Shown here: in pieces, positions 1-64,000 of the stretch | Layout of the letters: the number at the start of each line of letters is the position of its first letter | Position numbering within the stretch: the first letter of the stretch is position 1 | IMG/VR virus record: IMGVR_UViG_3300009370_000007 | Span: 1 to 64,000 of that record | Direction: 5' to 3' (one strand) | DNA length: 64,000 nt | Source of the DNA: a virus | Made by a program: the position numbers and the translations under genes | Notes under the pieces: generated by a model | What the model was told of the DNA's origin: nothing | Seen by the model: only the letters and a program-made list of their open reading frames with translations | Database searches by the model: none

Positions 1-368
1 GGAACCACGGTGATAGTTCCCGTCTCAAGAAACTTCTTCATCGCGGCAGAATCGTTGTTGGAGTTGGAAAGGCGCAGCGTGTGATCGCTGGCAGTCTCGC
101 TGCGCCGAGTGGCGCGGCGCGAGAAGACCGGAGCGGCGAAGGACTCGCGCTCGCCGGTCGCGTCTTTGAAGGAAGACCACGGGGATCGCTTCGCGAGAGC
201 GTCAACGCTCGCCTTGCGATGGGCAGTCAATTCGTCCGCAGACAGAAAACGCTCGCGGGATGCATGAAGCATCGCGCGAGCGTCGTCAAGGGATACGCCC
301 GGAAGGGCAGAACGGATCTCGTCCAGATCCGTCCAAGTAGCTGTTTTTATTGAGTTTTTCTGTGCCAT
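1..368 (-). CDS. Hypothetical protein (partial, runs off the window); GC-rich, possibly an early gene
   Basis: Not in the ORF track. ATG at 368 with an upstream GAGAAGGA RBS; the frame is open to base 1 (MAQKNSIKTATWTDLDEIRSALPG...). A TG-C-TATGCT extended -10-like motif lies near 401-409. Confidence 0.6.
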   Translation of the reverse strand, partial: MAQKNSIKTATWTDLDEIRSALPGVSLDDARAMLHASRERFLSADELTAHRKASVDALAKRSPWSSFKDATGERESFAAPVFSRRATRRSETASDHTLRLSNSNNDSAAMKKFLETGTITVV

Positions 369-446
369 AAATCTAAGTCCTTCTCTCACCTAGGAACCAA
401 AGCATAGCACAGCTTGGAGGAGGATGCTCCCCCCCGGGAATCTGTA

Positions 447-601
447 GGCGAATACAGGGGCACTAGAAAAGATAACACATAAATGTAAGACTTTCCCCTT
501 TAAAATCAGGGACTTAGAAGGAAATCTTAAGGGCGAACACAGGGGCACTAGAAAAAATAAATTGGGGGAATCTGGGTTTCCCCTTTAGAATCAAGGGGTT
601 A
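447..601. repeat. Imperfect tandem duplication with 85-bp period
   Basis: GGCGAA(T/C)ACAGGGGCACTAGAAAA at 447 and 532; TTTCCCCTTTA(A/G)AATCA.GG...TTA at 492 and 577. Confidence 0.85.
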
Positions 602-793
602 CAGCGTTTTTAAGAGAGGGACACGCGATTGCCTGGGTTCTCGCCGGGGGGCGGAGACAGGAATGGTGCCCTTCGTGAAATTGAATATCTATGTTGAAGT
701 TATATTGAAGAACTAAAGAAAAGTTTTTTCAGGGATACCCCTTGAAAAATCTGAACCATCATACTATATAAGAGTGTCTACTTTAGAATACCT

Positions 794-988
794 CTAGAGG
801 CCAGAGTCTTTATTCTCTTCAGAATACTTCTTATACTGGTTCTTGGAATGTCTCTTGTGTCGGTGTTTCATTCTGACCCATTCTTTTCGATCATATTTTA
901 TAGATTTATGATTACTATATTCTTTATTGATTATCAATACCGTACATAACGATCCCAGCAATCCAGCAAAAGTCCATGCAAGTGTCAT
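794..988 (-). CDS. Small membrane-anchored basic hypothetical protein
   Basis: AAGGAGG RBS, N-terminal hydrophobic helix, K/R/H-rich tail; ACTAAATA late-promoter variant at 1038-1045. Confidence 0.6.
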   Translation of the reverse strand: MTLAWTFAGLLGSLCTVLIINKEYSNHKSIKYDRKEWVRMKHRHKRHSKNQYKKYSEENKDSGL

Positions 989-1045
989 GGCTTTATCCTC
1001 CTTTTATTTCAAAAAACTATCACGATCTATACCTAAGTATTTAGT

Positions 1046-1642
1046 CTAACTATCCCCTCTGGTGATTGCCATGATTCTCTTAATCTGCCTCTCTACAATT
1101 GGCTTACGGTTAGGCCAGTAGATATATTTCTTCTCTAGAGACTCTGGTTTAATCAAATTAATTAGCAATGGTATAATCAACTTTTCAACATCCTTGAGCT
1201 TCTCATCTACGGCAGCCTCCCTACCTTCGATTGCTTCGGCGAGTCTTCGTTCCACTTCTGCCTTGCGCTTCTCTGGATCTCCGATTGCTGCCATGATCTT
1301 GTCGAGCTTTTCTTTGGTTTCGGCTGACTCTTCGACTACGGCATTTACCTCTGCGGGCGCTGCTGATTGTACACTATCCACATGATCTAGAATCTGATCT
1401 AACTTAGACTCGATATTCAATTCATCAAAATCGAGTAGTGCATTGATACCATTAACTCCGCTAATGATCTTATCAATCTTAGTCTCTAGATTGGAAATAC
1501 CTTGGACGTTAGATTCTAGAACTTCAGTCGCCTGAGATGGAGCAACAACTTTATCGCTCAACTCCTCGGCGCTAACTGCCTCCATCCCAAAGTCTTCTTC
1601 CTCAAACCCTTTTAGAAAATCTTCGTAGTCTTCTTGTGCCAT
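1046..1642 (-). CDS. Acidic coiled-coil hypothetical phage protein
   Basis: 198-aa ORF tightly coupled to the upstream gene; C-terminal LIIPLL..L......YIYWPNR segment. Confidence 0.7.
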   Translation of the reverse strand: MAQEDYEDFLKGFEEEDFGMEAVSAEELSDKVVAPSQATEVLESNVQGISNLETKIDKIISGVNGINALLDFDELNIESKLDQILDHVDSVQSAAPAEVNAVVEESAETKEKLDKIMAAIGDPEKRKAEVERRLAEAIEGREAAVDEKLKDVEKLIIPLLINLIKPESLEKKYIYWPNRKPIVERQIKRIMAITRGDS

Positions 1643-1643
1643 T

Positions 1644-2390
1644 TTACTTTACCTTTGCGTATGGTGCCCGCACATCTAAGTCTCCCTTTGCAAGAAGGTC
1701 TGCCGCCTGTGTATGCTGTGCCTTATCTGCATCAATGACAGGCATATCAGCTCGGGGTGGGGCTCCTTTAGGTGGGGTAGATCGTTGAATCTTTTTTAGT
1801 CTCGTTTCTAATTCAACTCGACCACCAATGTTTATTAACCATTGTGTTGCCTTTGCTTTATTATAGAACTTTGAGTTCATGTTCTTTCCAGTAAGAACTG
1901 CATCAACAGCATCTTCTATGGTTGCCTTGAAGATGTTTACATCTCCTCCTGCTGGAGTCCCACGACGCTTGTTACCAAACACGTCTCCCAATGCGCGAAG
2001 CACAGGAACCAGATCACCAATCTTTAACTTGGCCTCAATTCCAGAGATCGTTGCCTTGGGGTCATTGAATATCGTTGCTGCCCAACGATGATGTCCATCA
2101 AGAATTCTTTTATCTTTTGAAACAATGGCTCCAAGGTCGCCGCCTTTGACACCATTGATTGCCATGCCTAACGCCTTGCCGAGATAAACCGAATCTTGCG
2201 ATGCTTTAAGGTTTGTCGCCTTCCAAGTCTTTGGGGTCGCCTGTACAATATCATCCGTCTCATTACCATCCATTTTTCCTTTTCTTGTAAATATCTTTTT
2301 CAATATATCAGTTATTGGATTAGGGAAATATTTTTTATTTATTTCCTTAGTCCGTAGCTCTTCATTTAAATGATGCTTAAAACTTTTCAT
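1644..2390 (-). CDS. Putative internal head protein with ParB/Srx-like domain
   Basis: N-terminal MKSFKHHLNE capsid-targeting-like peptide; IVSKDKRILDGHHRWAA ParB-type motif; own TATAAATA promoter. Confidence 0.7.
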   Translation of the reverse strand: MKSFKHHLNEELRTKEINKKYFPNPITDILKKIFTRKGKMDGNETDDIVQATPKTWKATNLKASQDSVYLGKALGMAINGVKGGDLGAIVSKDKRILDGHHRWAATIFNDPKATISGIEAKLKIGDLVPVLRALGDVFGNKRRGTPAGGDVNIFKATIEDAVDAVLTGKNMNSKFYNKAKATQWLINIGGRVELETRLKKIQRSTPPKGAPPRADMPVIDADKAQHTQAADLLAKGDLDVRAPYAKVK

Positions 2391-2421
2391 GCTATCCCTC
2401 TAAGTAAAGGTTCTACAACAT

Positions 2422-2429
2422 TATTTATA
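2422..2429 (-). promoter_or_regulatory. T4-type late promoter TATAAATA
   Basis: Exact gp55 consensus in the intergenic gap upstream of the ParB-like gene. Confidence 0.75.
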
Positions 2430-2435
2430 TTATAA

Positions 2436-2777
2436 TTAATCCACAATCTTTAATACTGTATCAATCAACCATCCTACCAAACCTGCCAACACAACCACCA
2501 TAGAAAGGATGGTATATACCTTTGATTTGAATTGGTCAAATTCGTGTTTAAGTTCTTCTGTATCCACTCGCTTGGCTTTTAATGTATGCAGATTATTCAG
2601 GCTCTCTCGCATATCAATCACGTCTTGTTTTGTGACCGAGGACATTCCGCTGTTATCAACAATCATTCTCAGGTTCCTAAAGTCATGGCGCAACTCTTTC
2701 AGTTCTTGTTCAAGTGCCCCGAACTCTCTGTCTGTAATAGACCAAGGCCATCTATTTTCCTGTTCTTCTTTTGCCAT
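2436..2777 (-). CDS. Coiled-coil protein with C-terminal transmembrane helix
   Basis: Heptad-like N-terminal part followed by VYTILSMVVVLAGLVGWLI. Confidence 0.65.
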   Translation of the reverse strand: MAKEEQENRWPWSITDREFGALEQELKELRHDFRNLRMIVDNSGMSSVTKQDVIDMRESLNNLHTLKAKRVDTEELKHEFDQFKSKVYTILSMVVVLAGLVGWLIDTVLKIVD

Positions 2778-2784
2778 TGAATTA

Positions 2785-3054
2785 TTACTCTGGGTTGGTT
2801 GGTCGTTGATTCTCTTCTTCTAGAATATCAGAGATTCGTTGCTCGTATGAATCTCCCCATAACTTCCGTTCAAATACCTGTTGCTGGTTCAGTTGTTCTA
2901 CAATAGTAGTCAGCTTGTCCGTGTTCTCATGGGAGTCTTCTGCCCGGAACACCCAATGGGATACACCAACAATAATTCCAATGAACGTCGCTGCCGTAAT
3001 GATGGAAGTCATAATCCGCATCGGGCTAATTTTCAATTCAACTGTCTTTTCCAT
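2785..3054 (-). CDS. Single-TM hypothetical protein
   Basis: Likely start MEKTVELK at 3054 (GAGGA RBS); hydrophobic helix IMTSIITAATFIGIIVGVS. Confidence 0.6.
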   Translation of the reverse strand: MEKTVELKISPMRIMTSIITAATFIGIIVGVSHWVFRAEDSHENTDKLTTIVEQLNQQQVFERKLWGDSYEQRISDILEEENQRPTNPE

Positions 3055-3064
3055 TTTGTCCTCT

Positions 3065-3226
3065 CTATTCATCCACTTCAGATATATGTTTTGCCCAATC
3101 GTCCCCATACTTCTCTTTCAATTCTTTAATAATTTCATGAAGTGCATTTCCCATTTCCTTTGGTGTGACCTCAACATTATCCTCATCGCCATAAATTTCT
3201 TGTAATGGTTGTTTCTTAGTCGTCAT
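3065..3226 (-). CDS. Small hypothetical protein (53 aa)
   Basis: Below the ORF-track cutoff; MTTKKQPLQEIYGDE...EVDE*, GAGGA RBS, fills the operon gap. Confidence 0.5.
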   Translation of the reverse strand: MTTKKQPLQEIYGDEDNVEVTPKEMGNALHEIIKELKEKYGDDWAKHISEVDE

Positions 3227-3383
3227 AATTTAAATCCTCTTCTGTTATTTCTAAAATATCTTCTTCCTCAATACCAAGACCTTCGACCATGCTATCCCTT
3301 ACAAATACCGGAAGATCCTTTTGATCTTGGATTGAACTCTCAATGACTTCATGTGGAAATTTTGATTTAGACTTCTTTCCCAT
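3216..3383 (-). CDS. Small acidic hypothetical protein (55 aa)
   Basis: Below the ORF-track cutoff; MGKKSKSKFPHEVIESS...LNYDD*, overlaps both neighbours as in a coupled operon. Confidence 0.45.
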   Translation of the reverse strand: MGKKSKSKFPHEVIESSIQDQKDLPVFVRDSMVEGLGIEEEDILEITEEDLNYDD

Positions 3384-3624
3384 TTGATAATACATCCATA
3401 ATTGATCTATTAATAGACTCCTTTGTAGTTACTACTTGCTCTACAAATAAAGTTTCGCCATTTCTAATTCTTTTCATATCATTAATGAAATTTTGAGTAA
3501 TCGGTTTTCCATCAGTTCCCTTTTGACTCATTTCGATTTTGGTCTGATCTTCTTCTGTAATGCGTTCTTTATTGACAGGCTCTTCACCCTGCATCATTCT
3601 ATATGTATCGGTCAAACTTGCCAT
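3367..3624 (-). CDS. Hypothetical protein
   Basis: 85-aa ORF with AGGAG RBS, coupled to the upstream stop. Confidence 0.6.
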   Translation of the reverse strand: MASLTDTYRMMQGEEPVNKERITEEDQTKIEMSQKGTDGKPITQNFINDMKRIRNGETLFVEQVVTTKESINRSIMDVLSNGKEV

Positions 3625-3625
3625 A

Positions 3626-4135
3626 TTACTCTTCTCCTATTTCTGGTGGTGTTACTTCTGGTTGTCTCAGTCTAGGTTCTCTACGATTATAATGTTGAGT
3701 TACAATAGAAAGATTTTTTCTGTCATTATTTAATGGATTGTTGTCCTTATGGTGGACATCCTTTCCATTAATTTCATCATTGCTTTTAACCTTCTTCTTC
3801 ATAATCCTTCTTGCCGAGTTTCTCGCAGACCTTCTTTCTATCTGGTCAGGCCGCGAATGATAATTCGCATATTCTCTTTTATAATCTCGCTCTGATAAAT
3901 TCTTTACGCGAGACAGAGTAATCTCATGCTGATGTTCTGGATACATTCCTTCAAGTATCTTAGATCCAGACTCAATGGCTTCATCCTGAGAATCTTCAAA
4001 TACAATAAAGAATCCTTTATATCTCTCATCCTCTTCTGAAAATACATCGAATGCAATCTTCCATGCAGACTCTTGCTTGTTGGATGTTTCTTCTTCTTCT
4101 TGAATATTCTTTATAAGTTGTTTAAATGATTTCAT
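3626..4135 (-). CDS. Putative internal head protein with C-terminal HNH nuclease-like domain
   Basis: MKSFKQLIKNIQE N-terminus; RDYKREY...R..RN.AR...GKDVHHKDNNPLNN...NL motif follows an LSE linker. Confidence 0.7.
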   Translation of the reverse strand: MKSFKQLIKNIQEEEETSNKQESAWKIAFDVFSEEDERYKGFFIVFEDSQDEAIESGSKILEGMYPEHQHEITLSRVKNLSERDYKREYANYHSRPDQIERRSARNSARRIMKKKVKSNDEINGKDVHHKDNNPLNNDRKNLSIVTQHYNRREPRLRQPEVTPPEIGEE

Positions 4136-4746
4136 TAGTTTGGACTCCCTACCATAATCTTCAAATGGTTACTTCCTCCTAGATTGCGCTCATACCATCC
4201 AACGTAATCTGGATACTTCCCGTTTGGATTTGCCCCTACCCATGTTAACTTCTTTCCGGGGAGGAGTTGTCTTACCTTCTCTTCGCTATTGACGTAGGGG
4301 ATCTTGTACTTTTTAATTAAAACATGGGCGATGGCATCGGAGACTTCAGCATAATTTCCCTTTGTTCTCAGTATCTTATTAGTTTTATTTAACATAATCT
4401 TCTTTGCTGCTGCCGATCCATCGGTTGCGCTCCCTGTAAACTTCAGGCCTCCCGGTCCTCCCTTTGCAAACTTGACTGCATCTATCTCAGGATCTTTGTC
4501 AATATCCACAACGAGCCATTGAGTAAAGTCCGAAGGAATATCAGATACTTTATTAAAATCAAGATGTCCACCAATGGGTTCATAGGTCTTCTGGATCAAA
4601 TCAAAAATATCCTTTGTTACGTCGGTGTCTGGATTGTGTAATATATGTAGGGGCGCACGAAACCATTTGCGTTTCGTTCCTTTGGTTATCGTGGGAACAG
4701 ATAGATCGCGCTTCTCTGCGATGAGGTATTGGTTAAAGGATTTCAT
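4135..4746 (-). CDS. Putative internal head protein
   Basis: MKSFNQYLIAE N-terminus, close to the T4 IP targeting peptide MKTYQEFIAE. Confidence 0.7.
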   Translation of the reverse strand: MKSFNQYLIAEKRDLSVPTITKGTKRKWFRAPLHILHNPDTDVTKDIFDLIQKTYEPIGGHLDFNKVSDIPSDFTQWLVVDIDKDPEIDAVKFAKGGPGGLKFTGSATDGSAAAKKIMLNKTNKILRTKGNYAEVSDAIAHVLIKKYKIPYVNSEEKVRQLLPGKKLTWVGANPNGKYPDYVGWYERNLGGSNHLKIMVGSPN

Positions 4747-5426
4747 TTCTTTTTGCTCTTCTCTTTTTGTTTCCTATGGGCATCCCGAGATACCTGCTTT
4801 GGATCATCGGAGATGATGTTCCCAAAGTTGCCTCGGAGCTTTAGAGTATCCTGCATGGATCTTTTTGGACTTGGAAGATTTGCACCAGAGGTCAACTTGG
4901 AAACATACTTCTCTGCTTCTGCCTTGTTTCTCATGGGAGCAGAGATGCTCATCCAGCCTACCCCCCCTAATGCATACCACTTCTTGTCCACAGGATTCTG
5001 GGCAATGATGACGCTGTGTCTTTCTTTGCGTCCGGCCTTGACAGTCTTGAAGGATGCCTTTGTGGTTTCCCCTTTTTTCTGAAGGGCAACCGAATCACCC
5101 TCCACAATGGGTCTTCCCTTCTTCTTCTGGAATGCCACATACTCTTTATAGTATGGATAACTCTTGGGTTCGTTGGCACGTTTCTTTTCTTTGGCTTGCA
5201 ATACAATACATTTAAACCATGCTTCCTGTGACGTGTATACTCCAGCCGCTCCCATCCTCTTGGCAGCACCAGCATCTACGCGAAATTTTCCATTCTCATC
5301 AGCAACTCTTCTCTGAAGTGAAAATCCACGCCTTCCTTGCTTGGCAACCCAATAGACATTGCCGGGTTTTCTCTTCTCCCCAGTAGGCTCTGCCGTTTCA
5401 TTTATATATTGGTTAAATGATTTCAT
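4743..5426 (-). CDS. Putative internal head protein (two basic modules)
   Basis: True start is probably MKSFNQYINE at 5426 (ATGA overlap with the upstream stop); internal IVE|G linker. Confidence 0.7.
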   Translation of the reverse strand: MKSFNQYINETAEPTGEKRKPGNVYWVAKQGRRGFSLQRRVADENGKFRVDAGAAKRMGAAGVYTSQEAWFKCIVLQAKEKKRANEPKSYPYYKEYVAFQKKKGRPIVEGDSVALQKKGETTKASFKTVKAGRKERHSVIIAQNPVDKKWYALGGVGWMSISAPMRNKAEAEKYVSKLTSGANLPSPKRSMQDTLKLRGNFGNIISDDPKQVSRDAHRKQKEKSKKK

Positions 5427-6274
5427 TTTGTCTCCCATACTGTTTCGTCGCGCATCTTCAATGCCTGTAGGGTTCGAGATTTTTTCTCTCCCCCCTTGGG
5501 GTTCCAGATCCGAATCACCAAATCTTTATTATCGTTCTTGCCCCCGGCAACCCAATCCATGATACCCAAAGAAGTTTCATTTCTATCCCACCCTTCGCCT
5601 GTTACTACTTCTTGATGAATGGCATTGTCGGCATCCCAGATTAAGAGCTTCCCTACCTTATCCACGATGAAGCGAGCCTGCTTCCATCTGATCTTTTTTA
5701 AAAACCCTAACGTCTCCCCGGCACTTGGATTCTCCAATCCAGTAATGCTCTCTTTCTTATGGGCACCTTTGTATGGAAGGGAGACGAACAGGGGAACCTT
5801 CTTTTCTTCAAGGCTTTCATTCCTCTTCCTTGAAAACACAAAATGCACCTCGTCACTCTTGTCAAGTTCTCTTGTGTTATATCCATTCTTTCTCGCAAAC
5901 ACCTTTGCAAACCGAGAGTAGAGTTTGGTTCGACTTCCGGCTCCATCCTTTTCTGTCTTGTCGGCAGTAAAGGAAAACAGATTGGGGCTCACCTCTTTGA
6001 CGAATACCTCAAGCAACTTGGCGACTGTTGAAAAGACTCGGACGGCACTCGTCCCCTGTGTTCCGGTGATTCCCATATCGTTACCTGTCTGAGATGCATG
6101 AAATATAATTTCCCAACCAATGCTCACCTTCAATGCCTCAAAGTGATACGTCTGTTTATTGTCCGTGACAAACGAGGCATTCCACACCTTATCCTCAATG
6201 AAGCGATTTCGTTTCCATCGGTATGGCTGGTTGCCTACTTCTTGGAGTTGTATGTATTGCACGAAGGATTTCAT
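5423..6274 (-). CDS. Putative internal head protein (two modules)
   Basis: MKSFVQYIQLQE N-terminus; internal NESLEE|K linker. Confidence 0.7.
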   Translation of the reverse strand: MKSFVQYIQLQEVGNQPYRWKRNRFIEDKVWNASFVTDNKQTYHFEALKVSIGWEIIFHASQTGNDMGITGTQGTSAVRVFSTVAKLLEVFVKEVSPNLFSFTADKTEKDGAGSRTKLYSRFAKVFARKNGYNTRELDKSDEVHFVFSRKRNESLEEKKVPLFVSLPYKGAHKKESITGLENPSAGETLGFLKKIRWKQARFIVDKVGKLLIWDADNAIHQEVVTGEGWDRNETSLGIMDWVAGGKNDNKDLVIRIWNPKGGEKKSRTLQALKMRDETVWETK

Positions 6275-6276
6275 GT

Positions 6277-6756
6277 CTACCTCTCGGTGAAGTCAACCGT
6301 TGCATTTTTCTTCTGCATATCTGCAATGAATTCACCAATAGACTTCTTGTCTGCAAGGGCAGATTTATTGTAACTCTGGATGTCAACCTCAACCTTGTAT
6401 CTCTTGTCTGTCTTGTGCTTGATCTTTGCCTTCTTGAGTTCCTTCACCAAGTCCCTTGCATAGGCCACGCCCCATCGTTGTGAATGGGAATCGCCAATGT
6501 CCATCAACCGTTCCCATACAAATTCTTCGGTATCCTCAGATTGTCGTTTCGCTGCCACAGGATCTTCGTCATAGAAGTATTCGTATACAGCATCGAAGAA
6601 TTGAACATTCCTTCTGTCGGAGAGTTCCGCTCCAGCCATGACTCTTGCATACTCCTTGGGAAACTTGTCGAGGATTGCCTGGAGCTTTGGGTTAATCCCT
6701 CCGAGGAAGTTTATTCTGAGGTCTTCGTTAATGAGATATTGACTAAAGGTTTTCAT
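6277..6756 (-). CDS. Putative internal head protein sharing a domain with the 1244-aa polyprotein
   Basis: True start is probably MKTFSQYLINE at 6756 (GGAGG RBS); the C-terminal GDSHSQRWG...VDFTER domain is paralogous to 10445-10660. Confidence 0.7.
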   Translation of the reverse strand: MKTFSQYLINEDLRINFLGGINPKLQAILDKFPKEYARVMAGAELSDRRNVQFFDAVYEYFYDEDPVAAKRQSEDTEEFVWERLMDIGDSHSQRWGVAYARDLVKELKKAKIKHKTDKRYKVEVDIQSYNKSALADKKSIGEFIADMQKKNATVDFTER

Positions 6757-6758
6757 TA

Positions 6759-7241
6759 CTATATTCCTCCCAACTCTTTCTCTGCGGCAGGATTCACTAC
6801 TTTGGCTTGAATCTTCGCCCACTTCTGAGCTTCTGCCTTGCTCTTGAATCCATTGGAGACGGGCATCCACTTGTTTTTTCCGACATGACCCATTGCATAC
6901 CACTTCTTGTCATGTGGATTCTTCTCTACGATATACTTTGTGCCAGACCATCCTTCTAGCTGAAAGTCGCGTTGGGTCTGTCCCTTATGATGAAGTTTAT
7001 TTACCTCCATATGTTTGAATGCCGCCTTGGCTTCTCTGTCGCCCTTCTTGGCTCTCTTTGCAATTTCCCTAGAAACCAAGTCGCGAGTCTTGGCCCACTT
7101 CTTGTCTGTCTTGACAAGTTTTTGCCCTGACTGTTGAGTGTTGAGCCATACGAACATTGGTTCAAGATCCTTGGTTGTCTGCCGTGCAACGTCTCTAGGA
7201 TTTGACATATCTTCAAGTATGAATTGGTAAAACGATTTCAT
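6759..7241 (-). CDS. Putative internal head protein
   Basis: MKSFYQFILE N-terminus; FQLE|G linker followed by an NP.DKKWYA.G module shared with the 4743-5426 gene. Confidence 0.7.
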   Translation of the reverse strand: MKSFYQFILEDMSNPRDVARQTTKDLEPMFVWLNTQQSGQKLVKTDKKWAKTRDLVSREIAKRAKKGDREAKAAFKHMEVNKLHHKGQTQRDFQLEGWSGTKYIVEKNPHDKKWYAMGHVGKNKWMPVSNGFKSKAEAQKWAKIQAKVVNPAAEKELGGI

Positions 7242-7262
7242 TGATTGTTTCTTTCTTTCTTT

Positions 7263-7604
7263 TTATGGACTATGTGGTGGCTCGCCCTTTTTTAATGAGC
7301 GAAGATCCCTCTTTGCCTGACTATATTCTTTTCTTGCTTTTTTATATTGGCGTCGTAGTTCTCTTCTTTCGTCCACTAAATTCCTTCCATGCATACTATA
7401 TGCAAAAACTCCTTTTCCGCCTTGTTCTCTTGGAGTGAGCAGCGTTTGTATTTCATTCTGTCTTTGTTGTATGTTTGCAATTGAAGTTCTTATGCCTTCT
7501 AGGTTTCTTTCCTTGGCTTCAACCTTCTTTTGTTGAGTTGGGGAAAGTTTTTTCTTTCTGCCAAACAATTCATCAACTTGTTGATACTCTGTAAATGATT
7601 TCAT
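7263..7604 (-). CDS. Putative internal head protein (basic, helical)
   Basis: MKSFTEYQQVDE N-terminus; K/R-rich. Confidence 0.65.
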   Translation of the reverse strand: MKSFTEYQQVDELFGRKKKLSPTQQKKVEAKERNLEGIRTSIANIQQRQNEIQTLLTPREQGGKGVFAYSMHGRNLVDERRELRRQYKKARKEYSQAKRDLRSLKKGEPPHSP

Positions 7605-7609
7605 TGTCC

Positions 7610-10600
7610 TTACTCTCCAATTTCTTCGGTATAATAATCGAGTAATTCCTCTGCAATTGCCTGCTTGGTTTCCTTATTGATCTGCCTAGCCCATCCTGGG
7701 CTGGCGTGTTCTTTCTCATACTTCTTAATTCCATCTTTGACAAGATACATGAATGCCTTGATTGCCTTTAGTCCATCATAGGTTGCATCGCCAACCTTCT
7801 TTGAAAGGTTCTTGATAATGGATGTGGTGCGTTGTCGATAGAGTTGTCCGTCATTGGTGATATAGAGAACGAGTTCCCTGACCGTATTCTGATCGACAGC
7901 TTCTTTTAGATTTACAATATATTCTTCCGATACCTTATGCTTCTTCTTGGCCTTCTGTCCTGCACGATCCGCCTTTGATCTGGAATCTTCTGTTCCCGTA
8001 TCCACTACTGTCTGTTTCCCCTTTCCTCCTTCATGCTCAACCCTCTGAAGAATCCATTTGTATGATCCGTCTTCCTGTTTCATCGTCCGTACCATCAGAA
8101 CACCACCATGTCGTTTGGCTCCTGCGCGTAACTCGTCAATGTTCTCGACTTCTTCATTAACATTAATCTTTGAAGTATCGACGGTGCTACTATAGTTGTC
8201 CACAGGAAGATTATACTTTCTTGCCAGAGTTCCAATAGGAGAAACAGGCAACATGAAATGCTCCTGGGCAGCATCAAGGAATGCAACGACGGCAGCCTTC
8301 CCTGTTAGCCTCATTCGGTTTCCCTTCTTGAGTGTCTTGACAATATCGTTGAGTGCTTCCATGACTTGAACTGCAATGGGAGAACCAATTGGCAATGTCT
8401 TTTCCTTTTTGACTACTGCGGACTGTAGCATGACATAGAGTGTTGCCATTCGTACATCTTCAATATTCTTTGGAAGTCGAACTGCCTCATTGATTGATTC
8501 TAGTTCAACTCCTTCTCCCAGCTCTGTCCAGATTTTTGCAACATCTTTTGGTACTCCACCTCGCTCAAAATTATCATTCTTCTTTAGCCATTTCCTGATG
8601 AGGGGTCCGACATCTGCCTTTGGTCCCTTCCTCTTGCGAAGGGCATCAAACTTGCTAAAAAGTTCATCGTCTCCAAGGATTCCCTTCAATTTTGCCTCGG
8701 CTCCTTCCTTGGATGACTCTGGATCGTTATAGTTGCTCACTCCAACAGGAAAAGGTTTCTTCAAGAGTTTTCGTAACTTCTTGATTGTTGCTGGCTTGTT
8801 AGGAATAGACCATGTGCCTTCTTTGAGTTCGCTCTCCTGGGCAATCTGGGCAGCCAAGGCCTTCTTTCCCTCCTTGGCGGCATACTTGACTACTGCTCGC
8901 TTCAATGCTCGCTGGTCAATTTCTCCACCCTTGACAACTCCTGTGGTGTCGATCTTGCAAAGGGCATCCTTGAATTTCATTCCACCCTTGATTAGCATTG
9001 CAATGGTGGCTCCTAGTTTCTTGTAGTCGGTTCGTTCTTCAAGAGGAGGAAGAATCTCTTCTTTGACCTTCTTTTTCTTTTTTGCGGCCGCGGCGCGCTT
9101 TTGGGAATCTTCTTCCGAGCGCCGCTTTCCCATCCTGAGCAATCGACGCTGTAGGTCTGCCATTACGGCCGGATCGTCTCCGTCTCCACCACGGGGCTTC
9201 CCCTTGTAGGCTCGATTGAATTCCATTTCGTCAATCTCTACTTCTTCTTTGAACCCGAGTGGCTTATAGTATGTATAGACCAATTGTCCAGACTTATCCT
9301 CTACACCAATCGTAAGGGAATCATTCTTGCCATGCTTCTCCAGAAAATCATAGATGATTGCTGGAACCTGAGTGGAAACCATTGCTGGCTTGGACTGTGC
9401 CACTACCTTCTTTCCCTTCAAGGCTACAACAGTATATGGGGGAGTCCCCTTCTTAATGTCGCGGACTCCTTGAACACCGATTTTCTTTTTATAGATGGCT
9501 TCAGGAATGTACTCTTCCTTGACTGCTGCACCCTTCACAATGATCCCTCTCATACCCAGACCCTTGACGTTCTTTAGGAAAGTCTCTGCATCCTTCTTGC
9601 TGGCTAGTGTTGCAACCATGATGCGTCCCTTTTTGGTATAGGAATACTTGACGGTGTACGGATCTGATGCCTGACCGGGACGATTGCCTACCGCAAACTT
9701 CGCCTGCTTGGTTTTGGGTGTGTCTCGATATTCTGTTACAATAGTTTCTTCTCTTACATCACCCTTAATAATCTTTCCACCCATACCGAGTCCCTTGACA
9801 TCTTTAAGGAACTTCTTTGCATCGGCTTCTCCACTAAGGGTTGCCCACATCTTTCGACCTTGCTTGTCATACCAATACTTGACGGTATAGGGATCTTCGG
9901 CTCCTCTTTTCTCTGTGATGATAACAGGAGTCAGGATCGTTGCACCTGTCTTGGGGTCCATTGCTGTTGCATATGGCTTTCCCTTGATCTTGCTCTTGAA
10001 GTCCTTGTGCAGTCTTGCATAGTCCTTCTTGGACATGGTATAGTCATCACCATCCCATCGTCCACCTCTTGCATCGCGATCCTTGGAGGGTTCAAACTTA
10101 CTGCCACGGTGATCTCCTCGATATTTCTTGGCGTGTGACGGTGAGACACCAATGCGTCCCTTGGCCATTTTATGGGCACCACTATCCAGTCCACCTTCGC
10201 GAATTCCTTTTGCTGAAACATTGCCCTTGGCTGAAACTGTCATCTTCTGCAAATTGAAATGTTTCTTTGTTGCGGCAATTCTCTGAGAATGACTGCCTTT
10301 TTGTTTTTCATAGAAGGCCTTGATTTCATCATTGGAAGGAATCCCGCGCAACCGCATATGAGCCAGACGCGCCTTCTCCTTCTCATTTCCCATGCCGCCC
10401 TCATTAACAAATTCCTCAAATCGTTTTTTGCGTCCCATTGCGTCCCTTTCTGAAAAATCAACTCTTCCGTTGTTCTTCTTTATATCTGCGAGTAGATCAC
10501 TAACAGGCATTTCTTTTGCGAGAGATGAACTGTTGTAACTAGTTATATCAAAACTAACATAGTATGCATTGTCCGTCTTATGTTTAACATTTGCCTTCTT

Positions 10601-11344
10601 GAGCTTTTTTATGAGATCCCGTGCATGAATCTTTCCCCACCTCTGGGAATGATGATCTCCTGCATCGAAGTTGACCATGACGGCCTCGTTGATTGCAACT
10701 GGTTTTGCTCCCGGTCCTGATTGAGCCAGAATGACCCATCCAGGTCCTTCGGGTAGTTTATCGCTGACTAGACCCGTTGCTCTCTGTGCAGCCACGGCAC
10801 CATGATTCTTGCCAACCTTTGCGGCACCAATAGATGATGCCCTTTTAGAAACGTGACCGATAACCTTGTGGTATCCCCTCTTGCCTTTGATCTCTGCATA
10901 GACAGGAACCTTTCCCTTGCCTACGTCGGTGGCTTCGTTAATAATCTCGTCTCCCTCGTCATTGGTAGTGATTTGTTTCGATTCTTCCTTGATTGCGAGA
11001 ATTGTCTCATAGGAAGTCTCGCCAGAATTCTTATGGGCAACAACTTCTTTCCCTAATGGGCTGTTAGTTTTATCGCGAATCTCGATGCTATGAGAATCTC
11101 CGAGTCCTGTGCGCTTACGATAATTGGCATCGGGCTCATCTCGGATGTATACGATTTCTTTGCCAGACACTTTGGATAACTGTAGTCGTCTGAGGAGTTC
11201 TCGATATTGCTTTAGAATTTCCGGCGCGTCTGCTCTGAGTTTTCTTTGAATTGCAACAATCTGTTTGGTTGTGGGGTAGTTAATCTGCCCTAAATTTAAA
11301 GGCGCTTCATTCATGCTAATCAAGTTTTGCTTGGTTACTTTCAT
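7610..11344 (-). CDS. 1244-aa multi-module putative capsid-internal polyprotein
   Basis: About 14 acidic linkers ending [ILVM]-x-E separate small basic domains; one module is internally duplicated; downstream of a TATAAATA late promoter. Confidence 0.7.
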   Translation of the reverse strand: MKVTKQNLISMNEAPLNLGQINYPTTKQIVAIQRKLRADAPEILKQYRELLRRLQLSKVSGKEIVYIRDEPDANYRKRTGLGDSHSIEIRDKTNSPLGKEVVAHKNSGETSYETILAIKEESKQITTNDEGDEIINEATDVGKGKVPVYAEIKGKRGYHKVIGHVSKRASSIGAAKVGKNHGAVAAQRATGLVSDKLPEGPGWVILAQSGPGAKPVAINEAVMVNFDAGDHHSQRWGKIHARDLIKKLKKANVKHKTDNAYYVSFDITSYNSSSLAKEMPVSDLLADIKKNNGRVDFSERDAMGRKKRFEEFVNEGGMGNEKEKARLAHMRLRGIPSNDEIKAFYEKQKGSHSQRIAATKKHFNLQKMTVSAKGNVSAKGIREGGLDSGAHKMAKGRIGVSPSHAKKYRGDHRGSKFEPSKDRDARGGRWDGDDYTMSKKDYARLHKDFKSKIKGKPYATAMDPKTGATILTPVIITEKRGAEDPYTVKYWYDKQGRKMWATLSGEADAKKFLKDVKGLGMGGKIIKGDVREETIVTEYRDTPKTKQAKFAVGNRPGQASDPYTVKYSYTKKGRIMVATLASKKDAETFLKNVKGLGMRGIIVKGAAVKEEYIPEAIYKKKIGVQGVRDIKKGTPPYTVVALKGKKVVAQSKPAMVSTQVPAIIYDFLEKHGKNDSLTIGVEDKSGQLVYTYYKPLGFKEEVEIDEMEFNRAYKGKPRGGDGDDPAVMADLQRRLLRMGKRRSEEDSQKRAAAAKKKKKVKEEILPPLEERTDYKKLGATIAMLIKGGMKFKDALCKIDTTGVVKGGEIDQRALKRAVVKYAAKEGKKALAAQIAQESELKEGTWSIPNKPATIKKLRKLLKKPFPVGVSNYNDPESSKEGAEAKLKGILGDDELFSKFDALRKRKGPKADVGPLIRKWLKKNDNFERGGVPKDVAKIWTELGEGVELESINEAVRLPKNIEDVRMATLYVMLQSAVVKKEKTLPIGSPIAVQVMEALNDIVKTLKKGNRMRLTGKAAVVAFLDAAQEHFMLPVSPIGTLARKYNLPVDNYSSTVDTSKINVNEEVENIDELRAGAKRHGGVLMVRTMKQEDGSYKWILQRVEHEGGKGKQTVVDTGTEDSRSKADRAGQKAKKKHKVSEEYIVNLKEAVDQNTVRELVLYITNDGQLYRQRTTSIIKNLSKKVGDATYDGLKAIKAFMYLVKDGIKKYEKEHASPGWARQINKETKQAIAEELLDYYTEEIGE

Positions 11345-11433
11345 TAGGGGTTTCCTTTATTAGAGCGCACAGAATTTTTTTGCGCGAAAAAATTATTTTT
11401 CTTTCATGGTCAGCTATCGACTTGAGGCTCGAT

Positions 11434-11472
11434 GGGGGACCGGGGACCTCAACAATGGTCCCCCGGTCCCCC
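11434..11472. other. Strong GC-rich stem-loop in the 5' leader of the polyprotein operon
   Basis: GGGGGACCGGGGACC-TCAACAAT-GGTCCCCCGGTCCCCC. Confidence 0.7.
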
Positions 11473-11499
11473 CGAACCATTTTAAATATAATCTGTTAC

Positions 11500-11507
11500 T
11501 ATTTATA
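11500..11507 (-). promoter_or_regulatory. T4-type late promoter TATAAATA
   Basis: Exact consensus about 155 bp upstream of the polyprotein ATG. Confidence 0.75.
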
Positions 11508-11871
11508 AAACTCAAAGTGTCTCTGAGTTTTTATCAGGAGAACTTCGAGTGCTCTTCGAGGAGCAGCTCGTCGAATTCGAGCCACCGCCGCGCCGTAATG
11601 AAATAAAACACAGAGAATCTTTGAGTTTTCTTTTTATATGCTGTATATGAACAAATAAATTAAAAAACTCAAAGGATCTCTGTGTTTTATATTTGAGAAT
11701 AGGCCGGCCAGGGAGATGACCTGGAGCGTACCTATGCACATACATACAATTTAATTAAAATTATAATTAAAAACTCAAAGGGGCATAGTGGTACACACAT
11801 ACAACAGGTGGTGTACTGTGTATGGTGTGTGTATGGTGTATGGTGTATGTGTGTGTAGAGAAAACTCGGAG
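11507..11871. repeat. Iterated AAAACTCAAAG motif with a ~28-bp inverted repeat
   Basis: Copies at 11507, 11619 (reverse), 11664 and 11770; variants at 11521 (reverse) and 11861. Arms 11601-11630 and 11662-11690 are nearly complementary. Confidence 0.8.
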
Positions 11872-12112
11872 GGGTTGTGTGTGACTGTGCGATGTGCTAG
11901 GCCCCCTTTGGGTGTGTCACTCACAAAAAAACGCGGAGGGTTGCGGCCCGTTGGCGAGCGCGCTGAGACAACTAATGATTTAATCTAAACTAAGGTTAAG
12001 AAAAAACCTAAAGGGGTTACACAGGGAAAAAGGTGGGATAAAGTGGGATAAAATGGACCGCCGCATATAAGCCGCATATACACGGCCCCTCCATATAGGG
12101 GGTCCTTTTTCA

Positions 12113-12847
12113 CTATAGGGTTTCTTCTTCTTCTTCTTCTTTGAAATGCTTTCTGTCCAGGGGAGGGAATATGGTAGTTCCTCTAAAATGAACAACCATT
12201 GCATATCTCGATCCTGCAATAACCGGCCTTACTCCATGTCGGGTCCATCCATCCCATACAATTCCATCTCCAATGTTTGTTTTTGTTGCATCTGATATAA
12301 GGGTTTTTTGTTCGCCTTTTTCATTATAGCCAGCAGAGATTATTACCTGGCCTCCAACATACCCCTTGTTTAGTGTAACAGAAAGAGTTGCCACATCGGG
12401 TTGTGGGGAGTATCCTTCTGCAATTGCATATTCATTGTTTTTTTGATCTATGTTATAGTCCATATGCATAATGGCTTCTTCTTTTTCTTTTTCTTTTTCT
12501 TTTTCTTTACTGGGGCTGTATTTACGAATCCATACTGTATCGTTCCATGAATCAAGAGTCTGTACAGGGGAATTTGGAATGAAGTATATATTCAACAATT
12601 GCATTATGTCTTTTAGATAACCATGTAGACGATGATTCATGGCCTTTGGATTCAGGATGGCCTCTGTGATGTAATCAGTAGAGATGTCCACAAGGGATTC
12701 TCTCTCATTCTCTGTATGGTACTGGATTAATTCCCTGGCCAATTCTGGATCATTGAATGAATCTTCAAACATATTGGGAAACGTAATTAGATACGGTGCC
12801 GAATTATGTAGATTTGTTTTAATCTTTTTCTTTTTTGTTGTTGTCAT
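12113..12847 (-). CDS. 2OG-Fe(II) oxygenase superfamily protein (prolyl-4-hydroxylase-like)
   Basis: HMD...TLSVTLN..Y.GG...GDGIVW....RHGVRPV..GSRY motif; likely start MTTTKKK at 12847. Confidence 0.85.
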   Translation of the reverse strand: MTTTKKKKIKTNLHNSAPYLITFPNMFEDSFNDPELARELIQYHTENERESLVDISTDYITEAILNPKAMNHRLHGYLKDIMQLLNIYFIPNSPVQTLDSWNDTVWIRKYSPSKEKEKEKEKEEAIMHMDYNIDQKNNEYAIAEGYSPQPDVATLSVTLNKGYVGGQVIISAGYNEKGEQKTLISDATKTNIGDGIVWDGWTRHGVRPVIAGSRYAMVVHFRGTTIFPPLDRKHFKEEEEEETL

Positions 12848-13550
12848 TTTTCGTTCCTGTTTTGAATGTTCCTGTAAAGTGGGCCAGAAAAACATATCTG
12901 GCACCCTGGGTCACAGGGGCAACTCCATGTAGTGACCATCCATCAATGAGGATGCCATCTCCGGCCTTCATCTTGGGGTTCAGGGTGGTGAACTCATGCT
13001 GAAGGCTCCCGGTTTTTTCTGCATTGAAACCATTGGAAATAACAAATTCCCCTCCCTCATAGTCATCATTCAGGGCAACCGAAAGAGTGGCCATTGTAGG
13101 AACGGAATAGATGCCATCCTCCTCATGGGAATTGAAATCATAGTGAATATCCCCAGGGGCGATTTCATCACCTTTTTCTCGATTTGGATTGGGCTCATAC
13201 TTTGTGATCCAGAAACTATCCCATGTGTCAATTTGATTGATGGGACTGTTGTAGGGCAAGATTTGATTGGCAATGCCCATGAGGGGCATGGCGCATTCTT
13301 GGATCTTGGCAGCAGCAACATTGTTCTCAGAAAACCATGATTCTTTTTTCCCGCTGTCATCAAGGGTGTAGTTGAATCGAATCTCTGTGACAACATCATT
13401 GGTGATGTTGACAGAAGACTTGTTTCTGTTTTCTTCAAGAAAGGCAATGAGCTTTTTGGGAAGATCATCATCTTCAAAATAAGAAAGGAAATTCGGAAGA
13501 CGAATGTAGCGAGGCCCGGAATTATGAATGGAGATGGGAAACTTTTTCAT
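12819..13550 (-). CDS. 2OG-Fe(II) oxygenase superfamily protein
   Basis: HYD...TLSVALNDDYEGGEF...GDGIL....LHGVAPVTQGARY; paralogue of the downstream gene. Confidence 0.88.
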   Translation of the reverse strand: MKKFPISIHNSGPRYIRLPNFLSYFEDDDLPKKLIAFLEENRNKSSVNITNDVVTEIRFNYTLDDSGKKESWFSENNVAAAKIQECAMPLMGIANQILPYNSPINQIDTWDSFWITKYEPNPNREKGDEIAPGDIHYDFNSHEEDGIYSVPTMATLSVALNDDYEGGEFVISNGFNAEKTGSLQHEFTTLNPKMKAGDGILIDGWSLHGVAPVTQGARYVFLAHFTGTFKTGTKNDNNKKEKD

Positions 13551-13557
13551 TTTATTA

Positions 13558-13770
13558 TTAATACACCCAGTAGTTCACATAGTGTTCTGTGTCTGTCTTG
13601 GTTTCTTCAAACTCGACAGTGTATGTCTTACCATGTTGGTCAGGGGTTTTCTCGTATTGTGTGATTAGATCATTCTTGTGGGCATCAATGTTGATTCCAC
13701 TATTGCCCACATTAATCACTCCATTAATTGTTGCATTTCTGCGTTCTGCATCACCCATAATATTATTCAC
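13558..13770 (-). CDS. Hypothetical protein
   Basis: 70 aa, GTG start with AAGGA RBS, fits between neighbours. Confidence 0.5.
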   Translation of the reverse strand: MNNIMGDAERRNATINGVINVGNSGINIDAHKNDLITQYEKTPDQHGKTYTVEFEETKTDTEHYVNYWVY

Positions 13771-13789
13771 TCCTTTTTTTCAATGTGTA

Positions 13790-14503
13790 TTATATAGGCA
13801 GTCTGGTTTTATCGTTATTTTGTTGTTTTTGTTGTTGTTGTTGTTGTGCTGTTGCTTTTATTATTGTTGTTGTTGTTAGTTTTCCATCACTATAGAGCTT
13901 GCTGCTTTCATGAAGGGACTGGCCCCCTGTGCGTTTCCTTAATGTGCCAAAAGATCCTCCGTCTTTAGAAGAATAAGATTTTCCTGTTGTCTTTTGGTGC
14001 TTGATGGCAATATTGTTTTCTTTTGGTGTACACCATCGAAGATTACTAACATGATTGTTAAATGGATTGTCGTCTATATGGTCTACATAGGCAGCCAGTC
14101 TAATGAATTCTTTGGCTGACTCTGGTGTCTTCTCCCAGTCCTCCATTGGGATCGGTGGATTCTCATCAATAGGATAAAAGGCCTCCATTACTGCCCGATG
14201 AATTGCAACATTAACAGCACAGGTGGATTCTTCCCTTGCAGTTCTTTTTTTACCATTTCTGCATTTCTTGACATAGTTAAAATCCTCAAAAATACCCTCG
14301 GGAATAATTGCCTGAATTTTGGATGCACCTCCCCTTCCCCCTGGACTGCTCGGGATATTCTGTATTTTCATTTGTTTTGGGCCGCCTCTCAATTTTGTAA
14401 TCACTCTTCCAAAATTAGAAATAAGATAACCGGGTAACTCAATACCGTATTTGGTTAACGGCTTCCATTGTTCTTCATCAGTATCAAATAAGTTTATTGA
14501 CAT
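13790..14503 (-). CDS. HNH homing endonuclease (NUMOD4-like N-terminus plus HNH_3)
   Basis: WKPL.....GYLISNFGRV; IHRAVMEAF; VDHIDDNPFNNHVSNLRWCTPKENN. Confidence 0.88.
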   Translation of the reverse strand: MSINLFDTDEEQWKPLTKYGIELPGYLISNFGRVITKLRGGPKQMKIQNIPSSPGGRGGASKIQAIIPEGIFEDFNYVKKCRNGKKRTAREESTCAVNVAIHRAVMEAFYPIDENPPIPMEDWEKTPESAKEFIRLAAYVDHIDDNPFNNHVSNLRWCTPKENNIAIKHQKTTGKSYSSKDGGSFGTLRKRTGGQSLHESSKLYSDGKLTTTTIIKATAQQQQQQKQQNNDKTRLPI

Positions 14504-14507
14504 TTTA

Positions 14508-14774
14508 TTATTGCCTTTCTTTTTTTAACAAATATTCAACGAGGTCATCATGGCCTCCAATGAGTTTCTTTCTCCCAACAAAAATCTTTGGGACTGTGGG
14601 GAGTGTATCATGTTCTTCTGCGAGTGTCAAAAATTCCTCTCTGGATAGGGATTCTGGTATATGCAATTCTTTGAATGGTATGCCATTCTTCTTTAGCAAT
14701 TTTTTTGCAAGGACACACCATTTACAATTGTCCTTGGTGATGATTGTCATAGATTGTAGCATTTGATTTTCCAT
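14508..14774 (-). CDS. Glutaredoxin (NrdC/GrxC-like)
   Basis: TKDNCKWCVLAKKLL, TVPKIFV and LIGGHDDL motifs; start probably at 14774 or later. Confidence 0.9.
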   Translation of the reverse strand: MENQMLQSMTIITKDNCKWCVLAKKLLKKNGIPFKELHIPESLSREEFLTLAEEHDTLPTVPKIFVGRKKLIGGHDDLVEYLLKKERQ

Positions 14775-14798
14775 ATAATATATAGGAGGTTTACAAAT

Positions 14799-14838
14799 AA
14801 AAAAACCCCCCATGTACCGAAGTGCATGAGGGGTTTCT
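14799..14838 (-). terminator. Rho-independent terminator after the porin gene
   Basis: CCCCTCATGCAC-TTCG-GTACATGGGGGG followed by a T-run; cUUCGg tetraloop. Confidence 0.85.
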
Positions 14839-14872
14839 TTGGGGGTTCAGCGTCAGTAGTATATATGTCTAA

Positions 14873-16021
14873 TTAGAATGCAAACTGTACGCCTACGACG
14901 AATCCTTCATTCTTGACATCCTGTAGTTCATCATTGAAATATGATGCAGTCAGCTTGGTGTTGGTTGCCTCATCAAGAACAAGATTCACACCAGCATCCC
15001 ATCGCTGCTGCTCACCATCATTGGAACCCTCAAATTGAAAGTTCTGATAGCGAACGAACGGTTCTGGGGTCACGCTCAACTTGCCTGCCTTGAGAGCAAA
15101 CTTGTCAAGAGCATAGGCTCCAAGAACATATCCACCGATACCTTCATTGAGTCCTACACCCGGAACATATGCGGCATCATCCAGATCATACTGGAAGAAA
15201 CCACCATTTACGGTTGCAACACCCGGGCCAATTGCCGTGGAATAGGCAAGGTCAAGGTTCCATCCGAGATAATCGGAGGTTCCTACTGCCTCGTTCTGTG
15301 TCTGTAGTGCAAAACCAAGATCAACTCCACCGAGGTCGAGCGCAATTCGCGTGGCGAATAGGGCATCGTCGGCATTATTGACTCCTTGGAATACACCAAC
15401 AGAATAGTCTACGCCGAAGTCATCAGATAGGAATCCCTTTGTTGCATCGGCAACGCCAGAAACCTTGTGATCGACTCCACCATAGACGGCACCACCATCA
15501 AGGCGTCCATAGCCATTGACGGATGGATACTTGGCAACCACAGTAGGAAGATCCCATGTGATTTGTCCGTAGGTATCGTTGAGGGTTGAACGGTTAGCGG
15601 GAGCAATAAATCGACCAGCCTTTACTGTATCCACAAAAGGTACTGGAAGATCCAAAGAAACAGCGGCATCGAGAAGATCGAAATTATTAGTGGCAGTACC
15701 ATCGTACTGGGCGCTAATATCTGCACTCACACCATAAGAGGTATCAACCCCAAAGGTGAGACGTGCATTGTCTACTGCAAAATCATTTGTCTTATCTGGC
15801 TTGATTTCAAAATTACCATCGGCGCGAACCCCGCCACCGATAGAAACTGTGATGTCATCGTTGACTTCAACGACAGCAATATTGCCCATGACACTACTAC
15901 CGCTGTCATCTGCACTTGAAGGGGCAGCCCAAACCAACGCAAAGCCAAACAATATTGCTGTTGCAACATAGGCTACGAGATTGAACTTCCGGTCTATTTG
16001 ATTTTCATCATTACTATTCAT
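14873..16021 (-). CDS. Outer-membrane beta-barrel porin (OprO/OprP- or FmdC-like)
   Basis: Signal peptide (FALVWAAPSSA|DD), amphipathic beta-strand pattern, FAVDNARL / LLDAAV / KAGRF.AP..RS.L / GR..G motifs, C-terminal VGVQFAF with terminal Phe; AAGGAG RBS. Confidence 0.8.
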   Translation of the reverse strand: MNSNDENQIDRKFNLVAYVATAILFGFALVWAAPSSADDSGSSVMGNIAVVEVNDDITVSIGGGVRADGNFEIKPDKTNDFAVDNARLTFGVDTSYGVSADISAQYDGTATNNFDLLDAAVSLDLPVPFVDTVKAGRFIAPANRSTLNDTYGQITWDLPTVVAKYPSVNGYGRLDGGAVYGGVDHKVSGVADATKGFLSDDFGVDYSVGVFQGVNNADDALFATRIALDLGGVDLGFALQTQNEAVGTSDYLGWNLDLAYSTAIGPGVATVNGGFFQYDLDDAAYVPGVGLNEGIGGYVLGAYALDKFALKAGKLSVTPEPFVRYQNFQFEGSNDGEQQRWDAGVNLVLDEATNTKLTASYFNDELQDVKNEGFVVGVQFAF

Positions 16022-16065
16022 TACTAGTTCTCCTTTTTGTTGTTATTATAATACAACGGTTGTTA

Positions 16066-16172
16066 TTTTACTGACATGGCAATGCCAATGGCAGTAAAAA
16101 GCTCCCCGCAGACGAGCGAACCCTACGCAGCAGTTAAGCCGATTGTAGGGTTTATAAGTCTGGGCGGGGGGA
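16066..16172 (-). ncRNA. Candidate structured RNA or attenuator leader upstream of the porin
   Basis: Nested stems CCCCGC/GCGGGG, CAGAC/GTCTG, AACCCTAC/GTAGGGTT and CGGC/GCTG, followed by TTTTT, then a second hairpin TTTTACTG...CAGTAAAA. Confidence 0.55.
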
Positions 16173-16180
16173 TTTAGGTT

Positions 16181-16188
16181 TATTTAGT
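16181..16188 (-). promoter_or_regulatory. Late promoter variant (ACTAAATA)
   Basis: TAAATA core immediately upstream of the structured leader. Confidence 0.5.
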
Positions 16189-16192
16189 CATT

Positions 16193-17365
16193 TTAAATCT
16201 TTACTTTGAGAGAAGATTTGGTTGCCCCTATAAAGGAAACAAGAGGGGTTCTTGGAGCAGGAGGCATTTCCTCTTTTATGAAAGTCTTCTTCCCTTCCTT
16301 TGTATTTGTATAATACCCCTTCCTGTAGAAGTCATAAAGAATATTATCCCTTTCCTCATCATGATAAGACCATTTTGATTTATTCTCTGAAGCATAAGTA
16401 ATTCGCAAATTATCCTGATGGTGCGGACCACCCTGTTCTATAGACCAAATATGATCCACATTATATGCGGCGCAAGAACCCCAACACCTTCCTTCGGGGT
16501 GGGGCTCGTTAGACCTTTGACAACCTGCTTCTTTATTCATCTTATTATTAATTTTGTAGATCTCCTTAATAATGTTTTCATCAGCAGGCTCCCATGTATC
16601 AGGAACTTCATTTCCAGCTTTCTTGGCTCGCCTTCTGGCTACAGTTGCATCAGCCTTATCTCTATTTTCTTTTTTCCACTTGCTTCCCTTTTCCTTGCTA
16701 TTGGCAATTCGTTTTTCGCCCAATTCAGGATCTGAGAAATACTCATCTCGATATACTTTGTCTCGCGCTTTGCCATTTTTGTATACGACACCATCAATTT
16801 CCATAGGAGTTTCCCAATACCGCTTCTTTCGCAGAGCCTTGAGCTTTCCATGATTTGCCGGATTATCACGATATGCCTGTGCTGACTTCTTGCTTCTTTC
16901 ACAATGTTCTGCATAGCGTTCCAGGTCATTTTTTTTCATGTCTTCGAGTAGCTCTTTTGCCCTGATGCTGCGTATCTTTTTCTTTGTTTCTTTTTCTTCA
17001 GTAGACATTGCATCCCACTTGGCATCGAGTCCTTTCTTGGTACACTCTCTACATCTTGAAGCTCTTCCTTTATCTGTCTTGGGGCTATTCTTAATAGTAA
17101 ATTTATCAAGAGGTAAAAGCTCCAAACATAATGTACAGTGTTTCATGTCCGCAGGAATGGCTGCCTTGATTTCTCTCATGCAATTTCTATTTTTATTATT
17201 ATACGTCCCGCAATCAATACAAGCTGCAATTCTCCCATCTTGTCTTCGGGAGTCTTTCCAAAATCTATCTAAACGTAATAACTTATTTTTGTTTGGGCAG
17301 CGGTATCCATAAATTTCATATGGGTTTGTACAAAACTTCATGGTCAAAATTTCATAGGGATTCAT
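16193..17365 (-). CDS. HNH endonuclease with N-terminal CxxC zinc-binding repeats
   Basis: CIDC, CTLC and CREC motifs; ARRRAKK; YNVDHIWSIEQGGPHHQDNLRITYASENKSK; probable start MNPYE at 17365. Confidence 0.85.
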   Translation of the reverse strand: MNPYEILTMKFCTNPYEIYGYRCPNKNKLLRLDRFWKDSRRQDGRIAACIDCGTYNNKNRNCMREIKAAIPADMKHCTLCLELLPLDKFTIKNSPKTDKGRASRCRECTKKGLDAKWDAMSTEEKETKKKIRSIRAKELLEDMKKNDLERYAEHCERSKKSAQAYRDNPANHGKLKALRKKRYWETPMEIDGVVYKNGKARDKVYRDEYFSDPELGEKRIANSKEKGSKWKKENRDKADATVARRRAKKAGNEVPDTWEPADENIIKEIYKINNKMNKEAGCQRSNEPHPEGRCWGSCAAYNVDHIWSIEQGGPHHQDNLRITYASENKSKWSYHDEERDNILYDFYRKGYYTNTKEGKKTFIKEEMPPAPRTPLVSFIGATKSSLKVKI

Positions 17366-17452
17366 ATAAATTTTCTTTTTAATAGTCTTTTTTCTAACGA
17401 CATTATTACTATTTGTTATTATAAAAAACGGTTCAAGCGTACTACTCATAAT

Positions 17453-18364
17453 TTACTTTCCTCTCTGCGTAGGATAGGGAAGGTTGACTAACTCTGGTTT
17501 AGTCTCTGCAAATAGTCTCCGCAGATACTTTGTCTGTCCTTTGGACGGCCCCATAATCATTGCATACTTATGCTTCGGTGGACAGATTCTAGAAATGCAG
17601 GTATCCCTGTAGGCTCTTGCTGCATCTCGAATTTTCTTCTCAATCTCATCAGGAACATTCTTCCAATTCACTTTACCCTTGGGGGTTCTCCACTCAGGAA
17701 GAAATTCAATACCCATATCTTTTGCCATGCGTACATAGACACTTCTCATAGTTAGCATACGATCAGAGAACCATCCCTTCTCGGGATGCAATGGATCTTG
17801 CCATTGCTTTGTTGCACCAGAAGATTGTCCCAGATAGGAGAATCCACAGGCTTGATATATTGTACCTAGTTCCTTTGCCTCTGGATCAGAGTATGCAGTA
17901 AAGATACGGAAGTCAGTATTCTTTACCATCCAGCGTATTGACTGCATAATCATCCATGAGCCAATGTTCTTTGGAGCCCATGATATACTCGCTCCCCGTG
18001 CAATGAGTTTTTCGAGATTCTTGTTTTCCATACCCAAGAGATTTTGAAATGCATTCGGTGTTGCCATTACAACTACACAGGCAATCTGCCCATTGGATTT
18101 TAATCGTGCAACAAAACGATGCGTAGGAAATATGGGCATCTTGCCTAGCCATTCATGTCGCTCAATGAATGCCTTGATCTCGGCACACCCTTGCTTGTCT
18201 GTCTTGCGAATAAATGCAAAATCAAAATCAGATGTGCGTAGGGCATCGGCCTGTTTCTGAGTTAACCCAGCAGTAGCCAAATCATCATTGCGATTCACAT
18301 CCTTGATGTGACCCTGCCAACATTTCTTGCCTTTATACTTGGCGAATCTTTCATGCGGATTCAT
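17453..18364 (-). CDS. Mom-like (Mu Mom / GNAT-fold) DNA modification protein
   Basis: FIERHEWLG, PKNIGSWMI..SIR and AYSDP...ELGTIYQACGFSYLG match the Mom-family S/AYxD...GTIYQAxNF/WxYxG signature. Start MNPHE at 18364 overlaps the end of gp46. Confidence 0.7.
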   Translation of the reverse strand: MNPHERFAKYKGKKCWQGHIKDVNRNDDLATAGLTQKQADALRTSDFDFAFIRKTDKQGCAEIKAFIERHEWLGKMPIFPTHRFVARLKSNGQIACVVVMATPNAFQNLLGMENKNLEKLIARGASISWAPKNIGSWMIMQSIRWMVKNTDFRIFTAYSDPEAKELGTIYQACGFSYLGQSSGATKQWQDPLHPEKGWFSDRMLTMRSVYVRMAKDMGIEFLPEWRTPKGKVNWKNVPDEIEKKIRDAARAYRDTCISRICPPKHKYAMIMGPSKGQTKYLRRLFAETKPELVNLPYPTQRGK

Positions 18365-20090
18365 CAATACTCCTATTCTTACTAATCTGTGTAAATCCCT
18401 TGACCTTTTCAAATCGCATAAAGCCACGGAATTTATCTTGCAACACATCCCCCTTGTGGGATATGATGAACACGTTTTGATCTGTTCCCAATGTCCAGAG
18501 AATTTTCATGAATTCATCTGTACCAGAAGAATCTAATGAGCTATCGAATACTTCGTCAAGGATCAACAGATTCGTATTCGTAGAGTTCTTCATCTTTGCT
18601 ACTGCACGCCATGTGAACAATAGCGCAAGATCAATACGCATCTTCTCACCTTCAGAGAATGATGCATATGAGAAGTCATCCCTGAATCGACTCTTAATTG
18701 TCTCGTTGAAGCTCTCGTCTAGTGTGAAGTTAACGAAGAAGTCCATGCTCGCAAGGTACTTATTCACTAACTTATTCATGATCGGAATGTATTGCTTGAT
18801 GATTCGCGTCTTGATTCCTGTATCCTTGAGCAACCCGTATGCAGTATCGTGAATGTGCTTCTTGTTGATAAGGATTTCCTTGTCCCCTTCCAACGAAGTC
18901 TTCTCATTCTCTGCAACCTCTAACTGATGGGCTGCATCATCAATATTGCCCGTGCTAGTTTCAAACTCTTCAATATCTTTATTGAGATTGATAATCAATT
19001 TGTCATTGGCACTACGATCTGACTCCAGCCGTGATACCATATGCTCAATGTCCTGTATCTCTGTCATGGTATTCTCAATAGACTCAAGCCTTGTCTTCAT
19101 TCCTTCAATGTCATAGTTCAGGGCAACCACCGCCTTGACGATCTCATCCTTTTTAATGGACTTCTCTCTGATTATATTTGATTTGAATTCTTCGTGAATT
19201 TCCTGTTCACAGGTAGGACATTCGTTGTGATCCTCGTAGAATTCGATCTCAGAAAACAGCTTTCCTTGACTCTTACTTAGCGTACCCAGTATCCCAGTAG
19301 CTTTTGTGTGTTTTTGCTGAATTTTGGAAAAATCCAAAATTTGGCTCTCCAACGCTTTGATTTCGTTTACCTTTTCGGATGCGTTTTCGGCTAATTCATT
19401 ATTTTGCGTTTTAATTTGTTCTATGGATGTCTTTTTGTCATAGATGCGCTTGGCATTGTCCTGCTTTAGCTGTTGCACATGGTCGCTATGCAGGGCAATC
19501 TTCTCATCGGCAATCTTAATTAAGTTTCCGTTGTCCCGTGTGCTATCCTTGATCTCAGACAGACGTTGCTTCAGGATGACATTCATGGACGAGAAAATCT
19601 CTATGTCCAAAAGATCCTCGATCACATCTCTACGATTTGCAGCAGTCAACTGCATGAAGGGAACAAACGTCGAGCTACCCAGAATTACTACCTGAGTGAA
19701 TGACTTGTAATTGAGCTTGAGAATTTGACGTTCCAATAGTTCTTGGAAGTCTCTGGCATTGGCACTCTGATCGAGCGACTCTCCATTGACCACAATGTCA
19801 AATACTGTAGGCTTGATTCCCCTGCGTACAAGGTATTCATTCTTGCCTATATTAAATTCAATTTCAACTAGTGTACCAGACCCATTGATCGTGTTGACTA
19901 CCTGTGGCTTGTTGATTTTACGAAACGGTTTGCCAAACAATACAAAGGTGAGTGCATCCAGTACGGTACTCTTGCCCGATCCATTTTCACCCACAATAAG
20001 GGTATTGGGTTTTCTGTCTAGCTCTATTTCAAGCCAATTGTTACCTGTTGAAAGAAAGTTCTTCCAACGAATTTTACTAAAGTGAATCAT
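18351..20090 (-). CDS. 46: Recombination endonuclease ATPase subunit (Rad50/SbcC-like)
   Basis: KNFLSTGN, Walker A GENGSGKST, CPTC zinc hook, FSEGEKMRIDLALLFTWR, LILDEVFDSSLD. Confidence 0.97.
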   Translation of the reverse strand: MIHFSKIRWKNFLSTGNNWLEIELDRKPNTLIVGENGSGKSTVLDALTFVLFGKPFRKINKPQVVNTINGSGTLVEIEFNIGKNEYLVRRGIKPTVFDIVVNGESLDQSANARDFQELLERQILKLNYKSFTQVVILGSSTFVPFMQLTAANRRDVIEDLLDIEIFSSMNVILKQRLSEIKDSTRDNGNLIKIADEKIALHSDHVQQLKQDNAKRIYDKKTSIEQIKTQNNELAENASEKVNEIKALESQILDFSKIQQKHTKATGILGTLSKSQGKLFSEIEFYEDHNECPTCEQEIHEEFKSNIIREKSIKKDEIVKAVVALNYDIEGMKTRLESIENTMTEIQDIEHMVSRLESDRSANDKLIINLNKDIEEFETSTGNIDDAAHQLEVAENEKTSLEGDKEILINKKHIHDTAYGLLKDTGIKTRIIKQYIPIMNKLVNKYLASMDFFVNFTLDESFNETIKSRFRDDFSYASFSEGEKMRIDLALLFTWRAVAKMKNSTNTNLLILDEVFDSSLDSSGTDEFMKILWTLGTDQNVFIISHKGDVLQDKFRGFMRFEKVKGFTQISKNRSIDESA

Positions 20091-21160
20091 TCAGTCTCCA
20101 TACTGATTGCTTCAAGGTATAGTCCATGAAGCAATTCATTCAATTCATTCTTCTTGTCATCCTCTACTCCAATGTCATCGACATAGTTTCGTAGAATAGT
20201 CAACGTATCTTCTGCCTGATCTATGTTTATTTCTCCAGTCACATCTATTGCATCAGAAAAATCCTCTACAATAGAAACATGAAACGGATTTGCATTGTAG
20301 AGTTCATCGAGCATTAGATCAAACCAATATGGATTGGTTTTGTTTTGAACAACTACCTTGACGTGGGTATTTTCATAACTCGAAAAATCTTGTTGCACAA
20401 CTTCTTCAGAGGTCTTATTCAAATCATCATAGATAATTTTATGGAACATCTTATACGGATTGATTATATGATCCAAGTCTCTTGTCTCTGTATCAAAGAT
20501 ATGAAACCCTCTGGGGTCTTGGTAGTCTGCCCATGTCATTTCATAGGGAGCCCCAAGGTAGTACACCGTACCATCGTCAGACTTGTGGTGGAAATGTCCT
20601 GACATTGCCATATCAAAACGATTGAATGCAGATGCATCCAGCCCATGCTCGTTAATACCACCAGTCAACATCATGGCAAACCCCTTGACCTCAAGGTGTC
20701 CCAGAATAATCTCTGCATTGGACTCCTCCAACAGTCGCAGCGATTCTTTCCTGTTGCTGTCGTTGATCCAAGGCACCATAAGAACCTTGGTGCCATCGAA
20801 AAGAATCTCTTCGGGTTCTGTGTATATGGATAATGCAGAGTCTCCGTTGAAGAGTTCTGTCATGGAATTGATTTCATTTGTGTTCTTGAAAAACGTATCA
20901 TGGTTTCCGATAATCACATGAAGGTCAATGTTCATATCCAACAATCGTTGCACAAAGTTTGTCTTGAAATTGCGTAGGATCTTGTAGTTAATATACTTCC
21001 GGCGATCAACAATATCACCTAGATGTACTACCGTTGAAATATCATGTTCCTTCAGATATGGAAAGAATATGTTATCATAGAATTTATAGAAATATTCATC
21101 AAACACCTTGGAATCATTTCTGGCTCCAAAATGTGTATCATTAATCAATGCTATTTTCAT
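20087..21160 (-). CDS. 47: Recombination endonuclease nuclease subunit (Mre11/SbcD-like)
   Basis: DTHFG, GDIVDRR, GNHD, GHLE and SGHFH phosphoesterase motifs. Confidence 0.97.
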   Translation of the reverse strand: MKIALINDTHFGARNDSKVFDEYFYKFYDNIFFPYLKEHDISTVVHLGDIVDRRKYINYKILRNFKTNFVQRLLDMNIDLHVIIGNHDTFFKNTNEINSMTELFNGDSALSIYTEPEEILFDGTKVLMVPWINDSNRKESLRLLEESNAEIILGHLEVKGFAMMLTGGINEHGLDASAFNRFDMAMSGHFHHKSDDGTVYYLGAPYEMTWADYQDPRGFHIFDTETRDLDHIINPYKMFHKIIYDDLNKTSEEVVQQDFSSYENTHVKVVVQNKTNPYWFDLMLDELYNANPFHVSIVEDFSDAIDVTGEINIDQAEDTLTILRNYVDDIGVEDDKKNELNELLHGLYLEAISMETE

Positions 21161-21759
21161 GTATTTGCCAGTGCATCAATGATGCCCTTTTTCTTTTTTG
21201 TGGTTGCCTTTTTCTTCTTATTAGTGTCGGCGGCCTTCTTAATATGTTGCGCCTCAAAGGCATCAATAAAATCAGAGATATTTGTTGATGCACCATCAAT
21301 AAAGTTTAACTTTACTTCATGTGCTGACTCAGTATCTCCCTCTTGCAATACCATTAAATCATTGTCCAATCCGGCACGTTCAATAGACTTGTAACGAATA
21401 TACAGTTGCTTCTTTTCCTTTTGGATTCGACGCAGAAATGCATAGTAAATGATCTGCGTGAAATACGCAAAGGGGTTATGCGATTTCTGTGGATCAAAAT
21501 TACTGACGTATTGCAGGCAGTTCTCTACACCATCTGCAATCATCTCATCTCTGAATGTATAGTTGATGAAATTAGGTTTGTACGATAGATGCTCTGCAAT
21601 CTTGACAAAGCATTCCCCAATGTAATTGGGAACCCTCTGTCTGCTCTCGTCGCCCTTTGACTTTGCTTCTGCAATGACTTCTTTAAACTTAATCATCTCT
21701 GCAAGAAACTTCTTGTTATCAACATAATGTATTTTCTTCTCTTCACTTTTCTTACTCAT
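21157..21759 (-). CDS. 55: Late-transcription sigma factor
   Basis: HYVDNKKF, YIGECFVKIAEHLSYKPNFINYT, NPFAYFTQIIYYAFLRRIQKEKKQ. Confidence 0.97.
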   Translation of the reverse strand: MSKKSEEKKIHYVDNKKFLAEMIKFKEVIAEAKSKGDESRQRVPNYIGECFVKIAEHLSYKPNFINYTFRDEMIADGVENCLQYVSNFDPQKSHNPFAYFTQIIYYAFLRRIQKEKKQLYIRYKSIERAGLDNDLMVLQEGDTESAHEVKLNFIDGASTNISDFIDAFEAQHIKKAADTNKKKKATTKKKKGIIDALANT

Positions 21760-21777
21760 TCATCATATTCCTTTCAA

Positions 21778-22254
21778 TTAGTGATAAATTATATCTTTCT
21801 TTTTGCCTTCAACAATTTTCTTTAATCCTTCAACTAAATCCTGTAGGGGATTATCAGACTCTTGCATTTCTCGCTCAAAATCTGGTAATGAAGAACGATC
21901 CATCATATCCAATTCTTCTTTCATGGCACGTTCAACAATCATGGTTACTACTTTTTTATAGTGCCTAATCAGTCGATCTGATGCATTAGTAATAACTAGA
22001 ATTTTATCGCGATCTACGGAAATGTGTATGTCGTCTGTATATGGAATCCATGCTGTCAACATAATTGTATTTGAACCATCACTAGGATTTTCTAGAAAGG
22101 GTGTCATGTCAACAATTTTTAATGGGTCTTCCAGTCTAACTATTGCGGGAGTATCTCCTTCATGGACAACGGAAACCAATTCTGTTCCATCTATTAATTG
22201 AAGATACCTGTATTGAGGCTCATTCAGTTTCTGTTTCTTTTTTCTTGGTGACAT
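21778..22254 (-). CDS. Conserved hypothetical protein (Sm-like) between uvsW and gp55
   Basis: LQLIDGTELVS...L.DPL...W.PY pattern and syntenic position. Confidence 0.7.
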   Translation of the reverse strand: MSPRKKKQKLNEPQYRYLQLIDGTELVSVVHEGDTPAIVRLEDPLKIVDMTPFLENPSDGSNTIMLTAWIPYTDDIHISVDRDKILVITNASDRLIRHYKKVVTMIVERAMKEELDMMDRSSLPDFEREMQESDNPLQDLVEGLKKIVEGKKKDIIYH

Positions 22255-22267
22255 TATTGTAATCCTT

Positions 22268-23734
22268 TTATTTTAAATCTACCTTATAGATTTTTACGTC
22301 AAACTTTTCATCCATGTAGTATTTGTGTCGTTCTAGAAAGTGTTTGGTCGCAAAGTTTTTGTGCGCCTTGTACCCTAGATCATCGACTATATCGTATAGC
22401 GTTGCTTCAGTTTTGTCTTCTCCTGTTCTTAGTCCCCGACCAATACTCTGAAGAGTCCTAATCTTCGATTTACCGGGGTGTGTGAATATGATGTTGTGCA
22501 ACCGTTTGATGTTTACCCCTGTAGAATAGACACCGTTGGATGCAACAATGATCGCATTATTTTCTTCTTCTACAATTGCCCGTACTCGTTCGCGTTGATC
22601 CACATCAGTACCACCATAGACAAAGAATACCTTACGATCTTTGTCAACGGCATTCTTGATGCATTCGTATAATGGCTTGCCGTGCTTTTCTACATACTGA
22701 AACAGGACTAGTGTATTGCCTTTAAGACTCACAGTTAGATTGCGAATAAAGTTTCTTCGTTTCTCATGGGCAACAATAAAGTCTACCTCATCTTGGTAAC
22801 GAGATCGAACCATTCGCTTTCGTTCGTTCTCTGAATAACGCAGAGTCAATGCCTTAATGTGAAAATCGGAAAGCTGCTTTTTTTCAATAAGTTCTCTGGT
22901 AGATGTAACTTGTTTTACTGGCCCAAATAATCCTTCAAGCATAAGCTGATGTACTTCTGTTCCATCTAATGTTCCCGTAGTTCCAATGCGATGTTTGGCA
23001 TTAACTAGTCCAGTCATAATAGTGGACAATGACTTTGCCTTGAATAAATGACATTCATCTCCAATGACAACATCAAATGGATGAAAATATCTTTGGGTTT
23101 GTTTGTATACGGCTTGCCACGTTGAAATTGTGATTGGTTTTTCGGTGAATTTAGTTCTCCCCTCCATGATACAATGAACATTTTTATTGACATCCCATCC
23201 CCCCGCTGCACCATACAAATTAAAATCAGAATAGAGTTGAGACACCAAGGATATTGTTGGGACAATAATTAATATCTTTTTTCCTTCATGGTATCGGGCA
23301 ATAGAGTAAATGATTAGAGACTTACCCGAAGCCGTAGGAGATACAAGCACACATCTACGATTTCTGATGGCATGAATAAATGCCTTCATCTGATAATCTC
23401 TCATGGGAAATGGATACTTCAGCCTATCAATAAATCGTTCGGCATCTTGAGCAGAAAATTCTTTTGCTCGATCAATAGACTTGTCCATATGTAACGTATA
23501 CTGACGTTCCTCTGCAAATTGATCTAGGCGAGATAATAATCCGGCATATAAAGTACGATTCATATGAGAGTACATACGAATCTTTCCATCCCACATTTTA
23601 TTTCTGAACTGGGGCATGAATTGATGACCGGGAACCATAAAGGTGAAATAGTCTGCTATCTCATGTTCAATTCCCGGTTCGGTATCAATGACAATTGAAA
23701 CTTCATTTAACTTTTTTACGTTAATCATACTCAT
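22268..23734 (-). CDS. uvsW: RNA-DNA/DNA helicase UvsW
   Basis: WDGKIR, RDYQ, SPTASGKS, DECH, GTTGT and LQSIGRGLR motifs. Confidence 0.97.
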   Translation of the reverse strand: MSMINVKKLNEVSIVIDTEPGIEHEIADYFTFMVPGHQFMPQFRNKMWDGKIRMYSHMNRTLYAGLLSRLDQFAEERQYTLHMDKSIDRAKEFSAQDAERFIDRLKYPFPMRDYQMKAFIHAIRNRRCVLVSPTASGKSLIIYSIARYHEGKKILIIVPTISLVSQLYSDFNLYGAAGGWDVNKNVHCIMEGRTKFTEKPITISTWQAVYKQTQRYFHPFDVVIGDECHLFKAKSLSTIMTGLVNAKHRIGTTGTLDGTEVHQLMLEGLFGPVKQVTSTRELIEKKQLSDFHIKALTLRYSENERKRMVRSRYQDEVDFIVAHEKRRNFIRNLTVSLKGNTLVLFQYVEKHGKPLYECIKNAVDKDRKVFFVYGGTDVDQRERVRAIVEEENNAIIVASNGVYSTGVNIKRLHNIIFTHPGKSKIRTLQSIGRGLRTGEDKTEATLYDIVDDLGYKAHKNFATKHFLERHKYYMDEKFDVKIYKVDLK

Positions 23735-24177
23735 GCAACATTAATCCCATTAAGAAACTGTTCCCACTTGATTGCATTACCAATATTGAAACTACGGGTA
23801 TTGATGCTCTTATTAATAATTTCTCGAAGACAATCTACCTTTTCTTGCTGTTCTGCAATAATAAGAAGAGCAGAAATAATATCCTTGTCTCCTGCAATAT
23901 ACCGGGGAACATCTTGTTTTAATAGTTTATGCTGGAAAGGTTCCCACCCACGTTCTTCTAGATCATCTTCATCCATCTTGCCGGTGTAGTATTCAAACTT
24001 TTCCTGCTCTAACGTCTGATGATGCAATTTCAACTTCTTTAGTCGAAGGTTTTCTTCTACTAGAATTTTTAAGTATTTGTTATGAAGAACTGGAATATTA
24101 AGGCTCTCGGACGAAAGCTCTGTCTTGTCGAGGCTACAGTCCTTTGACCACTCGCGTTGAATTTCTTCTAATTTCAT
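23731..24177 (-). CDS. uvsY: Recombination mediator UvsY
   Basis: W.KD..LD..EL..ESL.IP.LH.KYL, YYTGK, RSFNI.NAI.W. Confidence 0.93.
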   Translation of the reverse strand: MKLEEIQREWSKDCSLDKTELSSESLNIPVLHNKYLKILVEENLRLKKLKLHHQTLEQEKFEYYTGKMDEDDLEERGWEPFQHKLLKQDVPRYIAGDKDIISALLIIAEQQEKVDCLREIINKSINTRSFNIGNAIKWEQFLNGINVA

Positions 24178-24237
24178 TATAATCCTTTATTTAAAAAAAT
24201 TTAAATAACAATATATGTTCAAAAAATCATGTATGGT

Positions 24238-24265
24238 AGTATAGCACGATCAATTGTGTTGTCAA
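24238..24265 (-). promoter_or_regulatory. Sigma70-type (early/middle) promoter for the uvsY-gp46 operon
   Basis: TTGACA-16 nt-TATACT with TG extended -10 and an A-rich upstream element. Confidence 0.75.
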
Positions 24266-24274
24266 CAGTTTTTT

Positions 24275-24811
24275 TCAAATTTTCTCGTAATTATAATGAG
24301 TAAATTTAAATGTGGCATCTGCTGTAATATAATCAACATCTCCCTGGATGGTTGAAAAATTAAGAGCAGACAGAGAGGTGGGAAATAGCTCTTTAAATAT
24401 AAATTGATGATTTGCCCTCATATTACTATTCAATATAATCAATGTGGCATCAGAGTATATGCTTTCGCGACTGCCCTTCGACGCCTGGGTTGCTGGAGAT
24501 TCTGTTAGGGCTTTGTATTGAGAATAGGTTTCTGGTGCAGACAGTCCTGCCATCCAGTTGTATATTTCAATCCAATTTCTTAAATCCTCGTCTACAATAA
24601 AAGTTATATTCAATGGTTCGTATACAAGATTGTCTCCGGGTACATGGGTATCCAATAATGGACTTGGTGTTAATACTTCGGCAAGGCTTATTCCTGGGAG
24701 AACTGCTGCCTGTACAAACCAATTTACATTTGGAAGATTTTGTACTATAAATTTAAACCCAACAGGAGAGAGATAGTTCTCATTGTCAGGATGTCGGAAC
24801 TCTTTTGCCAT
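24275..24811 (-). CDS. 3: Tail tube terminator / tail completion protein
   Basis: NYLSPVGFKF, LPGISL, PGD.L.Y..L.ITFIVDEDL.NW.EIYNW, FPTSLS. Confidence 0.9.
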   Translation of the reverse strand: MAKEFRHPDNENYLSPVGFKFIVQNLPNVNWFVQAAVLPGISLAEVLTPSPLLDTHVPGDNLVYEPLNITFIVDEDLRNWIEIYNWMAGLSAPETYSQYKALTESPATQASKGSRESIYSDATLIILNSNMRANHQFIFKELFPTSLSALNFSTIQGDVDYITADATFKFTHYNYEKI

Positions 24812-24855
24812 GTGAAAGAACCTCTTGCTATTCTTTATTATTTAGGCATAACAAG

Positions 24856-24883
24856 AAAAAAGGGGGGAACCGAAGTCCCCCCC
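24856..24883 (-). terminator. Rho-independent terminator after gp23
   Basis: GGGGGGAC-TTCG-GTTCCCCCC followed by TTTTTT. Confidence 0.9.
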
Positions 24884-24915
24884 TAATTTTTATGGGTAAC
24901 AAAAATATCTACTAC

Positions 24916-26352
24916 CTAGAGCTTGATTAGAGCCTTTCGATAATAGGCATTGTTGTGTGCCCCGCCGCCTGTAAATGGATTATTAACAAACCCGTAACGA
25001 GTCTTAAATCCAATCTTTGGCTGGAAGGTGTCCTCTCCTACTGCACGCACCATCTGTAGTGGTACATATGGGCAATAGAAAACACCGGCATCATAGGCTG
25101 AAGTGCCCTTATATCCATTAATCGCATATTCATATGTTGGATTAAGTGAAGCATAAGGATCAATATAGACCTTGACACCACCTCCAATAGTTCCTGCAAA
25201 CGTACTGCCATTGACATCGCTGTTCAATGCAGGACTAGGATCAAGAACGCCAGACGTTGACAATGCAGATGCAATGTTGGGTGACACGATTAGCATATTT
25301 CCCTTGCCGCGACGTGTTGCGATACCGATCTTATTGGCTTCCTTCTCGAAGTACCAATTAAGAATCTTGAATCGCTCAACCAACCAACGTGCAGAACCGA
25401 GATCGTCTCGGTGTTCTACTCGCGTTAGGTCAACAAGTCCTGCTGCTGCTGTATTTGCACCAGAACCAACTTGCGCTGCCAGAGCAATCTTACGAACAAC
25501 CTCTCGATTGATCTCAGCATTGATCTCAGTCGAAAGAATGTTGGAAAGCTCGGCTTCGGCATCAAGACCATGAATAGCCTTGAGATCCTGTGCAAGCTCT
25601 GTGGTGTACTCAGCCTTGAGGGCCCGAGTTTGTGCAACAACAGAAGTCTTCTCAATGGTGAATCCCATCTCTGGAATCTGATTAGTTGCCTCAGTTCCCC
25701 AAAGTTCGGCAACCGAAGTCGCTGCACCATTACCAGTAAGAAATGTTCCGTCTGGTTGGGTAATAATATCCGCCAAGCCGTCGCCTGATACAGTTCCATC
25801 AGGATCAGCAGTTGCCGTTAACATGGCTTCCATTGCACCTGTATGGAGCTTGCCATCGGCTGGTACTGGATTATTCTCACCAGAAGTATCATCTGAAGAA
25901 ATACCGGAATATGCGGTATTTGCTTCGTTGAATAGTGCTTCGCCAGTTCCATCGGTCGCGGAACCAGCAACAACCCCCTTTGGAGCATACTTCGCCTTGA
26001 GAGCAAAGATAAGTCCGGTAGGACCATTCATTGGCTGTACGCCACAAATATCATATGCCATGAGATTTGGGGCATTGCGGCGAACGAGACTAATTAGGAC
26101 TGGATCAAAGGCAGCAACATTAGTGCCACCAGCGTTAGTTCCGCCGGTATCCATTCCAGAAAAGTTTGTTGTCTCACCGAGAAGCCCGCCGCCGCTTTGG
26201 GAGGCGTGGTCTTCGCGAAGAGCAACTTCTTCGTTCTCCAATAGTTGTGCTGTGACAGCGCGTCGATAAGGGTCCTTAATTGGATCAAGGTCTTCGTGAT
26301 CTAGTACGGGCTGCCACTTTTGTGTAAGTCGATCAAAATTTGAATCAGACAT
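24916..26352 (-). CDS. 23: Major capsid protein
   Basis: KWQPVLDH, DPVLISLVRR, GVQPMNGPTGLIFA, RALKAEYT.ELAQDLKAIHGLDAE.EL, YCPYVPL, FQPKIGFKTRYG. Confidence 0.99.
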   Translation of the reverse strand: MSDSNFDRLTQKWQPVLDHEDLDPIKDPYRRAVTAQLLENEEVALREDHASQSGGGLLGETTNFSGMDTGGTNAGGTNVAAFDPVLISLVRRNAPNLMAYDICGVQPMNGPTGLIFALKAKYAPKGVVAGSATDGTGEALFNEANTAYSGISSDDTSGENNPVPADGKLHTGAMEAMLTATADPDGTVSGDGLADIITQPDGTFLTGNGAATSVAELWGTEATNQIPEMGFTIEKTSVVAQTRALKAEYTTELAQDLKAIHGLDAEAELSNILSTEINAEINREVVRKIALAAQVGSGANTAAAGLVDLTRVEHRDDLGSARWLVERFKILNWYFEKEANKIGIATRRGKGNMLIVSPNIASALSTSGVLDPSPALNSDVNGSTFAGTIGGGVKVYIDPYASLNPTYEYAINGYKGTSAYDAGVFYCPYVPLQMVRAVGEDTFQPKIGFKTRYGFVNNPFTGGGAHNNAYYRKALIKL

Positions 26353-26396
26353 TTTGTTTTAACTCCTTGTTAAAAGTGGTTTATAAGTAAACGCAA

Positions 26397-27596
26397 TTAC
26401 TCTTGAATAACATTCTTCTGTGTTCGAGCTAATGCGCCAACATAAGCAGACATTGTGCCGGTGGTTTCTTCAAAGATGCCACCCTCAACTTCCTGCTCCT
26501 CTACAATAAATTGCTGATTAGTTGTTCCTGTCTTGGGGAAGTAGTTTTCCCTGAGTGTGCCAAGAGCATTTGCATACTGCTCGACATCTTCAAAGTCTAC
26601 TCCTTCGGACAGTTCCTTCAACTTCTCATACTCTGTATCGACAAGACCATCAGAACTCTGAATAAGGAGTTCAGTCTTCTGATACTCATTGATCTGCTTC
26701 TGCATATCAATTGTCCTTTCAATACTTTCATTTAGTTCACCCTCTAGCTTATCGACACGATCTGCAAGAGTATCTGCTACATCGAGCTTCTCATCTGGAA
26801 TCTCGATATAATGTTCTGCGAAGAGATTGCGTAGTCCTGTAATGAACTCTTCACTAATCTCTGCCTGTAGACCCTTGGTGATTGCAAGCTCATTTTCCTT
26901 CTGCCATTCATCTACGGCATAGGAAAGATACTCGTCAACCTTCTCGGTCATATCAGTAAGATTTTCTTCGCGAGCTTCGGTTAGCTCTTCGTCAAACTTG
27001 CTTTCAATCTTCTCTAGCTCCTCATTTACCTTGGCAATGAGCGCAGCCTCAAAGATTATTGCTGCCTTTGACTTAAAGTCATCGGAAAGATTAACTTCGT
27101 CGTTAAACATTGCAGCAATATCAGCAGAAAAATCAACATCCTCTGCCTTTAGCCTAGTCTTCTCTCCCTTGTCGCCCTTCTTTCCAGCCTTGACCTTCTT
27201 TGTTACTTCTGTAGTCTTATCTACAGACTTGAAAATCTCGTCTGGATCTGCAACATTGGGATCGTCCTTTGCTTCGTCAAGATCGTCGTCCTCTTCAAGA
27301 GTAGTAAGAGAGTGCATGATCTTATCGAAGTGAGACTCTAGCTTGGTCTTCTTGGTATCCTGAAGCTGATTAAAAATAGCGCGAACCATAGCGGGCTTAG
27401 TCAACGATTCCTTAACCCCCTCTTCTTCATCTTCATCTTCTTCGTCTTCTTCTTCATCATCATCATCCTCAAAAGGTTCTTCGTCTTCTTCAGTTTTCTC
27501 CTGAAGGACTTCTTCTTCTGACTCAGAAGTTTCGCGAAGAAGCTCTTCGATTTCTTCGTCTGTGATGGCTTCTGTTGAAACGGTTTCTTCTGACAT
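26397..27596 (-). CDS. 22: Prohead core scaffold protein with acidic N-terminal extension
   Basis: F..KAAIIFEAAL, KVDEYLSY...EW..EN, FITGLRNLFAEHYIEIP; syntenic position. Confidence 0.93.
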   Translation of the reverse strand: MSEETVSTEAITDEEIEELLRETSESEEEVLQEKTEEDEEPFEDDDDEEEDEEDEDEEEGVKESLTKPAMVRAIFNQLQDTKKTKLESHFDKIMHSLTTLEEDDDLDEAKDDPNVADPDEIFKSVDKTTEVTKKVKAGKKGDKGEKTRLKAEDVDFSADIAAMFNDEVNLSDDFKSKAAIIFEAALIAKVNEELEKIESKFDEELTEAREENLTDMTEKVDEYLSYAVDEWQKENELAITKGLQAEISEEFITGLRNLFAEHYIEIPDEKLDVADTLADRVDKLEGELNESIERTIDMQKQINEYQKTELLIQSSDGLVDTEYEKLKELSEGVDFEDVEQYANALGTLRENYFPKTGTTNQQFIVEEQEVEGGIFEETTGTMSAYVGALARTQKNVIQE

Positions 27597-27643
27597 TATA
27601 TGGCTCCTTTGTTTAAAGCTATCAGGTTGTTATTCCTAATGCA

Positions 27644-27651
27644 TATTTATA
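27644..27651 (-). promoter_or_regulatory. T4-type late promoter TATAAATA
   Basis: Exact consensus upstream of gp22. Confidence 0.8.
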
Positions 27652-27655
27652 TATT

Positions 27656-28309
27656 TTACAATTTTGAAAGAAAGTTCTTAAATACCCTTAATTGAACGGC
27701 TTCTCTATCGGCTCGTTTTGATTTTTCAATTTGAGATTTAAGTTCTTGAATGGTTCTTTCTTTAATTATACCATTTTCCCAAATCCATTCTTTTCCTTCC
27801 ATCATTCCTTCAACAAATGCATCGGGAGCAGATGGATCTGCAACAATATCTGCCGCAGTAGCAAGATAAAAATCATCTTGCACTACATTTACGCCTCGTC
27901 GTGGCTTCAATGAACCCATTCCGCGAGACGAAACACCTAACTTGGCACCCTCATCAATAAGATTCTTTGCAATCTTTCCATATGGGGTGTCCATTAACTT
28001 TGCTTTTCCTACCCAGTTATCATTATCTGGGCTTAATTCCTTAATCATATGAGAAACTCTTTCTAGATTAATGACCGGCCCATCGGGATGACCTAGTTCT
28101 CCGAAGGCTCGATTTTGCTTAATATACTTGTCGTTATATTTCGCAACTTCCCTTCCGAGAGTCTCTCGGGGATAGACTCGTCCATTTCTATTCTTTGTTT
28201 CTGCCTGCATGAAGACGCCCTTAATATAATAATCCTTCTTGCCGGATTTAGTTTCTTCTACCAAAACTTCAATTTGATCGTCGTCTACTACTTCGGTAAT
28301 GAGTTTCAT
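27656..28309 (-). CDS. 21: Prohead maturation protease
   Basis: MKLITE, IKGVFMQAE.KNRNGRVY, GELGHP, GVSSRGMGS, DIVADPSAPDAFV. Confidence 0.98.
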   Translation of the reverse strand: MKLITEVVDDDQIEVLVEETKSGKKDYYIKGVFMQAETKNRNGRVYPRETLGREVAKYNDKYIKQNRAFGELGHPDGPVINLERVSHMIKELSPDNDNWVGKAKLMDTPYGKIAKNLIDEGAKLGVSSRGMGSLKPRRGVNVVQDDFYLATAADIVADPSAPDAFVEGMMEGKEWIWENGIIKERTIQELKSQIEKSKRADREAVQLRVFKNFLSKL

Positions 28310-28320
28310 TTGATTTTCTC

Positions 28321-29388
28321 CTAAAAAGATATATTCTTGATTGCAAAGCCTGACATCTTAAGAAATCCTGCTCGATTTTTTGCCAAGGTAGATGCAAACT
28401 TAACTTTGTTTTTTACACTTAACGCATCATATACTTTTGTGACAGCATTTGCAGTCATCATATCTACTAAAAGATGTTTTCCATCAGCCAATTTAACCTT
28501 CTGGCCCTGTGAATCTTTAACAATTTTTCTCATGGTATTGATAATGGCTTCTCCCTTGCCCGCCTGTTCATGGACAGCGACCGATTCTCCTGCTATTGAA
28601 ACTGAATCTGCTGCCTTGTCCAACATATCTTGCTTTTTCTTGTTGGCCTTCTCAGCTTTTCGGACTAAAGTATTTTTCCTAACCTTTTTAATTGCCTGAT
28701 CGACATCTTCCCGAGTCTGTTTATTTTTCAGGGCGGCCAGACGATCTTCAATTGCCTTTTTTTGTGCTGCCTTCTGTTCTTTCTTTTCTATTCTTGCGAG
28801 ACGAGCCTTATCTGTTGGGGAAACTCTTGCCACAAACTTTTTGATTCCTATCTTTCCCCCTTTGATGGCCTTGTCTGCAACATAATCATCTGCCGCAGCC
28901 TCATGAATAAAAGATTCGCCTGTGGCAATTGCTCCTGTTTTTCCTTTTCGTATTGCCTTTTCCTTTTGTTTGTCCCTGACTTCTCTTGCCTTTAATGCTT
29001 TTTTTTGAGCCTTTGCTGCGGCTCTGGTTCGCCATGAACTTCCGGGCTTCATTGCCGCCTTGTGCATTTTTCTGGCAGCAGTTTCAGCCCTATCTTTTGC
29101 CTCTATTCCCTTTATCGTTGTTCCTGCCTTCTTGGCTCTTAGTCCTGAAATTCCCTTTCCCAATGCATAACCGATTGCCAGTCCACCGGGAGTCAGACCA
29201 ACCGCCCTTCTGGCTTTGTTGAGCTTTGCTAATTTGCCAAATTTTCCTGCTGCTGCGACTCCTCCTGCTGCACCCAGGCCTGCAGTTTTTGCTACCTTTC
29301 CTTCAATTACTGGAGTTTCTAAAGCCAACTCAGGATTAGAAGTTGAGCAGATAGATTCGGCTCGAAATTCTTTAAAGGGTTTATTCAT
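28321..29388 (-). CDS. Prohead core / internal protein at the gp68 position with K/A-rich cargo modules
   Basis: Probable start MNKPFKEFRAE at 29388, overlapping the upstream stop; VIE|G, FIHE|A and VHE|Q linkers; synteny with gp21. Confidence 0.65.
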   Translation of the reverse strand: MNKPFKEFRAESICSTSNPELALETPVIEGKVAKTAGLGAAGGVAAAGKFGKLAKLNKARRAVGLTPGGLAIGYALGKGISGLRAKKAGTTIKGIEAKDRAETAARKMHKAAMKPGSSWRTRAAAKAQKKALKAREVRDKQKEKAIRKGKTGAIATGESFIHEAAADDYVADKAIKGGKIGIKKFVARVSPTDKARLARIEKKEQKAAQKKAIEDRLAALKNKQTREDVDQAIKKVRKNTLVRKAEKANKKKQDMLDKAADSVSIAGESVAVHEQAGKGEAIINTMRKIVKDSQGQKVKLADGKHLLVDMMTANAVTKVYDALSVKNKVKFASTLAKNRAGFLKMSGFAIKNISF

Positions 29389-30283
29389 CGTCGAGAAGGC
29401 CCTCTTCTGGTGGAATACCAATAAAATCTCCTGCAATCTGGATCTTCTTGGTGGCAAGATGGTCTGTTACTTTATTTGACATGATTGGAGTTAGTAAATC
29501 AAGAACCCTTGATGGGCTTCCTTCATTTGCAGCCTGGACCAAATTCATAACGGACTCAAATTGTTCTCCGTAAGCCCTTCTCTGAAGATTGGTTGTGTCT
29601 TTACCAGTTGTGTCTTTCTTAATACCATGTTTTTTTGCTGTTTTTTGAGCCCTTATTTTTTCTTTCGCTCTACTTCGAGCCAGTCGATCTGCTCTTTTCT
29701 GTTTTCTTACTGCCTTTCTGGCTAGACGACCGCTTGTTGGCTTTGCCTTTGCTTTTGCTGCAACTTTATCCGCAGTACGCTGCCTGTCCTTTGCTCGTAC
29801 ACCCTTCATTGAAGTTCCATGCTTTCGGGCTCGGATATATTTAACCCCCAACGCGCCGCCGGGGACAGAGGAAGCACCAAAAGCGGTTATTGCCCTACCT
29901 TTTGCTGCGGTCACTCCATGATCGGCCTTTACCCTTGTTTTTGGATCAGATACTTTTTTTTCGGCAATATAGGAATTTACAAACTCTAATTCCTCTTCGG
30001 TCAAAGAATCTAAAAAGTAATCAACCTGTTCTTCGGTAAAATCCGAAAAGTCTAAGTCTAGTTCTTCCATCATTTCATTGTCTCCTTGAGTTTGTTGGAT
30101 GGTGTCTTCATGTGCAGCCCTGGCCCTGGCTCTGGCTCTGGCTTTATTGGCAGCCCGAGCTTTCTTATATGCAGCCCGGGCAGACTTTCTTTCCTTGGCT
30201 GATTCCGCGTCTAGTTTATTCTGTGTTCTTATTGCCTGCTTAAGTGATGATATTTCATCAAGTTCAATTTCTTCGTTAGCCAT
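29381..30283 (-). CDS. gp67-like prohead core protein with a large basic N-terminal extension
   Basis: C-terminal MNLVQAANEG...IMSNKVTDHLATKKIQIAGDF resembles T4 gp67; K/R/A-rich middle. Confidence 0.65.
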   Translation of the reverse strand: MANEEIELDEISSLKQAIRTQNKLDAESAKERKSARAAYKKARAANKARARARARAAHEDTIQQTQGDNEMMEELDLDFSDFTEEQVDYFLDSLTEEELEFVNSYIAEKKVSDPKTRVKADHGVTAAKGRAITAFGASSVPGGALGVKYIRARKHGTSMKGVRAKDRQRTADKVAAKAKAKPTSGRLARKAVRKQKRADRLARSRAKEKIRAQKTAKKHGIKKDTTGKDTTNLQRRAYGEQFESVMNLVQAANEGSPSRVLDLLTPIMSNKVTDHLATKKIQIAGDFIGIPPEEGLLDDE

Positions 30284-30323
30284 AATTGAAAGCCTCCTAA
30301 CTAAAAAGGTAAATTTGTTAAAC

Positions 30324-30331
30324 TATTTATA
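30324..30331 (-). promoter_or_regulatory. T4-type late promoter TATAAATA
   Basis: Exact consensus upstream of the gp67-like gene. Confidence 0.8.
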
Positions 30332-30340
30332 ATAAATTAA

Positions 30341-31030
30341 TTATTCAAAGATGATTTCGTCGTCTTCTATTACTCCTGTCTCCTCAAACGTATCGACAAT
30401 GCGTTTATTGTGATTAGAGCAAGGATTAGAATCAAAAAGAACTTCGTGGTTATCAGATCGAGGATTATCAAGAGCCTTATCAAAAAAAGTTGCAGTATTA
30501 GAAGAAATCTGATTTGGCACAACAGGCGGAATTTCAGAAGAAGAAATAATCCCGCCCAGTTTAATTGTAGGCAAATTGAAAGTAGAAGTCTTAACCGGAG
30601 GATTTGGGTTTTTATGCTCTTCCGGCACTATTTGGTTTTGTATTGTTCTATAAAGCTCTCCCCATGATTCTAAAACCTCTTTATTTTTTGGAAATACCAT
30701 CACAAAAGCTCCGTCATCACGTTGGACTAATCCTCTGCCTACAGAATTTTCTTCTTCAAAATCTGAAGTTTTAAAGTAAATTCGAGGAGAAAACTTAAAA
30801 GTTTCTTGATCTAAATTATTACCAAACCCATTTCCCCATCCAGGCTTCCAAGATTGCGTATCCTCATCAAAGAAAAACCCTTTGAGATTTCCTTTTACAT
30901 AAAAGGCAGTAGTTGGTGCCGGCCAAGTTATTCCTGCTCGCATACCAAGACCAGTAAGTTCATCTTCTAGGCTTCCTGTTCCCAATAATATTAAATGATC
31001 TTGTGCATTCAATATTTTAAACTGTCTCAT
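30341..31030 (-). CDS. Hypothetical protein, paralogue of 31703-32179
   Basis: MRQFKILNAQDHLIL ... IEDDEIIFE. Confidence 0.65.
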   Translation of the reverse strand: MRQFKILNAQDHLILLGTGSLEDELTGLGMRAGITWPAPTTAFYVKGNLKGFFFDEDTQSWKPGWGNGFGNNLDQETFKFSPRIYFKTSDFEEENSVGRGLVQRDDGAFVMVFPKNKEVLESWGELYRTIQNQIVPEEHKNPNPPVKTSTFNLPTIKLGGIISSSEIPPVVPNQISSNTATFFDKALDNPRSDNHEVLFDSNPCSNHNKRIVDTFEETGVIEDDEIIFE

Positions 31031-31032
31031 AA

Positions 31033-31473
31033 TTAAATTGCTCCTAATGTTAGATATTCTAAATCTAATAATGAAAAGGTTGTCGGAGAAGACAAGCCAT
31101 CAAAAGAAAAGCGCTCAGTAATTGCCTCAAACGAAGTAGACTCTTCAATTGCAGCCAAATGAGATGATGATGCCCTAAGTTGTTCCAGTACGGTACTATT
31201 AGGAAACAGTTCATTCATAATAACATCATCATCTAAAAGAAAGGCACTAAAAAGTATTGATTCTTGTTGAGCCGTCATTGTAATAGGAGTAATTGGAGCA
31301 ATATCAAAAATTCCAATTCCTTCTCGGGTTTCGACTTCAATCGTAACCTTCCCCTTCCCTAAAATCAAAGAATAAGATTTACTCAATGACCAATCATATG
31401 TTAGTTCATCCCCCTCATTTAAAAAATTTAATAGATAAAAACTATAATTATCTTTTGCAATTTGTACATTCAT
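31033..31473 (-). CDS. Hypothetical protein (possible cupin-like beta fold)
   Basis: 146 aa, ATGA-coupled; SLILGKGKVTIEV and ITMTAQQESILF pattern. Confidence 0.55.
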   Translation of the reverse strand: MNVQIAKDNYSFYLLNFLNEGDELTYDWSLSKSYSLILGKGKVTIEVETREGIGIFDIAPITPITMTAQQESILFSAFLLDDDVIMNELFPNSTVLEQLRASSSHLAAIEESTSFEAITERFSFDGLSSPTTFSLLDLEYLTLGAI

Positions 31474-31697
31474 TCTATAATTCCTCCAGTTTGAATATCC
31501 AAGACCGTTTTTTCACGGCTCATATGAACTAGAGTTTTAACTTGGGTTTTAAAAAACTCCCAATTAACTTCTCCAGTTTCAGTAAATTTAAGTGCAATCC
31601 TTTTACGAGTAACTATCCGAACATCGTTATCAAAAATTGAAATAACAATAAATCCCCTTTTTATATTTTCAATGTGTCTAACCACTTTAATTGCCAT
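31470..31697 (-). CDS. Small hypothetical protein, paralogue of 32185-32409
   Basis: MAIKVVRHIEN...DN......K.I......G...........TLV. Confidence 0.6.
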   Translation of the reverse strand: MAIKVVRHIENIKRGFIVISIFDNDVRIVTRKRIALKFTETGEVNWEFFKTQVKTLVHMSREKTVLDIQTGGIIE

Positions 31698-31702
31698 GAT
31701 CT

Positions 31703-32179
31703 TTACCCTATAATAATTTCATCATCAATACTGTCTGGAGCCAACTCGACAAAAGTATTTGCATTCATTTTCCTAGTAAGATTTCCCTGTGCAATAACAT
31801 CATGTGATTCCCTGGTTGTATTTAAGGTTGTATTAACACTAGCTTCGCCAAGAGTATTATTCCAGTTTGTTAATATTTCAGATTTTTTTGGAAGCACTCC
31901 AACAACAACAGTATTTGATACAGAAACGTGCCCGGCCTCAACGTCATCATCGCGAAATAGAATCATGGGAGCCGTACTAGTACGAGTAGTTTGCCACTCT
32001 CCTGCATTGTCTTTACGAAATTGTCTAAAGATTCCCGTTAACCCGAAGGCGGCAAAGGGGGGAGGAAATGAACGTAAATTAGTTGTTTTGTTTATACAAG
32101 TTATTTCATCGTTTTCTTCGGTGCATTCAATAAAAATTAACAAATGATCTTGTGAGGTTATAATCTTAACTTTTCTCAT
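31703..32179 (-). CDS. Hypothetical protein, paralogue of 30341-31030
   Basis: MRKVKIITSQDHLLI ... IDDEIIIG. Confidence 0.65.
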   Translation of the reverse strand: MRKVKIITSQDHLLIFIECTEENDEITCINKTTNLRSFPPPFAAFGLTGIFRQFRKDNAGEWQTTRTSTAPMILFRDDDVEAGHVSVSNTVVVGVLPKKSEILTNWNNTLGEASVNTTLNTTRESHDVIAQGNLTRKMNANTFVELAPDSIDDEIIIG

Positions 32180-32184
32180 ATTAA

Positions 32185-32409
32185 TTATCCCATATCTATA
32201 TTGACATTTGCCTGGGGAGTTGCCGTCCTATAAGAAAGAACCAAAGTTGAAATTCTCTTATGCAAATCTTCAATATCAAGAGTTCCATCTTCTTTTAATT
32301 CACATCCAATATTTTTTTTATCTAATATAACATTACCATTATCTTCAATGGTCACAACATACTTCCTCTTATTTAAATTTTCTTTATGTTTTGTTATTAT
32401 AATGGCCAT
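32185..32409 (-). CDS. Small hypothetical protein, paralogue of 31470-31697
   Basis: MAIIITKHKEN...DN......K.I......G...........TLV. Confidence 0.6.
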   Translation of the reverse strand: MAIIITKHKENLNKRKYVVTIEDNGNVILDKKNIGCELKEDGTLDIEDLHKRISTLVLSYRTATPQANVNIDMG

Positions 32410-32411
32410 TA

Positions 32412-33629
32412 TTAATGTTCCGTTCCCGCATCAAAATTACTATCCGAAGAACTGTCTCCGTCTGATCCTTTCATTGTGCCAGCCTGTAGTTTAATTATAT
32501 ATTTACTTTGATCTGAGTCTGCCTGATCCCAAAAACTATGGTGATAAAGACATTCTCCTGCGGCACCTGCGGCTCCACCTGAGCTTCCTCCACCAGAAGT
32601 TCCTGCCTGGCCAGCCCCTCCGAGAACTCCTCCGTCACCCCCGGCAGTACCAATGTCGGCAACTGCAACTCCACCGCCGCCGCCGCCTCCTCCTCCGTAT
32701 ATTTTTCCGGTCGAGTGATTATAAATTTGAATTATTTGTTTTTTAGAAGTTGTTCCAATTCCATGACCACCATACTGACCATTAGTTGGTACATGAGTTG
32801 CAGTAGAACCAGAAGAAGTAACTCCATCTGGAGCATTTGTTCCCGCCGATCCATCAGCAGAAGTAGTAGAAACTAAATTTCCTTCCCCAAAAACGCCATT
32901 TGCTGCCCTTGTTTCGCTAACAGACATATCGGCCAAGCCAAGAGACGAACACCCGGCAGACCCGGAAAAGGGGAAATCTGGTAACTCTCCTCCAGGCGAT
33001 GTTTTATTTGAATCTAATGGATAGGGCCCCCAATTATCTCCCTGTTCATGGGCATCAACGGGCAAATCCCAATCTTGCAATCCAGACCCCCCGCCACCAC
33101 CACCACCAATTGCATTTTTGCTTACGGTAGCATGGTTATAAAAAGCACCACCCCGACCCGCCAAACCACCACTTCCAGCAATAATACCATGATTATGAAT
33201 AATAACTGTTGATCCATACGGAAACTCTCCAGTTAAAACTGCTGGTTCGGGAATCCAATATCCATTAAAGACATTATATGTATGTTCTTTTGTTCCCATT
33301 GCAACATCGGAAGGGATATTTATCACATAGACTCCTGGTGAGGTTACAGCAGAAACAGAATCTCCAATAAATTTTTGTCTTAGTGTGTTGTCTGCCCAAT
33401 TATCATATCCTTCTGATGCATATGAATCTGGACTTTCCCACCCAGGAAAAGAAGTTCTGGTCCATGTTGATCCGGTTGCATAATCTCTTCGCCAATGAAA
33501 TTTAGCAATTCCAGATATGACAGGAGTTTTTGCCCCATAGTTAGAATCTCCACCAGAGGATTCGGGAACTGTAGTGGCTTTTATTTCATAGTAAAAATGA
33601 GGAGGGCTAAAGTGAGTGCCTGGAAACAT
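32412..33629 (-). CDS. Glycine-rich adhesin (T2/S16 gp38-like polyglycine motifs)
   Basis: VINIP.....G, IIHNHGIIAGSGG.AGRGG, GGHGI, IYN..GKIYGGGGGGGGG and GGDGG..GGAG.AG segments. Confidence 0.65.
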   Translation of the reverse strand: MFPGTHFSPPHFYYEIKATTVPESSGGDSNYGAKTPVISGIAKFHWRRDYATGSTWTRTSFPGWESPDSYASEGYDNWADNTLRQKFIGDSVSAVTSPGVYVINIPSDVAMGTKEHTYNVFNGYWIPEPAVLTGEFPYGSTVIIHNHGIIAGSGGLAGRGGAFYNHATVSKNAIGGGGGGGSGLQDWDLPVDAHEQGDNWGPYPLDSNKTSPGGELPDFPFSGSAGCSSLGLADMSVSETRAANGVFGEGNLVSTTSADGSAGTNAPDGVTSSGSTATHVPTNGQYGGHGIGTTSKKQIIQIYNHSTGKIYGGGGGGGGGVAVADIGTAGGDGGVLGGAGQAGTSGGGSSGGAAGAAGECLYHHSFWDQADSDQSKYIIKLQAGTMKGSDGDSSSDSNFDAGTEH

Positions 33630-33639
33630 TTATGAACTC

Positions 33640-34956
33640 CTATTGATATGTAAGTCCTGTTGTTGCATATACAAAAGTTGAATTTGCAACAACCAAAGAA
33701 ATTATATCACTAGATCGTCTAGCTGTAGAGAGTGCCGTAACATATCCGCCAGGGTACTTTGGTGTTGTGCTACTATGCCATTCCCAAGTTCGATTTCCTG
33801 TAGTATCTTGGGTAATAATAAAAGTGAATGCACAACCAACTACATTTGCAATATTTAAAAGCTCCACAGTTACATTATGCCCGAGTGTAATATGAAATAA
33901 GTTTGAATCTTGTAAGTCTATTTGCAAAGCTGAACCTGAACTACTAACAACTGTTGGCGTGGCTCCCTGTGCCTTACCCCAAAGGTTGACTGTACTTGTG
34001 CTATTGAAGGTTGCCGTCTGGGCAGTTAAACTTGCAAGCTCGGTGTCTTGAATTGTGTTTGCCGCAGCAACAGCAGTATCAACATAAGATTCTGTTGCAA
34101 AGCCTGTTGCGCCATCAGCAGAAAGAACAAACTTACCATCTGAACTGCTATACTTTAGGATTTGACCATCGGAAGGAGTACCAGACTTGACATCATCTTG
34201 ATCCATGATGCGAACAACACCAGTACCAGGGCCATCTGCAAGAGATCCCATAAGAGATCGCCTTGCCTGTCTTACCTGAACTGCAACGTCTTCTCTTAGT
34301 GCATCAAAATTTTCTTCTATTTTTTTGGTATTGCCCGATTCTCCGGGTTCGCCCTTGTCGCCTTTCGCGCCCTGAAAGCCCCGTTCACCTTTGGGACCAA
34401 CGGTTCCAATGTCTCCCCTGTCTCCCTTTGGCCCGTCATCGCCTTTTTGTCCGCGTTGTCCTCTGGCACCTCGATTACCGGGAACACCTTGCAGACCTTG
34501 TTCACCTAAAAGACCCCTTGGCCCTATTTCTCCGCGATCACCCTTGTCTCCCTTTTCGCCTCTTTCGCCACTTTCACCGGAATCTCCAGTAAGTCCTTGA
34601 ATGCCCTGAAGACCCTGTTCGCCCTGTGGGCCCTGTTCGCCTATGAATCCTCGTTCTCCTCGTTCGCCTTTGGGTCCGACATCTCCAATTTCTCCGGGGC
34701 GTCCTTGTTCACCAAGAAATCCACGTTCACCACGTTCGCCTTGTGCGCCAACATCTCCCTTCTCGCCCTGGGGGCCAGGAGGGCCACCAGGATCTCCTTG
34801 GTCGCCCTTGGGTCCGCGTTCACCCTGGGCTCCAACCTCCCCCTTTGTGTCCGTGGGAAAAGATTCTCTAAGTCGTTCTTCTGATTTTTCTACTTCTTCG
34901 TTTACATATTGAACAATAGGACGAAGAAGATTTTTAAGATTCTTGTTCTCGTTCAT
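33640..34956 (-). CDS. Collagen-like fibre protein
   Basis: About 55 G-X-Y triplets; DDV....PSDGQILKY fibre motif; C-terminal IITQD.TG.RT..W...PGG domain. Start probably MNENK at 34956 (AAGGA RBS). Confidence 0.85.
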
Positions 34957-36679
34957 GGCCATTTCCTTCTTCTGAAACAACTTCTTCAAAAATTTCTTCA
35001 ACATCATCTGCATCTTCTAAGACTGAAGAATCATTATAGAGGTTAAGAACTTTAGCTGATTGACCATGAATTTTTTCTGCTGCAATGGGCTGATCGGGTT
35101 TCGGTGCTGCTGAAGGTCCTGGTGGTGGTGGTGGTGCTGCTGCCGGGGGTGGGGGGGCTTGTTGCATAGGCATTTCTTCTGGATCTATTCCAACACCATC
35201 TTCTTCTCCTTCTTTTTCTTCCTTTTTAATTTGTGCAGCAATGACTTCAATGTCTTCATCAGTCTGACCAAGAATATTTTTTCGTACCCATTCATTTGAA
35301 TAGTATTTTCCAATATACTCATCCATCGTTTGAACAATTTCAAGTTTTTCGCGCATCATTTCAGTTAGTTTTAATTCAGAGAAATGAGAATCATTAATGA
35401 AATTATATTGAATATCATCCTTGATTAAAATCCAGTCTTCTTCTGTCAAGACTCCCCTTAACCGAAGTTGAGTTTTTAGAAGATTATCAAAAAGAAGAGA
35501 GAACCTCTTTCGCAGTCTAGAGATAAACTTAGAAAACTTGACTTCATCCCGAGTAATTTCTGTTGCCCGTCCTAGACTGAAAGTTCCTTCTGGCTCCATT
35601 CGAGATATTGGAATACCAAGAGCCTTATATAATTTCTTTTGAAAGTAGATGATGTCTTCAATCTCTCCAAGATTAGTTCCACCGGGAAGAGTTGTGATCT
35701 CTGTTCCTCGTCCACCTTCACGTCGAGGTAGCCAATAGTCTTCAAGCATGGACATGAACTTTCGATCATCCCGAACTTCGCCAGTTTGTGCATCATATAC
35801 AATCTTGTTCTTGTACTGATTCATAATACCCTTGAGGTATTGTTCTGCCTTCATCTTGGGAAGATTGCCAACATCAATATAAAAGATTCTTCGTTCAGGT
35901 GCCCGGGAAATTCGATAGATGACTGTTGCGTCCTCTAACATACGAAGTTGATTGAGTGGCTTGATTGCCTTATGAAGATGAGAAAGAATTAAAGTTTTAT
36001 TTGAATTTAAAATTCCAGAATGAACATAACAAATCGAATCCTTTGCAATCTTAAGGCCCTGTCCACCTCCCTTTATGCCTGCCGGATTAAACATGAAATA
36101 TTCAATAGAAGAGGGGGCAGTAATTGTTTTGGCTGTTTGGTTAGAAATATCCTTTACTTCACGAATCTTTTTAATCTGTCTTGGATCTATTGGTCGAAGT
36201 TCATATATACCATTTTTGGGTTTTGTAGTATCAATCATAATATGATAATATAACCTTCCATCTACATACCATCGACGGAAAATATCATAGGCATAATCAT
36301 TGAAATCTAAAAGTTTAATGACCTCTTCAAATTCATCTCTTATTTTAGTTTTAATAGATTCTTTCACGTCAACACGATCTAGTACAATAGAAACTGGTGG
36401 CTTTCCACGATCATTCATAATAATTGCTTCATTGACAATATCATCAACGGCAAGTTCCGCTTCTGGGTACAATGCCATTTCTCGATATTTTGAAATCAAC
36501 TCTATTTCGTTTTTAATGTTTCCATCTAAATCATAATACTGACCATATGCGGCAGCCGATTGAGCAATCGTTGCTGCGGCATCATCGTTATCGGGTAATG
36601 TAAATGATTGAACTGCCGGAGGAGTTTCTTCTACTACTTCATCTCGGCCTATTGTAAAGCCAAATAATTTAATTGCCAT
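34934..36679 (-). CDS. 20: Portal vertex protein with a Pro-rich/acidic C-terminal tail
   Basis: [70 protein letters not shown]. Confidence 0.98.
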
Positions 36680-36728
36680 TTTTAATTTTCCTCATACGAA
36701 CGAATTAATATTGCGTTCAAGTGAATTT

Positions 36729-36767
36729 AAAAAAAAGGAGCCCATACTATAATATATAGGCTCCCTC
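36729..36767 (-). terminator. Probable terminator after gp19
   Basis: GGAGCC...GGCTCC stem followed by a T-run. Confidence 0.6.
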
Positions 36768-36817
36768 TTATTACACTTTTTTATAATAATATAATAATCA
36801 ATCCAACAAATATAGAA

Positions 36818-37366
36818 CTAGTGAGTTTGAAGGTCAGCATCTTCAATTGCCCAATAATCATACATCCAAGTTACTGCAAACTCTTCTAGAACATCATTGG
36901 TATCCCAACCAAGATCAATTGGTGTTAATGACGAAGGCCAGAGATTGATAAAGTTAACCTTTTTAATGATTTCTCCAGTTTTTCCGTAATGATTTACTTG
37001 GGCATCAACTTGATAGTCCGTGGTAGATTCTACGCCACGGGCATTGTTAGAGTGTTGATTGATTAAATCCATCCAGCCTGTGATTGCAGAATGAACTCTG
37101 AAGTCTTCATCATTAATTACTGTAGTTGACCATTCGGCAAAGGTTCTATTTCCTGCATACTTAATCATTCGACCGAAATAAGGAACTTCTACTGTTCCAA
37201 TATCTCCGCCAGGGATTTGTGCAGCCTTACACATGAAAGTCATTTTTTGTGATGCTGTTGAATTATCAACAACCCCACTAGGAAATGGAACAACGACCTC
37301 AAATAGATTGGGTCGGGCTCCACCACCAGTTAGGTTTGATCTAAAATCTTGAACTGAAAAAGGCAT
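36818..37366 (-). CDS. 19: Tail tube protein
   Basis: GGARPNLFEV, CKAAQIPG, GR.IKYAGNRTFAEW..TVINDEDF, EEF.VTW.YDYW. Confidence 0.97.
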   Translation of the reverse strand: MPFSVQDFRSNLTGGGARPNLFEVVVPFPSGVVDNSTASQKMTFMCKAAQIPGGDIGTVEVPYFGRMIKYAGNRTFAEWSTTVINDEDFRVHSAITGWMDLINQHSNNARGVESTTDYQVDAQVNHYGKTGEIIKKVNFINLWPSSLTPIDLGWDTNDVLEEFAVTWMYDYWAIEDADLQTH

Positions 37367-37398
37367 TATTGATTCTCCTTATATTTCTAATATATTTA

Positions 37399-39339
37399 TT
37401 AGAATTGCCCAACTATTTCTGCAAAATCAACTCCAGTTCTCACCGCAACAAAATTTAATTGAATGAAATTGATTGATCGGTTAGGCTTGATGTAGATGTC
37501 CCCAACAAACTCGTTTCGATCAATTACCCCCGGAGTATTGTTTGTTTCGTCACAAACAACCCGGAAATCCGTCACGCCCCTTCGTCCTTGAATATCCCGA
37601 AGGAATGGCTCTACCATGTTTCGGAATTGAGCCCGAGTAAACTCGTCGTTGAATTCAAAGAGTGAGAATTTAGAAGCAGTTGAGATTGCCTTTTCTAGAA
37701 CAATGAACAGCCTTCGTACATTGATTCGATCAAATGCACTTGGCTTGCTCTGTAGTGTCTTATCACCAAATAGAACTGTTCCTTGACCGGGGAAGGTCAC
37801 AACCGGATTAATTCCCTTACGATAGAGATCGTCTCGATGTGCCTTCTTTGGATTCCATGCGAGGCGAACAACATTCTTTAGTTGTCCTCGATTAAATCCA
37901 GCAGGACTCCACCATGCATCCCTCTGATAATCTGTTCTTGCACAAAGACCAGCAATATCAGCATTTAGAGGAACCCAACGATACATATTGTTATACCGAT
38001 CAAACTGATACTTCCAGCCACTATCCATTGTTGCATAGGAACTGTCAACATGACCGGCGCGATGCGCCAGAACTTCTGTCAATACCAACGAATCAGTAGC
38101 CCGTCCTTGAACATCAGCCTTGTCCGGTGAAATAAATGCGAGACAGTCCTTACGTTTTTCTGCAACACTTTGAATCACATATTTCTGATCGGTTACGTCT
38201 AGTTCTCCAGCAATAAGCATTGAAACGTCTACTTCATCAGCATCTATAAATTTTGCATAGGCGGATTGCCATTCTGCTGAAGACGTTGCGCTCGCAGTTC
38301 CATCATTTCCACCAACAAGTGAATATGCCAATGGAACATGATGAGTTTCAAATGGAGTTCCGTTTGCAATTAATTCCCTTGCATCCAAGCCCCAAGTAGT
38401 AGTTGCCCGAGGATCTTTCCCTGCATAGCTAACGCCATATCCTGTACCAACATTTGCAACTCCAAGTGTGGGCGTTGGCATGGTTCCATTATTTGCCAAT
38501 GTAATATTATCTTGATAAACCTGACCGGCAGAATTTACCCAAATATATGGAGATGTGGCATTAATTTCGTCTCTCCAATAGCTTCCACTACCATCCTCAT
38601 GTTGTCCTTGAATAGACTTTGAAAGATATTGATATTTCTCAAGAATTGTATTCTTGGTTCCTGTGATGAGCCCATCTTCGTCAATAACAAGAACATGAAG
38701 TTCATCTTTCACTCCGTCACTAGTACCATCAACGTGTCCAAAACTATTGGCCCAAGAAGAAGTACCGGGAGGTCCATCAAATATGCTATTGGCGTGAATA
38801 CCAGTAGCTCCAACGCCACCATCGGCTCCCTGTCCCGTGTATGTATCAATTCCTCCCTCGGATGTCTTACTTGCATCTGTATTAAATGCCTCGTTGCTGT
38901 CGAAGACAATAACCTTAAGAGAATTTCCTAGTGCCCCAGGAAATTTTGCAATAAAAGTACCAGAACCAGCCGTTACACCATCATCATAATCTCTTCGAGT
39001 TTTAACTTGAACTCGCTTTAATTTTTGATCTCCATGAAAAGTTGAATTGATAGCGTTAGAAGATGCATTATATGATCCTGCCAAATTGGTACGAACTGCC
39101 TTTAGGTGATTTGCATATTGAAGGAAGTTTGCTGCGGATAGCCATTGAACTGCCGTATTACTATTTGGCTTTCCGAAAATGCTTTCCAATTCATCTTCAC
39201 TAGTAATAGTGGTAATTTCTTCTACCGGACCCCAAACAGCAGGCAGAGCAATACCCGCAACACTAGTAGATACTGCGGGAACTATTGTAGTCAAATCAAC
39301 TTCTGATACATTAACTCCCGGTGATACTTGAAATGCCAT
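37399..39339 (-). CDS. 18: Tail sheath protein
   Basis: SPGVNVSEVDLT, WGPVEE, WWSPAGFNRG, FDRINVRRLF, IYIKP.RSINFIQLNFVA. Confidence 0.98.
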   Translation of the reverse strand: MAFQVSPGVNVSEVDLTTIVPAVSTSVAGIALPAVWGPVEEITTITSEDELESIFGKPNSNTAVQWLSAANFLQYANHLKAVRTNLAGSYNASSNAINSTFHGDQKLKRVQVKTRRDYDDGVTAGSGTFIAKFPGALGNSLKVIVFDSNEAFNTDASKTSEGGIDTYTGQGADGGVGATGIHANSIFDGPPGTSSWANSFGHVDGTSDGVKDELHVLVIDEDGLITGTKNTILEKYQYLSKSIQGQHEDGSGSYWRDEINATSPYIWVNSAGQVYQDNITLANNGTMPTPTLGVANVGTGYGVSYAGKDPRATTTWGLDARELIANGTPFETHHVPLAYSLVGGNDGTASATSSAEWQSAYAKFIDADEVDVSMLIAGELDVTDQKYVIQSVAEKRKDCLAFISPDKADVQGRATDSLVLTEVLAHRAGHVDSSYATMDSGWKYQFDRYNNMYRWVPLNADIAGLCARTDYQRDAWWSPAGFNRGQLKNVVRLAWNPKKAHRDDLYRKGINPVVTFPGQGTVLFGDKTLQSKPSAFDRINVRRLFIVLEKAISTASKFSLFEFNDEFTRAQFRNMVEPFLRDIQGRRGVTDFRVVCDETNNTPGVIDRNEFVGDIYIKPNRSINFIQLNFVAVRTGVDFAEIVGQF

Positions 39340-39396
39340 TAGTTTTCTCCTCGTTATTCCATAGTTTACTAAAACATAAACCCATGATCCTAACGA

Positions 39397-39404
39397 TATT
39401 TATA
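39397..39404 (-). promoter_or_regulatory. T4-type late promoter TATAAATA
   Basis: Exact consensus upstream of gp18, within the palindrome TATTTATAAATA. Confidence 0.8.
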
Positions 39405-39416
39405 AATAACTAAATT

Positions 39417-41051
39417 TTAGACTCTAAAGATAGGATCGACCACAGACCACGAAGTCCCATCTTCGTCAGTCCAGTCGGAGGCATCATCTACTCCGTCGTC
39501 AATGAATCCAAATGGAAGAATTTCGTCTTCCATTAATTTCATCTTTTCATCATACATCATTCTTCGGACATCAAGATTTGTGGTATCCTTGAAATATTGT
39601 TGAGTTGTGAGCCATGCAAACAATACCAAGGTCATGGCGAGGTCATCAAAACATCCTGCTTCGGCCTGGTAAGATTGTCCTTGGGCAATAAAAGAAGTCA
39701 ATTCAGAAATTGTATCAAAATCATATATCAATAATTTATCTTCCTCAATCAAAGTTTTTAGATTGCTGCATCCAATTTGTTTTACTTTTTTTGTGGTCTT
39801 AATTCCATATTGTGATTGTACAGAAAATCCTCCGGTTAACATTTGACCGGCTCTTCCCTTCACACTAACCTTTAAAAGATTTTCATATTCAAAATCATGA
39901 TGAATAATATCAGCTACCTGTTGACCAATATCATTAATTTCAATAAAAACAAAGGCCTCATTATATTTTTTGGCAACATTATGAATTACTGTTGGATACA
40001 TTAATGGGGAAATTTTACTGTTCTTATATTTGGCAACCTGTTTATAGGGAACCTCAGAGGCATCAATCACAGAGAATGCAGAATAGTCCATGCCTTCCCC
40101 ATGAGAAACATCCACTATAATTACATAGGATCTTCCGGGTTCTGGCATTTCATAAATGTCCAAGAAGTTTTGACTCGACAAAGGAACCTTAAAGGGCATT
40201 GCTTTTAATTTATTGGCAGCAATTAATGTATTGACTGATCCAATAAAATCACACTCAAATTCCTGTGCAAATTGTTCTTCACTCGTATTCGATATGGTTT
40301 CAAGTTTCCATTTTAAATCTCTGCCCGGTACTTCGTTCCATGCAACTTCGATTGGTACATAGTGGCTTCTTTTTTCTACTGCATCTGTCCACATCTTATA
40401 GAAATGATTCATTCCATGAGGGGTACTGACAATAATAACCTTGGTGGACTTACCAGAAGAAATCGTAGGATAGACTGAACTAAAGAATTCGTCTGCAATG
40501 TGCTTGGGAACGAATGCAAATTCGTCCAGCATGATGATGTTATATGTTCCACCACGAACTGCACTAGAGGATGTTGATGCAGCCACAATTTTAGATCCAT
40601 TTTCTAAATGAATATCTCCTCGATTCCAAATTTTAACCCCTTGCTGTAAAAAGATGGGAAGATTTTCATAGGCAAGTTGAAGTCTGCCCAGAATTTCCCG
40701 AGCGAGAGAGCCCTTATTTGCAAGAATGGCAATATTAACATCTTGATTGAATAAAATATACCAAAGAAAATATGAAATAACCATTGTGGTCTTCCCACTC
40801 TGGCGTGGAAGTTTTGCAATTGAGAAGCGATTCTTGTGGAATGTCTTGACCATCTTTTTTTGAAAGCCATACATCTTAAGGGGAACCAACCCCTTGTCCA
40901 CATTGACAATCTTCATATAATTTTCAATAAAATAAACCGGATTTTTAGAACATTTAACGTACTCTTGTAGTTCTTCTTCAGTCCATTCAGAAGTAACTCC
41001 GACGGCCTTTAGCAATGGATTGCCCATATACCGATCTGTCATTGTTGCCAT
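39417..41051 (-). CDS. 17: Terminase large subunit
   Basis: YMGNPLLK, PRQSGKTT, LDEFAFV, STPHGMNHFY, QEFEC, DVSHG.G.DYS, DDLAM. Confidence 0.98.
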   Translation of the reverse strand: MATMTDRYMGNPLLKAVGVTSEWTEEELQEYVKCSKNPVYFIENYMKIVNVDKGLVPLKMYGFQKKMVKTFHKNRFSIAKLPRQSGKTTMVISYFLWYILFNQDVNIAILANKGSLAREILGRLQLAYENLPIFLQQGVKIWNRGDIHLENGSKIVAASTSSSAVRGGTYNIIMLDEFAFVPKHIADEFFSSVYPTISSGKSTKVIIVSTPHGMNHFYKMWTDAVEKRSHYVPIEVAWNEVPGRDLKWKLETISNTSEEQFAQEFECDFIGSVNTLIAANKLKAMPFKVPLSSQNFLDIYEMPEPGRSYVIIVDVSHGEGMDYSAFSVIDASEVPYKQVAKYKNSKISPLMYPTVIHNVAKKYNEAFVFIEINDIGQQVADIIHHDFEYENLLKVSVKGRAGQMLTGGFSVQSQYGIKTTKKVKQIGCSNLKTLIEEDKLLIYDFDTISELTSFIAQGQSYQAEAGCFDDLAMTLVLFAWLTTQQYFKDTTNLDVRRMMYDEKMKLMEDEILPFGFIDDGVDDASDWTDEDGTSWSVVDPIFRV

Positions 41052-41405
41052 TTATTTTTTGCCATCCTTTAATAGCTTTTGAAGATCAAGCGTACTCCCT
41101 ACGAACAATGCATTGGTTACAGACTTAGGGCCTTCCTTTTCCTTTAGGGTCTTCATCTTCTTCTGTAGTTCAATTAAATCATTATTGGTATCAGAAACCG
41201 TTTTGATGATCTGTCCCACGACTTCATATGCCCGGGGATGATCGCTTTCCTTAGCTAATTCTAGAATCCCGTCCAGAGCTTCGGTTCCTTTATCAATAAG
41301 TGATTTTAAATTGTCTCTTGTGTATTCGTAATCTGAATCTATGTCTTCTTCGCGATTTGTTGCCGGAAGAACAGCATCCAGCACTTCAAGTTCTTTGCTT
41401 TTCAT
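41052..41405 (-). CDS. 16: Terminase small subunit
   Basis: DYEYTR.NL, LA.ESDHPRAYEV, NALFVGST.DLQK. Confidence 0.95.
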   Translation of the reverse strand: MKSKELEVLDAVLPATNREEDIDSDYEYTRDNLKSLIDKGTEALDGILELAKESDHPRAYEVVGQIIKTVSDTNNDLIELQKKMKTLKEKEGPKSVTNALFVGSTLDLQKLLKDGKK

Positions 41406-41420
41406 AAAATAAACCTTTTA

Positions 41421-42332
41421 TTATACGACTACCGTATTTGCAATCATAATGGTTAAATCTGTTGCAATTCCAAATGGATCATTTGCATCAATCTTATCTA
41501 TGCCTACAGAATTTGCAGTATTTGTGGTTGCTGTCTTTGTTCCATCAATTGCAACATTCATTGCCGGTCTGGTTGTTATAACAGACATAGTAGCATTGGA
41601 AGTAGATTGATAAGTGGTTCTGGTATTACTCACAGAACCATTGCTCGCAATAACTTCCGATATTGTATTTCCACTAACAGGTCGAAGATTTATAATAGCT
41701 TTCTTGATAACCTTGGCATCTGCAACAGAACCATAAAGCATTCCCTTAAGAATAAAATCAAGTGTCCATGTAATAATTCTTCGGTCATCAAATCCCCCTT
41801 CAAAATTATCTTCCAACGTAACTGCGGATAAAATAATTGGAACATCGACTTTTATTCCAAGGTCGGTTGCTCCCTTTAATGTAACTGTAAATTCAGGAGT
41901 AAAATAAGGAAGAATTTGCTCAATAATATTTGTGCCATCTTCAATATTTTTAATATAGATGTTCAAACTAAATCCAACATCATAGGGCACCGGAGCATAG
42001 GTTCCTGTTACATAACTATTGCCCGTTGTCGTAGTAATTCTTTTTACTGTTCGATTTACTGTATTTAATTTTCTCTCAGCAGAATATGTCACCGAAGTCA
42101 TTTCAAATGACATTCGGGGCAATGTAATTTGAGATCGACGATCCAAATTTAAATCATGATTAATTCTTTGAATAAATCGTTGTTTTGGTGCATAGGTTAA
42201 TGGAACTGCGATGAGCTGTGTTTCTGTCGCACTTTCGCCGGGGCGCTTAATTCTAATGTTATTGAATAGTGTGCCAAAGGCAGTAACATAATCCCTAATT
42301 AAACCATGTGAAGTTGAATTTGCTGCCAACAT
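41421..42332 (-). CDS. 15: Tail sheath stabilizer / completion protein
   Basis: FGTLFNNI, VPL.YAPKQ, LPRMSFE, PVPYD, IEQILPYF.P. Confidence 0.95.
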   Translation of the reverse strand: MLAANSTSHGLIRDYVTAFGTLFNNIRIKRPGESATETQLIAVPLTYAPKQRFIQRINHDLNLDRRSQITLPRMSFEMTSVTYSAERKLNTVNRTVKRITTTTGNSYVTGTYAPVPYDVGFSLNIYIKNIEDGTNIIEQILPYFTPEFTVTLKGATDLGIKVDVPIILSAVTLEDNFEGGFDDRRIITWTLDFILKGMLYGSVADAKVIKKAIINLRPVSGNTISEVIASNGSVSNTRTTYQSTSNATMSVITTRPAMNVAIDGTKTATTNTANSVGIDKIDANDPFGIATDLTIMIANTVVV

Positions 42333-42976
42333 TAGAATGAACCAAATGGATTGGACTCATCAAAATCTAAAATAGAATCTGCTTCGTCTTCAATCTTCTT
42401 ATTATCTGAAATTGCATTATCCGGCATTGAAGTTTCATCGTCTGCTGTTACTACATTAGAAAACTCATTCTCTAACTTGTCTATATCATCAATTCCAGTA
42501 TCAATCGCTTCGCTGCTATATCGGAAGAGTTCGCAACGAAGGTCATATACAGGAAGTTCGCCGACTTGATAAAATATAGATTCATGTTCAACGTGTAAAA
42601 TTTCAAATAATTTTTTGTTTAATGGCATATAGATTAAATCGCCTTCGCGGGGCCTGGGGTATCCAGACCCAAGCTCTTCAAATCTTCGCTGTGCCATTGT
42701 TAATGTAACTTGATCGCGAATCTCTAATCCAAATCGAGAAATAAAATCGCCTTCGCCTTCAAATCCTTCTATATTTTTAATATAAAGCTCAATGTTATAA
42801 GTAACATCAAATTTAGAAAGAGTGTCTTCTCCGAAAATTTGATCTTCGTTGACAGACTTTCGAGGAATCCAATGCATATCCTGTCCATAAAATTTAATAG
42901 ATTCAATAATTAAATCTTCAAGAAGTCTTTTTTCTGGACTGCTTTCAAAATTGTTAACGTAAACATTAGTGGGCAT
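42332..42976 (-). CDS. 14: Neck protein
   Basis: ESIKFYG, FGED..SKF, GFEGEGD..S.FG, P.EGDLIY.P, DF.E.NPFG. Confidence 0.95.
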   Translation of the reverse strand: MPTNVYVNNFESSPEKRLLEDLIIESIKFYGQDMHWIPRKSVNEDQIFGEDTLSKFDVTYNIELYIKNIEGFEGEGDFISRFGLEIRDQVTLTMAQRRFEELGSGYPRPREGDLIYMPLNKKLFEILHVEHESIFYQVGELPVYDLRCELFRYSSEAIDTGIDDIDKLENEFSNVVTADDETSMPDNAISDNKKIEDEADSILDFDESNPFGSF

Positions 42977-42979
42977 TAT

Positions 42980-43750
42980 TTACCCCGTATAAAAATCAAT
43001 TGGAAGTTCATATTGTAGTGATGCAGTTTCTTTGAGTCGTTCTATTTCTGCTCTTGCATCTTCTAATACTGCCCTTCCGTTTAATGTTACTCCACCAGGA
43101 AGTTGAACTCCTTCAAACTTTGAAAGATTCATTCCCCATTGTTCTTTAAACAATGCAGTACAATAATCTCGTAGAAGTCGGTCCTGCCAAACTTCCGCAT
43201 AAGCGCCTGGATCTACAGCGCGATAGGCATCTAATACGACGTATTGATCTTTATTAATATCCTTGCTCCAATTCCAATCAATAAACAATTTATCTGTTCT
43301 TCGATTAAATCGAATGGTAGGCTCTCGATCAATCATATCTTGAATCATTTCAAGATTGCTCATTCTCATCCAATAATATTGCATTTCTGCTGTGGCCATC
43401 GAACCAAAAGTTCCAGTAACATCATTAAGTCTCATTTGATATTGAACATCAAAAATACTTGAATCGCTTTCAGCTCTGGCAATTTTAGTTATTCCTAAAA
43501 TTGTATCTGTAGTTCCTGCGAGCGACCCTTCTGTAACAGTAAGAAACTTATTGTCTAAATCTGTTTGAGTAATTTGATGAGAATAAAATACCCGTTCAAC
43601 GCCATCAAAATTAAACTCCTGAAAAAACTCAACGGCATCATCAATGCGATCTTCTAATTGATCGTCATCAACATTAATATCAACAACTGGCTTCCCGAGG
43701 CGTCGTAGACAATATTCTTTAAATTCTGCTCTTGTTGAAGGTTGTGCCAT
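42980..43750 (-). CDS. 13: Neck protein
   Basis: YCLRRLG.PV..INV..DQ..DRID, QWG.NL.KF.GVQLPGGVTLNG. Confidence 0.96.
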   Translation of the reverse strand: MAQPSTRAEFKEYCLRRLGKPVVDINVDDDQLEDRIDDAVEFFQEFNFDGVERVFYSHQITQTDLDNKFLTVTEGSLAGTTDTILGITKIARAESDSSIFDVQYQMRLNDVTGTFGSMATAEMQYYWMRMSNLEMIQDMIDREPTIRFNRRTDKLFIDWNWSKDINKDQYVVLDAYRAVDPGAYAEVWQDRLLRDYCTALFKEQWGMNLSKFEGVQLPGGVTLNGRAVLEDARAEIERLKETASLQYELPIDFYTG

Positions 43751-43754
43751 AGTC

Positions 43755-44111
43755 TTATACCTTTGTTACTTCTGGAGAAACGGTTAAAATTCCTTCTCGA
43801 ATCCTTGTAATTTTAGGAGGAGTGTCATTAGACACAATTTCAACATCATATACATATCTACCTTCGGTTATTGCTGAAGTGACTACATTATTCATTGAAA
43901 GTCCAACAATTCCACTCGTATTAGAAACCCAAACATTAACAGATAAATTTGCAGTATGAGTAGTAGAAGAATATGATTTTCTTATTTGACCATATCCTGC
44001 TGTATAACCAGACATATTCAATACTGTTGTTGTTGAAGCATTTGCATAGGCAACCACGTTCGCACTAAAATCTGTCCCCTGATCTATTAATAAATTGAGT
44101 TGTTTTGCCAT
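43755..44111 (-). CDS. Virion structural protein (NL.IDQG.DF family)
   Basis: NLLIDQGTDF, QIRKSYSS, GRYVYDVEI, R..EG..TV.P.VT, as seen next to gp13 in marine T4-like phages. Confidence 0.75.
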   Translation of the reverse strand: MAKQLNLLIDQGTDFSANVVAYANASTTTVLNMSGYTAGYGQIRKSYSSTTHTANLSVNVWVSNTSGIVGLSMNNVVTSAITEGRYVYDVEIVSNDTPPKITRIREGILTVSPEVTKV

Positions 44112-44145
44112 GAGTTTAGCTATTCCCCGAAAGTAATGTCTATAC

Positions 44146-44153
44146 TATTTATA
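44146..44153 (-). promoter_or_regulatory. T4-type late promoter TATAAATA
   Basis: Exact consensus upstream of the neck/terminase operon. Confidence 0.8.
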
Positions 44154-44175
44154 AGGGTACAGTATTGAGGGAGTA

Positions 44176-44505
44176 TTATGAATTTTCAGTTGGATTATGA
44201 GAAGAGGTAAAGGGACTGGTATTCCCCCCCGGATGAAAGGTCGATAATGGAACTGCCTCCTTAACTTGTTTAACGTGCTGATACCATGTATTTGCAGTTT
44301 CAGTATCTGCCACAATTCTACCATCATTAATATCGTGCCAAAGTTTATCAAGCTGAACTCCAATAGAACCGTATAATGCTACTCTACTATTAATTTCTTG
44401 CTGTTTTGACACCCTATTTAATTGTTCGTCAGTAGTAGTAAATTTTCCAGGGATTCTTTTATGCGGAATAAGTGGATTTTTTATTTCTAATTTAAATTCT
44501 GCCAT
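44176..44505 (-). CDS. Tail-fibre-associated small protein (putative chaperone)
   Basis: R...Y.SIG.QLD.LWHDI..G......W..H...VK motif. Confidence 0.6.
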   Translation of the reverse strand: MAEFKLEIKNPLIPHKRIPGKFTTTDEQLNRVSKQQEINSRVALYGSIGVQLDKLWHDINDGRIVADTETANTWYQHVKQVKEAVPLSTFHPGGNTSPFTSSHNPTENS

Positions 44506-44520
44506 GTCATATTTTCCTTA

Positions 44521-45036
44521 TTATTGTGGATCGCTAATCATTTCGGTAACTAGCGGTGGAGGAGGCAATGTTGCAACTTGATATTGTGCCTTATGGTATC
44601 CATATTTTTGAAATCTAATTGTATAATTAGTTGTAGAAAACCCATTTACTGAAAATGCAAATGAAGTGTCTGTTGAGTTTGCTGTCCAGACAAATTGCTT
44701 ATCCACACTAACTGCTGTCCCAGGAGCAATTCCAGTAAATACTACTCTATCGTTTCCATCAGCAAATATTCCTTGCTTATCTTGAGCAATATCTTGATGT
44801 TGAATCTTATCAAATCCTATTGGTTGACCATTGGCTGTAACCACATATTGATTTAACAAAGCAGCCCTTCGGGCAACAATAAAAGCAATTCCCTTTTTTT
44901 GTAATTTTTCTATTTTTTCTGGAGTTGCATTATCAATTGAATATAAAATAAATCCAGTATTTCTATCATATACATAAATGTTGTCCATTGATACGTCTAC
45001 CTTTTCTCTTAATCGTGTAGTGGTTGACCCGTCCAA
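44521..45036 (-). CDS. Hypothetical tail-associated protein
   Basis: YVYDRNTG.I N-terminal motif and beta-rich C-terminus; the start may be at 44988 (MDNIYV). Confidence 0.55.
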   Translation of the reverse strand: MDGSTTTRLREKVDVSMDNIYVYDRNTGFILYSIDNATPEKIEKLQKKGIAFIVARRAALLNQYVVTANGQPIGFDKIQHQDIAQDKQGIFADGNDRVVFTGIAPGTAVSVDKQFVWTANSTDTSFAFSVNGFSTTNYTIRFQKYGYHKAQYQVATLPPPPLVTEMISDPQ

Positions 45037-48000
45037 GGATCAATCGGCCAGTTTGGTCTTGCTGTTGTAACTCCTGCCTCATCTGTTTCAAAAGCACCAA
45101 GGGTTCCAGTAGCAGTTTGTGGTGTCGCGGGATCGTGAACAATTCCGGTTCCTTGATTAAATACTATATAGCTCACAAAGAAATAATCCCATTCTAATGG
45201 GTCAGGATACGGAGCCCCTTCACCGTCAACTTTGTCCATTGGATTAAAATGATTAGTTGAAATTGTGGTAACTTCAGTATTTGGAACAATTGCCTCCCTA
45301 TATGAAAGATACCCAGTTCGCTTACTGTCAATTTCAATCCAAGGACGATACCTAAAGTCATGTGTATTATTTATTCGAGCACCAGGGCCAACTGGAGTAT
45401 CAAATCCAGTAATTTTATTTGGATAAGTTGGTTGAATTTGATTATCAAATGTCATTGCACCATAGGCACCTCCCGATACTGATGGAACATCTTCAAAGCG
45501 CGGACTCTCAGTTGAAGCAACAGAGGCAGAGTAAGATTGAAAGTTAAATGGCTGATTTCTTCCTTCAAGTTCTCCCTTAAGGAACCACCACATACTACCA
45601 TATCCATGTCTGGTATCTTCTAGACTTGCTTTATACCATAATGGATACCCATTGGGCCATAATTCCATGTTTTGAAGACAATTTGAAAAAGTCATCCACG
45701 GGGAAATTTGAGAATAGTTTCCAGTATTCTGGGTGGTATAAGTATCACTATCCCACATCTGAGTAATGAAAAAATTCTTTAATGGAACATTATCCCATAG
45801 AAAATTATCCCAGCCACCCATATAGGAACGTGGCATATGTTCCTGCTCTGCTGGATTAATTGATTGGTTCGGTCCTTCTTCGGTCCCGCCAGTTCTCCAA
45901 CCTCCCGAGGAATCTCCGGCTGGAGCGTCGATGTTAACTCCCAGTTTCCATCCATCATTGTCTTCTGGATGCCCAAAATTACTTGAAAGATTTCCTCCTG
46001 GGGTCGCATTAAGAACTCCTGGGTGGTCCCCTTGACCGGATGCAGTTGAAGACCGATTATATTTCATTTCGGCACCACCATTACCATATTGACCAATCCA
46101 TGTTGGATCATTATGAGGGTTGCCCGATCCGCTTATAAATGACAAAACTGTACCACCAGTACCCCCTCCACTTGGAGTGCCAATAGGAAAATCCCAAGAT
46201 TCCGGCCCTGGTGGAAAGAAATTATAAATGTCACTTACATTAACAGAAGGAATATCACTTCGCGGAGATGTTGACGGCCAACGGCTAGCTGTGCTCGTGG
46301 CATTGCGCGCAGAACCTCTCGCAAAACCAAACATAGAAGACATCGGCATTTTGATTGGAACTGTGCTAATGCCACGATAATTATAGCTTCCTGTTTTTAA
46401 ATATTCTTCAAGCATGATCCTATGTTCCGGCGGCCAATATCGGACATCAGAAGGAGCCTCATTATCGAGCTGCATACCGTTCCGAGCCCCCGCCCACCCA
46501 GACCGAGGAAGATAATACTTATCGCGTCCATACAAAGTCCACATATAATTACCACCCTGATTATAAGAACCAACAAAATTGGGATCATGATAGTAATCAA
46601 AAATAGAACTTCCGGCTCCGGCTGGAAACTCTGACGAATTTTCTTGAAGAGCAAGATCATGATTAAATGCTCCATGACCAGTATGTTCTTTATAGTGTCT
46701 AGTAGGCCATTCCCCCGTAAAGGGGCCATCATCATGTGCCGTGCTTGCATCCATAATATTTAATCCATGATTTGGATACTCGCCCGAGCCTGCTGAACCG
46801 TCACCAGAATAATCAGATGCAATAATTCTTCCTCTGTCCCCTTTGCCAGTATTCCATGCATTATAATGAGCATTTGCATTGTTTGTAGAAATCATTGCAT
46901 TTGAAGTTGATTTGTCGTTCCAGGCCTGAATAATTAATTTATCATTATCAACATAATATATTAGCCCCCAAGTTTTTTGTTTCCAATAGCCCGTTCTACC
47001 GGGAGTCTTATATTGAGTTTTATTAATAGATTTATCAATTCTACGATCAATGCTTCCAAAGGGAGCATCCATTTGGGCATAACTTTGGGGAGTAAATGCA
47101 TTTAAATTTGAACGGTCGAGATTCAAATTAACGTGCCAACCATCTGGACGAACCAAGGTTTCCCATTGAGTTCTTGGATAATTATTTGGTTTTGACCGTG
47201 AGTTTATTGCGGCCCAGGGATGTTTTCCATAATGATCTCCTAGTTGATGCGTCTCTGGAGCCCCAGTAAGGTCTTCACCGACAATTTCTCCTGTGCCTAC
47301 TCCAAATGACATTCCATGAATTGTCCCATGTGGAAATTCGCTCCCTGGATAATCAGGACCAGAACTATCTTGGCCTTCATCTTCTCCTGAAATTGCAGCC
47401 ATATTACCATATTTAAATACATCTGTTATCGTTCCATCAGGATTTTTTTGCACCTTTCCTTGTTGAATATAATCATCTATAAATTTTAATGATTGATGTT
47501 CTGTGTTTATTGTTCCTCCAATTACATTTAGTTGCTTTATCCAAACAGAATCCATATATTTCAATATCTGTGAATTTGCAGAGTCGGCATAATTTGGATG
47601 AAAATGGCCTGAACTATTACATACTGCAAATTGTAACATTACCATAGGAATTATATTTTCTGTACCCGGAGTTTTAGATGCACTAAAATCTATAGATACA
47701 TTTGTACGATTTCCTGCATGAAAAACTGGATCTCTTCTATGCTTATATCCAGCCAAGATGGCGCTTCCTTGCTGAACAACAAACATAGAGCTTTCCACAT
47801 AGGTTGAACTGTCAAATATTAAATTTCCTGAATGTGCAATCTCATTATCAGTTACATCAATGCCCGGAGCAGAAACAAACAACCCCGCTGTTCCTTTTGA
47901 AGACAAAGAATTGTTTTCTACTATAATAGGAAAAAAATTTGTATTAAGCGTGAGCTGCCCGGGGATGTTAGGGTATACATCTACCCAAGGACCCTTTATC

Positions 48001-48221
48001 TCATCAAAACCAGTTGCAAGGACAATTCTTTCTTCAGGGTCGCCTGAACTAGATTGCCTAAAGTGAACTTCATGGCCTATTCTCCACCCGGCAGCCTGAT
48101 CTTTACTTATTGTCAAATAATATTTGATACGAGCCGGGGAGCCTACTGCATTATCATTAGATGCAATTGTTGATTCTGTAGGAAGGTCTTTATTTCCAAG
48201 TATTATTCTAGGGATTGCCAT
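45009..48221 (-). CDS. Large virion/tail protein, RIILG-family paralogue 3 (1070 aa)
   Basis: PRIILGN...GLFVSAPGIDV...LIFDS...SYIVF scaffold with G/P/W/Y-rich insertions. Confidence 0.65.
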   Translation of the reverse strand: MAIPRIILGNKDLPTESTIASNDNAVGSPARIKYYLTISKDQAAGWRIGHEVHFRQSSSGDPEERIVLATGFDEIKGPWVDVYPNIPGQLTLNTNFFPIIVENNSLSSKGTAGLFVSAPGIDVTDNEIAHSGNLIFDSSTYVESSMFVVQQGSAILAGYKHRRDPVFHAGNRTNVSIDFSASKTPGTENIIPMVMLQFAVCNSSGHFHPNYADSANSQILKYMDSVWIKQLNVIGGTINTEHQSLKFIDDYIQQGKVQKNPDGTITDVFKYGNMAAISGEDEGQDSSGPDYPGSEFPHGTIHGMSFGVGTGEIVGEDLTGAPETHQLGDHYGKHPWAAINSRSKPNNYPRTQWETLVRPDGWHVNLNLDRSNLNAFTPQSYAQMDAPFGSIDRRIDKSINKTQYKTPGRTGYWKQKTWGLIYYVDNDKLIIQAWNDKSTSNAMISTNNANAHYNAWNTGKGDRGRIIASDYSGDGSAGSGEYPNHGLNIMDASTAHDDGPFTGEWPTRHYKEHTGHGAFNHDLALQENSSEFPAGAGSSIFDYYHDPNFVGSYNQGGNYMWTLYGRDKYYLPRSGWAGARNGMQLDNEAPSDVRYWPPEHRIMLEEYLKTGSYNYRGISTVPIKMPMSSMFGFARGSARNATSTASRWPSTSPRSDIPSVNVSDIYNFFPPGPESWDFPIGTPSGGGTGGTVLSFISGSGNPHNDPTWIGQYGNGGAEMKYNRSSTASGQGDHPGVLNATPGGNLSSNFGHPEDNDGWKLGVNIDAPAGDSSGGWRTGGTEEGPNQSINPAEQEHMPRSYMGGWDNFLWDNVPLKNFFITQMWDSDTYTTQNTGNYSQISPWMTFSNCLQNMELWPNGYPLWYKASLEDTRHGYGSMWWFLKGELEGRNQPFNFQSYSASVASTESPRFEDVPSVSGGAYGAMTFDNQIQPTYPNKITGFDTPVGPGARINNTHDFRYRPWIEIDSKRTGYLSYREAIVPNTEVTTISTNHFNPMDKVDGEGAPYPDPLEWDYFFVSYIVFNQGTGIVHDPATPQTATGTLGAFETDEAGVTTARPNWPIDPWTGQPLHD

Positions 48222-48222
48222 T

Positions 48223-49272
48223 TTATCCTGATGCTCCCGGTTCTCTATAAATTATATATCCAAGTTGAAATTTACATTCCGTACTTGCATTATAAAAATA
48301 TAAATCAATTTGTGGTAGACTTCCATCTGTTGCAGTAGTATCAATTGAAGTTTGAGCCCAACAAAAATCACCGGGCATCTTCAATAAATGTGACGATCTT
48401 CTAAAAATGGGACTCGGCTGGCCGCCAACAGGAATAAAATCTCCGCCGCCTCCGGCCTCCCAGTTTTCCCAACCCGGAATTCTAATATGCGATACATCGG
48501 GGACGGTCGTGAAAACGGTAGAATCTCCTATTGAAAACAGAGCTTCCATTACCCCCCCAACAAAAACATCGAAACCACCAATATCAATATTTTCTTGTAT
48601 CATTCCAGGCCCGGCATCGGGGTCATATGGATCAAAGGTGTCGGTACTAAGTCCCCAATTTAATGCATCTTCTAAATTCTCCGGCGAAACCGGAGTTTGC
48701 CACCAAGCAAAATTAAATGCAGAAGGATCATTTGTGATACAAGTGTTACTTAAATGATATGGATGATCGTTTGGATATTGCCAAAATGCCTTTCGTCCTC
48801 CATGTTCCCATTCTCCAGTATGAAGTGGATTATATCCATTTGGAAGTCCATAACTATCTACACCATCTCCATCCCAAGAATCTGTTCCTTGTCCTCCCAT
48901 TGCATCATATACGTTTGAACCAAAATCTTTTCCTAATCCAGCAGCAATAAACCATTGAACCATTACTGGAGAATCTCCTCCGGTTCCAGGGCCAGAATGG
49001 CGAGGGGCTTCAATGTCAAGTCCTTCTATTTTAAGCTCAAACGGCGTACCAAGTTCCGGCGACACGTCAAGAAGAGCACTACCCGACGCCAAAACTTGAA
49101 GAAAACCAGATTGTGTTCCATCAGTAGAAAATAACAAGTCCGTTGCATTACAAGTCAAGGCATCAAAACCAGGCCTTGAAATATAAACTCCGGTATTATC
49201 TTGACGATGATACTCTTCGGGAAAATCTCCAGTAGATGATCCAGTATTTCCAATTAAAATTCTATTGGGCAT
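48223..49272 (-). CDS. Virion/tail protein, RIILG-family paralogue 2 (349 aa)
   Basis: NRILIGN...GVYISRPGFDA...LLFST...GYIIYREP. Confidence 0.65.
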   Translation of the reverse strand: MPNRILIGNTGSSTGDFPEEYHRQDNTGVYISRPGFDALTCNATDLLFSTDGTQSGFLQVLASGSALLDVSPELGTPFELKIEGLDIEAPRHSGPGTGGDSPVMVQWFIAAGLGKDFGSNVYDAMGGQGTDSWDGDGVDSYGLPNGYNPLHTGEWEHGGRKAFWQYPNDHPYHLSNTCITNDPSAFNFAWWQTPVSPENLEDALNWGLSTDTFDPYDPDAGPGMIQENIDIGGFDVFVGGVMEALFSIGDSTVFTTVPDVSHIRIPGWENWEAGGGGDFIPVGGQPSPIFRRSSHLLKMPGDFCWAQTSIDTTATDGSLPQIDLYFYNASTECKFQLGYIIYREPGASG

Positions 49273-52200
49273 TATACATCAATTCCTCCCATAGCATCTA
49301 AATTCGCCGGAATTCTTAATACATAATATCTATATCTACATTTTCCTGTTGATTCATTATTGTTAACTAAATCATAACTTTGATTTTGCTTCCACACTTC
49401 AGTCCCATCTACATTATCATCATCTCCAGAGAAATAATTTTCTTCATATTGACTGACTCCCCTTGGATGAAATATTCCCTCGGTTGCCCTACCAGGATAT
49501 TCCTGTTCTTCATCATTTCCCTGTACCCATCGAACCATTGAAGAATATCCTCCGGCTGGAGATACCCCCTTAAGTGTTGGTTCATATGCCATATTTACCA
49601 TTCCCCCAGGAGGCCAGAATTGAACATGACAACCATAACCAGTCCCAACTCCTAGTTCTGGCGTAGCAACTCGATATTCTGCTTCATTAAAAAAATAATA
49701 ATTCTCTCCCCAGGGGTCGGAAATGCCGTTAGGCATTAGTGGTTCATTACTACTATTGTCTTCAACTAGTATCTGCCGAGGATCTCCCCACCCCCAAAAT
49801 TTTGCAGTATTACCCACAGTATTATCTCCATCTCCTTCTGCATACCAGTTATTATTTTCATCATTATAACGGCCTCCACCTTTAGGACATATATCTGCAT
49901 TATTTTGGTGCAATCTTGCATTGCGACCATATAGCATATCATCTCTACCCCATGATACTTTACCATATCGCGTCATTCGACTAGAATACGGTTTCCATCC
50001 AGATTTAAGTGCTCCAACAGCAGGAACATTAACATTTTGCATTGTTCCCATAGTACCGAATGCTTCTGCAATAGAACTATCTAATTGTGCTTGTGGAGAT
50101 CCGTCGCCGGTCTCGGGGCCTCTCCAATCCGTAAATACCTCTGCTAGATATTGAGTATCTCTAGATGTGTAAACCGGCGTCTCAACTCCATCAATGAACT
50201 CTAAGCGGGTGATAATACTCTCATTAGGATCGCGCTGACGAGCCACATGAATAGATTCGCTATTCATTGGCTCTACTGGCCAAGTTTGGGCTCCTCCCCA
50301 ATCCCAAGGTGGTTTTGAATTTTGATAAAATCCAGCAGTTCCACCATAACTAAATCCGGGTAACATTTCATGACGCTGATCTCCTTCTGTTCTTCTGCCC
50401 GGAGCCACCACAGTTCCAGATAAATTTTTAAAGAAATTAGTTCCATACCAACCCCAATCACTAATATGTTCGGCAGTATAAATGCTAGGGGGCAATACTC
50501 CATTTGCAGTATGATCTTTTTGGTCCCACATTATTTCTAATGACGAGGGTTTCGGGGATTTCCCAGGAGCAGCATTTGGATCACCAGCAGCAAATTTTCT
50601 ATATGTTGGTCGAGTCCAAGTGCCATGTGATTGTTCTTCGTATCCTTCTCGGCCCAAAGCCCCTCTTGCAGTAATTTCAAATTTATCGCTTCCGGCTCTA
50701 ACATATGCAAATGTTCTCATTTTGAGTGTTTCTATAATCATCCATTTATAAACTGCTCCTGGGGAAACATTTATTTGAGCCAAATTTGGATACCCTTCTT
50801 GAGTTGTCTGATCGCCAACGCCGGAGTTGTCCTCTCCCATAGTGTCGGTTTTTGATACATAGTGTAAATCTCCCCAAAGACTAAAAAATCTTGGGCCCTC
50901 ATTTGGTTTTTCACCAGCCACGAAACCCATTGGAGATACCATACGACCTCCCAAATAATTAGAATCTCCCCATTTTCCGTGGCCCATTGTAGGTCCGTAT
51001 TCTATTCCAGTATAAAAATGATTTTGGCGGCTGCTTACGGACTGAGGAGGATATATTGGCCTCCCGTTTTCATCTACAGATCCGTAGTCATATCCTAATG
51101 CTTCGAGTTCGGCTTGCAACGCCGCGAAGAAGACTCCGTTCGTCCCGTCAATAGGAAATCCCATTGGATGATTCACAGTAGCTCCTGTTGGGACTTGTGG
51201 CCAGCCATCCCTATAGATTCCACGACTCCCTTCATCGCCCCAAATATTTTCAGAGGGATTCCGATTACCTCTATCGCCATTAATATTATCACCCCTAAGA
51301 AAAGGATTATCATAATCGGGTAATGGTTCTCCTATTGGATTATTATATTGAGATTCACTTCCAGAATGCACAGATGAACCACCAATAGGATACCCAGGCC
51401 TCCATGATCTTTGTTGTCCCCAAAACATAGGAGACATAAAAGAAAAATTTTGAGTTAGAGCTTGATGGCCGGTTTCAGATAAGTCCGTTTCGCCCCAAGG
51501 AGACATGGGATGGGACTCATATCTATGACCGTAGGCCGTGACGGACGAAGAGATATGCCTCCCCCCTTGAGGCATAAGACCAAACTGAGATGCTTGATTC
51601 AATCCCTCATGTACTGTTCCGGGTCGTGGATCAATTGGACTAAAGTGCGTGGAAGACGACCAAGGAGCGTCTGCAAGAACCTCATCGGGGTCTATCCCAG
51701 AATATCCATATGGTGGGGGCATTCCAACTGCATTCGGACCGAACCAACGACTACGAAAAACATCTGCAAAATATTCCGCTGTCACCCCGCTTGTATCTGA
51801 AGGCATCGCGCCGGCCGAGAGGGCCCCCCATGCGCCTGCTCCATAGGTATATAATTTATTATAGGGCGTGGCGTGTGAGCCAGAAGGATAACGGCCATCA
51901 TACTCAGTATCATAATCCCAACACGTTGGAGTTTCCAAGGCACCAGAAGGAAAAGAAACAGCACAAGGATGTTCATATATATCTTTAAAATTATTGCGAC
52001 CGACTACCGGGCTATTTAATCTGGTCCAGATACCAGAAACTTTCGGTGGGCGACCAGTACCATCCCAATTAGATAATGCAAGATTTCGACCGGCAATGTC
52101 ATTTTGATATTGCACATCACTCCACCAAGCATCATATCCGGGGTGCCAGGATTCCGATGGGGATGTCTCTCTTTGAGCTTTGTGATCGGGATAATCTGCT

Positions 52201-54524
52201 CCTTCCCCCCGATTCATAAAATTGCCGAGCTTTCCAAACCAATTAGTTTTACCCGGAGGAGAAAAATCTTGACTGTGACGAAGAGTGTTTCTGTGCAGCT
52301 TATAATGATTTTCAAAAATTCCATCCCGGCCTGTTGACTTAATTCTCCTCATTGCCCAAGAATATGACATTCCTCCATGACCACTCGGCAAAGTTGGATC
52401 AGTATGGGAACTTTTATATTCTAATAATCCCATATTAAGTTTGTTGCCCAAAGTACCACAATAAGAAATATCCAATATATTGCTTGGATATGCAACCACC
52501 GGATCTGTAGATTGCCCATCATATCGTTGAAATAAAATAAAAGGAATATAAGGAAGTGGATCTGCAAGATGAACAACTCCTGTTGGGCTGCTTCCTTCAC
52601 TTCCCCAATCGGATCTTCCTCCTTCTGCTCCAACATCTGTTGCATCCGTTCCTACTGTGACAATTCCTGTTTGGTGAATAAGTCCAGAAAACTGCGGATC
52701 AATACCACCAACTTGCCCCGTGGCAAACTGTAAATTTTTCCATGAGTTTGGATGGGCAGGAAGCCCATATGGCACGTCGGCTTTTTTTGCTCGAATAGAT
52801 GCAATTTCATAATGAGTTCCGCCAGCTTCACCACCGGCATCAGCATTAAATTGAAACCTAACTCCTGCAATTTTTGCAGGTTGAATTGTTCCTCCATAAC
52901 CATTAGTAGCCGGAAGCCGTTCTCTCGCTGAAAGATATGGAAATCCATAAAGATCCGATCCATTAAGGGCACTATCATCCTTGCTATTCCAGTTCACTCC
53001 ATTAGGAGTATAAACTGCATACTCAGGCAATGTCCAATTACTAATTTCTTTTTTTGATCCAATATAAGAACTGGAAGTAGAAGACACATCAACTTCATTC
53101 GTTTTGATTAATTTATCAATTTCAGTAATGGTAATAGCTGCGCCTCCCTGAGTGTTATAACTTAAAGCTGGAGTATATCCGTAAAGGTATGTTGGTTCTC
53201 CAGCGTTCGCAACATCTACTGGGCTTTGCGTAAACACTATTCGATTAGAATTTGTAAGGGGATATTCTTCAACAAAAGCTGCTGTTACCGTGTCAACTAT
53301 ATTTGAATTTTTATAATGAAGTTCAAACGTATCTCCTACGTTGATTCCCGATATATCAGTTTCTCCTTTATCTCCATTTAAAATATAATAAATTAAGTCT
53401 GAATTAGTACCTTGCCATGACCAATATGCATCACGAACTTTAAATACTTTATCAGTCAGACTTGATGATGGCACACCACCACCATATGCAGGATCTATTC
53501 TAAAATCCCATTCAAGAGTTTTCCATTCCCCGGGTGTTCCGGCTTGATCTCTTTCCTTTATAGAAAGATGTTCATTAAGAGTATATGTACTATTTTTATT
53601 AAAGTGAGGAACAGATATGCTAGAATCCAAACGAGAATCATAATTATGTGGTTCAGACTGAAATGACCTACTTCGATTTACAACTACTGTATCAGAATTT
53701 AAAAGTTCTGCATACGTTATGCTCGGCGTTACATCTGGAACGGCAGCATTAGGTATAAAAGTATCATAATAATTCATAAACCCAATATCATCTGTTCCAA
53801 CTGGAGGAAATGCCCAATTACAAGCAAGATAAATGAATCCCCCGGCAGTACGAGTAATTCTACTTCGATATATTATTTTTTCGCCGGATTTATCATACCC
53901 CTTTGGTATAGTCAAAATAAGATCAACAACATCCCCCCGATACCACCAATCATCCACATCATCTGAGTAGGGCCAGGTTGCAAGTGTGGTACTAAGATCA
54001 GTTCCACTAAATTTTAATTCAATTTCCTCTGATTGAAGTCCTTGAATTCTATAATAAGTATATTCTCCAGGCGTTGGTTCAAAGTGTCCCAATTTTGAAT
54101 TCATGTAAGAATGACGAACAACCGACACACTCATTTCACTCGTTGCCGGTTGACCGTATCTAATATTTCTCACATTCATTTCAAGAATTGGATAAGTATT
54201 TCCATCTGCTTCAAATGTATGTATTGTATCTCCAGTCCTTTCAGTAGGCCACTCAGGACTATAAAGAAATGCGCCATCTCCAGTTTGCTTGAAGATCAGA
54301 CTTCCGCCACCATTATAAACTGGGTTATTAGGATTGTCCCATTCTATGGTTGCATTCTCGGCAGTCCAACCTGTAGTTGCCTCCATCTCTGCAAAATCTT
54401 TACTGGCAGTTTCGTCAAAGGCCCCAGGGATGGACACAGCTCTCACATTGGAACCGGGTTTTGAAATCCACAGCCCATGATCTCCGGCATCATTTCTTCC
54501 TAGTATTACTCTATCAGTAGACAT
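49272..54524 (-). CDS. Large virion/tail protein, RIILG-family paralogue 1 (1750 aa)
   Basis: DRVILGR...GLWISKPGSNV...NLQFAT...YIPFILFQ...RYYVLRIP. Confidence 0.65.
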   Translation of the reverse strand: MSTDRVILGRNDAGDHGLWISKPGSNVRAVSIPGAFDETASKDFAEMEATTGWTAENATIEWDNPNNPVYNGGGSLIFKQTGDGAFLYSPEWPTERTGDTIHTFEADGNTYPILEMNVRNIRYGQPATSEMSVSVVRHSYMNSKLGHFEPTPGEYTYYRIQGLQSEEIELKFSGTDLSTTLATWPYSDDVDDWWYRGDVVDLILTIPKGYDKSGEKIIYRSRITRTAGGFIYLACNWAFPPVGTDDIGFMNYYDTFIPNAAVPDVTPSITYAELLNSDTVVVNRSRSFQSEPHNYDSRLDSSISVPHFNKNSTYTLNEHLSIKERDQAGTPGEWKTLEWDFRIDPAYGGGVPSSSLTDKVFKVRDAYWSWQGTNSDLIYYILNGDKGETDISGINVGDTFELHYKNSNIVDTVTAAFVEEYPLTNSNRIVFTQSPVDVANAGEPTYLYGYTPALSYNTQGGAAITITEIDKLIKTNEVDVSSTSSSYIGSKKEISNWTLPEYAVYTPNGVNWNSKDDSALNGSDLYGFPYLSARERLPATNGYGGTIQPAKIAGVRFQFNADAGGEAGGTHYEIASIRAKKADVPYGLPAHPNSWKNLQFATGQVGGIDPQFSGLIHQTGIVTVGTDATDVGAEGGRSDWGSEGSSPTGVVHLADPLPYIPFILFQRYDGQSTDPVVAYPSNILDISYCGTLGNKLNMGLLEYKSSHTDPTLPSGHGGMSYSWAMRRIKSTGRDGIFENHYKLHRNTLRHSQDFSPPGKTNWFGKLGNFMNRGEGADYPDHKAQRETSPSESWHPGYDAWWSDVQYQNDIAGRNLALSNWDGTGRPPKVSGIWTRLNSPVVGRNNFKDIYEHPCAVSFPSGALETPTCWDYDTEYDGRYPSGSHATPYNKLYTYGAGAWGALSAGAMPSDTSGVTAEYFADVFRSRWFGPNAVGMPPPYGYSGIDPDEVLADAPWSSSTHFSPIDPRPGTVHEGLNQASQFGLMPQGGRHISSSVTAYGHRYESHPMSPWGETDLSETGHQALTQNFSFMSPMFWGQQRSWRPGYPIGGSSVHSGSESQYNNPIGEPLPDYDNPFLRGDNINGDRGNRNPSENIWGDEGSRGIYRDGWPQVPTGATVNHPMGFPIDGTNGVFFAALQAELEALGYDYGSVDENGRPIYPPQSVSSRQNHFYTGIEYGPTMGHGKWGDSNYLGGRMVSPMGFVAGEKPNEGPRFFSLWGDLHYVSKTDTMGEDNSGVGDQTTQEGYPNLAQINVSPGAVYKWMIIETLKMRTFAYVRAGSDKFEITARGALGREGYEEQSHGTWTRPTYRKFAAGDPNAAPGKSPKPSSLEIMWDQKDHTANGVLPPSIYTAEHISDWGWYGTNFFKNLSGTVVAPGRRTEGDQRHEMLPGFSYGGTAGFYQNSKPPWDWGGAQTWPVEPMNSESIHVARQRDPNESIITRLEFIDGVETPVYTSRDTQYLAEVFTDWRGPETGDGSPQAQLDSSIAEAFGTMGTMQNVNVPAVGALKSGWKPYSSRMTRYGKVSWGRDDMLYGRNARLHQNNADICPKGGGRYNDENNNWYAEGDGDNTVGNTAKFWGWGDPRQILVEDNSSNEPLMPNGISDPWGENYYFFNEAEYRVATPELGVGTGYGCHVQFWPPGGMVNMAYEPTLKGVSPAGGYSSMVRWVQGNDEEQEYPGRATEGIFHPRGVSQYEENYFSGDDDNVDGTEVWKQNQSYDLVNNNESTGKCRYRYYVLRIPANLDAMGGIDV

Positions 54525-54543
54525 ACACTATATATTCCTATAA

Positions 54544-57500
54544 TTAATCTGAAACTATGATACGAGAATTTTCACCATCGAGCGTCATTTTACCACTAGT
54601 TCCTATTCCATATTTAGATTTGAAATCTCCGAGCGTAATACTGCCTGCATTAATTTCATCAACATCCAGGGTTCCGACTGCCCTTGCGAGTTTCGGTCCT
54701 GCAAGGAAGTAATGGGCTCCTTGAGCGTTCGGGGAGATGTTGTCACCAACAGTTCCCCAGGTTCCTACTCTGGCACCAAGAGAAAATTCAACACCCACAG
54801 TCATATATGAAATTTCTGGTCTGACTGTTTGTGGAATTTGGTCTGGACTAATAATTCCACGATCTCGAATCGACCAAACTCTATTGATTTCATGCCCAGA
54901 CCTTCCATATTCTACTGCTGCCCCGTTTCCTGTAAAGTTAATTTCTCTCCATCCATACTTATATCTTCCAAAATTTTTGGTTAATGGATCTGCGTCTGTT
55001 GTTCCTGCTGAATAAACACTACCAGACACATGAGAAAGTCCGGCCGAGGGCTGATGGAATGGTTCTGTCCAGGGCCCTACAATCTTTCCACATCGGGTTC
55101 CATCGGCAGCAAAGAATTCTGCACAGGCTCTAATGATGTTGTTTGCCTTGCCTGTACGATTCGTTCCTGCCCCATCTTGTAGAGCGCCGTACCTATCCGT
55201 ATCAGTATCCCAATGATCTGGGCCCCAGATGTTTTTATCGTCGGGCCCGGGATCGACGGATCTATACCCGGGGTGATTATATCTATCAGTATTTCCGGCC
55301 TGCGGGGGTTTTGGTGTGCCATCATGGTATAAAGTTCCATGATCCTGAGAATCAAGTTTTCTTGCCCATATTGAGAAAGAGAAAACTGTATTTGCCGGGG
55401 AGACAAGTCTTCGATTTGCCGGGTTGGTCACATCAGTTCCTACATTGGATGTAGGACCAATTGTATATCGCATTTCGTTCCGGCCGGAACCGCCGACAAC
55501 GTATCCCTCCCCCATTAATTTGACTGGATTTTGTGCTTGACCATGAGTACCAAACATTACCTTGTTGTGAGAGATCGCGACTCGCGCCCTGTCGGCCTCC
55601 CAATCAGATTGAGAACCAGTTTCCCAATCAGATTCATACCACCATCCTACGCTTCCTCCATTACTATGGTAGCCAGGGGGAAGCCATACAGACATGAACA
55701 TCTTACTGTTATCTGCACTCAGGGTTACTGTTCCCCCGTCTGATGAATATGCATCAGGGTGTGTAATGTGATCTGCCCCATCCTGATAGTCAATAAGACT
55801 CCAATGCGTTCCTGCACCACCATTGAGTCTGTTAACCTCTGCAACTGTCCAATGTAGATTTGCAGTAATAATATTGCCCGCGGCCGGGTTGAGGTACCCA
55901 CTAATATCAGGATGACTATAATCAAATGTAACATTTGCTGTACACTGGCCATCATTATGACCATTTGCCCATCTATCATAGGCACAATGCGCCCGAATCT
56001 GTTCTTCAATTCCATATCCAATTGATTCTGTGAGTCCACTATCTACTCCTGTGACTCGATGAACTCCGGGGGATGGATACTGTAGATAACCATGAATAAA
56101 ATCTGGATCAAAGATTAGATTGTTATATCCACCGAGAACTTCAAGGTGTCCTGTGAGGATGGCACCCGATCCAATAGATTGACTCGTTAATGTTCCTGCA
56201 TTAATCTTTTCTCCACTAAGACCCTCAATCATTGTGTCGGTAATCTGTACATCACCAGTATCCGCAATCATATCTGCAATTTCGCTGCCGGTGCCGCCTA
56301 GTGCTTCAATAACGGACGCATAATTTACTGAAACATCACCAATCAATGAATTATCAGTTTCAGGTCTTCCGGCAAAGTCGCCAGCATAGGAGTCCCGTCC
56401 TGCTGATCCACGCCAAATTTCAACTTCATGAATACTTGGTATTGTTCTAGAATCTGATGTATCGCTAGCAATATGCCAATGCTGTGGGGCCCCGCCATCG
56501 CTATCTTGGATTCCGTCAGTCTCGGCGGCACTAGTCCACCATGTATTACCCACAAAGATCCTCAATGTTCCAACAAATTGACCGACAGGATCTATGGTTG
56601 GAAGAGAAATTCCTTCTGGATTTCTTCCGGCATATTTTGCATTTGTTGGATCTTGTTGTTCTATGGTTGGAAAAAATACTGCATCAGGTCCTGTATTTGC
56701 AAGAAGCAACGGTCGAGAGTTTGCCCATGATTTTGGATCTTCAACAGAACTTACTGTAGGATAATCAGTATCAAGACCAGTAAAGACTCCTGCAACATTT
56801 GTCCAAGTTGCTCCGGGGGAATCTGCCTTTGCTATGATTGCATATTGATATTTTGTTACTCCGTCTCGTATTCCCGTAGTAAAATCAGTAATATTCTGCC
56901 CCCAATAGATATGTATTGAAGTTGCCCAAAGATGATTATTATAATCTTCCTCATTATTAACAAATGTTGGATGTTGATTTGCTCGAAATTCAATCCAGCT
57001 ATCTTCGCCATCTTTACCGTGACGAGCACCCCGGGTCCAATGGGGTTGATGAAGATATTTGTCACCATCTGCTAATCTATCTAATATTGTTGCAGTCGTT
57101 TCATCCTCATAAACAATTCCACCACCAGCACCACCCGACGAAGATAACTCTCTGGCCCAGTTACTACTTACCCCCGGTTGATCGACATCCGTAATAATAA
57201 CATCAGAACTGTTTCGTATGGTTCTTGGAGAGGCAGGCGCGAGGGACCAAATATCAATAACATCAAAGTCGGGATCTTTAGAAACTCTTGCGTCTCCAAT
57301 AACTAATATTTCTTTATCGTTCGGATAAATGTAATGCCAATCCCCTTCACCATCATCATATCTCCATGTAGACCACCCACCAGAACTATTTGCTCGACGA
57401 GCCGTGGGCTGGGCAAATGCAAAATGTCTTGATTCTCCCCCGGTGGCGGGTGAAAAAACTCCTGCCGTTCCAGATATGGCATTAGTCTGATAAAGAATGT

Positions 57501-60500
57501 ATCCATCATCCTTTGTTCCAGTTATTCCAACCTTTATTGGACCATGCTTCGCTTCGGTAAGTTTGTGAACTGTAAGGTCGTCGCCAAATTCATCAGTAGT
57601 CTCTTCTCTTGTTTGAATAAATCCATTTACTGGGGCAGCCTGGGCGTCTTGATTATATCCATGTAGATATGCATATTGGTCATTCACTTGGCTAAAGCCG
57701 GGCCCACGTTTGTTCCTAACTGAAAGGTACAAATGCCGACCATCAGTTGCGCCGGGTTGAAATGGTTTCATCCTATCAATAGTATCACCATCTTCATATA
57801 CAAACCCACCAAGATCAAGATCCTGATCTCCGGGGTGAGTAATAAAGAGCCCCTGAATTTCTGGGACTGTCAATACTCGATCATAGTATCTTGCCTCGTC
57901 AAAGTTTGCTACCATCTCTTTAGATGTACCAAAGCCTGATGCAATTCCTCCAAGGTGAACATTAACCGATGGAGCAGGCTGGCTAACTGTTATAGTAGTA
58001 TTGGTATTTGCATATACAAGACCATCATCAACATTATAGATAAAGAATGATTGTTTTGATTTATTGAAATCCCAGGTTGTAACAACAAAATTCCAGGTAT
58101 TCTGTTTTATGGCACCTGTTCCGGTAAATGTTCCTCGCTGGCCAGGGCTCGTTCCAAATCCAATATAATGTTCTGGTCCTCCTCCCGCTTCCCAAAACAT
58201 TGCATTAGAATAATGACCGTTTGCGCGTCTATCATTAGAAGAATATTCAACCCAAAGGTCTTTTTGCTCTAGTGTGGCATAAGAACGACCTGTTTTATTA
58301 GCATTTCCAAATCTACCATAGTTAGTGTACCCAGCATCCCAAATTGCCGACTCAGTAGCTATATCATCATAGGCAATTGGTTTGAACCATACTGCAAGGG
58401 TTCGTTCTTTGGTGTCCTGTCCCCACAAGGGTTCATCCTCATCAATTAAGTCAACAATTACTCCGGCACCATCAGTTGAACTATTAATTTCGGCATTTGA
58501 AGTAAATGAATGTCCTATGATGGCATCGGTACTCCTATGGAGTTTATTGACCACATTGGCATACCCGTTTTGGTTCGTCCCCGTCACACGAACAAGTGCC
58601 GGTCCCATATCTCCTGCATAGTCATGGAAGACGTTTGCCACCAATCCCTTCGTTCCATTATAAACCTTTGTGGTGCCACCGAATGCCGGGCCACCTCGTT
58701 TCAATGCACCTTCTTTGAATGCTCCATCAAACTTCCAATGCCCCCGAAGACCGTCTGAATCTGGAGCAGCAGGAGGTTGAATTGTTCCAACCAAATACCA
58801 ACCAGATTTTGCATCGGAACTTGTATTTGCAAACATATAAATTGAATTTGAAGTTCTATTTGTTGAATTTGCCTGATATACAAATTCAAGATTGAGATCC
58901 GTATTCAGCCAGCGATCTCCATCGGGCGCAGGATTGGCAATTCCCGACTGTGTTTTTGTTGGATCAGGGCCCCAAGGATTCCAATTTCCTCCACGTTCAT
59001 GCGACATTCCTTCATAGATCCGTACTGCGCCATCAGAAAGTCCACGATTCCAATTGATCGACGGACCTTCGTCGGGAGCCATGAAGAAAGTTGGTTCTAG
59101 TGCCGAAGCCCCAGCATACGAAGTATCGCCTGCGACTTGTTCTAATTGGAGTCCTGCAAAATGCCAATTTGTTATAGCACCGGGAGTTGCTGAAAGATGT
59201 TGACGAATATCAAGTCTTGGAATAATCCGAGTAAATGTATTTGCATATAAATTGTGCGAACCTGTATCATTGGTATATTCATCAATGTCTCCGCTAAGAT
59301 CAAATAACCAAGATAGACGTTTCCATTCGTTAACTGCATCGGGGCCCTGCCGTAATTGACTGAGGGAAACATCAGAATATTCCAGCCCCCAAACATAACC
59401 ACCATGAAAGGCATCCAAAGAACCATCTATGGTTGATGAATTTGCCCCAGTAAATGTGGCTCGAACACCATGACCGACTTGAGGAAGAACATCTGTTTTA
59501 ACATAGGCAGAGAATAACCACTTACTTGCCTTTGGAATATTGATAGCAAAGTCGGAACCGAAACGCTTTCTGGAGTCTGTGCCCTGAAGCATTGGATTTG
59601 TTGTGTTTGCAAATGATAATGCAACACCATAATTTGGCGAGGCATTAGCAGTCACTACTACCTTTAATGTCCTTCCTCCAACGGGAGATTCTTGAGTATC
59701 ATCGAAACCAACTGAGGTCACAATACTCGAAACTTCTGTGCCCGAATCGGGGACGAGTTCAAGTGCTTGATGAGTAATCGGATAGGGTCGTTGAATTGCT
59801 GTTGCAGGAGCATGGGTTAGTGCGCCAACAATACTATAATCATCATCGCGAGAATCAAATAACGAATATCCCCGTGGCATATAATTCTTGTTGCTGCCCA
59901 AAGAAGCCAAATAATTTGTTAGAAAGAATTTACCGAATGCTCCAAGGGGGGCATAACCGGGGGTACTGCCTGCGCCAATATCATATGTATAGGTATTTGG
60001 ATTAGCCCAATACCCATCCGGCCCGGGAGGAATTGTGGCACTAGTATTCTGCCACCGCGAAATGCTCCAACTATTTACTGTTGGATACCTTCCCGTATCT
60101 ACCCAAATATCACCATTGGCTACATTTGGATATGGATTAGTAGGCTGAATAAATGCTACAATTTCGTTGTCATCTAAAATTTCAACCTGTTTAAGTCTCT
60201 CTATTAATCCTCCAGAATGATCTTCACCACTACCAAGAGGTCCAAGGAGACTGTCAAGACCATCTCCGGTAGTCAATGCAGCAGTCACACTCTGAAGAGA
60301 TGTTTGGGCAGTTTCAAGTCTTCCTGCATTTCCAGAAAGATTTCGCTCGATCTCAAGAACAGTCTGATCTCTTATTTCATACCAACCAGAATGTCCCTTT
60401 GTGGACTTGGGGAATTTTTGACCAACAGCAAGATCAGCACCAGGAAACGGATTCGTCGCAGACACATAATAAAATGCTTCACAACCAAGATTCGCCGTAC

Positions 60501-63500
60501 CTGTATCATTGGACACTGCCCAGACGGCACTATCATTTGCATGGTATCGGAATACCGCAAAATTATTTGCAGTATCACACCAAAAATCTCCATGAGGATC
60601 TGCAACAACTCGACCGTTTTGATCGTAACGAGGATCAGGTCCAAAATAATTCGGATCAGTTCCCCGATGATCGGCCAAGTGGGAAATCATTGCTCTATCT
60701 GTGAGGCCCCGGCTCCAGCTCATTCCCGGTCCTTCGTCCGAAGTAATGTAGGCGCTCGGCAATAGGGCTTCAACATCTGGATGAATTTCTTCTAATTGAA
60801 ATGCATCAAAATTTATATGGGATGCAATATGATCTATTTGAATCCCCGGAATAAGATGAGTTACATTCGCATTATGGCTCTTTGTCAAATCAATAATACA
60901 TGAATATCGGTGAAATGTCACTCCATCGGTTGAAGCTGGAAGGTCAACAGCAGAAACGCTATTTGCAAAAATATGAGAAGCCGATCCCACGTTTGAAGTA
61001 TACCAAGAGAATTTCAATCCATCTGTTATTGCTGTGTCTGATTTAACATATGCAGAATAAATCCATTTTCTTCCCTTTGGTACAAGAATTCCATATTTCC
61101 TAAAGGTTGCAATATCTGGGGTTGCAACTGGTTCAGCCGCTCTGGTACTTCTGGTATTTGCAAATAGAATTTGCATATAACTAGAAGTAGTGCCAGCTAT
61201 TGTCATCTTCAAACTGTTTTCGCCAATATGTCCTACTGTATCGTCAATTGTAACAGTAGTCGAGTATTGGGGAATACCAATGGCATATGGCGTATTTGAT
61301 GCCTTGCTAGTCTCTGTTATTAAATAATCATAATGCTGCTCATCAAACAAAGAGATTGGGCGAGGGAAGTAGTTCTTGGATCGGTTGGTTGCCTCTAGGT
61401 ATGCCTGTAGATAGAATGAACCCAGGCCAGAAATCTCATAGTCAGGCGGGCCTTCCCATCTAACCTTTTTTGTCCCTGGAGGAAATCCTGTGTCTGGATT
61501 AGTTGGATCGTAAGTAGTTTCTGAATAATTATTAACAAATGTTGACACGCTCCATGTATTCACACGATCAAAATCATCCAAAACAGAGGTATTAATCCAA
61601 ACATCATTATTGCCCAATGGAGTAGGTTCAGTCGGTTGAATGAATGTTTTAATATCTCGATCTGCCTTGGCTGCTGCATCAGCAGCATCTTGAATTCCTT
61701 TAAGTGCATCGGATACTGCCGAATAGGCTGTTGCATTAACAACATAAATTGATGCATCACGCATCTCATACCAACCCGATTTTGGATTGCTTTCGGCAAG
61801 TTTATTATTTGGATAACGGAATACATAGGGAGTGAGATTTGCCGTTCCAGTTCCTTGATATGTTCCAACAGCATTTTGATAATATCGGAAAAGCTGATTA
61901 TTATTTGAACCGGGTTCTGTATTAAGCCACATATCTCCATGAGGACGTTGATTCGGCTGACCCGTAGGAGTGGTTTCTGGAAGTGGTCCGTATCCTCTCC
62001 ACTTTGCACTAGAAGGATAAGTCGCGACTTGGATTTGAGCCGCTGAATTTGCAAAGAAGGTAACAACCTTACCAGAAGTTTCACTATAACTTTGTAGATA
62101 CATCAATCCAATTGCATTGTTCGGGGCTCGATGCCACGTTAATGTGTTGCCGCCTCCGTCTTCATGGTCAGTTGGGATCATCCCCTCCGAGTCGTGCGCT
62201 CCAGAGTTTGCAACAAAGATTGCACCGAGATTTGCTGTTCCATTTGGATTAACAGTTTTATTTTGATGAATCCAGACATCACCATTTCCTGTTGGCTTAA
62301 AATCATCAACATCTGCATTATGATTTTCAAAGAATGCAATGATTTCTCGATCTGCTGCTGCCTGGGCGGCGCTAGCAAGAATTTCTGCCGTATAAACTTT
62401 TTTATCACGAATATCATACCAACCGGAATTGCTGGAGGCTGTTGGAGTTTCTCCTGGTCCATGAATTGCAGCATAGGTATGAGCATGAACTCCTGTTCCT
62501 TGATATACTGCACTACTGTTTGCAAAGTATCGGAACATCATATTGTTGTTTGCACCGGCCTCAGTATTAATCCAGAAATCTCCATGTGGCTCTGGATTTG
62601 GATACCCCGAAGGAGTTATTTCTGGATTTGGACCCATAGGCCCTGGTGCTTCATTCCCATAGAATGCAACAAGTTTTCCGTCTGTAATCCTTCTTCCAAA
62701 GATGACTGCTACACCATCGGAAGGCTCTTTAAATTCAGATGCAGTTCTATTATCCCCAACCGCTTCTTCCAATTGGAATGCATCAAGATTTACAATATTG
62801 GCTGTTCGTTTTATTTGAATCCCTGGAATAATATGAGTAGAATTTGCGCTATCGCCACTCGTTAAATCAATAACACATTCATATCGAGTAAAAACTGTTT
62901 CATTATCCTGTTCTATAAGATCGAAAGCAGAGGAAGTAGCCGGGTATCCAGATGCGTCATACTCACCATTTAAGCCCAAAATATGAGAAGCCGAACCTAC
63001 ATTTGAGGTATACCAAGAAAATTTTAATCCACTTGCCAGGGCTTCATTCGATTTAACATAGGCAGAATAAATCCATTTTTTCCCCTTTGGAATAGGAATA
63101 CCATATTCTCTAAAGGTTGCAATATCTGGAGTTGCTCTAGCCAAAACATCACTTTCAGTATTTGCAAACAAAATTTGTAACATAGTACCGGAAGAACCAA
63201 CAGTTGTTAATTTTAGACTGTTTTCTCCAATATGTCCTACTGTATCATCAAGAGTAACTGAACCATAGGCATCGTTAAATGTACCAATGACATATGGTAT
63301 GTCTGATGCCTGTGAATCCTCTGTTATTAAATAGTCATAAGTCGGTGCATCAAATAACGAAAGTCCACGCGGCATAATATTTGTCCCACGATTAAATTTG
63401 CCCAGGACCCCAGCCGCGTAACTTTCGAGATACATTCTTCCGATGGCACTATCTGGAGCAGTATTCCAATAAAGTATTTGTCCATCGCGGGTGACGCCAG

Positions 63501-63999
63501 TATCAATTGAAGGATATTCTCCTGCCATTGAAAGTGTATTTGCAATAAAGATTGCATTCAGATTCTTTATTCCTGTTGAGTCAATAACCTTATCTGTTTG
63601 AATCCATACATCGCCATTTCCCGTTGGAGTAAATGTACTAACAACTGTATCGGAGTCATAGAAGAATGCAAGAATTTCTCTATCGGCAGCATATTGGGCA
63701 GCCTTGCCTGCACTAAGGGCGCTAAGTGAAAGCGCGTTAACAGAATCTATTGCAGAATAACGAACCTCATACCATCCAGATTTTGCCTCTGCATATTGAG
63801 ATGGTGGCACACCAAAGGTTCCCCCGGATGGAACATTCTTATATGGTGCTAATTGCTGACCATATTCTCCGTCTAATGTTCCGTGGTATCCTCCGTTATT
63901 ATAATAATATAAATCAGAAACAAGATTTGCAGAACCAGTTCCATCATACACAGCAGAATTATTTGCATGATAACGATATAGTGTATTATTGTTTGCAGT
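54544..63999 (-). CDS. Giant tail fibre / host-specificity protein (N-terminus beyond the window) with repeated CBM-like and LamG-like domains
   Basis: The frame stays open to the window edge (TANNNTLYRYHANNSAVYDG...). Three ...KW(I/L)(Y/F)SAYVK...(F/L)QLE(E/Q) modules; GHWKFDG...DEARYYDRVLT LamG-like domain; KINAGTLT beta-helix-like motif. Confidence 0.8.
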   Translation of the reverse strand, partial: TANNNTLYRYHANNSAVYDGTGSANLVSDLYYYNNGGYHGTLDGEYGQQLAPYKNVPSGGTFGVPPSQYAEAKSGWYEVRYSAIDSVNALSLSALSAGKAAQYAADREILAFFYDSDTVVSTFTPTGNGDVWIQTDKVIDSTGIKNLNAIFIANTLSMAGEYPSIDTGVTRDGQILYWNTAPDSAIGRMYLESYAAGVLGKFNRGTNIMPRGLSLFDAPTYDYLITEDSQASDIPYVIGTFNDAYGSVTLDDTVGHIGENSLKLTTVGSSGTMLQILFANTESDVLARATPDIATFREYGIPIPKGKKWIYSAYVKSNEALASGLKFSWYTSNVGSASHILGLNGEYDASGYPATSSAFDLIEQDNETVFTRYECVIDLTSGDSANSTHIIPGIQIKRTANIVNLDAFQLEEAVGDNRTASEFKEPSDGVAVIFGRRITDGKLVAFYGNEAPGPMGPNPEITPSGYPNPEPHGDFWINTEAGANNNMMFRYFANSSAVYQGTGVHAHTYAAIHGPGETPTASSNSGWYDIRDKKVYTAEILASAAQAAADREIIAFFENHNADVDDFKPTGNGDVWIHQNKTVNPNGTANLGAIFVANSGAHDSEGMIPTDHEDGGGNTLTWHRAPNNAIGLMYLQSYSETSGKVVTFFANSAAQIQVATYPSSAKWRGYGPLPETTPTGQPNQRPHGDMWLNTEPGSNNNQLFRYYQNAVGTYQGTGTANLTPYVFRYPNNKLAESNPKSGWYEMRDASIYVVNATAYSAVSDALKGIQDAADAAAKADRDIKTFIQPTEPTPLGNNDVWINTSVLDDFDRVNTWSVSTFVNNYSETTYDPTNPDTGFPPGTKKVRWEGPPDYEISGLGSFYLQAYLEATNRSKNYFPRPISLFDEQHYDYLITETSKASNTPYAIGIPQYSTTVTIDDTVGHIGENSLKMTIAGTTSSYMQILFANTRSTRAAEPVATPDIATFRKYGILVPKGRKWIYSAYVKSDTAITDGLKFSWYTSNVGSASHIFANSVSAVDLPASTDGVTFHRYSCIIDLTKSHNANVTHLIPGIQIDHIASHINFDAFQLEEIHPDVEALLPSAYITSDEGPGMSWSRGLTDRAMISHLADHRGTDPNYFGPDPRYDQNGRVVADPHGDFWCDTANNFAVFRYHANDSAVWAVSNDTGTANLGCEAFYYVSATNPFPGADLAVGQKFPKSTKGHSGWYEIRDQTVLEIERNLSGNAGRLETAQTSLQSVTAALTTGDGLDSLLGPLGSGEDHSGGLIERLKQVEILDDNEIVAFIQPTNPYPNVANGDIWVDTGRYPTVNSWSISRWQNTSATIPPGPDGYWANPNTYTYDIGAGSTPGYAPLGAFGKFFLTNYLASLGSNKNYMPRGYSLFDSRDDDYSIVGALTHAPATAIQRPYPITHQALELVPDSGTEVSSIVTSVGFDDTQESPVGGRTLKVVVTANASPNYGVALSFANTTNPMLQGTDSRKRFGSDFAINIPKASKWLFSAYVKTDVLPQVGHGVRATFTGANSSTIDGSLDAFHGGYVWGLEYSDVSLSQLRQGPDAVNEWKRLSWLFDLSGDIDEYTNDTGSHNLYANTFTRIIPRLDIRQHLSATPGAITNWHFAGLQLEQVAGDTSYAGASALEPTFFMAPDEGPSINWNRGLSDGAVRIYEGMSHERGGNWNPWGPDPTKTQSGIANPAPDGDRWLNTDLNLEFVYQANSTNRTSNSIYMFANTSSDAKSGWYLVGTIQPPAAPDSDGLRGHWKFDGAFKEGALKRGGPAFGGTTKVYNGTKGLVANVFHDYAGDMGPALVRVTGTNQNGYANVVNKLHRSTDAIIGHSFTSNAEINSSTDGAGVIVDLIDEDEPLWGQDTKERTLAVWFKPIAYDDIATESAIWDAGYTNYGRFGNANKTGRSYATLEQKDLWVEYSSNDRRANGHYSNAMFWEAGGGPEHYIGFGTSPGQRGTFTGTGAIKQNTWNFVVTTWDFNKSKQSFFIYNVDDGLVYANTNTTITVSQPAPSVNVHLGGIASGFGTSKEMVANFDEARYYDRVLTVPEIQGLFITHPGDQDLDLGGFVYEDGDTIDRMKPFQPGATDGRHLYLSVRNKRGPGFSQVNDQYAYLHGYNQDAQAAPVNGFIQTREETTDEFGDDLTVHKLTEAKHGPIKVGITGTKDDGYILYQTNAISGTAGVFSPATGGESRHFAFAQPTARRANSSGGWSTWRYDDGEGDWHYIYPNDKEILVIGDARVSKDPDFDVIDIWSLAPASPRTIRNSSDVIITDVDQPGVSSNWARELSSSGGAGGGIVYEDETTATILDRLADGDKYLHQPHWTRGARHGKDGEDSWIEFRANQHPTFVNNEEDYNNHLWATSIHIYWGQNITDFTTGIRDGVTKYQYAIIAKADSPGATWTNVAGVFTGLDTDYPTVSSVEDPKSWANSRPLLLANTGPDAVFFPTIEQQDPTNAKYAGRNPEGISLPTIDPVGQFVGTLRIFVGNTWWTSAAETDGIQDSDGGAPQHWHIASDTSDSRTIPSIHEVEIWRGSAGRDSYAGDFAGRPETDNSLIGDVSVNYASVIEALGGTGSEIADMIADTGDVQITDTMIEGLSGEKINAGTLTSQSIGSGAILTGHLEVLGGYNNLIFDPDFIHGYLQYPSPGVHRVTGVDSGLTESIGYGIEEQIRAHCAYDRWANGHNDGQCTANVTFDYSHPDISGYLNPAAGNIITANLHWTVAEVNRLNGGAGTHWSLIDYQDGADHITHPDAYSSDGGTVTLSADNSKMFMSVWLPPGYHSNGGSVGWWYESDWETGSQSDWEADRARVAISHNKVMFGTHGQAQNPVKLMGEGYVVGGSGRNEMRYTIGPTSNVGTDVTNPANRRLVSPANTVFSFSIWARKLDSQDHGTLYHDGTPKPPQAGNTDRYNHPGYRSVDPGPDDKNIWGPDHWDTDTDRYGALQDGAGTNRTGKANNIIRACAEFFAADGTRCGKIVGPWTEPFHQPSAGLSHVSGSVYSAGTTDADPLTKNFGRYKYGWREINFTGNGAAVEYGRSGHEINRVWSIRDRGIISPDQIPQTVRPEISYMTVGVEFSLGARVGTWGTVGDNISPNAQGAHYFLAGPKLARAVGTLDVDEINAGSITLGDFKSKYGIGTSGKMTLDGENSRIIVSD

Positions 64000-64000
64000 A

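Follow-up and report, generated by a model that had tools for sequence, protein, structure and literature searches.

The internal proteins IPI, IPII and IPIII of bacteriophage T4 carry an N-terminal capsid targeting sequence (CTS), which the gp21 prohead protease cleaves off (Mullaney and Black 1996, as reported in passages of PMC9026906 and PMC3012670). In the CTS of IPIII, residues 4 and 7 are used for targeting and residues 8 and 10 for processing, the targeting determinants of the T4 CTS being Tyr4 and Phe7 (PMC9026906). The enzyme Alt of T4 is delivered along with the DNA and has a propeptide at each terminus (PMC9026906). In cyanophages, mass spectrometry of S-SM1 virions detected the T4-GC190 core protein (sections covered of PMC3037559).

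The window analysed here comprises 64,000 nucleotides of a 107,022-bp IMG/VR genome. The source is an uncultured marine T4-like phage, encoding also gp23 and gp20, and its gp23 is about 50% identical to that of cyanomyoviruses and of pelagiphage HTVC008M. We consider it probable that eight genes in this window encode phage-head cargo with a T4-type CTS, packaged and trimmed by the prohead protease through the steps proposed below. The T4-type CTS is supported by the computational tests that were run, all of which agree with it.

Eight genes with a common leader

The eight members (P1 to P8) and the gene preceding them are given below. In peptide sequences a slash marks the predicted cut.

1644 to 2390, minus strand: P1, 248 aa; leader MKSFKHHLNE/E; mature part basic, pI 9.8.
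3626 to 4135, minus strand: P2, 169 aa; leader MKSFKQLIKNIQE/E; acidic N-module, predicted seam L80-S81-E82/R83, basic C-module, possibly HNH-like.
4135 to 4746, minus strand: P3, 203 aa; leader MKSFNQYLIAE/K; basic, pI 9.5.
4743 to 5426, minus strand: P4, 227 aa; leader MKSFNQYINE/T; basic, pI 10.2; candidate seam I107-V108-E109/G110.
5423 to 6274, minus strand: P5, 283 aa; leader MKSFVQYIQLQE/V; two modules, folded in the model, and a linker.
6277 to 6756, minus strand: P6, 159 aa; leader MKTFSQYLINE/D.
6759 to 7241, minus strand: P7, 160 aa; leader MKSFYQFILE/D; basic, pI 10.0; predicted seam Q94-L95-E96/G97, C-module 97-160.
7263 to 7604, minus strand: P8, 113 aa; leader MKSFTEYQQVDE/L; very basic, pI 10.7.
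7610 to 11344, minus strand: 1244-aa protein starting MKVTKQNLISMNE/A; basic, pI 9.7; heads the predicted transcription unit of the array and contains the P6 module.

All eight leader starts of the original prediction (2390, 4135, 4746, 5426, 6274, 6756, 7241 and 7604) were found on the minus strand. Two of them had been described as hidden in longer ORF calls, namely 5426 (inside 4743-5438) and 6756 (inside 6277-6903), and both carry a Shine-Dalgarno sequence (GGGAG/GGAGG). The true start of P4 is 5426 and not 5438, and that of P6 is 6756 and not the GTG at 6903.

The leader motif was searched for in the whole genome, as the original prediction had proposed. Exactly eight of the 1185 ATG frames with 40 or more codons start with MK[ST][FY], where about 0.67 would be expected from the residue frequencies at positions 2-4, and all of them lie in one 6-kb minus-strand block within 1644-7604. 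A relaxed leader pattern adds one plausible gene, starting at 29388 next to gp21, and one internal TTG. The eight genes do form an array, as had been claimed, but it is interrupted: at 2436-3624, five short acidic ORFs that lack a leader (pI 4.2-5.4) split P1 from the other seven. The description of the proteins as otherwise unrelated is mostly correct within the array, with the exception of a 38-residue stretch common to P7 and the C-terminal part of P4 (53% identity). Outside it, residues 86-159 of P6 match residues 227-300 of the 1244-aa neighbour with 57% identity over 74 residues.

The consensus of the array leaders is M-K-S/T-F-x-Q/E-aromatic-[LI]-x(1-4)-E, with a length of 10-13 residues from the initiator Met in all members. 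Phe is found at position 4 in 8/8 and Tyr or Phe at position 7 in six of the eight, the exceptions being P1 (His) and P2 (Leu). Every leader ends at residues 10-13 in an [LIV]xE site (LNE, IQE, IAE, INE, LQE, INE, ILE and VDE), which is a weak motif frequent by chance; gp23 alone has 7. The residue following the Glu varies (E, E, K, T, V, D, D, L), and is Ala in the T4 internal proteins. In the T4 record, MKTYQEFIAE is the start of IPII as well as of IPIII, exactly as quoted in the original prediction, and IPI starts with MKTFKEF. The pattern M-K-[ST]-[FY]-x-[QE]-[FY] retrieves only ipI, ipII, ipIII and gp61.1 from T4, with no match in a reversed control, and the [LI]-x-Glu ending is also present at T4 IPIII, IPI, gp23 and gp24.

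The shared N-terminus could instead be a nucleic-acid signal and no peptide tag, acting either as a translation-initiation enhancer or as a recombination junction for cassette shuffling. All members begin with ATGAAA, AAA as the second codon being a known translation enhancer, and the genes make up a variable, cassette-like block. The conservation nevertheless points to selection at the peptide level, as the synonymous codons differ (AGT, TCA, TCC and TCG for Ser3; TTA, ATA and CTC for Leu/Ile) and the residues are constant. Residues 8 and 10 are conserved too while the spacing is variable, proven T4 internal proteins bear the same peptide pattern, and internal seams without any start codon still align with the leader junction (see below). 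We regard a nucleic-acid signal as extremely improbable.

The same leader is common in other IMG/VR contigs, where 157 unique proteins in at least 59 BLAST clusters were found in about 1 Mb of DNA. Pfam matches among the cluster representatives include ADK, NUDIX, Mu_F, PAP2, DnaJ, VanY, lysozyme, NT5C and HNH, and T4-GC190 is the largest cluster. Among 80 ORFs picked by MK[ST][FY] alone, position 6 is E/Q in 53, position 7 is Y/F/H in 57, position 8 is I/L/V in 50 and position 10 is E in 44. Among cyanophages, the looser pattern MKx[FY]xx[FY][LIFM]xE has one match per genome in S-SM1 and Syn9, in both cases the T4-GC190 'cytidylyltransferase' starting MKKFSAFL[NS]E. No convincing leader-bearing gene was found in the cultured relatives S-PM2 and HTVC008M, which means that not every marine T4-like phage has the tag.

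Head-assembly genes and predicted packaging

The genome encodes homologues of the two T4 proteins expected to act on such a leader, and boxes of the T4 late-promoter type precede P1 and the head of the operon.

27656 to 28309, minus strand: gp21-type prohead protease (phrog_207, E 6.8e-81; Pfam Peptidase_S77, E 3.4e-32, 112 bits).
26397 to 27596, minus strand: gp22-type scaffolding core protein (phrog_237, E 1.3e-65; Pfam T4_CASP, E 2.5e-59).
28321 to 29388, minus strand: possible ninth leader-bearing protein, 355 aa, Lys/Ala-rich, start MNKPFKEFRAE/S; adjoins gp21.
2422 to 2429, minus strand: TATAAATA box of the T4 late-promoter type, 32 nt upstream of the P1 start.
11500 to 11507: TATAAATA box upstream of the head of the operon (the 1244-aa protein).

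Eight of the ten minus-strand TATAAATA boxes are situated in intergenic DNA (2.9% of the genome), 20-58 nt (in one case 237 nt) upstream of minus-strand gene starts, including those of gp22 and gp18. The possible ninth protein occupies the place beside gp21 at which gp67/gp68 are found in T4.

In the proposed mechanism the array genes would be transcribed late, along with the structural genes. The leader would dock each protein on the gp22 scaffolding core during prohead assembly, the gp22-type protein being its predicted docking partner. The gp21-type protease is the predicted enzyme for cutting after the Glu of [LIV]xE, by which the leader would be removed. In P5, P7 and P2, and probably in P6 and P4, an internal seam would be cut as well, releasing two separate modules. 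The mature products, mostly basic, would then stay associated with the packaged DNA and exit the head together with it on infection.

Short N-terminal tags have many uses, and the leader could serve another destination than the capsid (export, membrane association or chaperone binding) or act as a degron. At 10-13 residues, with neither a hydrophobic core nor a signal-peptidase site, the array leaders fit this poorly. They end in a protease motif, and the leader is found together with S77 protease genes: of 10 large leader-bearing contigs 7 encode S77, including all 4 with a completeness of at least 90%. One bearer of the leader, T4-GC190, is found in purified cyanophage particles (PMC3037559, sections covered), and we judge a non-capsid destination to be very unlikely. 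The T4-type CTS of the original prediction agrees with the four T4 determinant positions, the gp21 and gp22 genes, the T4 pattern control and the S-SM1 virion protein.

Internal seams and predicted mature products

Several members had also been predicted to be mini-polyproteins, with linkers LSE/R in P2, IVE/G in P4, SLEE/K in P5 and QLE/G in P7. Comparison with homologues supports this for P2, P5 and P7, in which two modules appear to be joined at a predicted cutting site, as each seam falls in alignments at the leader junction of homologues that stand alone. Both modules of P5 occur elsewhere as stand-alone leader-bearing proteins, and among 28 long multi-module proteins its N-module directly follows [LIVMF]x[ED] in 27. 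The C-module of P7 also exists elsewhere on its own, as a leader-bearing protein of about 71-73 aa; in nearly all of the 34 short homologues (70-94% identity) an MK[ST]F...E/ start immediately precedes the conserved SKYIV...NP.DK.WYA block. For the C-module of P2, the homologue is a stand-alone 91-aa leader-bearing protein, whose ITE/R is offset from LSE/R by about three residues in the alignment. Alternatively, the [LIV]xE preceding a module may belong to the conserved domain itself and not mark a cut site. The 1244-aa protein is a candidate polyprotein; its P6 module is preceded by AINE/A, and FVNE/G is found 15 residues beyond the module.

The leader itself is a portable add-on. It is carried by unrelated mature proteins, is disordered in the model of P1 and is missing from distant homologues of P3. 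Of the 36 P3 homologues, the close ones have leaders of differing length, and the distant ones begin at the conserved mature start. No Pfam or PHROG internal-protein family matched the eight proteins at E <= 0.01, which places them outside the T4 IPI, IPII and IPIII families, with only the tag in common.

P1 belongs to a family of 375 homologues, the majority with the same type of leader. Its AF2 model has a pLDDT of 88.7 (below 50 for residues 1-11), and sequence searches gave neither a Pfam nor a PDB match. The best eight VIA matches and the top Foldseek matches all have the ParB/Srx fold, a weak signal (Z 3.5-4.7, E at least 0.046) hinting at a ParB/sulfiredoxin-like fold. A DGxHR-type motif on this fold marks the ParB/sulfiredoxin superfamily, and the conserved core of P1 has an invariant DGHHR. 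The AF2 model of P5 (pLDDT 82, pTM 0.52) has modules at about 14-150 and about 178-283, and a disordered linker beginning at L155-E156-E157/K158 (residues 156-174 below 50). For the N-module, Foldseek returned SpeG, RimL and antizyme (E 4e-3 to 2e-2, probability about 0.99, roughly 135 columns), which weakly suggests a GNAT-like fold. The C-module of P2 has the sequence DVHHKDNN...N...HYN and scores 22.7 bits with HNH_3, under the Pfam cut-off of 24.8 bits; together with phrog_4590 (E 2.9e-11) and PHROG HNH families (E 1e-4 to 6e-3) for P2, this weakly indicates an HNH-like module. The mature products may be injected effectors, and these fold and motif signals in P1, P2 and P5 faintly hint at possible roles in the host.

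The proteins may instead be targeted to the prohead and processed there, yet be structural only, as fillers of the scaffold core or as counter-ions of the DNA with no host function after ejection. The mature parts of 6/8 members (pI 9.5-10.7) and the 1244-aa neighbour are strongly basic, resembling the lysine-DNA contacts of the T4 internal proteins (PMC3012670), and no enzyme-like assignment is strong (VIA Z up to 4.7, Foldseek E of 4e-3 or higher, HNH_3 under cut-off). Counter-ions need no conserved folds, but the P5 and P1 models fold into defined domains, and P1 has 58 invariant positions, including DGHHR, across 45 homologues. The same leader is elsewhere attached to clear enzymes (ADK, NUDIX, lysozyme), and IPI* of T4 acts by specifically inhibiting a restriction enzyme (PMC3012670). 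A purely structural role appears unlikely to us.

With somewhat better than even confidence, we extend this to a general reading in which the 10-residue T4 CTS would be a conserved address label, readable in the sequence over much of the T4-like superfamily (T-evens, cyanomyoviruses and uncultured marine lineages). Dozens of unrelated proteins, real enzymes among them, would bear this label, and the cargo modules would shuffle among stand-alone leader genes, two-module fusions and long polyproteins with the prohead-protease site as universal joint. If this is true, the delivered proteome of uncultured phages could be listed from sequence alone, and the phage described here would have one of the denser cassettes.

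Comparison with known systems

In the phiKZ-like giants (201phi2-1, phiKZ, SPN3US), a T4-gp21-related protease likewise releases separate fragments from many head-internal proteins (ejection and inner-body proteins), which it cleaves at several sites behind a Glu (PMC9026906). Their cleavage motif is different, no MK[ST]F leader has been described for them, their capsids are much bigger and there is no homology between the proteins. T4 Alt and gp24 are head proteins trimmed by gp21 at a short N-terminal [LI]xE (MELITE/L in Alt, MAKINELLRE/S in gp24), as predicted here, but their leaders are not of the MK[ST]F type and no split into independent modules is described.

The polymorphic internal-protein loci of the T-even phages (Repoila et al. 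1994, as reported in passages of PMC3012670 and PMC9026906) similarly encode variable, diverse and mostly basic proteins with only the CTS in common, read as arms-race cargo. Their carriers are close relatives of T4 infecting enterobacteria, whereas the present phage is uncultured with a gp23 like that of cyanomyoviruses and HTVC008M. T4-GC190 has no homologue in the present genome, and the sections of PMC3037559 covered make no mention of a targeting leader on it, but it starts with the same kind of leader (S-SM1, MKKFSAFLNE; P-SSM2, MKSFSQFLTE).

The T4 internal proteins differ from the array in that their three genes are scattered, whereas eight members and the 1244-aa neighbour here form one predicted late unit. 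No similarity of the mature parts here to IPI, IPII or IPIII was detected with Pfam or PHROG, several members appear to be two-module fusions with a predicted internal site, and the leaders are of 10-13 residues with variable spacing. In both, an N-terminal leader of 10-19 residues with MK(T/S)(Y/F), an aromatic residue at 7 and an [LI]xE/ end precedes mature parts that are unrelated to each other, in a genome encoding gp21 and gp22 homologues.

The leader-bearing genes and their genomic setting

The window covers the first 64 kb of one 107,022-bp viral contig. Eight genes (P1 to P8) with a common N-terminal leader were predicted here, and all eight starts are present on the minus strand at the claimed positions.

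Genes of the array, its neighbour and the putative maturation protease
P1, start 2390, minus strand, leader MKSFKHHLNE
P2, start 4135, minus strand, leader MKSFKQLIKNIQE
P3, start 4746, minus strand, leader MKSFNQYLIAE
P4, start 5426, minus strand, leader MKSFNQYINE
P5, start 6274, minus strand, leader MKSFVQYIQLQE
P6, start 6756, minus strand, leader MKTFSQYLINE
P7, start 7241, minus strand, leader MKSFYQFILE
P8, start 7604, minus strand, leader MKSFTEYQQVDE
7610..11344, minus strand, basic 1244-aa protein, candidate polyprotein containing the P6 module
27656..28309, minus strand, gp21-type protease (Peptidase_S77)

A leader scan of the full genome, called for in the original prediction, gave exactly eight MK[ST][FY] frames (ATG start, at least 40 codons) in 107,022 bp, all of them P1 to P8, where about 0.67 were expected among the 1185 ATG frames of this length. 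A relaxed leader pattern added one more plausible gene in the whole genome, at 29388. As had been proposed, two starts (5426 and 6756) are hidden inside longer ORF calls, and both have good Shine-Dalgarno sequences. The array is not one uninterrupted block: the eight starts stand, but five leaderless ORFs at 2436-3624 break it. From 7604 to 3626 the genes overlap or are separated by gaps of at most 21 nt. The description of the members as otherwise unrelated holds for the most part, the exceptions being a module common to P4 and P7 and 74 residues common to P6 and the 1244-aa neighbour. Common ancestry of the eight genes was rejected because, the P4/P7 module excepted, no relationship exists between their mature parts. 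A transmembrane stretch is predicted in two of the five leaderless ORFs (2436-3108, minus strand), C-terminal in a 113-aa ORF and near the N-terminus in an 89/107-aa ORF; all five are acidic.

A distantly T4-like myovirus, the phage has a gp23 approximately 50-52% identical to that of cyanomyoviruses and pelagiphage HTVC008M. Within the window lie gp23, a gp22-type scaffold (T4_CASP), the gp21-type protease (Peptidase_S77, 112 bits), the gp20 portal and a gene for the large terminase. The T4 late-promoter box, TATAAATA, has 10 minus-strand copies. Eight of them fall within the intergenic 2.9% of the genome and precede minus-strand gene starts, gp22 and gp18 among them, by 20-58 nt (237 nt in one case). 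One box is located 32 nt upstream of P1, and another (11500-11507) heads the transcription unit beginning with the 1244-aa gene. Between this last box and the 1244-aa gene lies a 54-aa ORF (11316-11480, minus strand), overlapping the start of the latter. Sigma-70 promoter-like sites showed no excess over chance in positions 1-12500, and an Rfam search of positions 1-13000 gave no match.

Adjoining gp21 is a Lys/Ala-rich basic protein of 355 aa (28321-29388, minus strand; called from TTG at 29457 in the ORF track), which starts MNKPFKEFRAE|S ('|' is a predicted cut), a degenerate leader resembling the capsid targeting sequence (CTS), the N-terminal tag loading T4 proteins into the head. In T4 this place is occupied by gp67/gp68. 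Positions 1 to about 390 are far richer in GC than the rest of the genome (~40%) and carry a minus-strand ORF that continues past the end of the contig; an acquired gene, an artefact of the contig end or a chimeric join could account for this.

A probably removable peptide and modules joined by proposed cut sites

The leader is an add-on working at the peptide level. Among the leaders Ser3 is encoded by AGT, TCA, TCC and TCG, and hydrophobic residues by TTA, ATA and CTC; that the conserved element is a nucleic-acid-level signal has next to no probability. The P1 model (pLDDT 88.7) falls below 50 nowhere except at residues 1-11. The majority of 375 P1-family homologues start MK[STNKR]F..[YHF][ILM].E|E, and a subgroup carries another leader still ending in [LIV]xE|E. 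The leaders of this subgroup (P0007-P0013) read MSYKSL...[IL]xE|E or MPYNSL...NE|E, with protease site and mature N-terminus retained, and may represent a lineage-specific tag. Close homologues of P3 vary in leader length, and distant ones begin at the conserved mature N-terminus. A signal peptide was rejected since the leader has no hydrophobic core, and a sorting signal of some other kind is highly improbable.

Several members had been claimed to be mini-polyproteins with internal linkers; the proposed cut sites, of the [LIV]xE type, would lie between two modules of one protein (seams). Comparison supports this for P5 (E157|K158), P7 (QLE|G) and P2 (LSE|R, approximately three residues off), and IVE|G in P4 is a candidate seam. 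The two P5 modules (N-module ~1-152, C-module ~158-283) occur elsewhere as stand-alone proteins of ~135-175 aa and ~100-165 aa, respectively, many with their own leader, and also within proteins of 400-2700 aa. Stand-alone N-modules align to end at P5 residues 150-152, and the leader junction ITE|K of stand-alone C-modules aligns with E157|K158. The AF2 model of P5 has two confident domains and a disordered linker at 156-174 (pTM 0.52). For residues 97-160 of P7 there are 34 short counterparts (~71-73 aa) at 70-94% identity. Nearly all of these start MK[ST]F...E| immediately ahead of the conserved block, and Q94-L95-E96|G97 therefore corresponds to their leader junction. In P2 the seam L80-S81-E82|R83 is followed by an HNH-like module matching a 91-aa leader-bearing protein, whose ITE|R aligns some three residues or less away from it. 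The C-module of P6 comes after V80-W81-E82|R83; in the 1244-aa protein this C-module is preceded by AINE|A, with FVNE|G 15 residues behind it.

Internal copies of the P5 N-module have [LIVMF]x[ED] directly before them in 27 of 28 long proteins. The motif [LIV]xE is weak and strongly composition-dependent; where it precedes a module it could belong to the domain itself and not be a cut site. The long metagenomic proteins (P0122-P0247, 400-2700 aa) have this module nearly always right behind [LIV]xE. Many of them begin M-x-[LI]-x-E-[LV]-[FL]-D-x-P; this five-residue leader is similar to how T4 Alt starts (MELITE|LFDE).

No function could be assigned to P3, P4, P6, P7 or P8, and P3 had no usable match in the ESM Atlas. 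In the P1 family DGHHR is invariant; the best fold matches of P1 are all ParB/sulfiredoxin-type proteins, but weak, and the P1 profile had no match among PDB sequences. The HNH-like score of the P2 C-module is under the Pfam cut-off, and Foldseek gives the P5 N-module weak matches to GNAT or antizyme-like folds (E about 4e-3).

Occurrence in environmental and cultured phages

IMG/VR was searched with a DNA pattern encoding MKSFxQY[LIFM]xE. The pattern carries roughly 37 bits, so that by our own estimate near-zero chance matches are expected; it matches IMG/VR contigs in at least 119 places. The following counts apply among the matches listed. Two or more MK[ST][FY] ORFs occur in 50 loci, with seven in one locus. 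ORFs in these loci picked solely by their first four residues still have E/Q6 in 53/80, Y/F/H7 in 57/80, I/L/V8 in 50/80 and Glu10 in 44/80. Many leader-bearing loci contain T4-like sheath, terminase or portal genes, and Peptidase_S77 was found in 7 of 10 large leader-bearing contigs (4/4 of those at least 90% complete). The 157 unique leader-bearing proteins form 59 BLAST clusters, and Pfam assignments for 50 cluster representatives include cytidylyltransferase-like, adenylate kinase, NUDIX, Mu F, PAP2, DnaJ, VanY, lysozyme, NT5C and HNH. Against cultured phages, neither megablast of positions 1000-12000 nor tblastn of P5 and the 1244-aa protein gave a match, and the 1244-aa protein had no relative in a related-locus search of IMG/VR.

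In cyanophages S-SM1 and Syn9, MKx[FY]xx[FY][LIFM]xE matches the T4-GC190 'cytidylyltransferase' gene alone, genome-wide. This protein starts MKKFSAFLNE in S-SM1, MKKFSAFLSE in Syn9 and MKSFSQFLTE in P-SSM2. Sullivan et al. 2010 (PMC3037559) list T4-GC190 among the proteins that mass spectrometry identified in purified virions of S-SM1; at least one leader-bearing enzyme is therefore present in particles outside the T-evens. In the structural region of P-SSM2, upstream of gp13, two hypothetical genes with leaders also lie side by side (AY939844 99763-100529; L135), PSSM2_114 with MRTFQEFLQLCE and PSSM2_115 with MKSFKQFLEE. The leader is not universal in marine T4-like phages: the S-PM2 genome had no match to the pattern, and HTVC008M had a single, unconvincing match and a T4-GC190 homologue without the leader.

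Comparison with the T4 internal proteins

For packaging, the first ten residues of T4 IPIII are enough; positions 4 and 7 are determinants of targeting, and 8 and 10 of processing (PMC9026906). Compared with the T4 CTS, the array leaders have Phe4 in 8/8, Tyr/Phe7 in 6/8 and an [LIV]xE end in 8/8. As a positive control, M-K-[ST]-[FY]-x-[QE]-[FY] was searched in the T4 record; it had four matches (ipI, ipII, ipIII and the 54-aa gp61.1), and a reversed control had none. In translation, IPII and IPIII both start MKTYQEFIAE|A, bearing out the N-terminus originally quoted, and IPI starts MKTFKEF.... Sites of the type [LI]xE are also present in T4 gp23, gp24 and Alt. The hypothetical protein gp61.1 (NC_000866 18966-19130, gene 61.1; L125) starts MKTFKEFIKE|D, a full CTS-like leader, and is a possible fourth CTS-bearing T4 protein.

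We infer packaging, cleavage, ejection and host effects of the array proteins. Very probably, they would be loaded on the scaffold core in the T4 manner, the S77 protease would remove the leader and cut the seams, and the mature products would be retained and then ejected with the DNA. The pI is 9.5-10.7 in six of the eight mature parts and 4.2-5.4 in the interrupting ORFs. The same loading for a purely structural or counter-ion role is unlikely.

To our knowledge, only a handful of T4 proteins delivered with the DNA are known. Because proteins co-delivered with DNA act ahead of phage gene expression, they are leading candidates for first-strike counter-defence and for takeover of the host. 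If the leader works as in T4, the cargo of uncultured marine phages would be predictable from sequence, the seams would give exact mature ends testable by mass spectrometry, and enzymes without obvious structural role in purified cyanophage particles would be explained. For loading several foreign proteins into T4-type capsids, this natural module-plus-cut-site architecture also offers a ready-made template.

CTS-tagged internal proteins and polymorphic loci are already known in T-even phages (PMC3012670, PMC9026906), and the CTS has been suggested before as a general loading route for varied proteins in T4-like phages (PMC9026906). Our literature search, of incomplete coverage and hence not proof of novelty, found no description of the leader outside T-even phages. 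The present analysis adds a dense eight-gene leader cassette in a far relative of the T-evens, together with cargo modules that, on comparative evidence, appear to be joined by protease sites and swapped between stand-alone, fused and polyprotein forms, and the connection to a cyanophage enzyme detected in virions.

Follow-up and report, generated by a model that had tools for sequence, protein, structure and literature searches.

A portable protein module shared by a small leader-tagged gene and a polyprotein-like chain in an uncultured marine T4-like phage

The window analysed here (64,000 nt; positions 1 to 64,000 of IMG/VR record IMGVR_UViG_3300009370_000007), from an uncultured marine T4-like myovirus, encodes two copies of one protein module, module C. 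One forms the C-terminal part of a 159-aa protein; the other comes third in a 1244-aa chain of modules. Module C is probably a self-contained, portable module of internal head cargo, the precursors of which would be packaged, cut by an S77 prohead protease and injected. As part of the same explanation, the two copies appear, with comparable likelihood, to be connected by an event in which adjacent leader-tagged cargo genes were fused or separated. T4 internal proteins (IPs) are the classic example of phage proteins that are injected along with the DNA and disarm host defences; their leader, the capsid-targeting sequence (CTS), serves to load foreign proteins into capsids.

The initial annotation had paired two peptides in an ungapped alignment, and this alignment is significant (BLASTP with composition-based statistics, E 7e-26): aa 86-159 of the small protein match aa 227-300 of the long ORF with 42/74 identities (57%) and 73% positives. 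The coordinates given for the two peptides hold, but the coding strand is the minus strand (stand-alone copy, 6280..6501; polyprotein copy, 10445..10666), plus-strand frames being full of stops. Over five aligned module C sequences 38 columns are invariant, including G-D-x-H-S-Q-R-W-G. The polyprotein copy lies, as described, between two [IV]-N-E linkers, I-N-E (aa 218-220) and V-N-E (aa 313-315). Further copies were sought with a local profile (107-kb record, three related loci, 150 hits), a word-based protein search at near and longer lengths and pattern scans of IMG/VR and a JGI metagenome, all of which returned only the two known forms, and in GenBank phages by DNA and by protein, where there were none. 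Judged by sequence, module C is found only in this phage lineage among the sets searched, and its edges are without wide comparative support. The suggestion that the copies diverged under host-driven diversification is unsupported: synonymous sites are saturated (pS 0.80), so that no dN/dS ratio is obtainable for the pair, and together with dN 0.31 this indicates an old split with purifying selection.

The stand-alone gene (6277..6756, minus strand) begins with ATG at 6756, with a GGAGG ribosome-binding motif 9 nt upstream and the stop of the preceding gene 2 nt before the ATG. Its product consists of a leader (MKTFSQYLINE; aa 1-11), an acidic N-module (aa 12-82, pI 4.5; 6511..6723, minus strand) and the basic module C (aa 86-159, pI 9.7). 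Part of the N-module (aa 25-66) has homology to a segment inside polyproteins from other phages (P0009 aa 273-314, 45% identity, E 5e-10; P0014 is matched too). Orthologues of the small protein (P0004-P0006) are 80-86% identical, and the C-terminus is identical in position in all. The motif just before module C is V-W-E here and V-W-D or V-Y-D in 2/4 orthologues, so that the joint, split evenly between Glu and Asp, is not conserved as a cut site. In T4, Asp at the Glu position of the cut motif blocks processing (PMC9026906), so the small protein may not be cut between its modules.

The long ORF (7610..11344, minus strand) encodes a chain of ~13 small, mostly basic modules of 60-136 aa each, behind a targeting-like leader (M-K-V-T-K-Q-N-L-I-S-M-N-E) that ends in M-N-E (aa 11-13). 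It is not an assembly artefact, because an independent ENA assembly encodes the same ORF (P0007, 1300 aa), which differs only by a few substitutions and an insertion of 60 aa in frame (92% identity with gaps included). The related P0008, which diverges from the long protein at Glu 383 of an I-R-E site (aa 381-383), may be a natural version with four modules that stops just past this site. [IVM]-N-E occurs six times in the long ORF versus 0.5 expected from composition (0/5000 shuffles reach six) and [LIVM]-x-E-[AG] 12 times versus 3.4 expected; the short motif hydrophobic-x-Glu, taken alone, is only mildly enriched (26 versus 19.4, P 0.05). Thirteen candidate cut sites set 14 segments, counting the 13-residue leader, and 12 of these (11 of the 13 modules) have pI > 9. 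The predicted cuts include those after Glu 13, 137, 220, 315, 842, 953 and 1148. The I-N-E linker between modules B and C (10685..10693, minus strand) is a predicted protease site. Module B (aa 138-220; 10685..10933, minus strand), which alignment places as a stand-alone form in other phages (loci L003-L005), is modelled as a compact, beta-rich domain (pLDDT 87-91) with confidence collapsing right after I-N-E 220, and is predicted to be a domain of its own with the linker as its end. In module B proteins that stand alone, a hydrophobic-x-E tail occupies the position aligned to this I-N-E; P0019 ends there, and in P0018 another module comes next.

A phmmer search of the long protein against 1.84e9 representative proteins gave 328 hits on discrete segments, with edges at motif positions, and homologues of the modules sit at widely varying positions within proteins 57-1083 aa long. 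[LIVMF]-x-E is located just ahead of 82/113 module starts in these relatives, against a background of 7.3%. Module B (P0019, P0041, P0049), module H (P0031) and module I (P0024; L004 14798-15157) each occur stand-alone directly behind a leader, and the linkers that precede modules D and I look like the leaders at the N-termini of stand-alone relatives. The proposal that the linkers border real, portable units is thus upheld by homologues that start and stop at linkers, vary in offset and occur alone behind a leader. Across relatives, each of the ~13 modules has independent homologues in different arrangements. Module C does not belong to a larger fold that crosses the linkers, since the stand-alone copy ends exactly where the similarity does.

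The junction after module C in the long protein (aa 301-315; 10400..10444, minus strand) was examined by comparing the DNA of both junctions. Similarity between the two proteins runs only as far as the stop codon of the small gene; beyond this point the long ORF has two codons, a Met and a leader-like peptide ending in V-N-E, right after which module D begins in relatives. By its sequence, this joint looks like a fossil gene boundary. The pair would then be an evolutionary footprint (stop codon, spacer, Met, leader turned linker) that shows how cargo genes could fuse into, or be freed from, protease-cut polyproteins; the module C pair is a single instance.

Both proteins carry a T4-CTS-type leader of ~10 residues with a hydrophobic-x-Glu end. 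Nine consecutive genes encode products that begin with a peptide like MKTYQEFIAE, the CTS of T4 (PMC8442874); eight further genes with such a leader form an array at 1644..7604 (minus strand), and the leader-tagged accessory genes include those for HNH-like and ParB-motif proteins. PMC9026906 describes the role of the T4 CTS and the Glu that is required at the cut. T4-like head genes (gp23, gp22, gp20, gp18, gp17) are present, and a gp21-family protease co-occurs with the T4-type head module (gp23, gp22, gp20) in this one genome. The protease (Peptidase_S77; 27656..28309, minus strand; Pfam PF03420, E 3.4e-32, 112 bits versus a cut-off of 27), also encoded in 3/3 related IMG/VR contigs, is the presumed cutter of the cargo precursors. 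By analogy with T4 internal proteins, both precursors would be made late and carried into the prohead core by the N-terminal targeting peptide. The protease would then cut after the Glu of hydrophobic-x-Glu, taking off the leader and separating the modules of the long protein, with the leader-like peptide after module C now acting as a cleavable linker. The resulting basic pieces of 8-15 kDa would remain associated with the packaged DNA and accompany it into the host. In T4 each internal protein receives a single cut, beside the CTS (PMC8442874), so that multi-site processing with retained modules goes beyond the T4 model.

The arrangement resembles T4 IPI, IPII, IPIII and Alt in the ~10-residue leader ending in hydrophobic-x-Glu, the small basic products (predicted here) and the gp21-family protease, and in being a variable set of otherwise unrelated proteins with only the leader in common (PMC3012670, PMC9026906, PMC8442874). 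Unlike the T4 IPs, which have a single module and one cut, ~13 modules are found here on one precursor, joined by internal candidate sites, and modules move between stand-alone and chained states. No similarity to IPI, IPII, IPIII or Alt was detected with PHROG, Pfam or tblastn of 50,697 GenBank phage records; T-even IPs share only the CTS with one another (PMC3012670), so missing sequence homology does not exclude functional analogy. The polyvalent proteins of phages and conjugative elements (Iyer et al. 2017, PMC5512222), presumably packaged along with the DNA and delivered together, likewise combine many unrelated domains on one phage polypeptide with combinatorial shuffling (two to 15 distinct domains, compared with ~13 modules in varied arrangements in relatives here). 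However, they have known enzymatic, anti-restriction or LPD domains and often their own peptidase, whereas no Pfam domain was detected in the long protein, the modules are of 60-136 aa and it is the head-maturation protease that would separate them, at short linkers. In the giant phages phiKZ, 201phi2-1 and SPN3US, a gp21-related protease cleaves short motifs after Glu, in some proteins at several sites (PMC9026906, PMC10052503), but there the extra cuts break up long, discarded propeptides, while here each predicted piece corresponds to a conserved module also found as its own gene. As in protease-processed viral polyproteins, a recurring short motif lies between units and a protease is phage-encoded, cleavage being a prediction here.

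The long protein could instead be an uncut multidomain virion or early protein of the polyvalent type, produced by ordinary domain shuffling, with [IV]-N-E as inert leader relics or a flexible linker. Whole delivery of multidomain phage proteins is known (PMC5512222), the leader-like linkers before D and I could be functionless fossils and in the small protein the cut site ahead of module C lacks conservation. We consider this explanation unlikely, as dozens of proteins with <50% identity retain the P3 hydrophobic residue and P1 Glu at module starts (44/45 for module G) while the surrounding residues vary, which argues for selection on the motif itself, and a matching protease is present in every related contig examined. 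An explanation of similarly low probability makes the long protein an assembly protein of the scaffold or core type, cut for degradation and expulsion like T4 gp22, with modules that serve head assembly rather than host delivery. Its multiple protease-type sites and its position within a presumed late gene cluster would fit, T4 scaffold proteins are cut at many sites and leave the head (PMC8442874), and redundant propeptide cleavage is known in giant phages (PMC10052503). However, a gp22-type scaffold is encoded separately (26397-27596; PHROG 237, E 1e-65), the modules are conserved, basic, foldable and exchanged between phages like accessory rather than core genes, and the long gene lies in the array of leader-tagged accessory genes. 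Despite the Lys-rich composition of both regions, chance or low-complexity resemblance of the module C pair, or duplication during assembly, is already refuted by the E-value under composition-based statistics, the invariant columns, a nucleotide identity between the copies of only 64% and the recurrence of both forms in independent metagenomes.

No effector activity or target could be deduced for module C from family, structure or fold searches. Searches of PHROGs and Pfam up to E 5 assigned neither protein to a family (only noise-level rows), a PDB profile search by sequence gave nothing, and in GenBank phages (50,697 records) tblastn with the long protein found nothing and module I by itself produced a single hit at noise level. 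AlphaFold2 modelled the small protein with pLDDT 59.5 overall and about 71-81 for aa 101-140, the greater part of module C; in the polyprotein context module C was modelled poorly (pLDDT 36-63). Foldseek with the weak small-protein model had no match in PDB at E <= 0.001, and ESM Atlas returned only unnamed viral clusters at 0.79-0.81 (TM <= 0.41). VIA-align of modules B and C against 48,161 chains was uninformative (best Z 3.5), with the poorly modelled module C barely tested. From its basic charge and the T4 precedent only, our guess would be that module C is a DNA-associated or host-defence-binding internal protein.

A broader and more tentative extension of the cargo reading, for which the odds are somewhat less than even, is that in a large, uncultured T4-like branch the leader doubles as a cleavable joint, cargo genes fuse and split by stop-codon loss and gain, and a dozen small injected proteins can be loaded from a single precursor in fixed stoichiometry and exchanged among phages as cassettes, module C being a new injected DNA- or host-defence-binding protein. 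If confirmed, the cargo arrangement would explain the packaging of many small proteins at once by uncultured marine T4-like phages, and would provide a large pool of uncharacterised injected proteins together with natural cleavable linkers.

Separately, modules A, C and D, in which an S-H-S-Q-R-like motif was noted, were compared as possible distant homologues and this was rejected (hhalign probabilities 3.8% and 0.9%). Late-promoter-like matches number seven in the window versus four expected, a count reached by 8/100 shuffles and so not above chance. All six on the minus strand lie upstream of genes, five of them at 12-58 nt and the other, the T4-type TATAAATA (11500..11507, minus strand), 156 nt upstream of the polyprotein start.

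All genes in the part of the window containing module C are encoded on the minus strand; at the positions assigned to the shared domain in the initial annotation, plus-strand translation is riddled with stops, and the minus strand yields both peptides exactly. The small gene (6277–6756(-), 159 aa) starts at an ATG at 6756, 2 nt past the stop of the upstream gene and with GGAGG 9 nt upstream; a longer GTG-started ORF was rejected as overlapping that gene. The long gene (7610–11344(-)) encodes 1244 aa. BLASTP aligned the two products without gaps over the 74 residues of module C (small protein aa 86–159; long protein aa 227–300; 42/74 identities, 73% positives, E 7e-26), bearing out the claim that one domain occurs in both a polyprotein and a cargo gene. 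The polyprotein copy does lie between [IV]NE linkers (I-N-E, aa 218–220; V-N-E, aa 313–315), and it is not embedded in a larger linker-spanning fold: the small protein terminates exactly at the final aligned residue, making module C independent of flanking sequence. With only 64% identity between the DNA copies, the pair did not arise by recent duplication or as an artefact. Saturation of synonymous sites (pS 0.80) and a dN of 0.31 show the copies to be old and conserved; diversifying selection cannot be claimed and the suggested host-driven diversification is unsupported.

A HMMER search with long-protein residues 1–1200 against 1.84 billion representatives (E <= 1e-3) gave 328 matches, which on re-mapping by BLASTP correspond to discrete segments: modules A (aa 11–122), B (aa 134–220), C (aa 227–300) and D (aa 311–385), an unlettered segment (about aa 405–480), several units including a tandem repeat (aa 482–771), and modules G (aa 820–925), H (aa 947–1066) and I (aa 1137–1244). 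Segment homologues are found at widely differing offsets in proteins of 57–1083 aa. In mapped relatives 82/113 module starts are directly preceded by [LIVMF]-x-Glu (background 7.3% in the same proteins), including 44/45 for module G, and the long protein is enriched in [IVM]-N-E (6 observed, 0.5 expected) and [LIVM]-x-E-[AG] (12 observed, 3.4 expected). The 13 candidate cut sites would yield 14 segments, 12 with pI > 9 (11/13 modules when the 13-residue leader is set aside). Modules B (P0019, P0041 and P0049), H (P0031) and I (P0024) each occur in stand-alone metagenomic proteins directly behind an N-terminal leader. Module edges, shifting offsets and these stand-alone relatives together uphold the proposal that the linkers mark portable units. 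Two tandem ~55-aa units starting D-P-Y-T-V-K-Y lie at aa 482–605 (window ~9530–9900), with a third, weaker copy further along; relatives have one to three copies.

In tblastn with the whole long and small proteins, no module had a significant match among 50,697 deposited GenBank phage records, as against 328 metagenomic protein matches; uncultured phages seem to be the only carriers of this cargo repertoire. S77 is encoded on three of three related IMG/VR contigs, which also have leader-tagged gene arrays of their own; these include module I alone (L004, 14798–15157) and also encode polyproteins of 410 and 661 aa. P0007, an independent 1300-aa variant of the long protein, is nearly identical to it apart from a 60-aa in-frame insertion at aa ~128–132 (window ~10950–10965), just upstream of an E-G-D-E-I-I-N-E joint; the insertion ends by repeating the flanking E-G, an indel polymorphism adjoining a linker. 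P0008 (401 aa, from a 1478-bp ENA contig) is 99% identical to the polyprotein through residue 382, departs at Glu 383 of the I-R-E site ending module D and has an 18-residue tail (aa 384–401), which could reflect a contig artefact or a naturally occurring form with four modules.

Module C itself was found in two architectures only, both within the lineage of the window phage: inside the long protein (window, P0007 and P0008) and as the C-terminus of the small protein (window and P0004–P0006, 80–86% identical). No further copies turned up when IMG/VR and JGI metagenomes were scanned by pattern and GenBank phages were searched. The remaining half of the small protein is likewise a travelling module: aa 25–66 match (45% identity, E 5e-10) a stretch inside P0009, which is a polyprotein of 609 aa from another phage, and hydrophobic-x-Glu sites bound both this segment and its counterpart in P0014. 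A cut site before module C in the small protein is not supported, as the V-W-E motif there is replaced by V-W-D or V-Y-D in two of the four orthologues; with its leader removed the protein may well stay an acidic-plus-basic two-module product. The small gene ends ...E-R, stop, and after 2 nt the following leader-tagged gene begins with its ATG; past module C the long gene has the same ...E-R, two codons (D-A), then Met, followed by a Lys/Arg-rich peptide with two Phe that ends V-N-E and leads into module D. This joint reads as a former gene boundary turned in-frame linker, or the reverse. The same may apply to module I: P0025 and P0039, in which this module stands alone, have N-terminal leaders similar to the peptide that precedes it in the long protein.

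The source record (107 kb, ~59% complete; the window covers its first 64 kb) is from a T4-like myovirus, as the window encodes a major head protein (~50% identical to homologues in cyanophages and Pelagibacter phage HTVC008M), T4-type scaffold gp22, portal, sheath, terminase and neck proteins, and a Peptidase_S77 prohead protease (27656–28309, E 3.4e-32). Products of nine consecutive genes (1644–11344) begin with one kind of leader, in which M-K-S/T-F is followed after several residues by an aromatic and then by hydrophobic-x-Glu; it matches in pattern the T4 capsid-targeting sequence (CTS), MKTYQEFIAE (PMC8442874). In T4 the first ten residues are enough to load a protein into the head, and CTS positions 8 and 10 govern processing, Asp at position 10 blocking it (PMC9026906); the internal proteins of T-even phages vary widely and have nothing but the leader in common (PMC3012670).

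On this T4 precedent, the small and long proteins are probably packaged, cut and injected: the leader would carry both precursors into the prohead core, the S77 protease would cleave after the linker Glu, and small basic modules would remain with the DNA and be injected. That the long protein is instead an uncut multidomain protein, with linkers as relic leaders, is unlikely. Equally improbable is a scaffold-like protein cut for disposal, against which stands the separate gp22 homologue. Chance similarity between the module C copies is excluded. The favoured reading, loading with cutting and injection, shares leader, protease and small basic products with T4 internal proteins, but those are single-module with one cut only (PMC8442874), whereas the long protein is a module chain. 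Polyvalent proteins (PMC5512222) likewise combine multiple domains within one delivered protein, but their defining domains are all absent here; giant-phage head proteins (PMC10052503) have several cut sites, but their cuts discard propeptides. Full-text searches of a paper library found no description of chained leader-type cargo modules in T4-like phages.

Pfam, PHROG and PDB sequence searches gave no match for the small or long protein, low-confidence module C models no fold match, and ESM Atlas no informative neighbour. Both structure predictions were built on shallow alignments (5 and 11 rows). In the AlphaFold2 model of aa 125–330, module B forms a small, compact domain rich in beta structure (pLDDT 87–91 over aa 138–220, window 10685–10933; best PDB similarity Z 3.5 only), confidence dropping to 36 right past I-N-E 220. 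G-D-x-H-S-Q-R-W-G is strictly conserved at the start of module C. A (G)-x-S/H-H-S-Q-R-like motif, conserved in relatives, occurs at polyprotein aa 82–86, 230–236 and 349–355 (modules A, C and D); homology of these modules on this basis was rejected, as profile comparison shows nothing wider.

The long gene has a TATAAATA late-promoter-like site (11500–11507) 156 nt upstream; the window has six minus-strand matches, each of them upstream of a gene and five at 12–58 nt from the start. Between this site and the long-gene start is a G+C-rich inverted repeat (11440–11490(-)), within what is presumed to be the 5′ leader of the late transcript. Leader-tagged genes 4743–5426(-) and 6759–7241(-) share a ~40-aa ‘KWY’ unit (53% identity, E 9e-11), a second shuffled module that is found alone behind a leader in related contig L005 (9729–9956) and, in metagenomic protein P0018, after module B and an S-V-N-E joint. 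Leader-tagged gene 3626–4135(-) combines an acidic N-half with a C-half that is basic and HNH-like (Pfam HNH_3 at E 8e-5, which falls short of the cut-off), and this C-half lies directly behind a leader in a 106-aa gene of L004 (19494–19814).

Follow-up and report, generated by a model that had tools for sequence, protein, structure and literature searches.

The capsid-targeting system of phage T4 is the textbook case of protein delivery by a phage together with its DNA and the basis of T4 protein-delivery vectors; to our knowledge it is known only in the form of one leader, one protein and one cut. In the case of the internal proteins, gp21 trims off the leader within the head to give the mature form (PMC9026906, PMC3012670). 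Genetic work on T4 has mapped the targeting determinants to leader positions 4 and 7, both aromatic in that phage, and the processing residues to position 8 (hydrophobic) and position 10 (Glu) (PMC9026906). The T4 prohead core proteins gp22, gp67 and gp68 undergo several gp21 cuts per polypeptide inside the prohead (PMC9026906); these scaffolds are acidic, and most of their fragments are lost from the head. In phiKZ and SPN3US the gp21-related prohead proteases, gp175 and gp245 respectively, process head and ejection proteins at A-x-E, with Glu cuts in many internal head proteins and several in some precursors (PMC10052503), and the identified cuts, bar gp245 self-cleavage, all remove N-terminal propeptides, so that each gene still gives a single mature protein. 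The polyvalent proteins of phages and conjugative elements, for which Iyer, Burroughs, Anand, de Souza and Aravind drew an explicit analogy to viral polyproteins in 2017, have many unrelated domains per polypeptide, are predicted to travel with the DNA and are shuffled between relatives; their domains are recognisably enzymatic, and release, where there is any, is by embedded peptidase domains (PMC5512222).

A 1244-codon reading frame at positions 7610-11344 of the window (the whole 64-kb stretch analysed, part of a 107-kb record; it and all features given below are on the minus strand) is a real gene of an uncultured T4-like marine phage, with AGGA as its ribosome-binding site and an in-frame TAA TAA four codons 5′ of the ATG. 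As a first-pass annotation had proposed, the product is a chain of small modules, about 14 of them and each of 60-124 residues, joined by short acidic linkers ending in hydrophobic-x-Glu (hxE below). The 14 linker strings that the annotation quoted are all where it had put them, with the P1 Glu at residues 13, 137, 220, 315, 383, 478, 538, 615, 706, 770, 842, 953, 1071 and 1148, so that a candidate cleavage site stands ahead of every module. Comparative and structural evidence gives the polyprotein reading good support, and a literature search found no published description of such a protease-jointed cargo chain.

The likeness to T4 IPI, IPII, IPIII and Alt extends to the phage type (T4-like, with gp20-gp23), the predicted late expression, the variability of the locus, the small size and mostly basic character of the proteins, and leaders of 9-14 residues ending in hydrophobic-x-Glu; T4 cargo, however, has one protein per gene and one cut, whereas here there are about 14 modules per chain and the cuts are predicted to be internal. 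Several cuts per chain, again predicted here, are a feature of gp22, gp67 and gp68, but the present chain consists of folded, mostly basic domains that are also found as stand-alone cargo genes; it matches no scaffold PHROG and is not acidic in composition (pI 9.7, with K+R 19.1% against D+E 13.2%). In contrast to phiKZ and SPN3US, a series of distinct retained proteins is proposed. Compared with polyvalent proteins the modules are tiny and have no recognisable enzyme or peptidase domain, and the joints fit a separate prohead protease: family searches did not find the 2-15 recognisable conflict-related enzymatic or DNA-binding domains that mark a polyvalent protein, sequence search found no embedded peptidase domain (such as a zincin-like MPTase), and none of the 1244 residues matched a family in Pfam, PHROG or NCBIfam at E <= 0.1 / 0.01.

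The head genes that such cargo would call for are all in the same phage. The gene at 27656-28309, which had been assigned to gp21, does encode a prohead protease of the T4 type (phrog_207, E 7e-81; T4 gp21 structure 5JBL, E 4e-19), intact in that the catalytic His and Ser are kept, both at positions where the crystallised T4 chain has Ala. Also present are a gp22-type scaffold at 26397-27596 (phrog_237, E 1e-65), the probable docking partner of cargo, a phrog_138 major capsid protein (gp23), whose L-G-E|T aligns with the L-T-E|A maturation site of T4, and a phrog_213 portal (gp20). The hydrophobic-x-Glu of the joints corresponds, as a motif, to the specificity of a T4-type gp21. Late transcription, as in T4-type capsid-targeted cargo, is read from the TATAAATA motif alone: the T4-type late promoter box claimed for the gene is present at 11500-11507, 155 nt 5′ of the ATG, and all six minus-strand copies of TATAAATA in the window are just 5′ of gene starts, although with 7 copies on both strands against 4.0±2.0 expected the motif is not significant by number alone. 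Between the promoter and the ribosome-binding site is a strong GC-rich hairpin (11426-11478) with no U tract after it, and the 161-nt 5′ leader has a minimum free energy of -57.4 kcal/mol (z = -4.9 against shuffles).

Counted plainly, [LIVM]xE is not above chance in the polyprotein (26 against 19.7±3.8 in shuffles, p=0.07), and enrichment is confined to those sites inside acidic patches (10 against 3.5±1.8, p=0.002). With a junction matrix trained solely on the upstream 10-mers of relatives, 8 polyprotein positions exceed the 99.9% shuffle quantile against 1.2 expected, among them the untrained 706 and 1071, and junction-type sites number 6.4 per 1000 aa, compared with 1.15 for the remaining genome (Poisson P = 1.3e-4). 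No protein of the phage has a higher density of such sites, 17.5 per 1000 aa, than the gp22 scaffold, the type of protein that is the classic substrate of gp21; since it is very acidic this is partly a composition effect. The linkers were also considered as relics of N-terminal leaders, a notion set aside after a matrix from 31 leaders put only 2 positions above the 99.9% quantile against 1.2 expected.

The relatives are in metagenomic sequence: tblastn against 50,697 GenBank phage records gave no match, and hence no cultured relative, for the whole protein, module 11 or module 14, and an IMG/VR locus search with the whole protein gave no relative, whereas 328 metagenomic proteins match single modules, at varied positions and in varied orders (E <= 0.001), and the module 11 alignment as query retrieved 368 IMG/VR loci. 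Of 203 N-terminal ends of BLAST alignments, 78 lie no more than 5 residues from a proposed cut, the expected share being 12.4%. At the internal junctions of relatives [LIVMFY]-x-E is exactly at P3-P1 in 66 of 108 against a background of 2.8% (24 of 64 when module 11 is left aside); 58 of the 64 unique junctions have L, V or I at P3, and P4-P7 are rich in Glu. Where a leader of at most 20 residues directly precedes a module, 25 of 31 cases show hxE at the leader's end together with the same first module residue as in the polyprotein, and so the per-module HMM check proposed at the outset is positive: modules recur as stand-alone leader-bearing genes. As judged from sequence, then, the modules are independent evolutionary units, and the chain appears to have grown and changed at its joints, where whole modules were fused in frame, duplicated, inserted or lost; P0003, a 92% identical variant, has one extra module of about 56 residues inserted in the first linker at residue ~131.

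Relatives of modules 1, 2, 4, 8, 9, 11, 12 and 14 retain the motif at the corresponding boundary. Module 1 (10934-11305; residues 14-137, with a 17-residue linker remnant at 121-137) is internal in P0007, P0009 and P0018, where it follows acidic linkers ending in E and homology stops at residue 121. Module 2 (10685-10933; residues 138-220, basic, pI 10.1) makes up stand-alone leader-plus-module genes (P0010, P0029, P0052 and P0060) in which the residue following the Glu is unchanged, and its cut site is present in 11 of 13 relatives. Module 3 (10400-10684; residues 221-315) shares 54-57% identity with one of the stand-alone genes of the same genome, the MKTF gene at 6277-6756, over the C-terminal half of the latter. 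Module 4 (10196-10399; residues 316-383) begins GGMG, and all five relatives have hxE exactly ahead of GGMG or SGMG (junction score 11.5). With module 5 (9911-10195; residues 384-478), P0019 and P0020 diverge directly past GIRE, and its C-terminal part is common to P0005 and P0006, terminated there by VVLEE/VVLE. The modules had been called unrelated, which does not hold for modules 6 and 7 (9500-9910; residues 479-538 and 539-615), tandem paralogues with 58% identity over 57 residues, both of which end in an acidic hxE linker. Module 8 (9227-9499; residues 616-706) has the motif exactly at the boundary in 5 of 6 internal junctions of relatives (e.g. VELDE|AIW, DVNE|AIW). Modules 9 and 10 are at 8819-9226 (residues 707-770 and 771-842); module 9 is also in P0005, following EEVEDIDE|, and the junction score at residue 706 is 11.7, while no relatives were found at the N-terminus of module 10.

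Module 11 (8486-8818; residues 843-953), a ‘GTW’ helical domain, has [LIVMFY]-x-E directly ahead of G(T/S)W in 46 of 48 representative proteins and in 78 of the 80 IMG/VR loci fetched from the 368, L076 and L079 reading A-S-E. All 80 have x-E ahead of GTW, and because some of these records, all of which are fragments, yielded no T4-type protease, the Glu of this module could belong to the domain. Module 12 (8132-8485; residues 954-1071) has its site within 3 residues in 13 of 20 relatives, and the mature part of the stand-alone P0042 (MKFREYLNE|AVRLP...) begins at the same residue. Module 13 (7901-8131; residues 1072-1148) has few relatives, and the junction score is 11.1 at residue 1071, a junction outside the training set. 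Module 14 (7613-7900; residues 1149-1244), a four-helix domain ending EEIGE, occurs as leader plus module in P0015-17, P0034 and P0048; in distant relatives within proteins of 700-930 residues the site is absent. Junction-matrix scores are below zero for the joints at 137, 383 and 615, and the weak joints are 383 and 615, weak by that score, and 770, which is without comparative support. In seven linkers, AVKE|EYIPE|A and KVSE|EYIVNLKE|A among them, the upstream end has an hxE of its own, and cuts at both ends may thus remove the linker peptide.

Structure prediction was applied to two single modules, 11 and 14, each with its upstream linker. In the AF2 model of module 11 the linker has a pLDDT below 50 and the core 78-91; in that of module 14 the linker is at 50-56 and the values are 93-98 from two residues past Glu1148. 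In these two modules, then, domain boundaries coincide with the linkers, the confident fold beginning directly past the proposed P1 Glu. Neither model has a significant match among solved folds (Foldseek best E 0.8-1.7; VIA-align best Z 6.0, to a helical bundle); in BFVD that of module 14 matches solely uncharacterised viral proteins, and the ESM Atlas gave unnamed viral clusters only, with a score of 0.81 that is within noise.

These results bear on whether the chain is cut at all. It could be an uncut multi-domain virion or ejection protein, the acidic hxE linkers being flexible spacers or relics of the leaders of fused genes; giant uncut virion proteins are known, such as the N4 virion RNA polymerase as cited in PMC5512222, several sites here are weak, and the failure of the leader-derived matrix to single out the linkers points the same way. 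Relics should decay, however, yet the motif is kept at junctions of relatives with unrelated upstream sequence, it is exactly at the fold boundary in the models of modules 11 and 14, and an intact protease of matching specificity is in the same phage, all of which makes an uncut chain unlikely. With a protease motif at the joints, the chain is probably taken into the capsid and split up into individual small proteins.

How it would be loaded is less like T4 than had been supposed. The 13-residue N-terminal leader MKVTKQNLISMNE (11306-11344), with M-N-E at its end, has Thr4, Asn7, Leu8 and Glu13 and no aromatics at positions 4 and 7, where T4 cargo has them; it departs from the T4 register of targeting residues at 4 and 7 and processing residues at 8 and 10, a position rule worked out by genetics in T4 (PMC9026906), which the present phage may not follow exactly. 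P0005/P0023 have MKFDKSYFKELLNE ahead of the same module, and MKVTKQNLISMNE reads as a degenerate capsid-targeting-like peptide. Directly 3′ of the polyprotein gene, at 1644-7604, is an array of eight stand-alone genes with T4-like leaders ending in hxE, bearing out the earlier claim that the gene heads an operon of MKSF-type genes. These eight have the only MKSF/MKTF N-termini in the 107-kb record, and from 7604 down to 3626 they are separated by gaps of 2-21 nt or overlap. All eight have Phe4 and a leader ending in hxE, with position 7 mostly Tyr, Phe or Leu, and the clearest hold the full T4 register: MKSFNQYINE, like T4 MKTYQEFIAE, is aromatic at 4 and 7 with Ile8 and Glu10. Related chains P0006, P0009, P0025 and P0026 also begin MK(S/T)F. 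Of the interpretation in the first-pass annotation, the polyprotein with gp21-type joints is supported, and the single targeting event through an N-terminal capsid-targeting sequence is not, given a leader that lacks the aromatics of the downstream genes.

That atypical leader would also suit a late protein which stays unpackaged in the cytoplasm, its hxE junctions serving another protease or none. This is very improbable when the gene has a late promoter and heads eight genes with canonical T4-like leaders, when its modules elsewhere are directly behind such leaders, and when proteins containing module 11 relatives have at the N-terminus a domain that matches a ‘virion structural protein’ PHROG. 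The packaged and processed chain is the reading that we favour and consider reasonably probable. It would be made late and built into the prohead core beside the eight stand-alone cargo proteins encoded downstream; gp21 would cut most joints, and both linker ends in about half; and the released proteins of 7-14 kDa would stay in the head with the DNA, like T4 IPI*, IPII* and IPIII*, and probably exit with it at infection. We infer prohead entry, cutting, retention and ejection, and likewise any effector role of the products; the anti-defence or host-takeover function first proposed for them is conjectural, no module having a function that could be assigned.

On that last point a different use of the products has to be weighed, that they are cut out by gp21 and serve as basic DNA-associated filler or core-assembly helpers, neutralising charge or supporting head size or the scaffold as has been suggested for T4 IPIII, or are expelled like scaffold fragments. 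The modules had been described as K/R-rich, which is so for eleven of the 14 (pI 9.25-10.4), with modules 1, 12 and 14 at 7.0, 8.2 and 6.9, and T4 internal proteins are basic, present at about 300 copies each and thought to touch DNA, with T4 head assembly slower in the absence of IPIII (PMC9026906); nor could any module be matched to an enzyme, inhibitor family or solved fold. Yet related chains hold real enzyme domains (cytidylyltransferase-like and Zeta-toxin/AAA_33 kinase-like), the folded 7-14 kDa products are near the size of the head-retained IPI* and IPII*, and module content turns over fast and is shuffled among relatives, which fits conflict-driven cargo better than a structural role. 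A filler or helper function is accordingly possible but rather doubtful.

Beyond this phage, there may be a general plug-in cargo system in uncultured T4-type phages, jumbo phages included, in which the prohead protease motif is both release site and recombination joint and exchangeable sets of small proteins and enzymes are delivered with the DNA from one gene at a fixed ratio; the case for it is evenly balanced. If it exists, the 14-module chain would be among the longest examples made of small modules throughout, and the pool of modules would be large, with 328 matching proteins (E <= 0.001) and, for module 11 by itself, 368 loci in IMG/VR. The linker sequences would be ready-made for multi-cargo packaging in engineered T4 heads. 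For marine phages, a large pool of small candidate virion-cargo domains is exposed, natural candidates for anti-defence or takeover factors. A single gene would load a dozen different proteins at a fixed ratio, the head protease would also be a polyprotein-processing enzyme, as in RNA viruses, and the motif at which it cuts would be the joint where evolution exchanges cargo.

The viral contig whose first 64 kb form the window is 107 kb long and is estimated by CheckV to be 59% complete. Judged by sequence, the phage is a T4-type myovirus, with genes for the portal (34934-36679; phrog_213, E 3e-207), a gp21-type prohead protease (27656-28309; phrog_207, E 7e-81), a gp22-type scaffold (26397-27596 (-); phrog_237) and the major capsid protein (24916-26352; phrog_138), to which cyanophage and pelagiphage capsid proteins show only ~50% identity. 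The scaffold has 399 residues and begins with an almost purely acidic N-terminal run of ~60. The interval from the protease gene to the portal gene contains, next to the upstream side of the former, two ORFs (28321-30283 (-); 378 and 300 residues) without a match to any PHROG or NCBIfam family. In T4 this place is taken by genes 67 and 68 of the small core proteins, and the two products could be divergent prohead core proteins.

The candidate polyprotein ORF (7610-11344 (-), 1244 residues) has an AGGA ribosome-binding site. In-frame stops lie four codons upstream of it, and a TATAAATA box is found on the same side at a distance of 155 nt. The window has six minus-strand copies of TATAAATA, each of them just before a gene start. 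The products of the eight genes directly downstream begin MKSF or MKTF, with hydrophobic-x-Glu within residues 9-13, and no further N-termini of that type occur elsewhere in the 107 kb. The clearest of these leaders, for instance MKSFNQYINE, are in the same register as the T4 capsid targeting sequence (CTS), MKTYQEFIAE, with an aromatic residue at positions 4 and 7, a hydrophobic one at 8 and Glu at 10. The ORF, its linkers, the late promoter and the position at the head of an array of leader genes are all present as the first-pass annotation described them. One MKSF-leader gene of the window (3626-4135 (-)) matches HNH_3 in its C-terminal part (22.7 bits, just below the Pfam cut-off of 24.8; E 7.8e-5), and its product is possibly a nuclease-like protein packaged as cargo. 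In the polyprotein mRNA, the 5′ leader contains a very stable GC-rich hairpin (11426-11478 (-)), which lies downstream of the TATAAATA box and ahead of the ribosome-binding site; the z-score for folding of the leader is -4.9 against shuffles, there is no U tract after the hairpin, and a role in stabilising or regulating the long late transcript could be envisaged. Two tandem 2OG-Fe(II) oxygenase-like genes (12113-13550 (-); phrog_61) are found further upstream, beyond a non-coding stretch of ~770 bp that leads up to the polyprotein promoter.

The polyprotein had been described as a chain of unrelated K/R-rich modules, each ending in a short acidic linker with a Glu after which gp21 would cut. 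All 14 linker strings are where they had been placed. The whole protein is basic (pI 9.7), as are 11 of the 14 predicted products (pI 9.25-10.4), the exceptions being modules 1, 12 and 14 at 7.0, 8.2 and 6.9, and "unrelated" is not quite right, as modules 6 and 7 are paralogues with 58% identity. Plain [LIVM]-x-E is not enriched (26 sites versus 19.7±3.8 in shuffles, p=0.07); within acidic patches it is (10 versus 3.5±1.8, p=0.002). In seven linkers the upstream end has a second hydrophobic-x-Glu as well, a hint that the acidic linker would itself be cut out. As to the protease, alignment of the window gp21 to the crystal structure of T4 gp21 places His and Ser at the two positions where the crystallised chain has Ala, the sites of engineered catalytic-site mutations. 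T4 gp21 is itself made as a zymogen. Cutting after hydrophobic-x-Glu is the specificity to be expected in this phage, since L-G-E\|T of its gp23 aligns with T4 L-T-E\|A, directly after which the deposited mature T4 chains start.

The core of the case for a polyprotein is comparative. Only one relative is of similar length, the metagenomic protein P0003 (1300 residues); it has 92% identity overall and is near-identical save for one extra ~56-residue module in the first linker, flanked by NDEG and DEIINE. The other relatives have single modules in common with the polyprotein: among 1.84 billion representative proteins scanned there were 328 matches at E <= 0.001, each covering one or a few modules in proteins of 57-1083 residues, with varying positions and orders. 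The N-terminal ends of 78 of 203 BLAST alignments, which are mutually non-independent, are within five residues of a proposed cut, against 12.4% expected. When each relative was extrapolated to where the module starts and [LIVMFY]-x-E was required at exactly P3-P1, it was found at 66 of 108 internal junctions, or at 24 of 64 once module 11, which is very abundant, is set aside; the per-position background in the same proteins is 2.8%. Short leaders (20 residues or fewer) that are directly followed by a module end in [LIVMFY]-x-E in 25 of 31 cases, and therefore the stand-alone and chained forms have the same predicted mature N-terminus. Examples are MKTFRQHIDE\|ATSVGKGK beside EIINE\|ATDVGKGK of the polyprotein, MKFREYLNE\|AVRLP beside ESINE\|AVRLP, and MKLFTELKE\|AVD beside NLKE\|AVD. 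The phage has its own MKTF gene (6277-6756) with a copy of module 3, 54-57% identical. The occurrence of modules as stand-alone leader-bearing genes, proposed as a check, is borne out for several of them.

The relatives supplied 64 unique 10-mers from upstream of their junctions, with Glu-rich P4-P7 and, in 58 of them, L, V or I at P3; a position matrix trained on these alone was then run over the polyprotein. Eight positions are above the 99.9% shuffle quantile, where 1.2 are expected; among them are junctions 706 and 1071 (numbered by the P1 Glu), whose modules are absent from the training set. The 99% quantile of this matrix is passed at junctions 220, 538, 770, 478 and 13 but not at 137, 383 and 615. 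Junction-type sites number 6.4 per 1000 residues of the polyprotein versus 1.15 elsewhere among the 66 long ORFs of the genome (Poisson P = 1.3e-4). The densest protein in the genome is the gp22 scaffold, the classic multi-cut substrate of gp21, with seven such sites (17.5 per 1000), a score inflated by its strong acidity.

Modules 11 and 14 were modelled with AlphaFold together with their upstream linkers, using per-module alignments. For module 11, pLDDT is below 50 over 15 linker residues and 78-91 in the helical core; for module 14 it is 50-56 over 20 residues to just past Glu1148 and 93-98 from two residues after the cut. In both models the proposed cut is at the edge of the fold, not within it, and the possibility that linkers are inside folded domains is not borne out for these two.

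Module 11 is encoded at 368 IMG/VR loci. In all 80 of those fetched, x-E directly precedes G(T/S/V)W, and P3 is [LIVMFY] in 78. The proteins concerned, of 250-1366 residues, are in many cases themselves chains with joints of the EEVELDE type; in several, the N-terminal domain matches phrog_13484, whose annotation is virion structural protein. A second, different leader family, M(S/T)(R/K)Y(A/G)x(P/T)MSQ(A/T)LAE, stands at the start of many long lysine-rich chains that have such EEVELDE-type joints and this GTW module (loci L003, L004, L008-L010, L041 and L051; proteins P0053, P0057 and P0119), and the phrog_13484 domain at the start of other GTW-bearing proteins. Five large records were probed, all fragments, with a T4-type capsid gene in two and a T4-type protease in one; locus L005 has T4-type replication genes and two module chains. 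Nothing similar was found in 50,697 GenBank phage records.

For entry of the chain into the prohead, a single targeting event had been proposed. T4 genetics assigns leader positions 4 and 7 to targeting and 8 and 10 to processing (PMC9026906); the polyprotein leader, MKVTKQNLISMNE, has Thr at 4 and Asn at 7, so that a single targeting event by an N-terminal CTS is not supported for this protein. Related chains open either with a canonical MK(S/T)F leader or with MKFDKSYFKELLNE. Entry could be via a divergent leader, via the linkers or via affinity of modules for the core.

None of modules 1-14 has a match in Pfam, PHROGs or NCBIfam, a solved-fold search with the models of modules 11 and 14 gave no match, and the module 14 fold recurs only in uncharacterised viral proteins. 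Related chains do have enzyme domains. A cytidylyltransferase-like domain heads a 1023-residue chain in L005 and is also present in P0007. In L005 (882-3953 (+)) and P0007 / P0032 this NMNAT-type enzyme is at the chain start without a leader, and ~340 residues in there is an in-frame leader-like motif (MKKFSQL / MKTLSES) followed by cargo modules, which points either to a genuine fusion of enzyme and cargo or to an internal start. P0044 and P0045 (996 and 930 aa), which also contain module 12, have a 12-residue leader ending L-H-E or I-V-E and, immediately after it, a P-loop domain of the Zeta-toxin/AAA_33 kinase-like kind, an example of enzyme cargo of the same class. Because related chains carry enzyme domains, "cargo" is favoured over "filler" for the class, not directly for the 14 modules themselves.

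No description of CTS cargo polyproteins was found in a full-text literature search. The proposed system would work in the same way as T4 cargo with a CTS and gp21, extended from one protein per gene to a chain; the multi-cut processing of gp22, gp67 and gp68 is alike, but the polyprotein here would yield folded basic domains. The polyvalent proteins of Aravind are similar in concept, with enzymatic domains and embedded peptidases that this polyprotein lacks (PMC5512222), and the gp21-related protease of SPN3US, its own self-cleavage aside, makes only N-terminal propeptides (PMC10052503). The polyprotein interpretation is partly supported: N-terminal CTS targeting is not supported for this leader, and an effector role of the products would be conjectural, but the comparative, matrix and two-model fold-boundary evidence favours processing, and it is likely that in this phage gp21 cuts the 1244-residue chain into about 14 small proteins.
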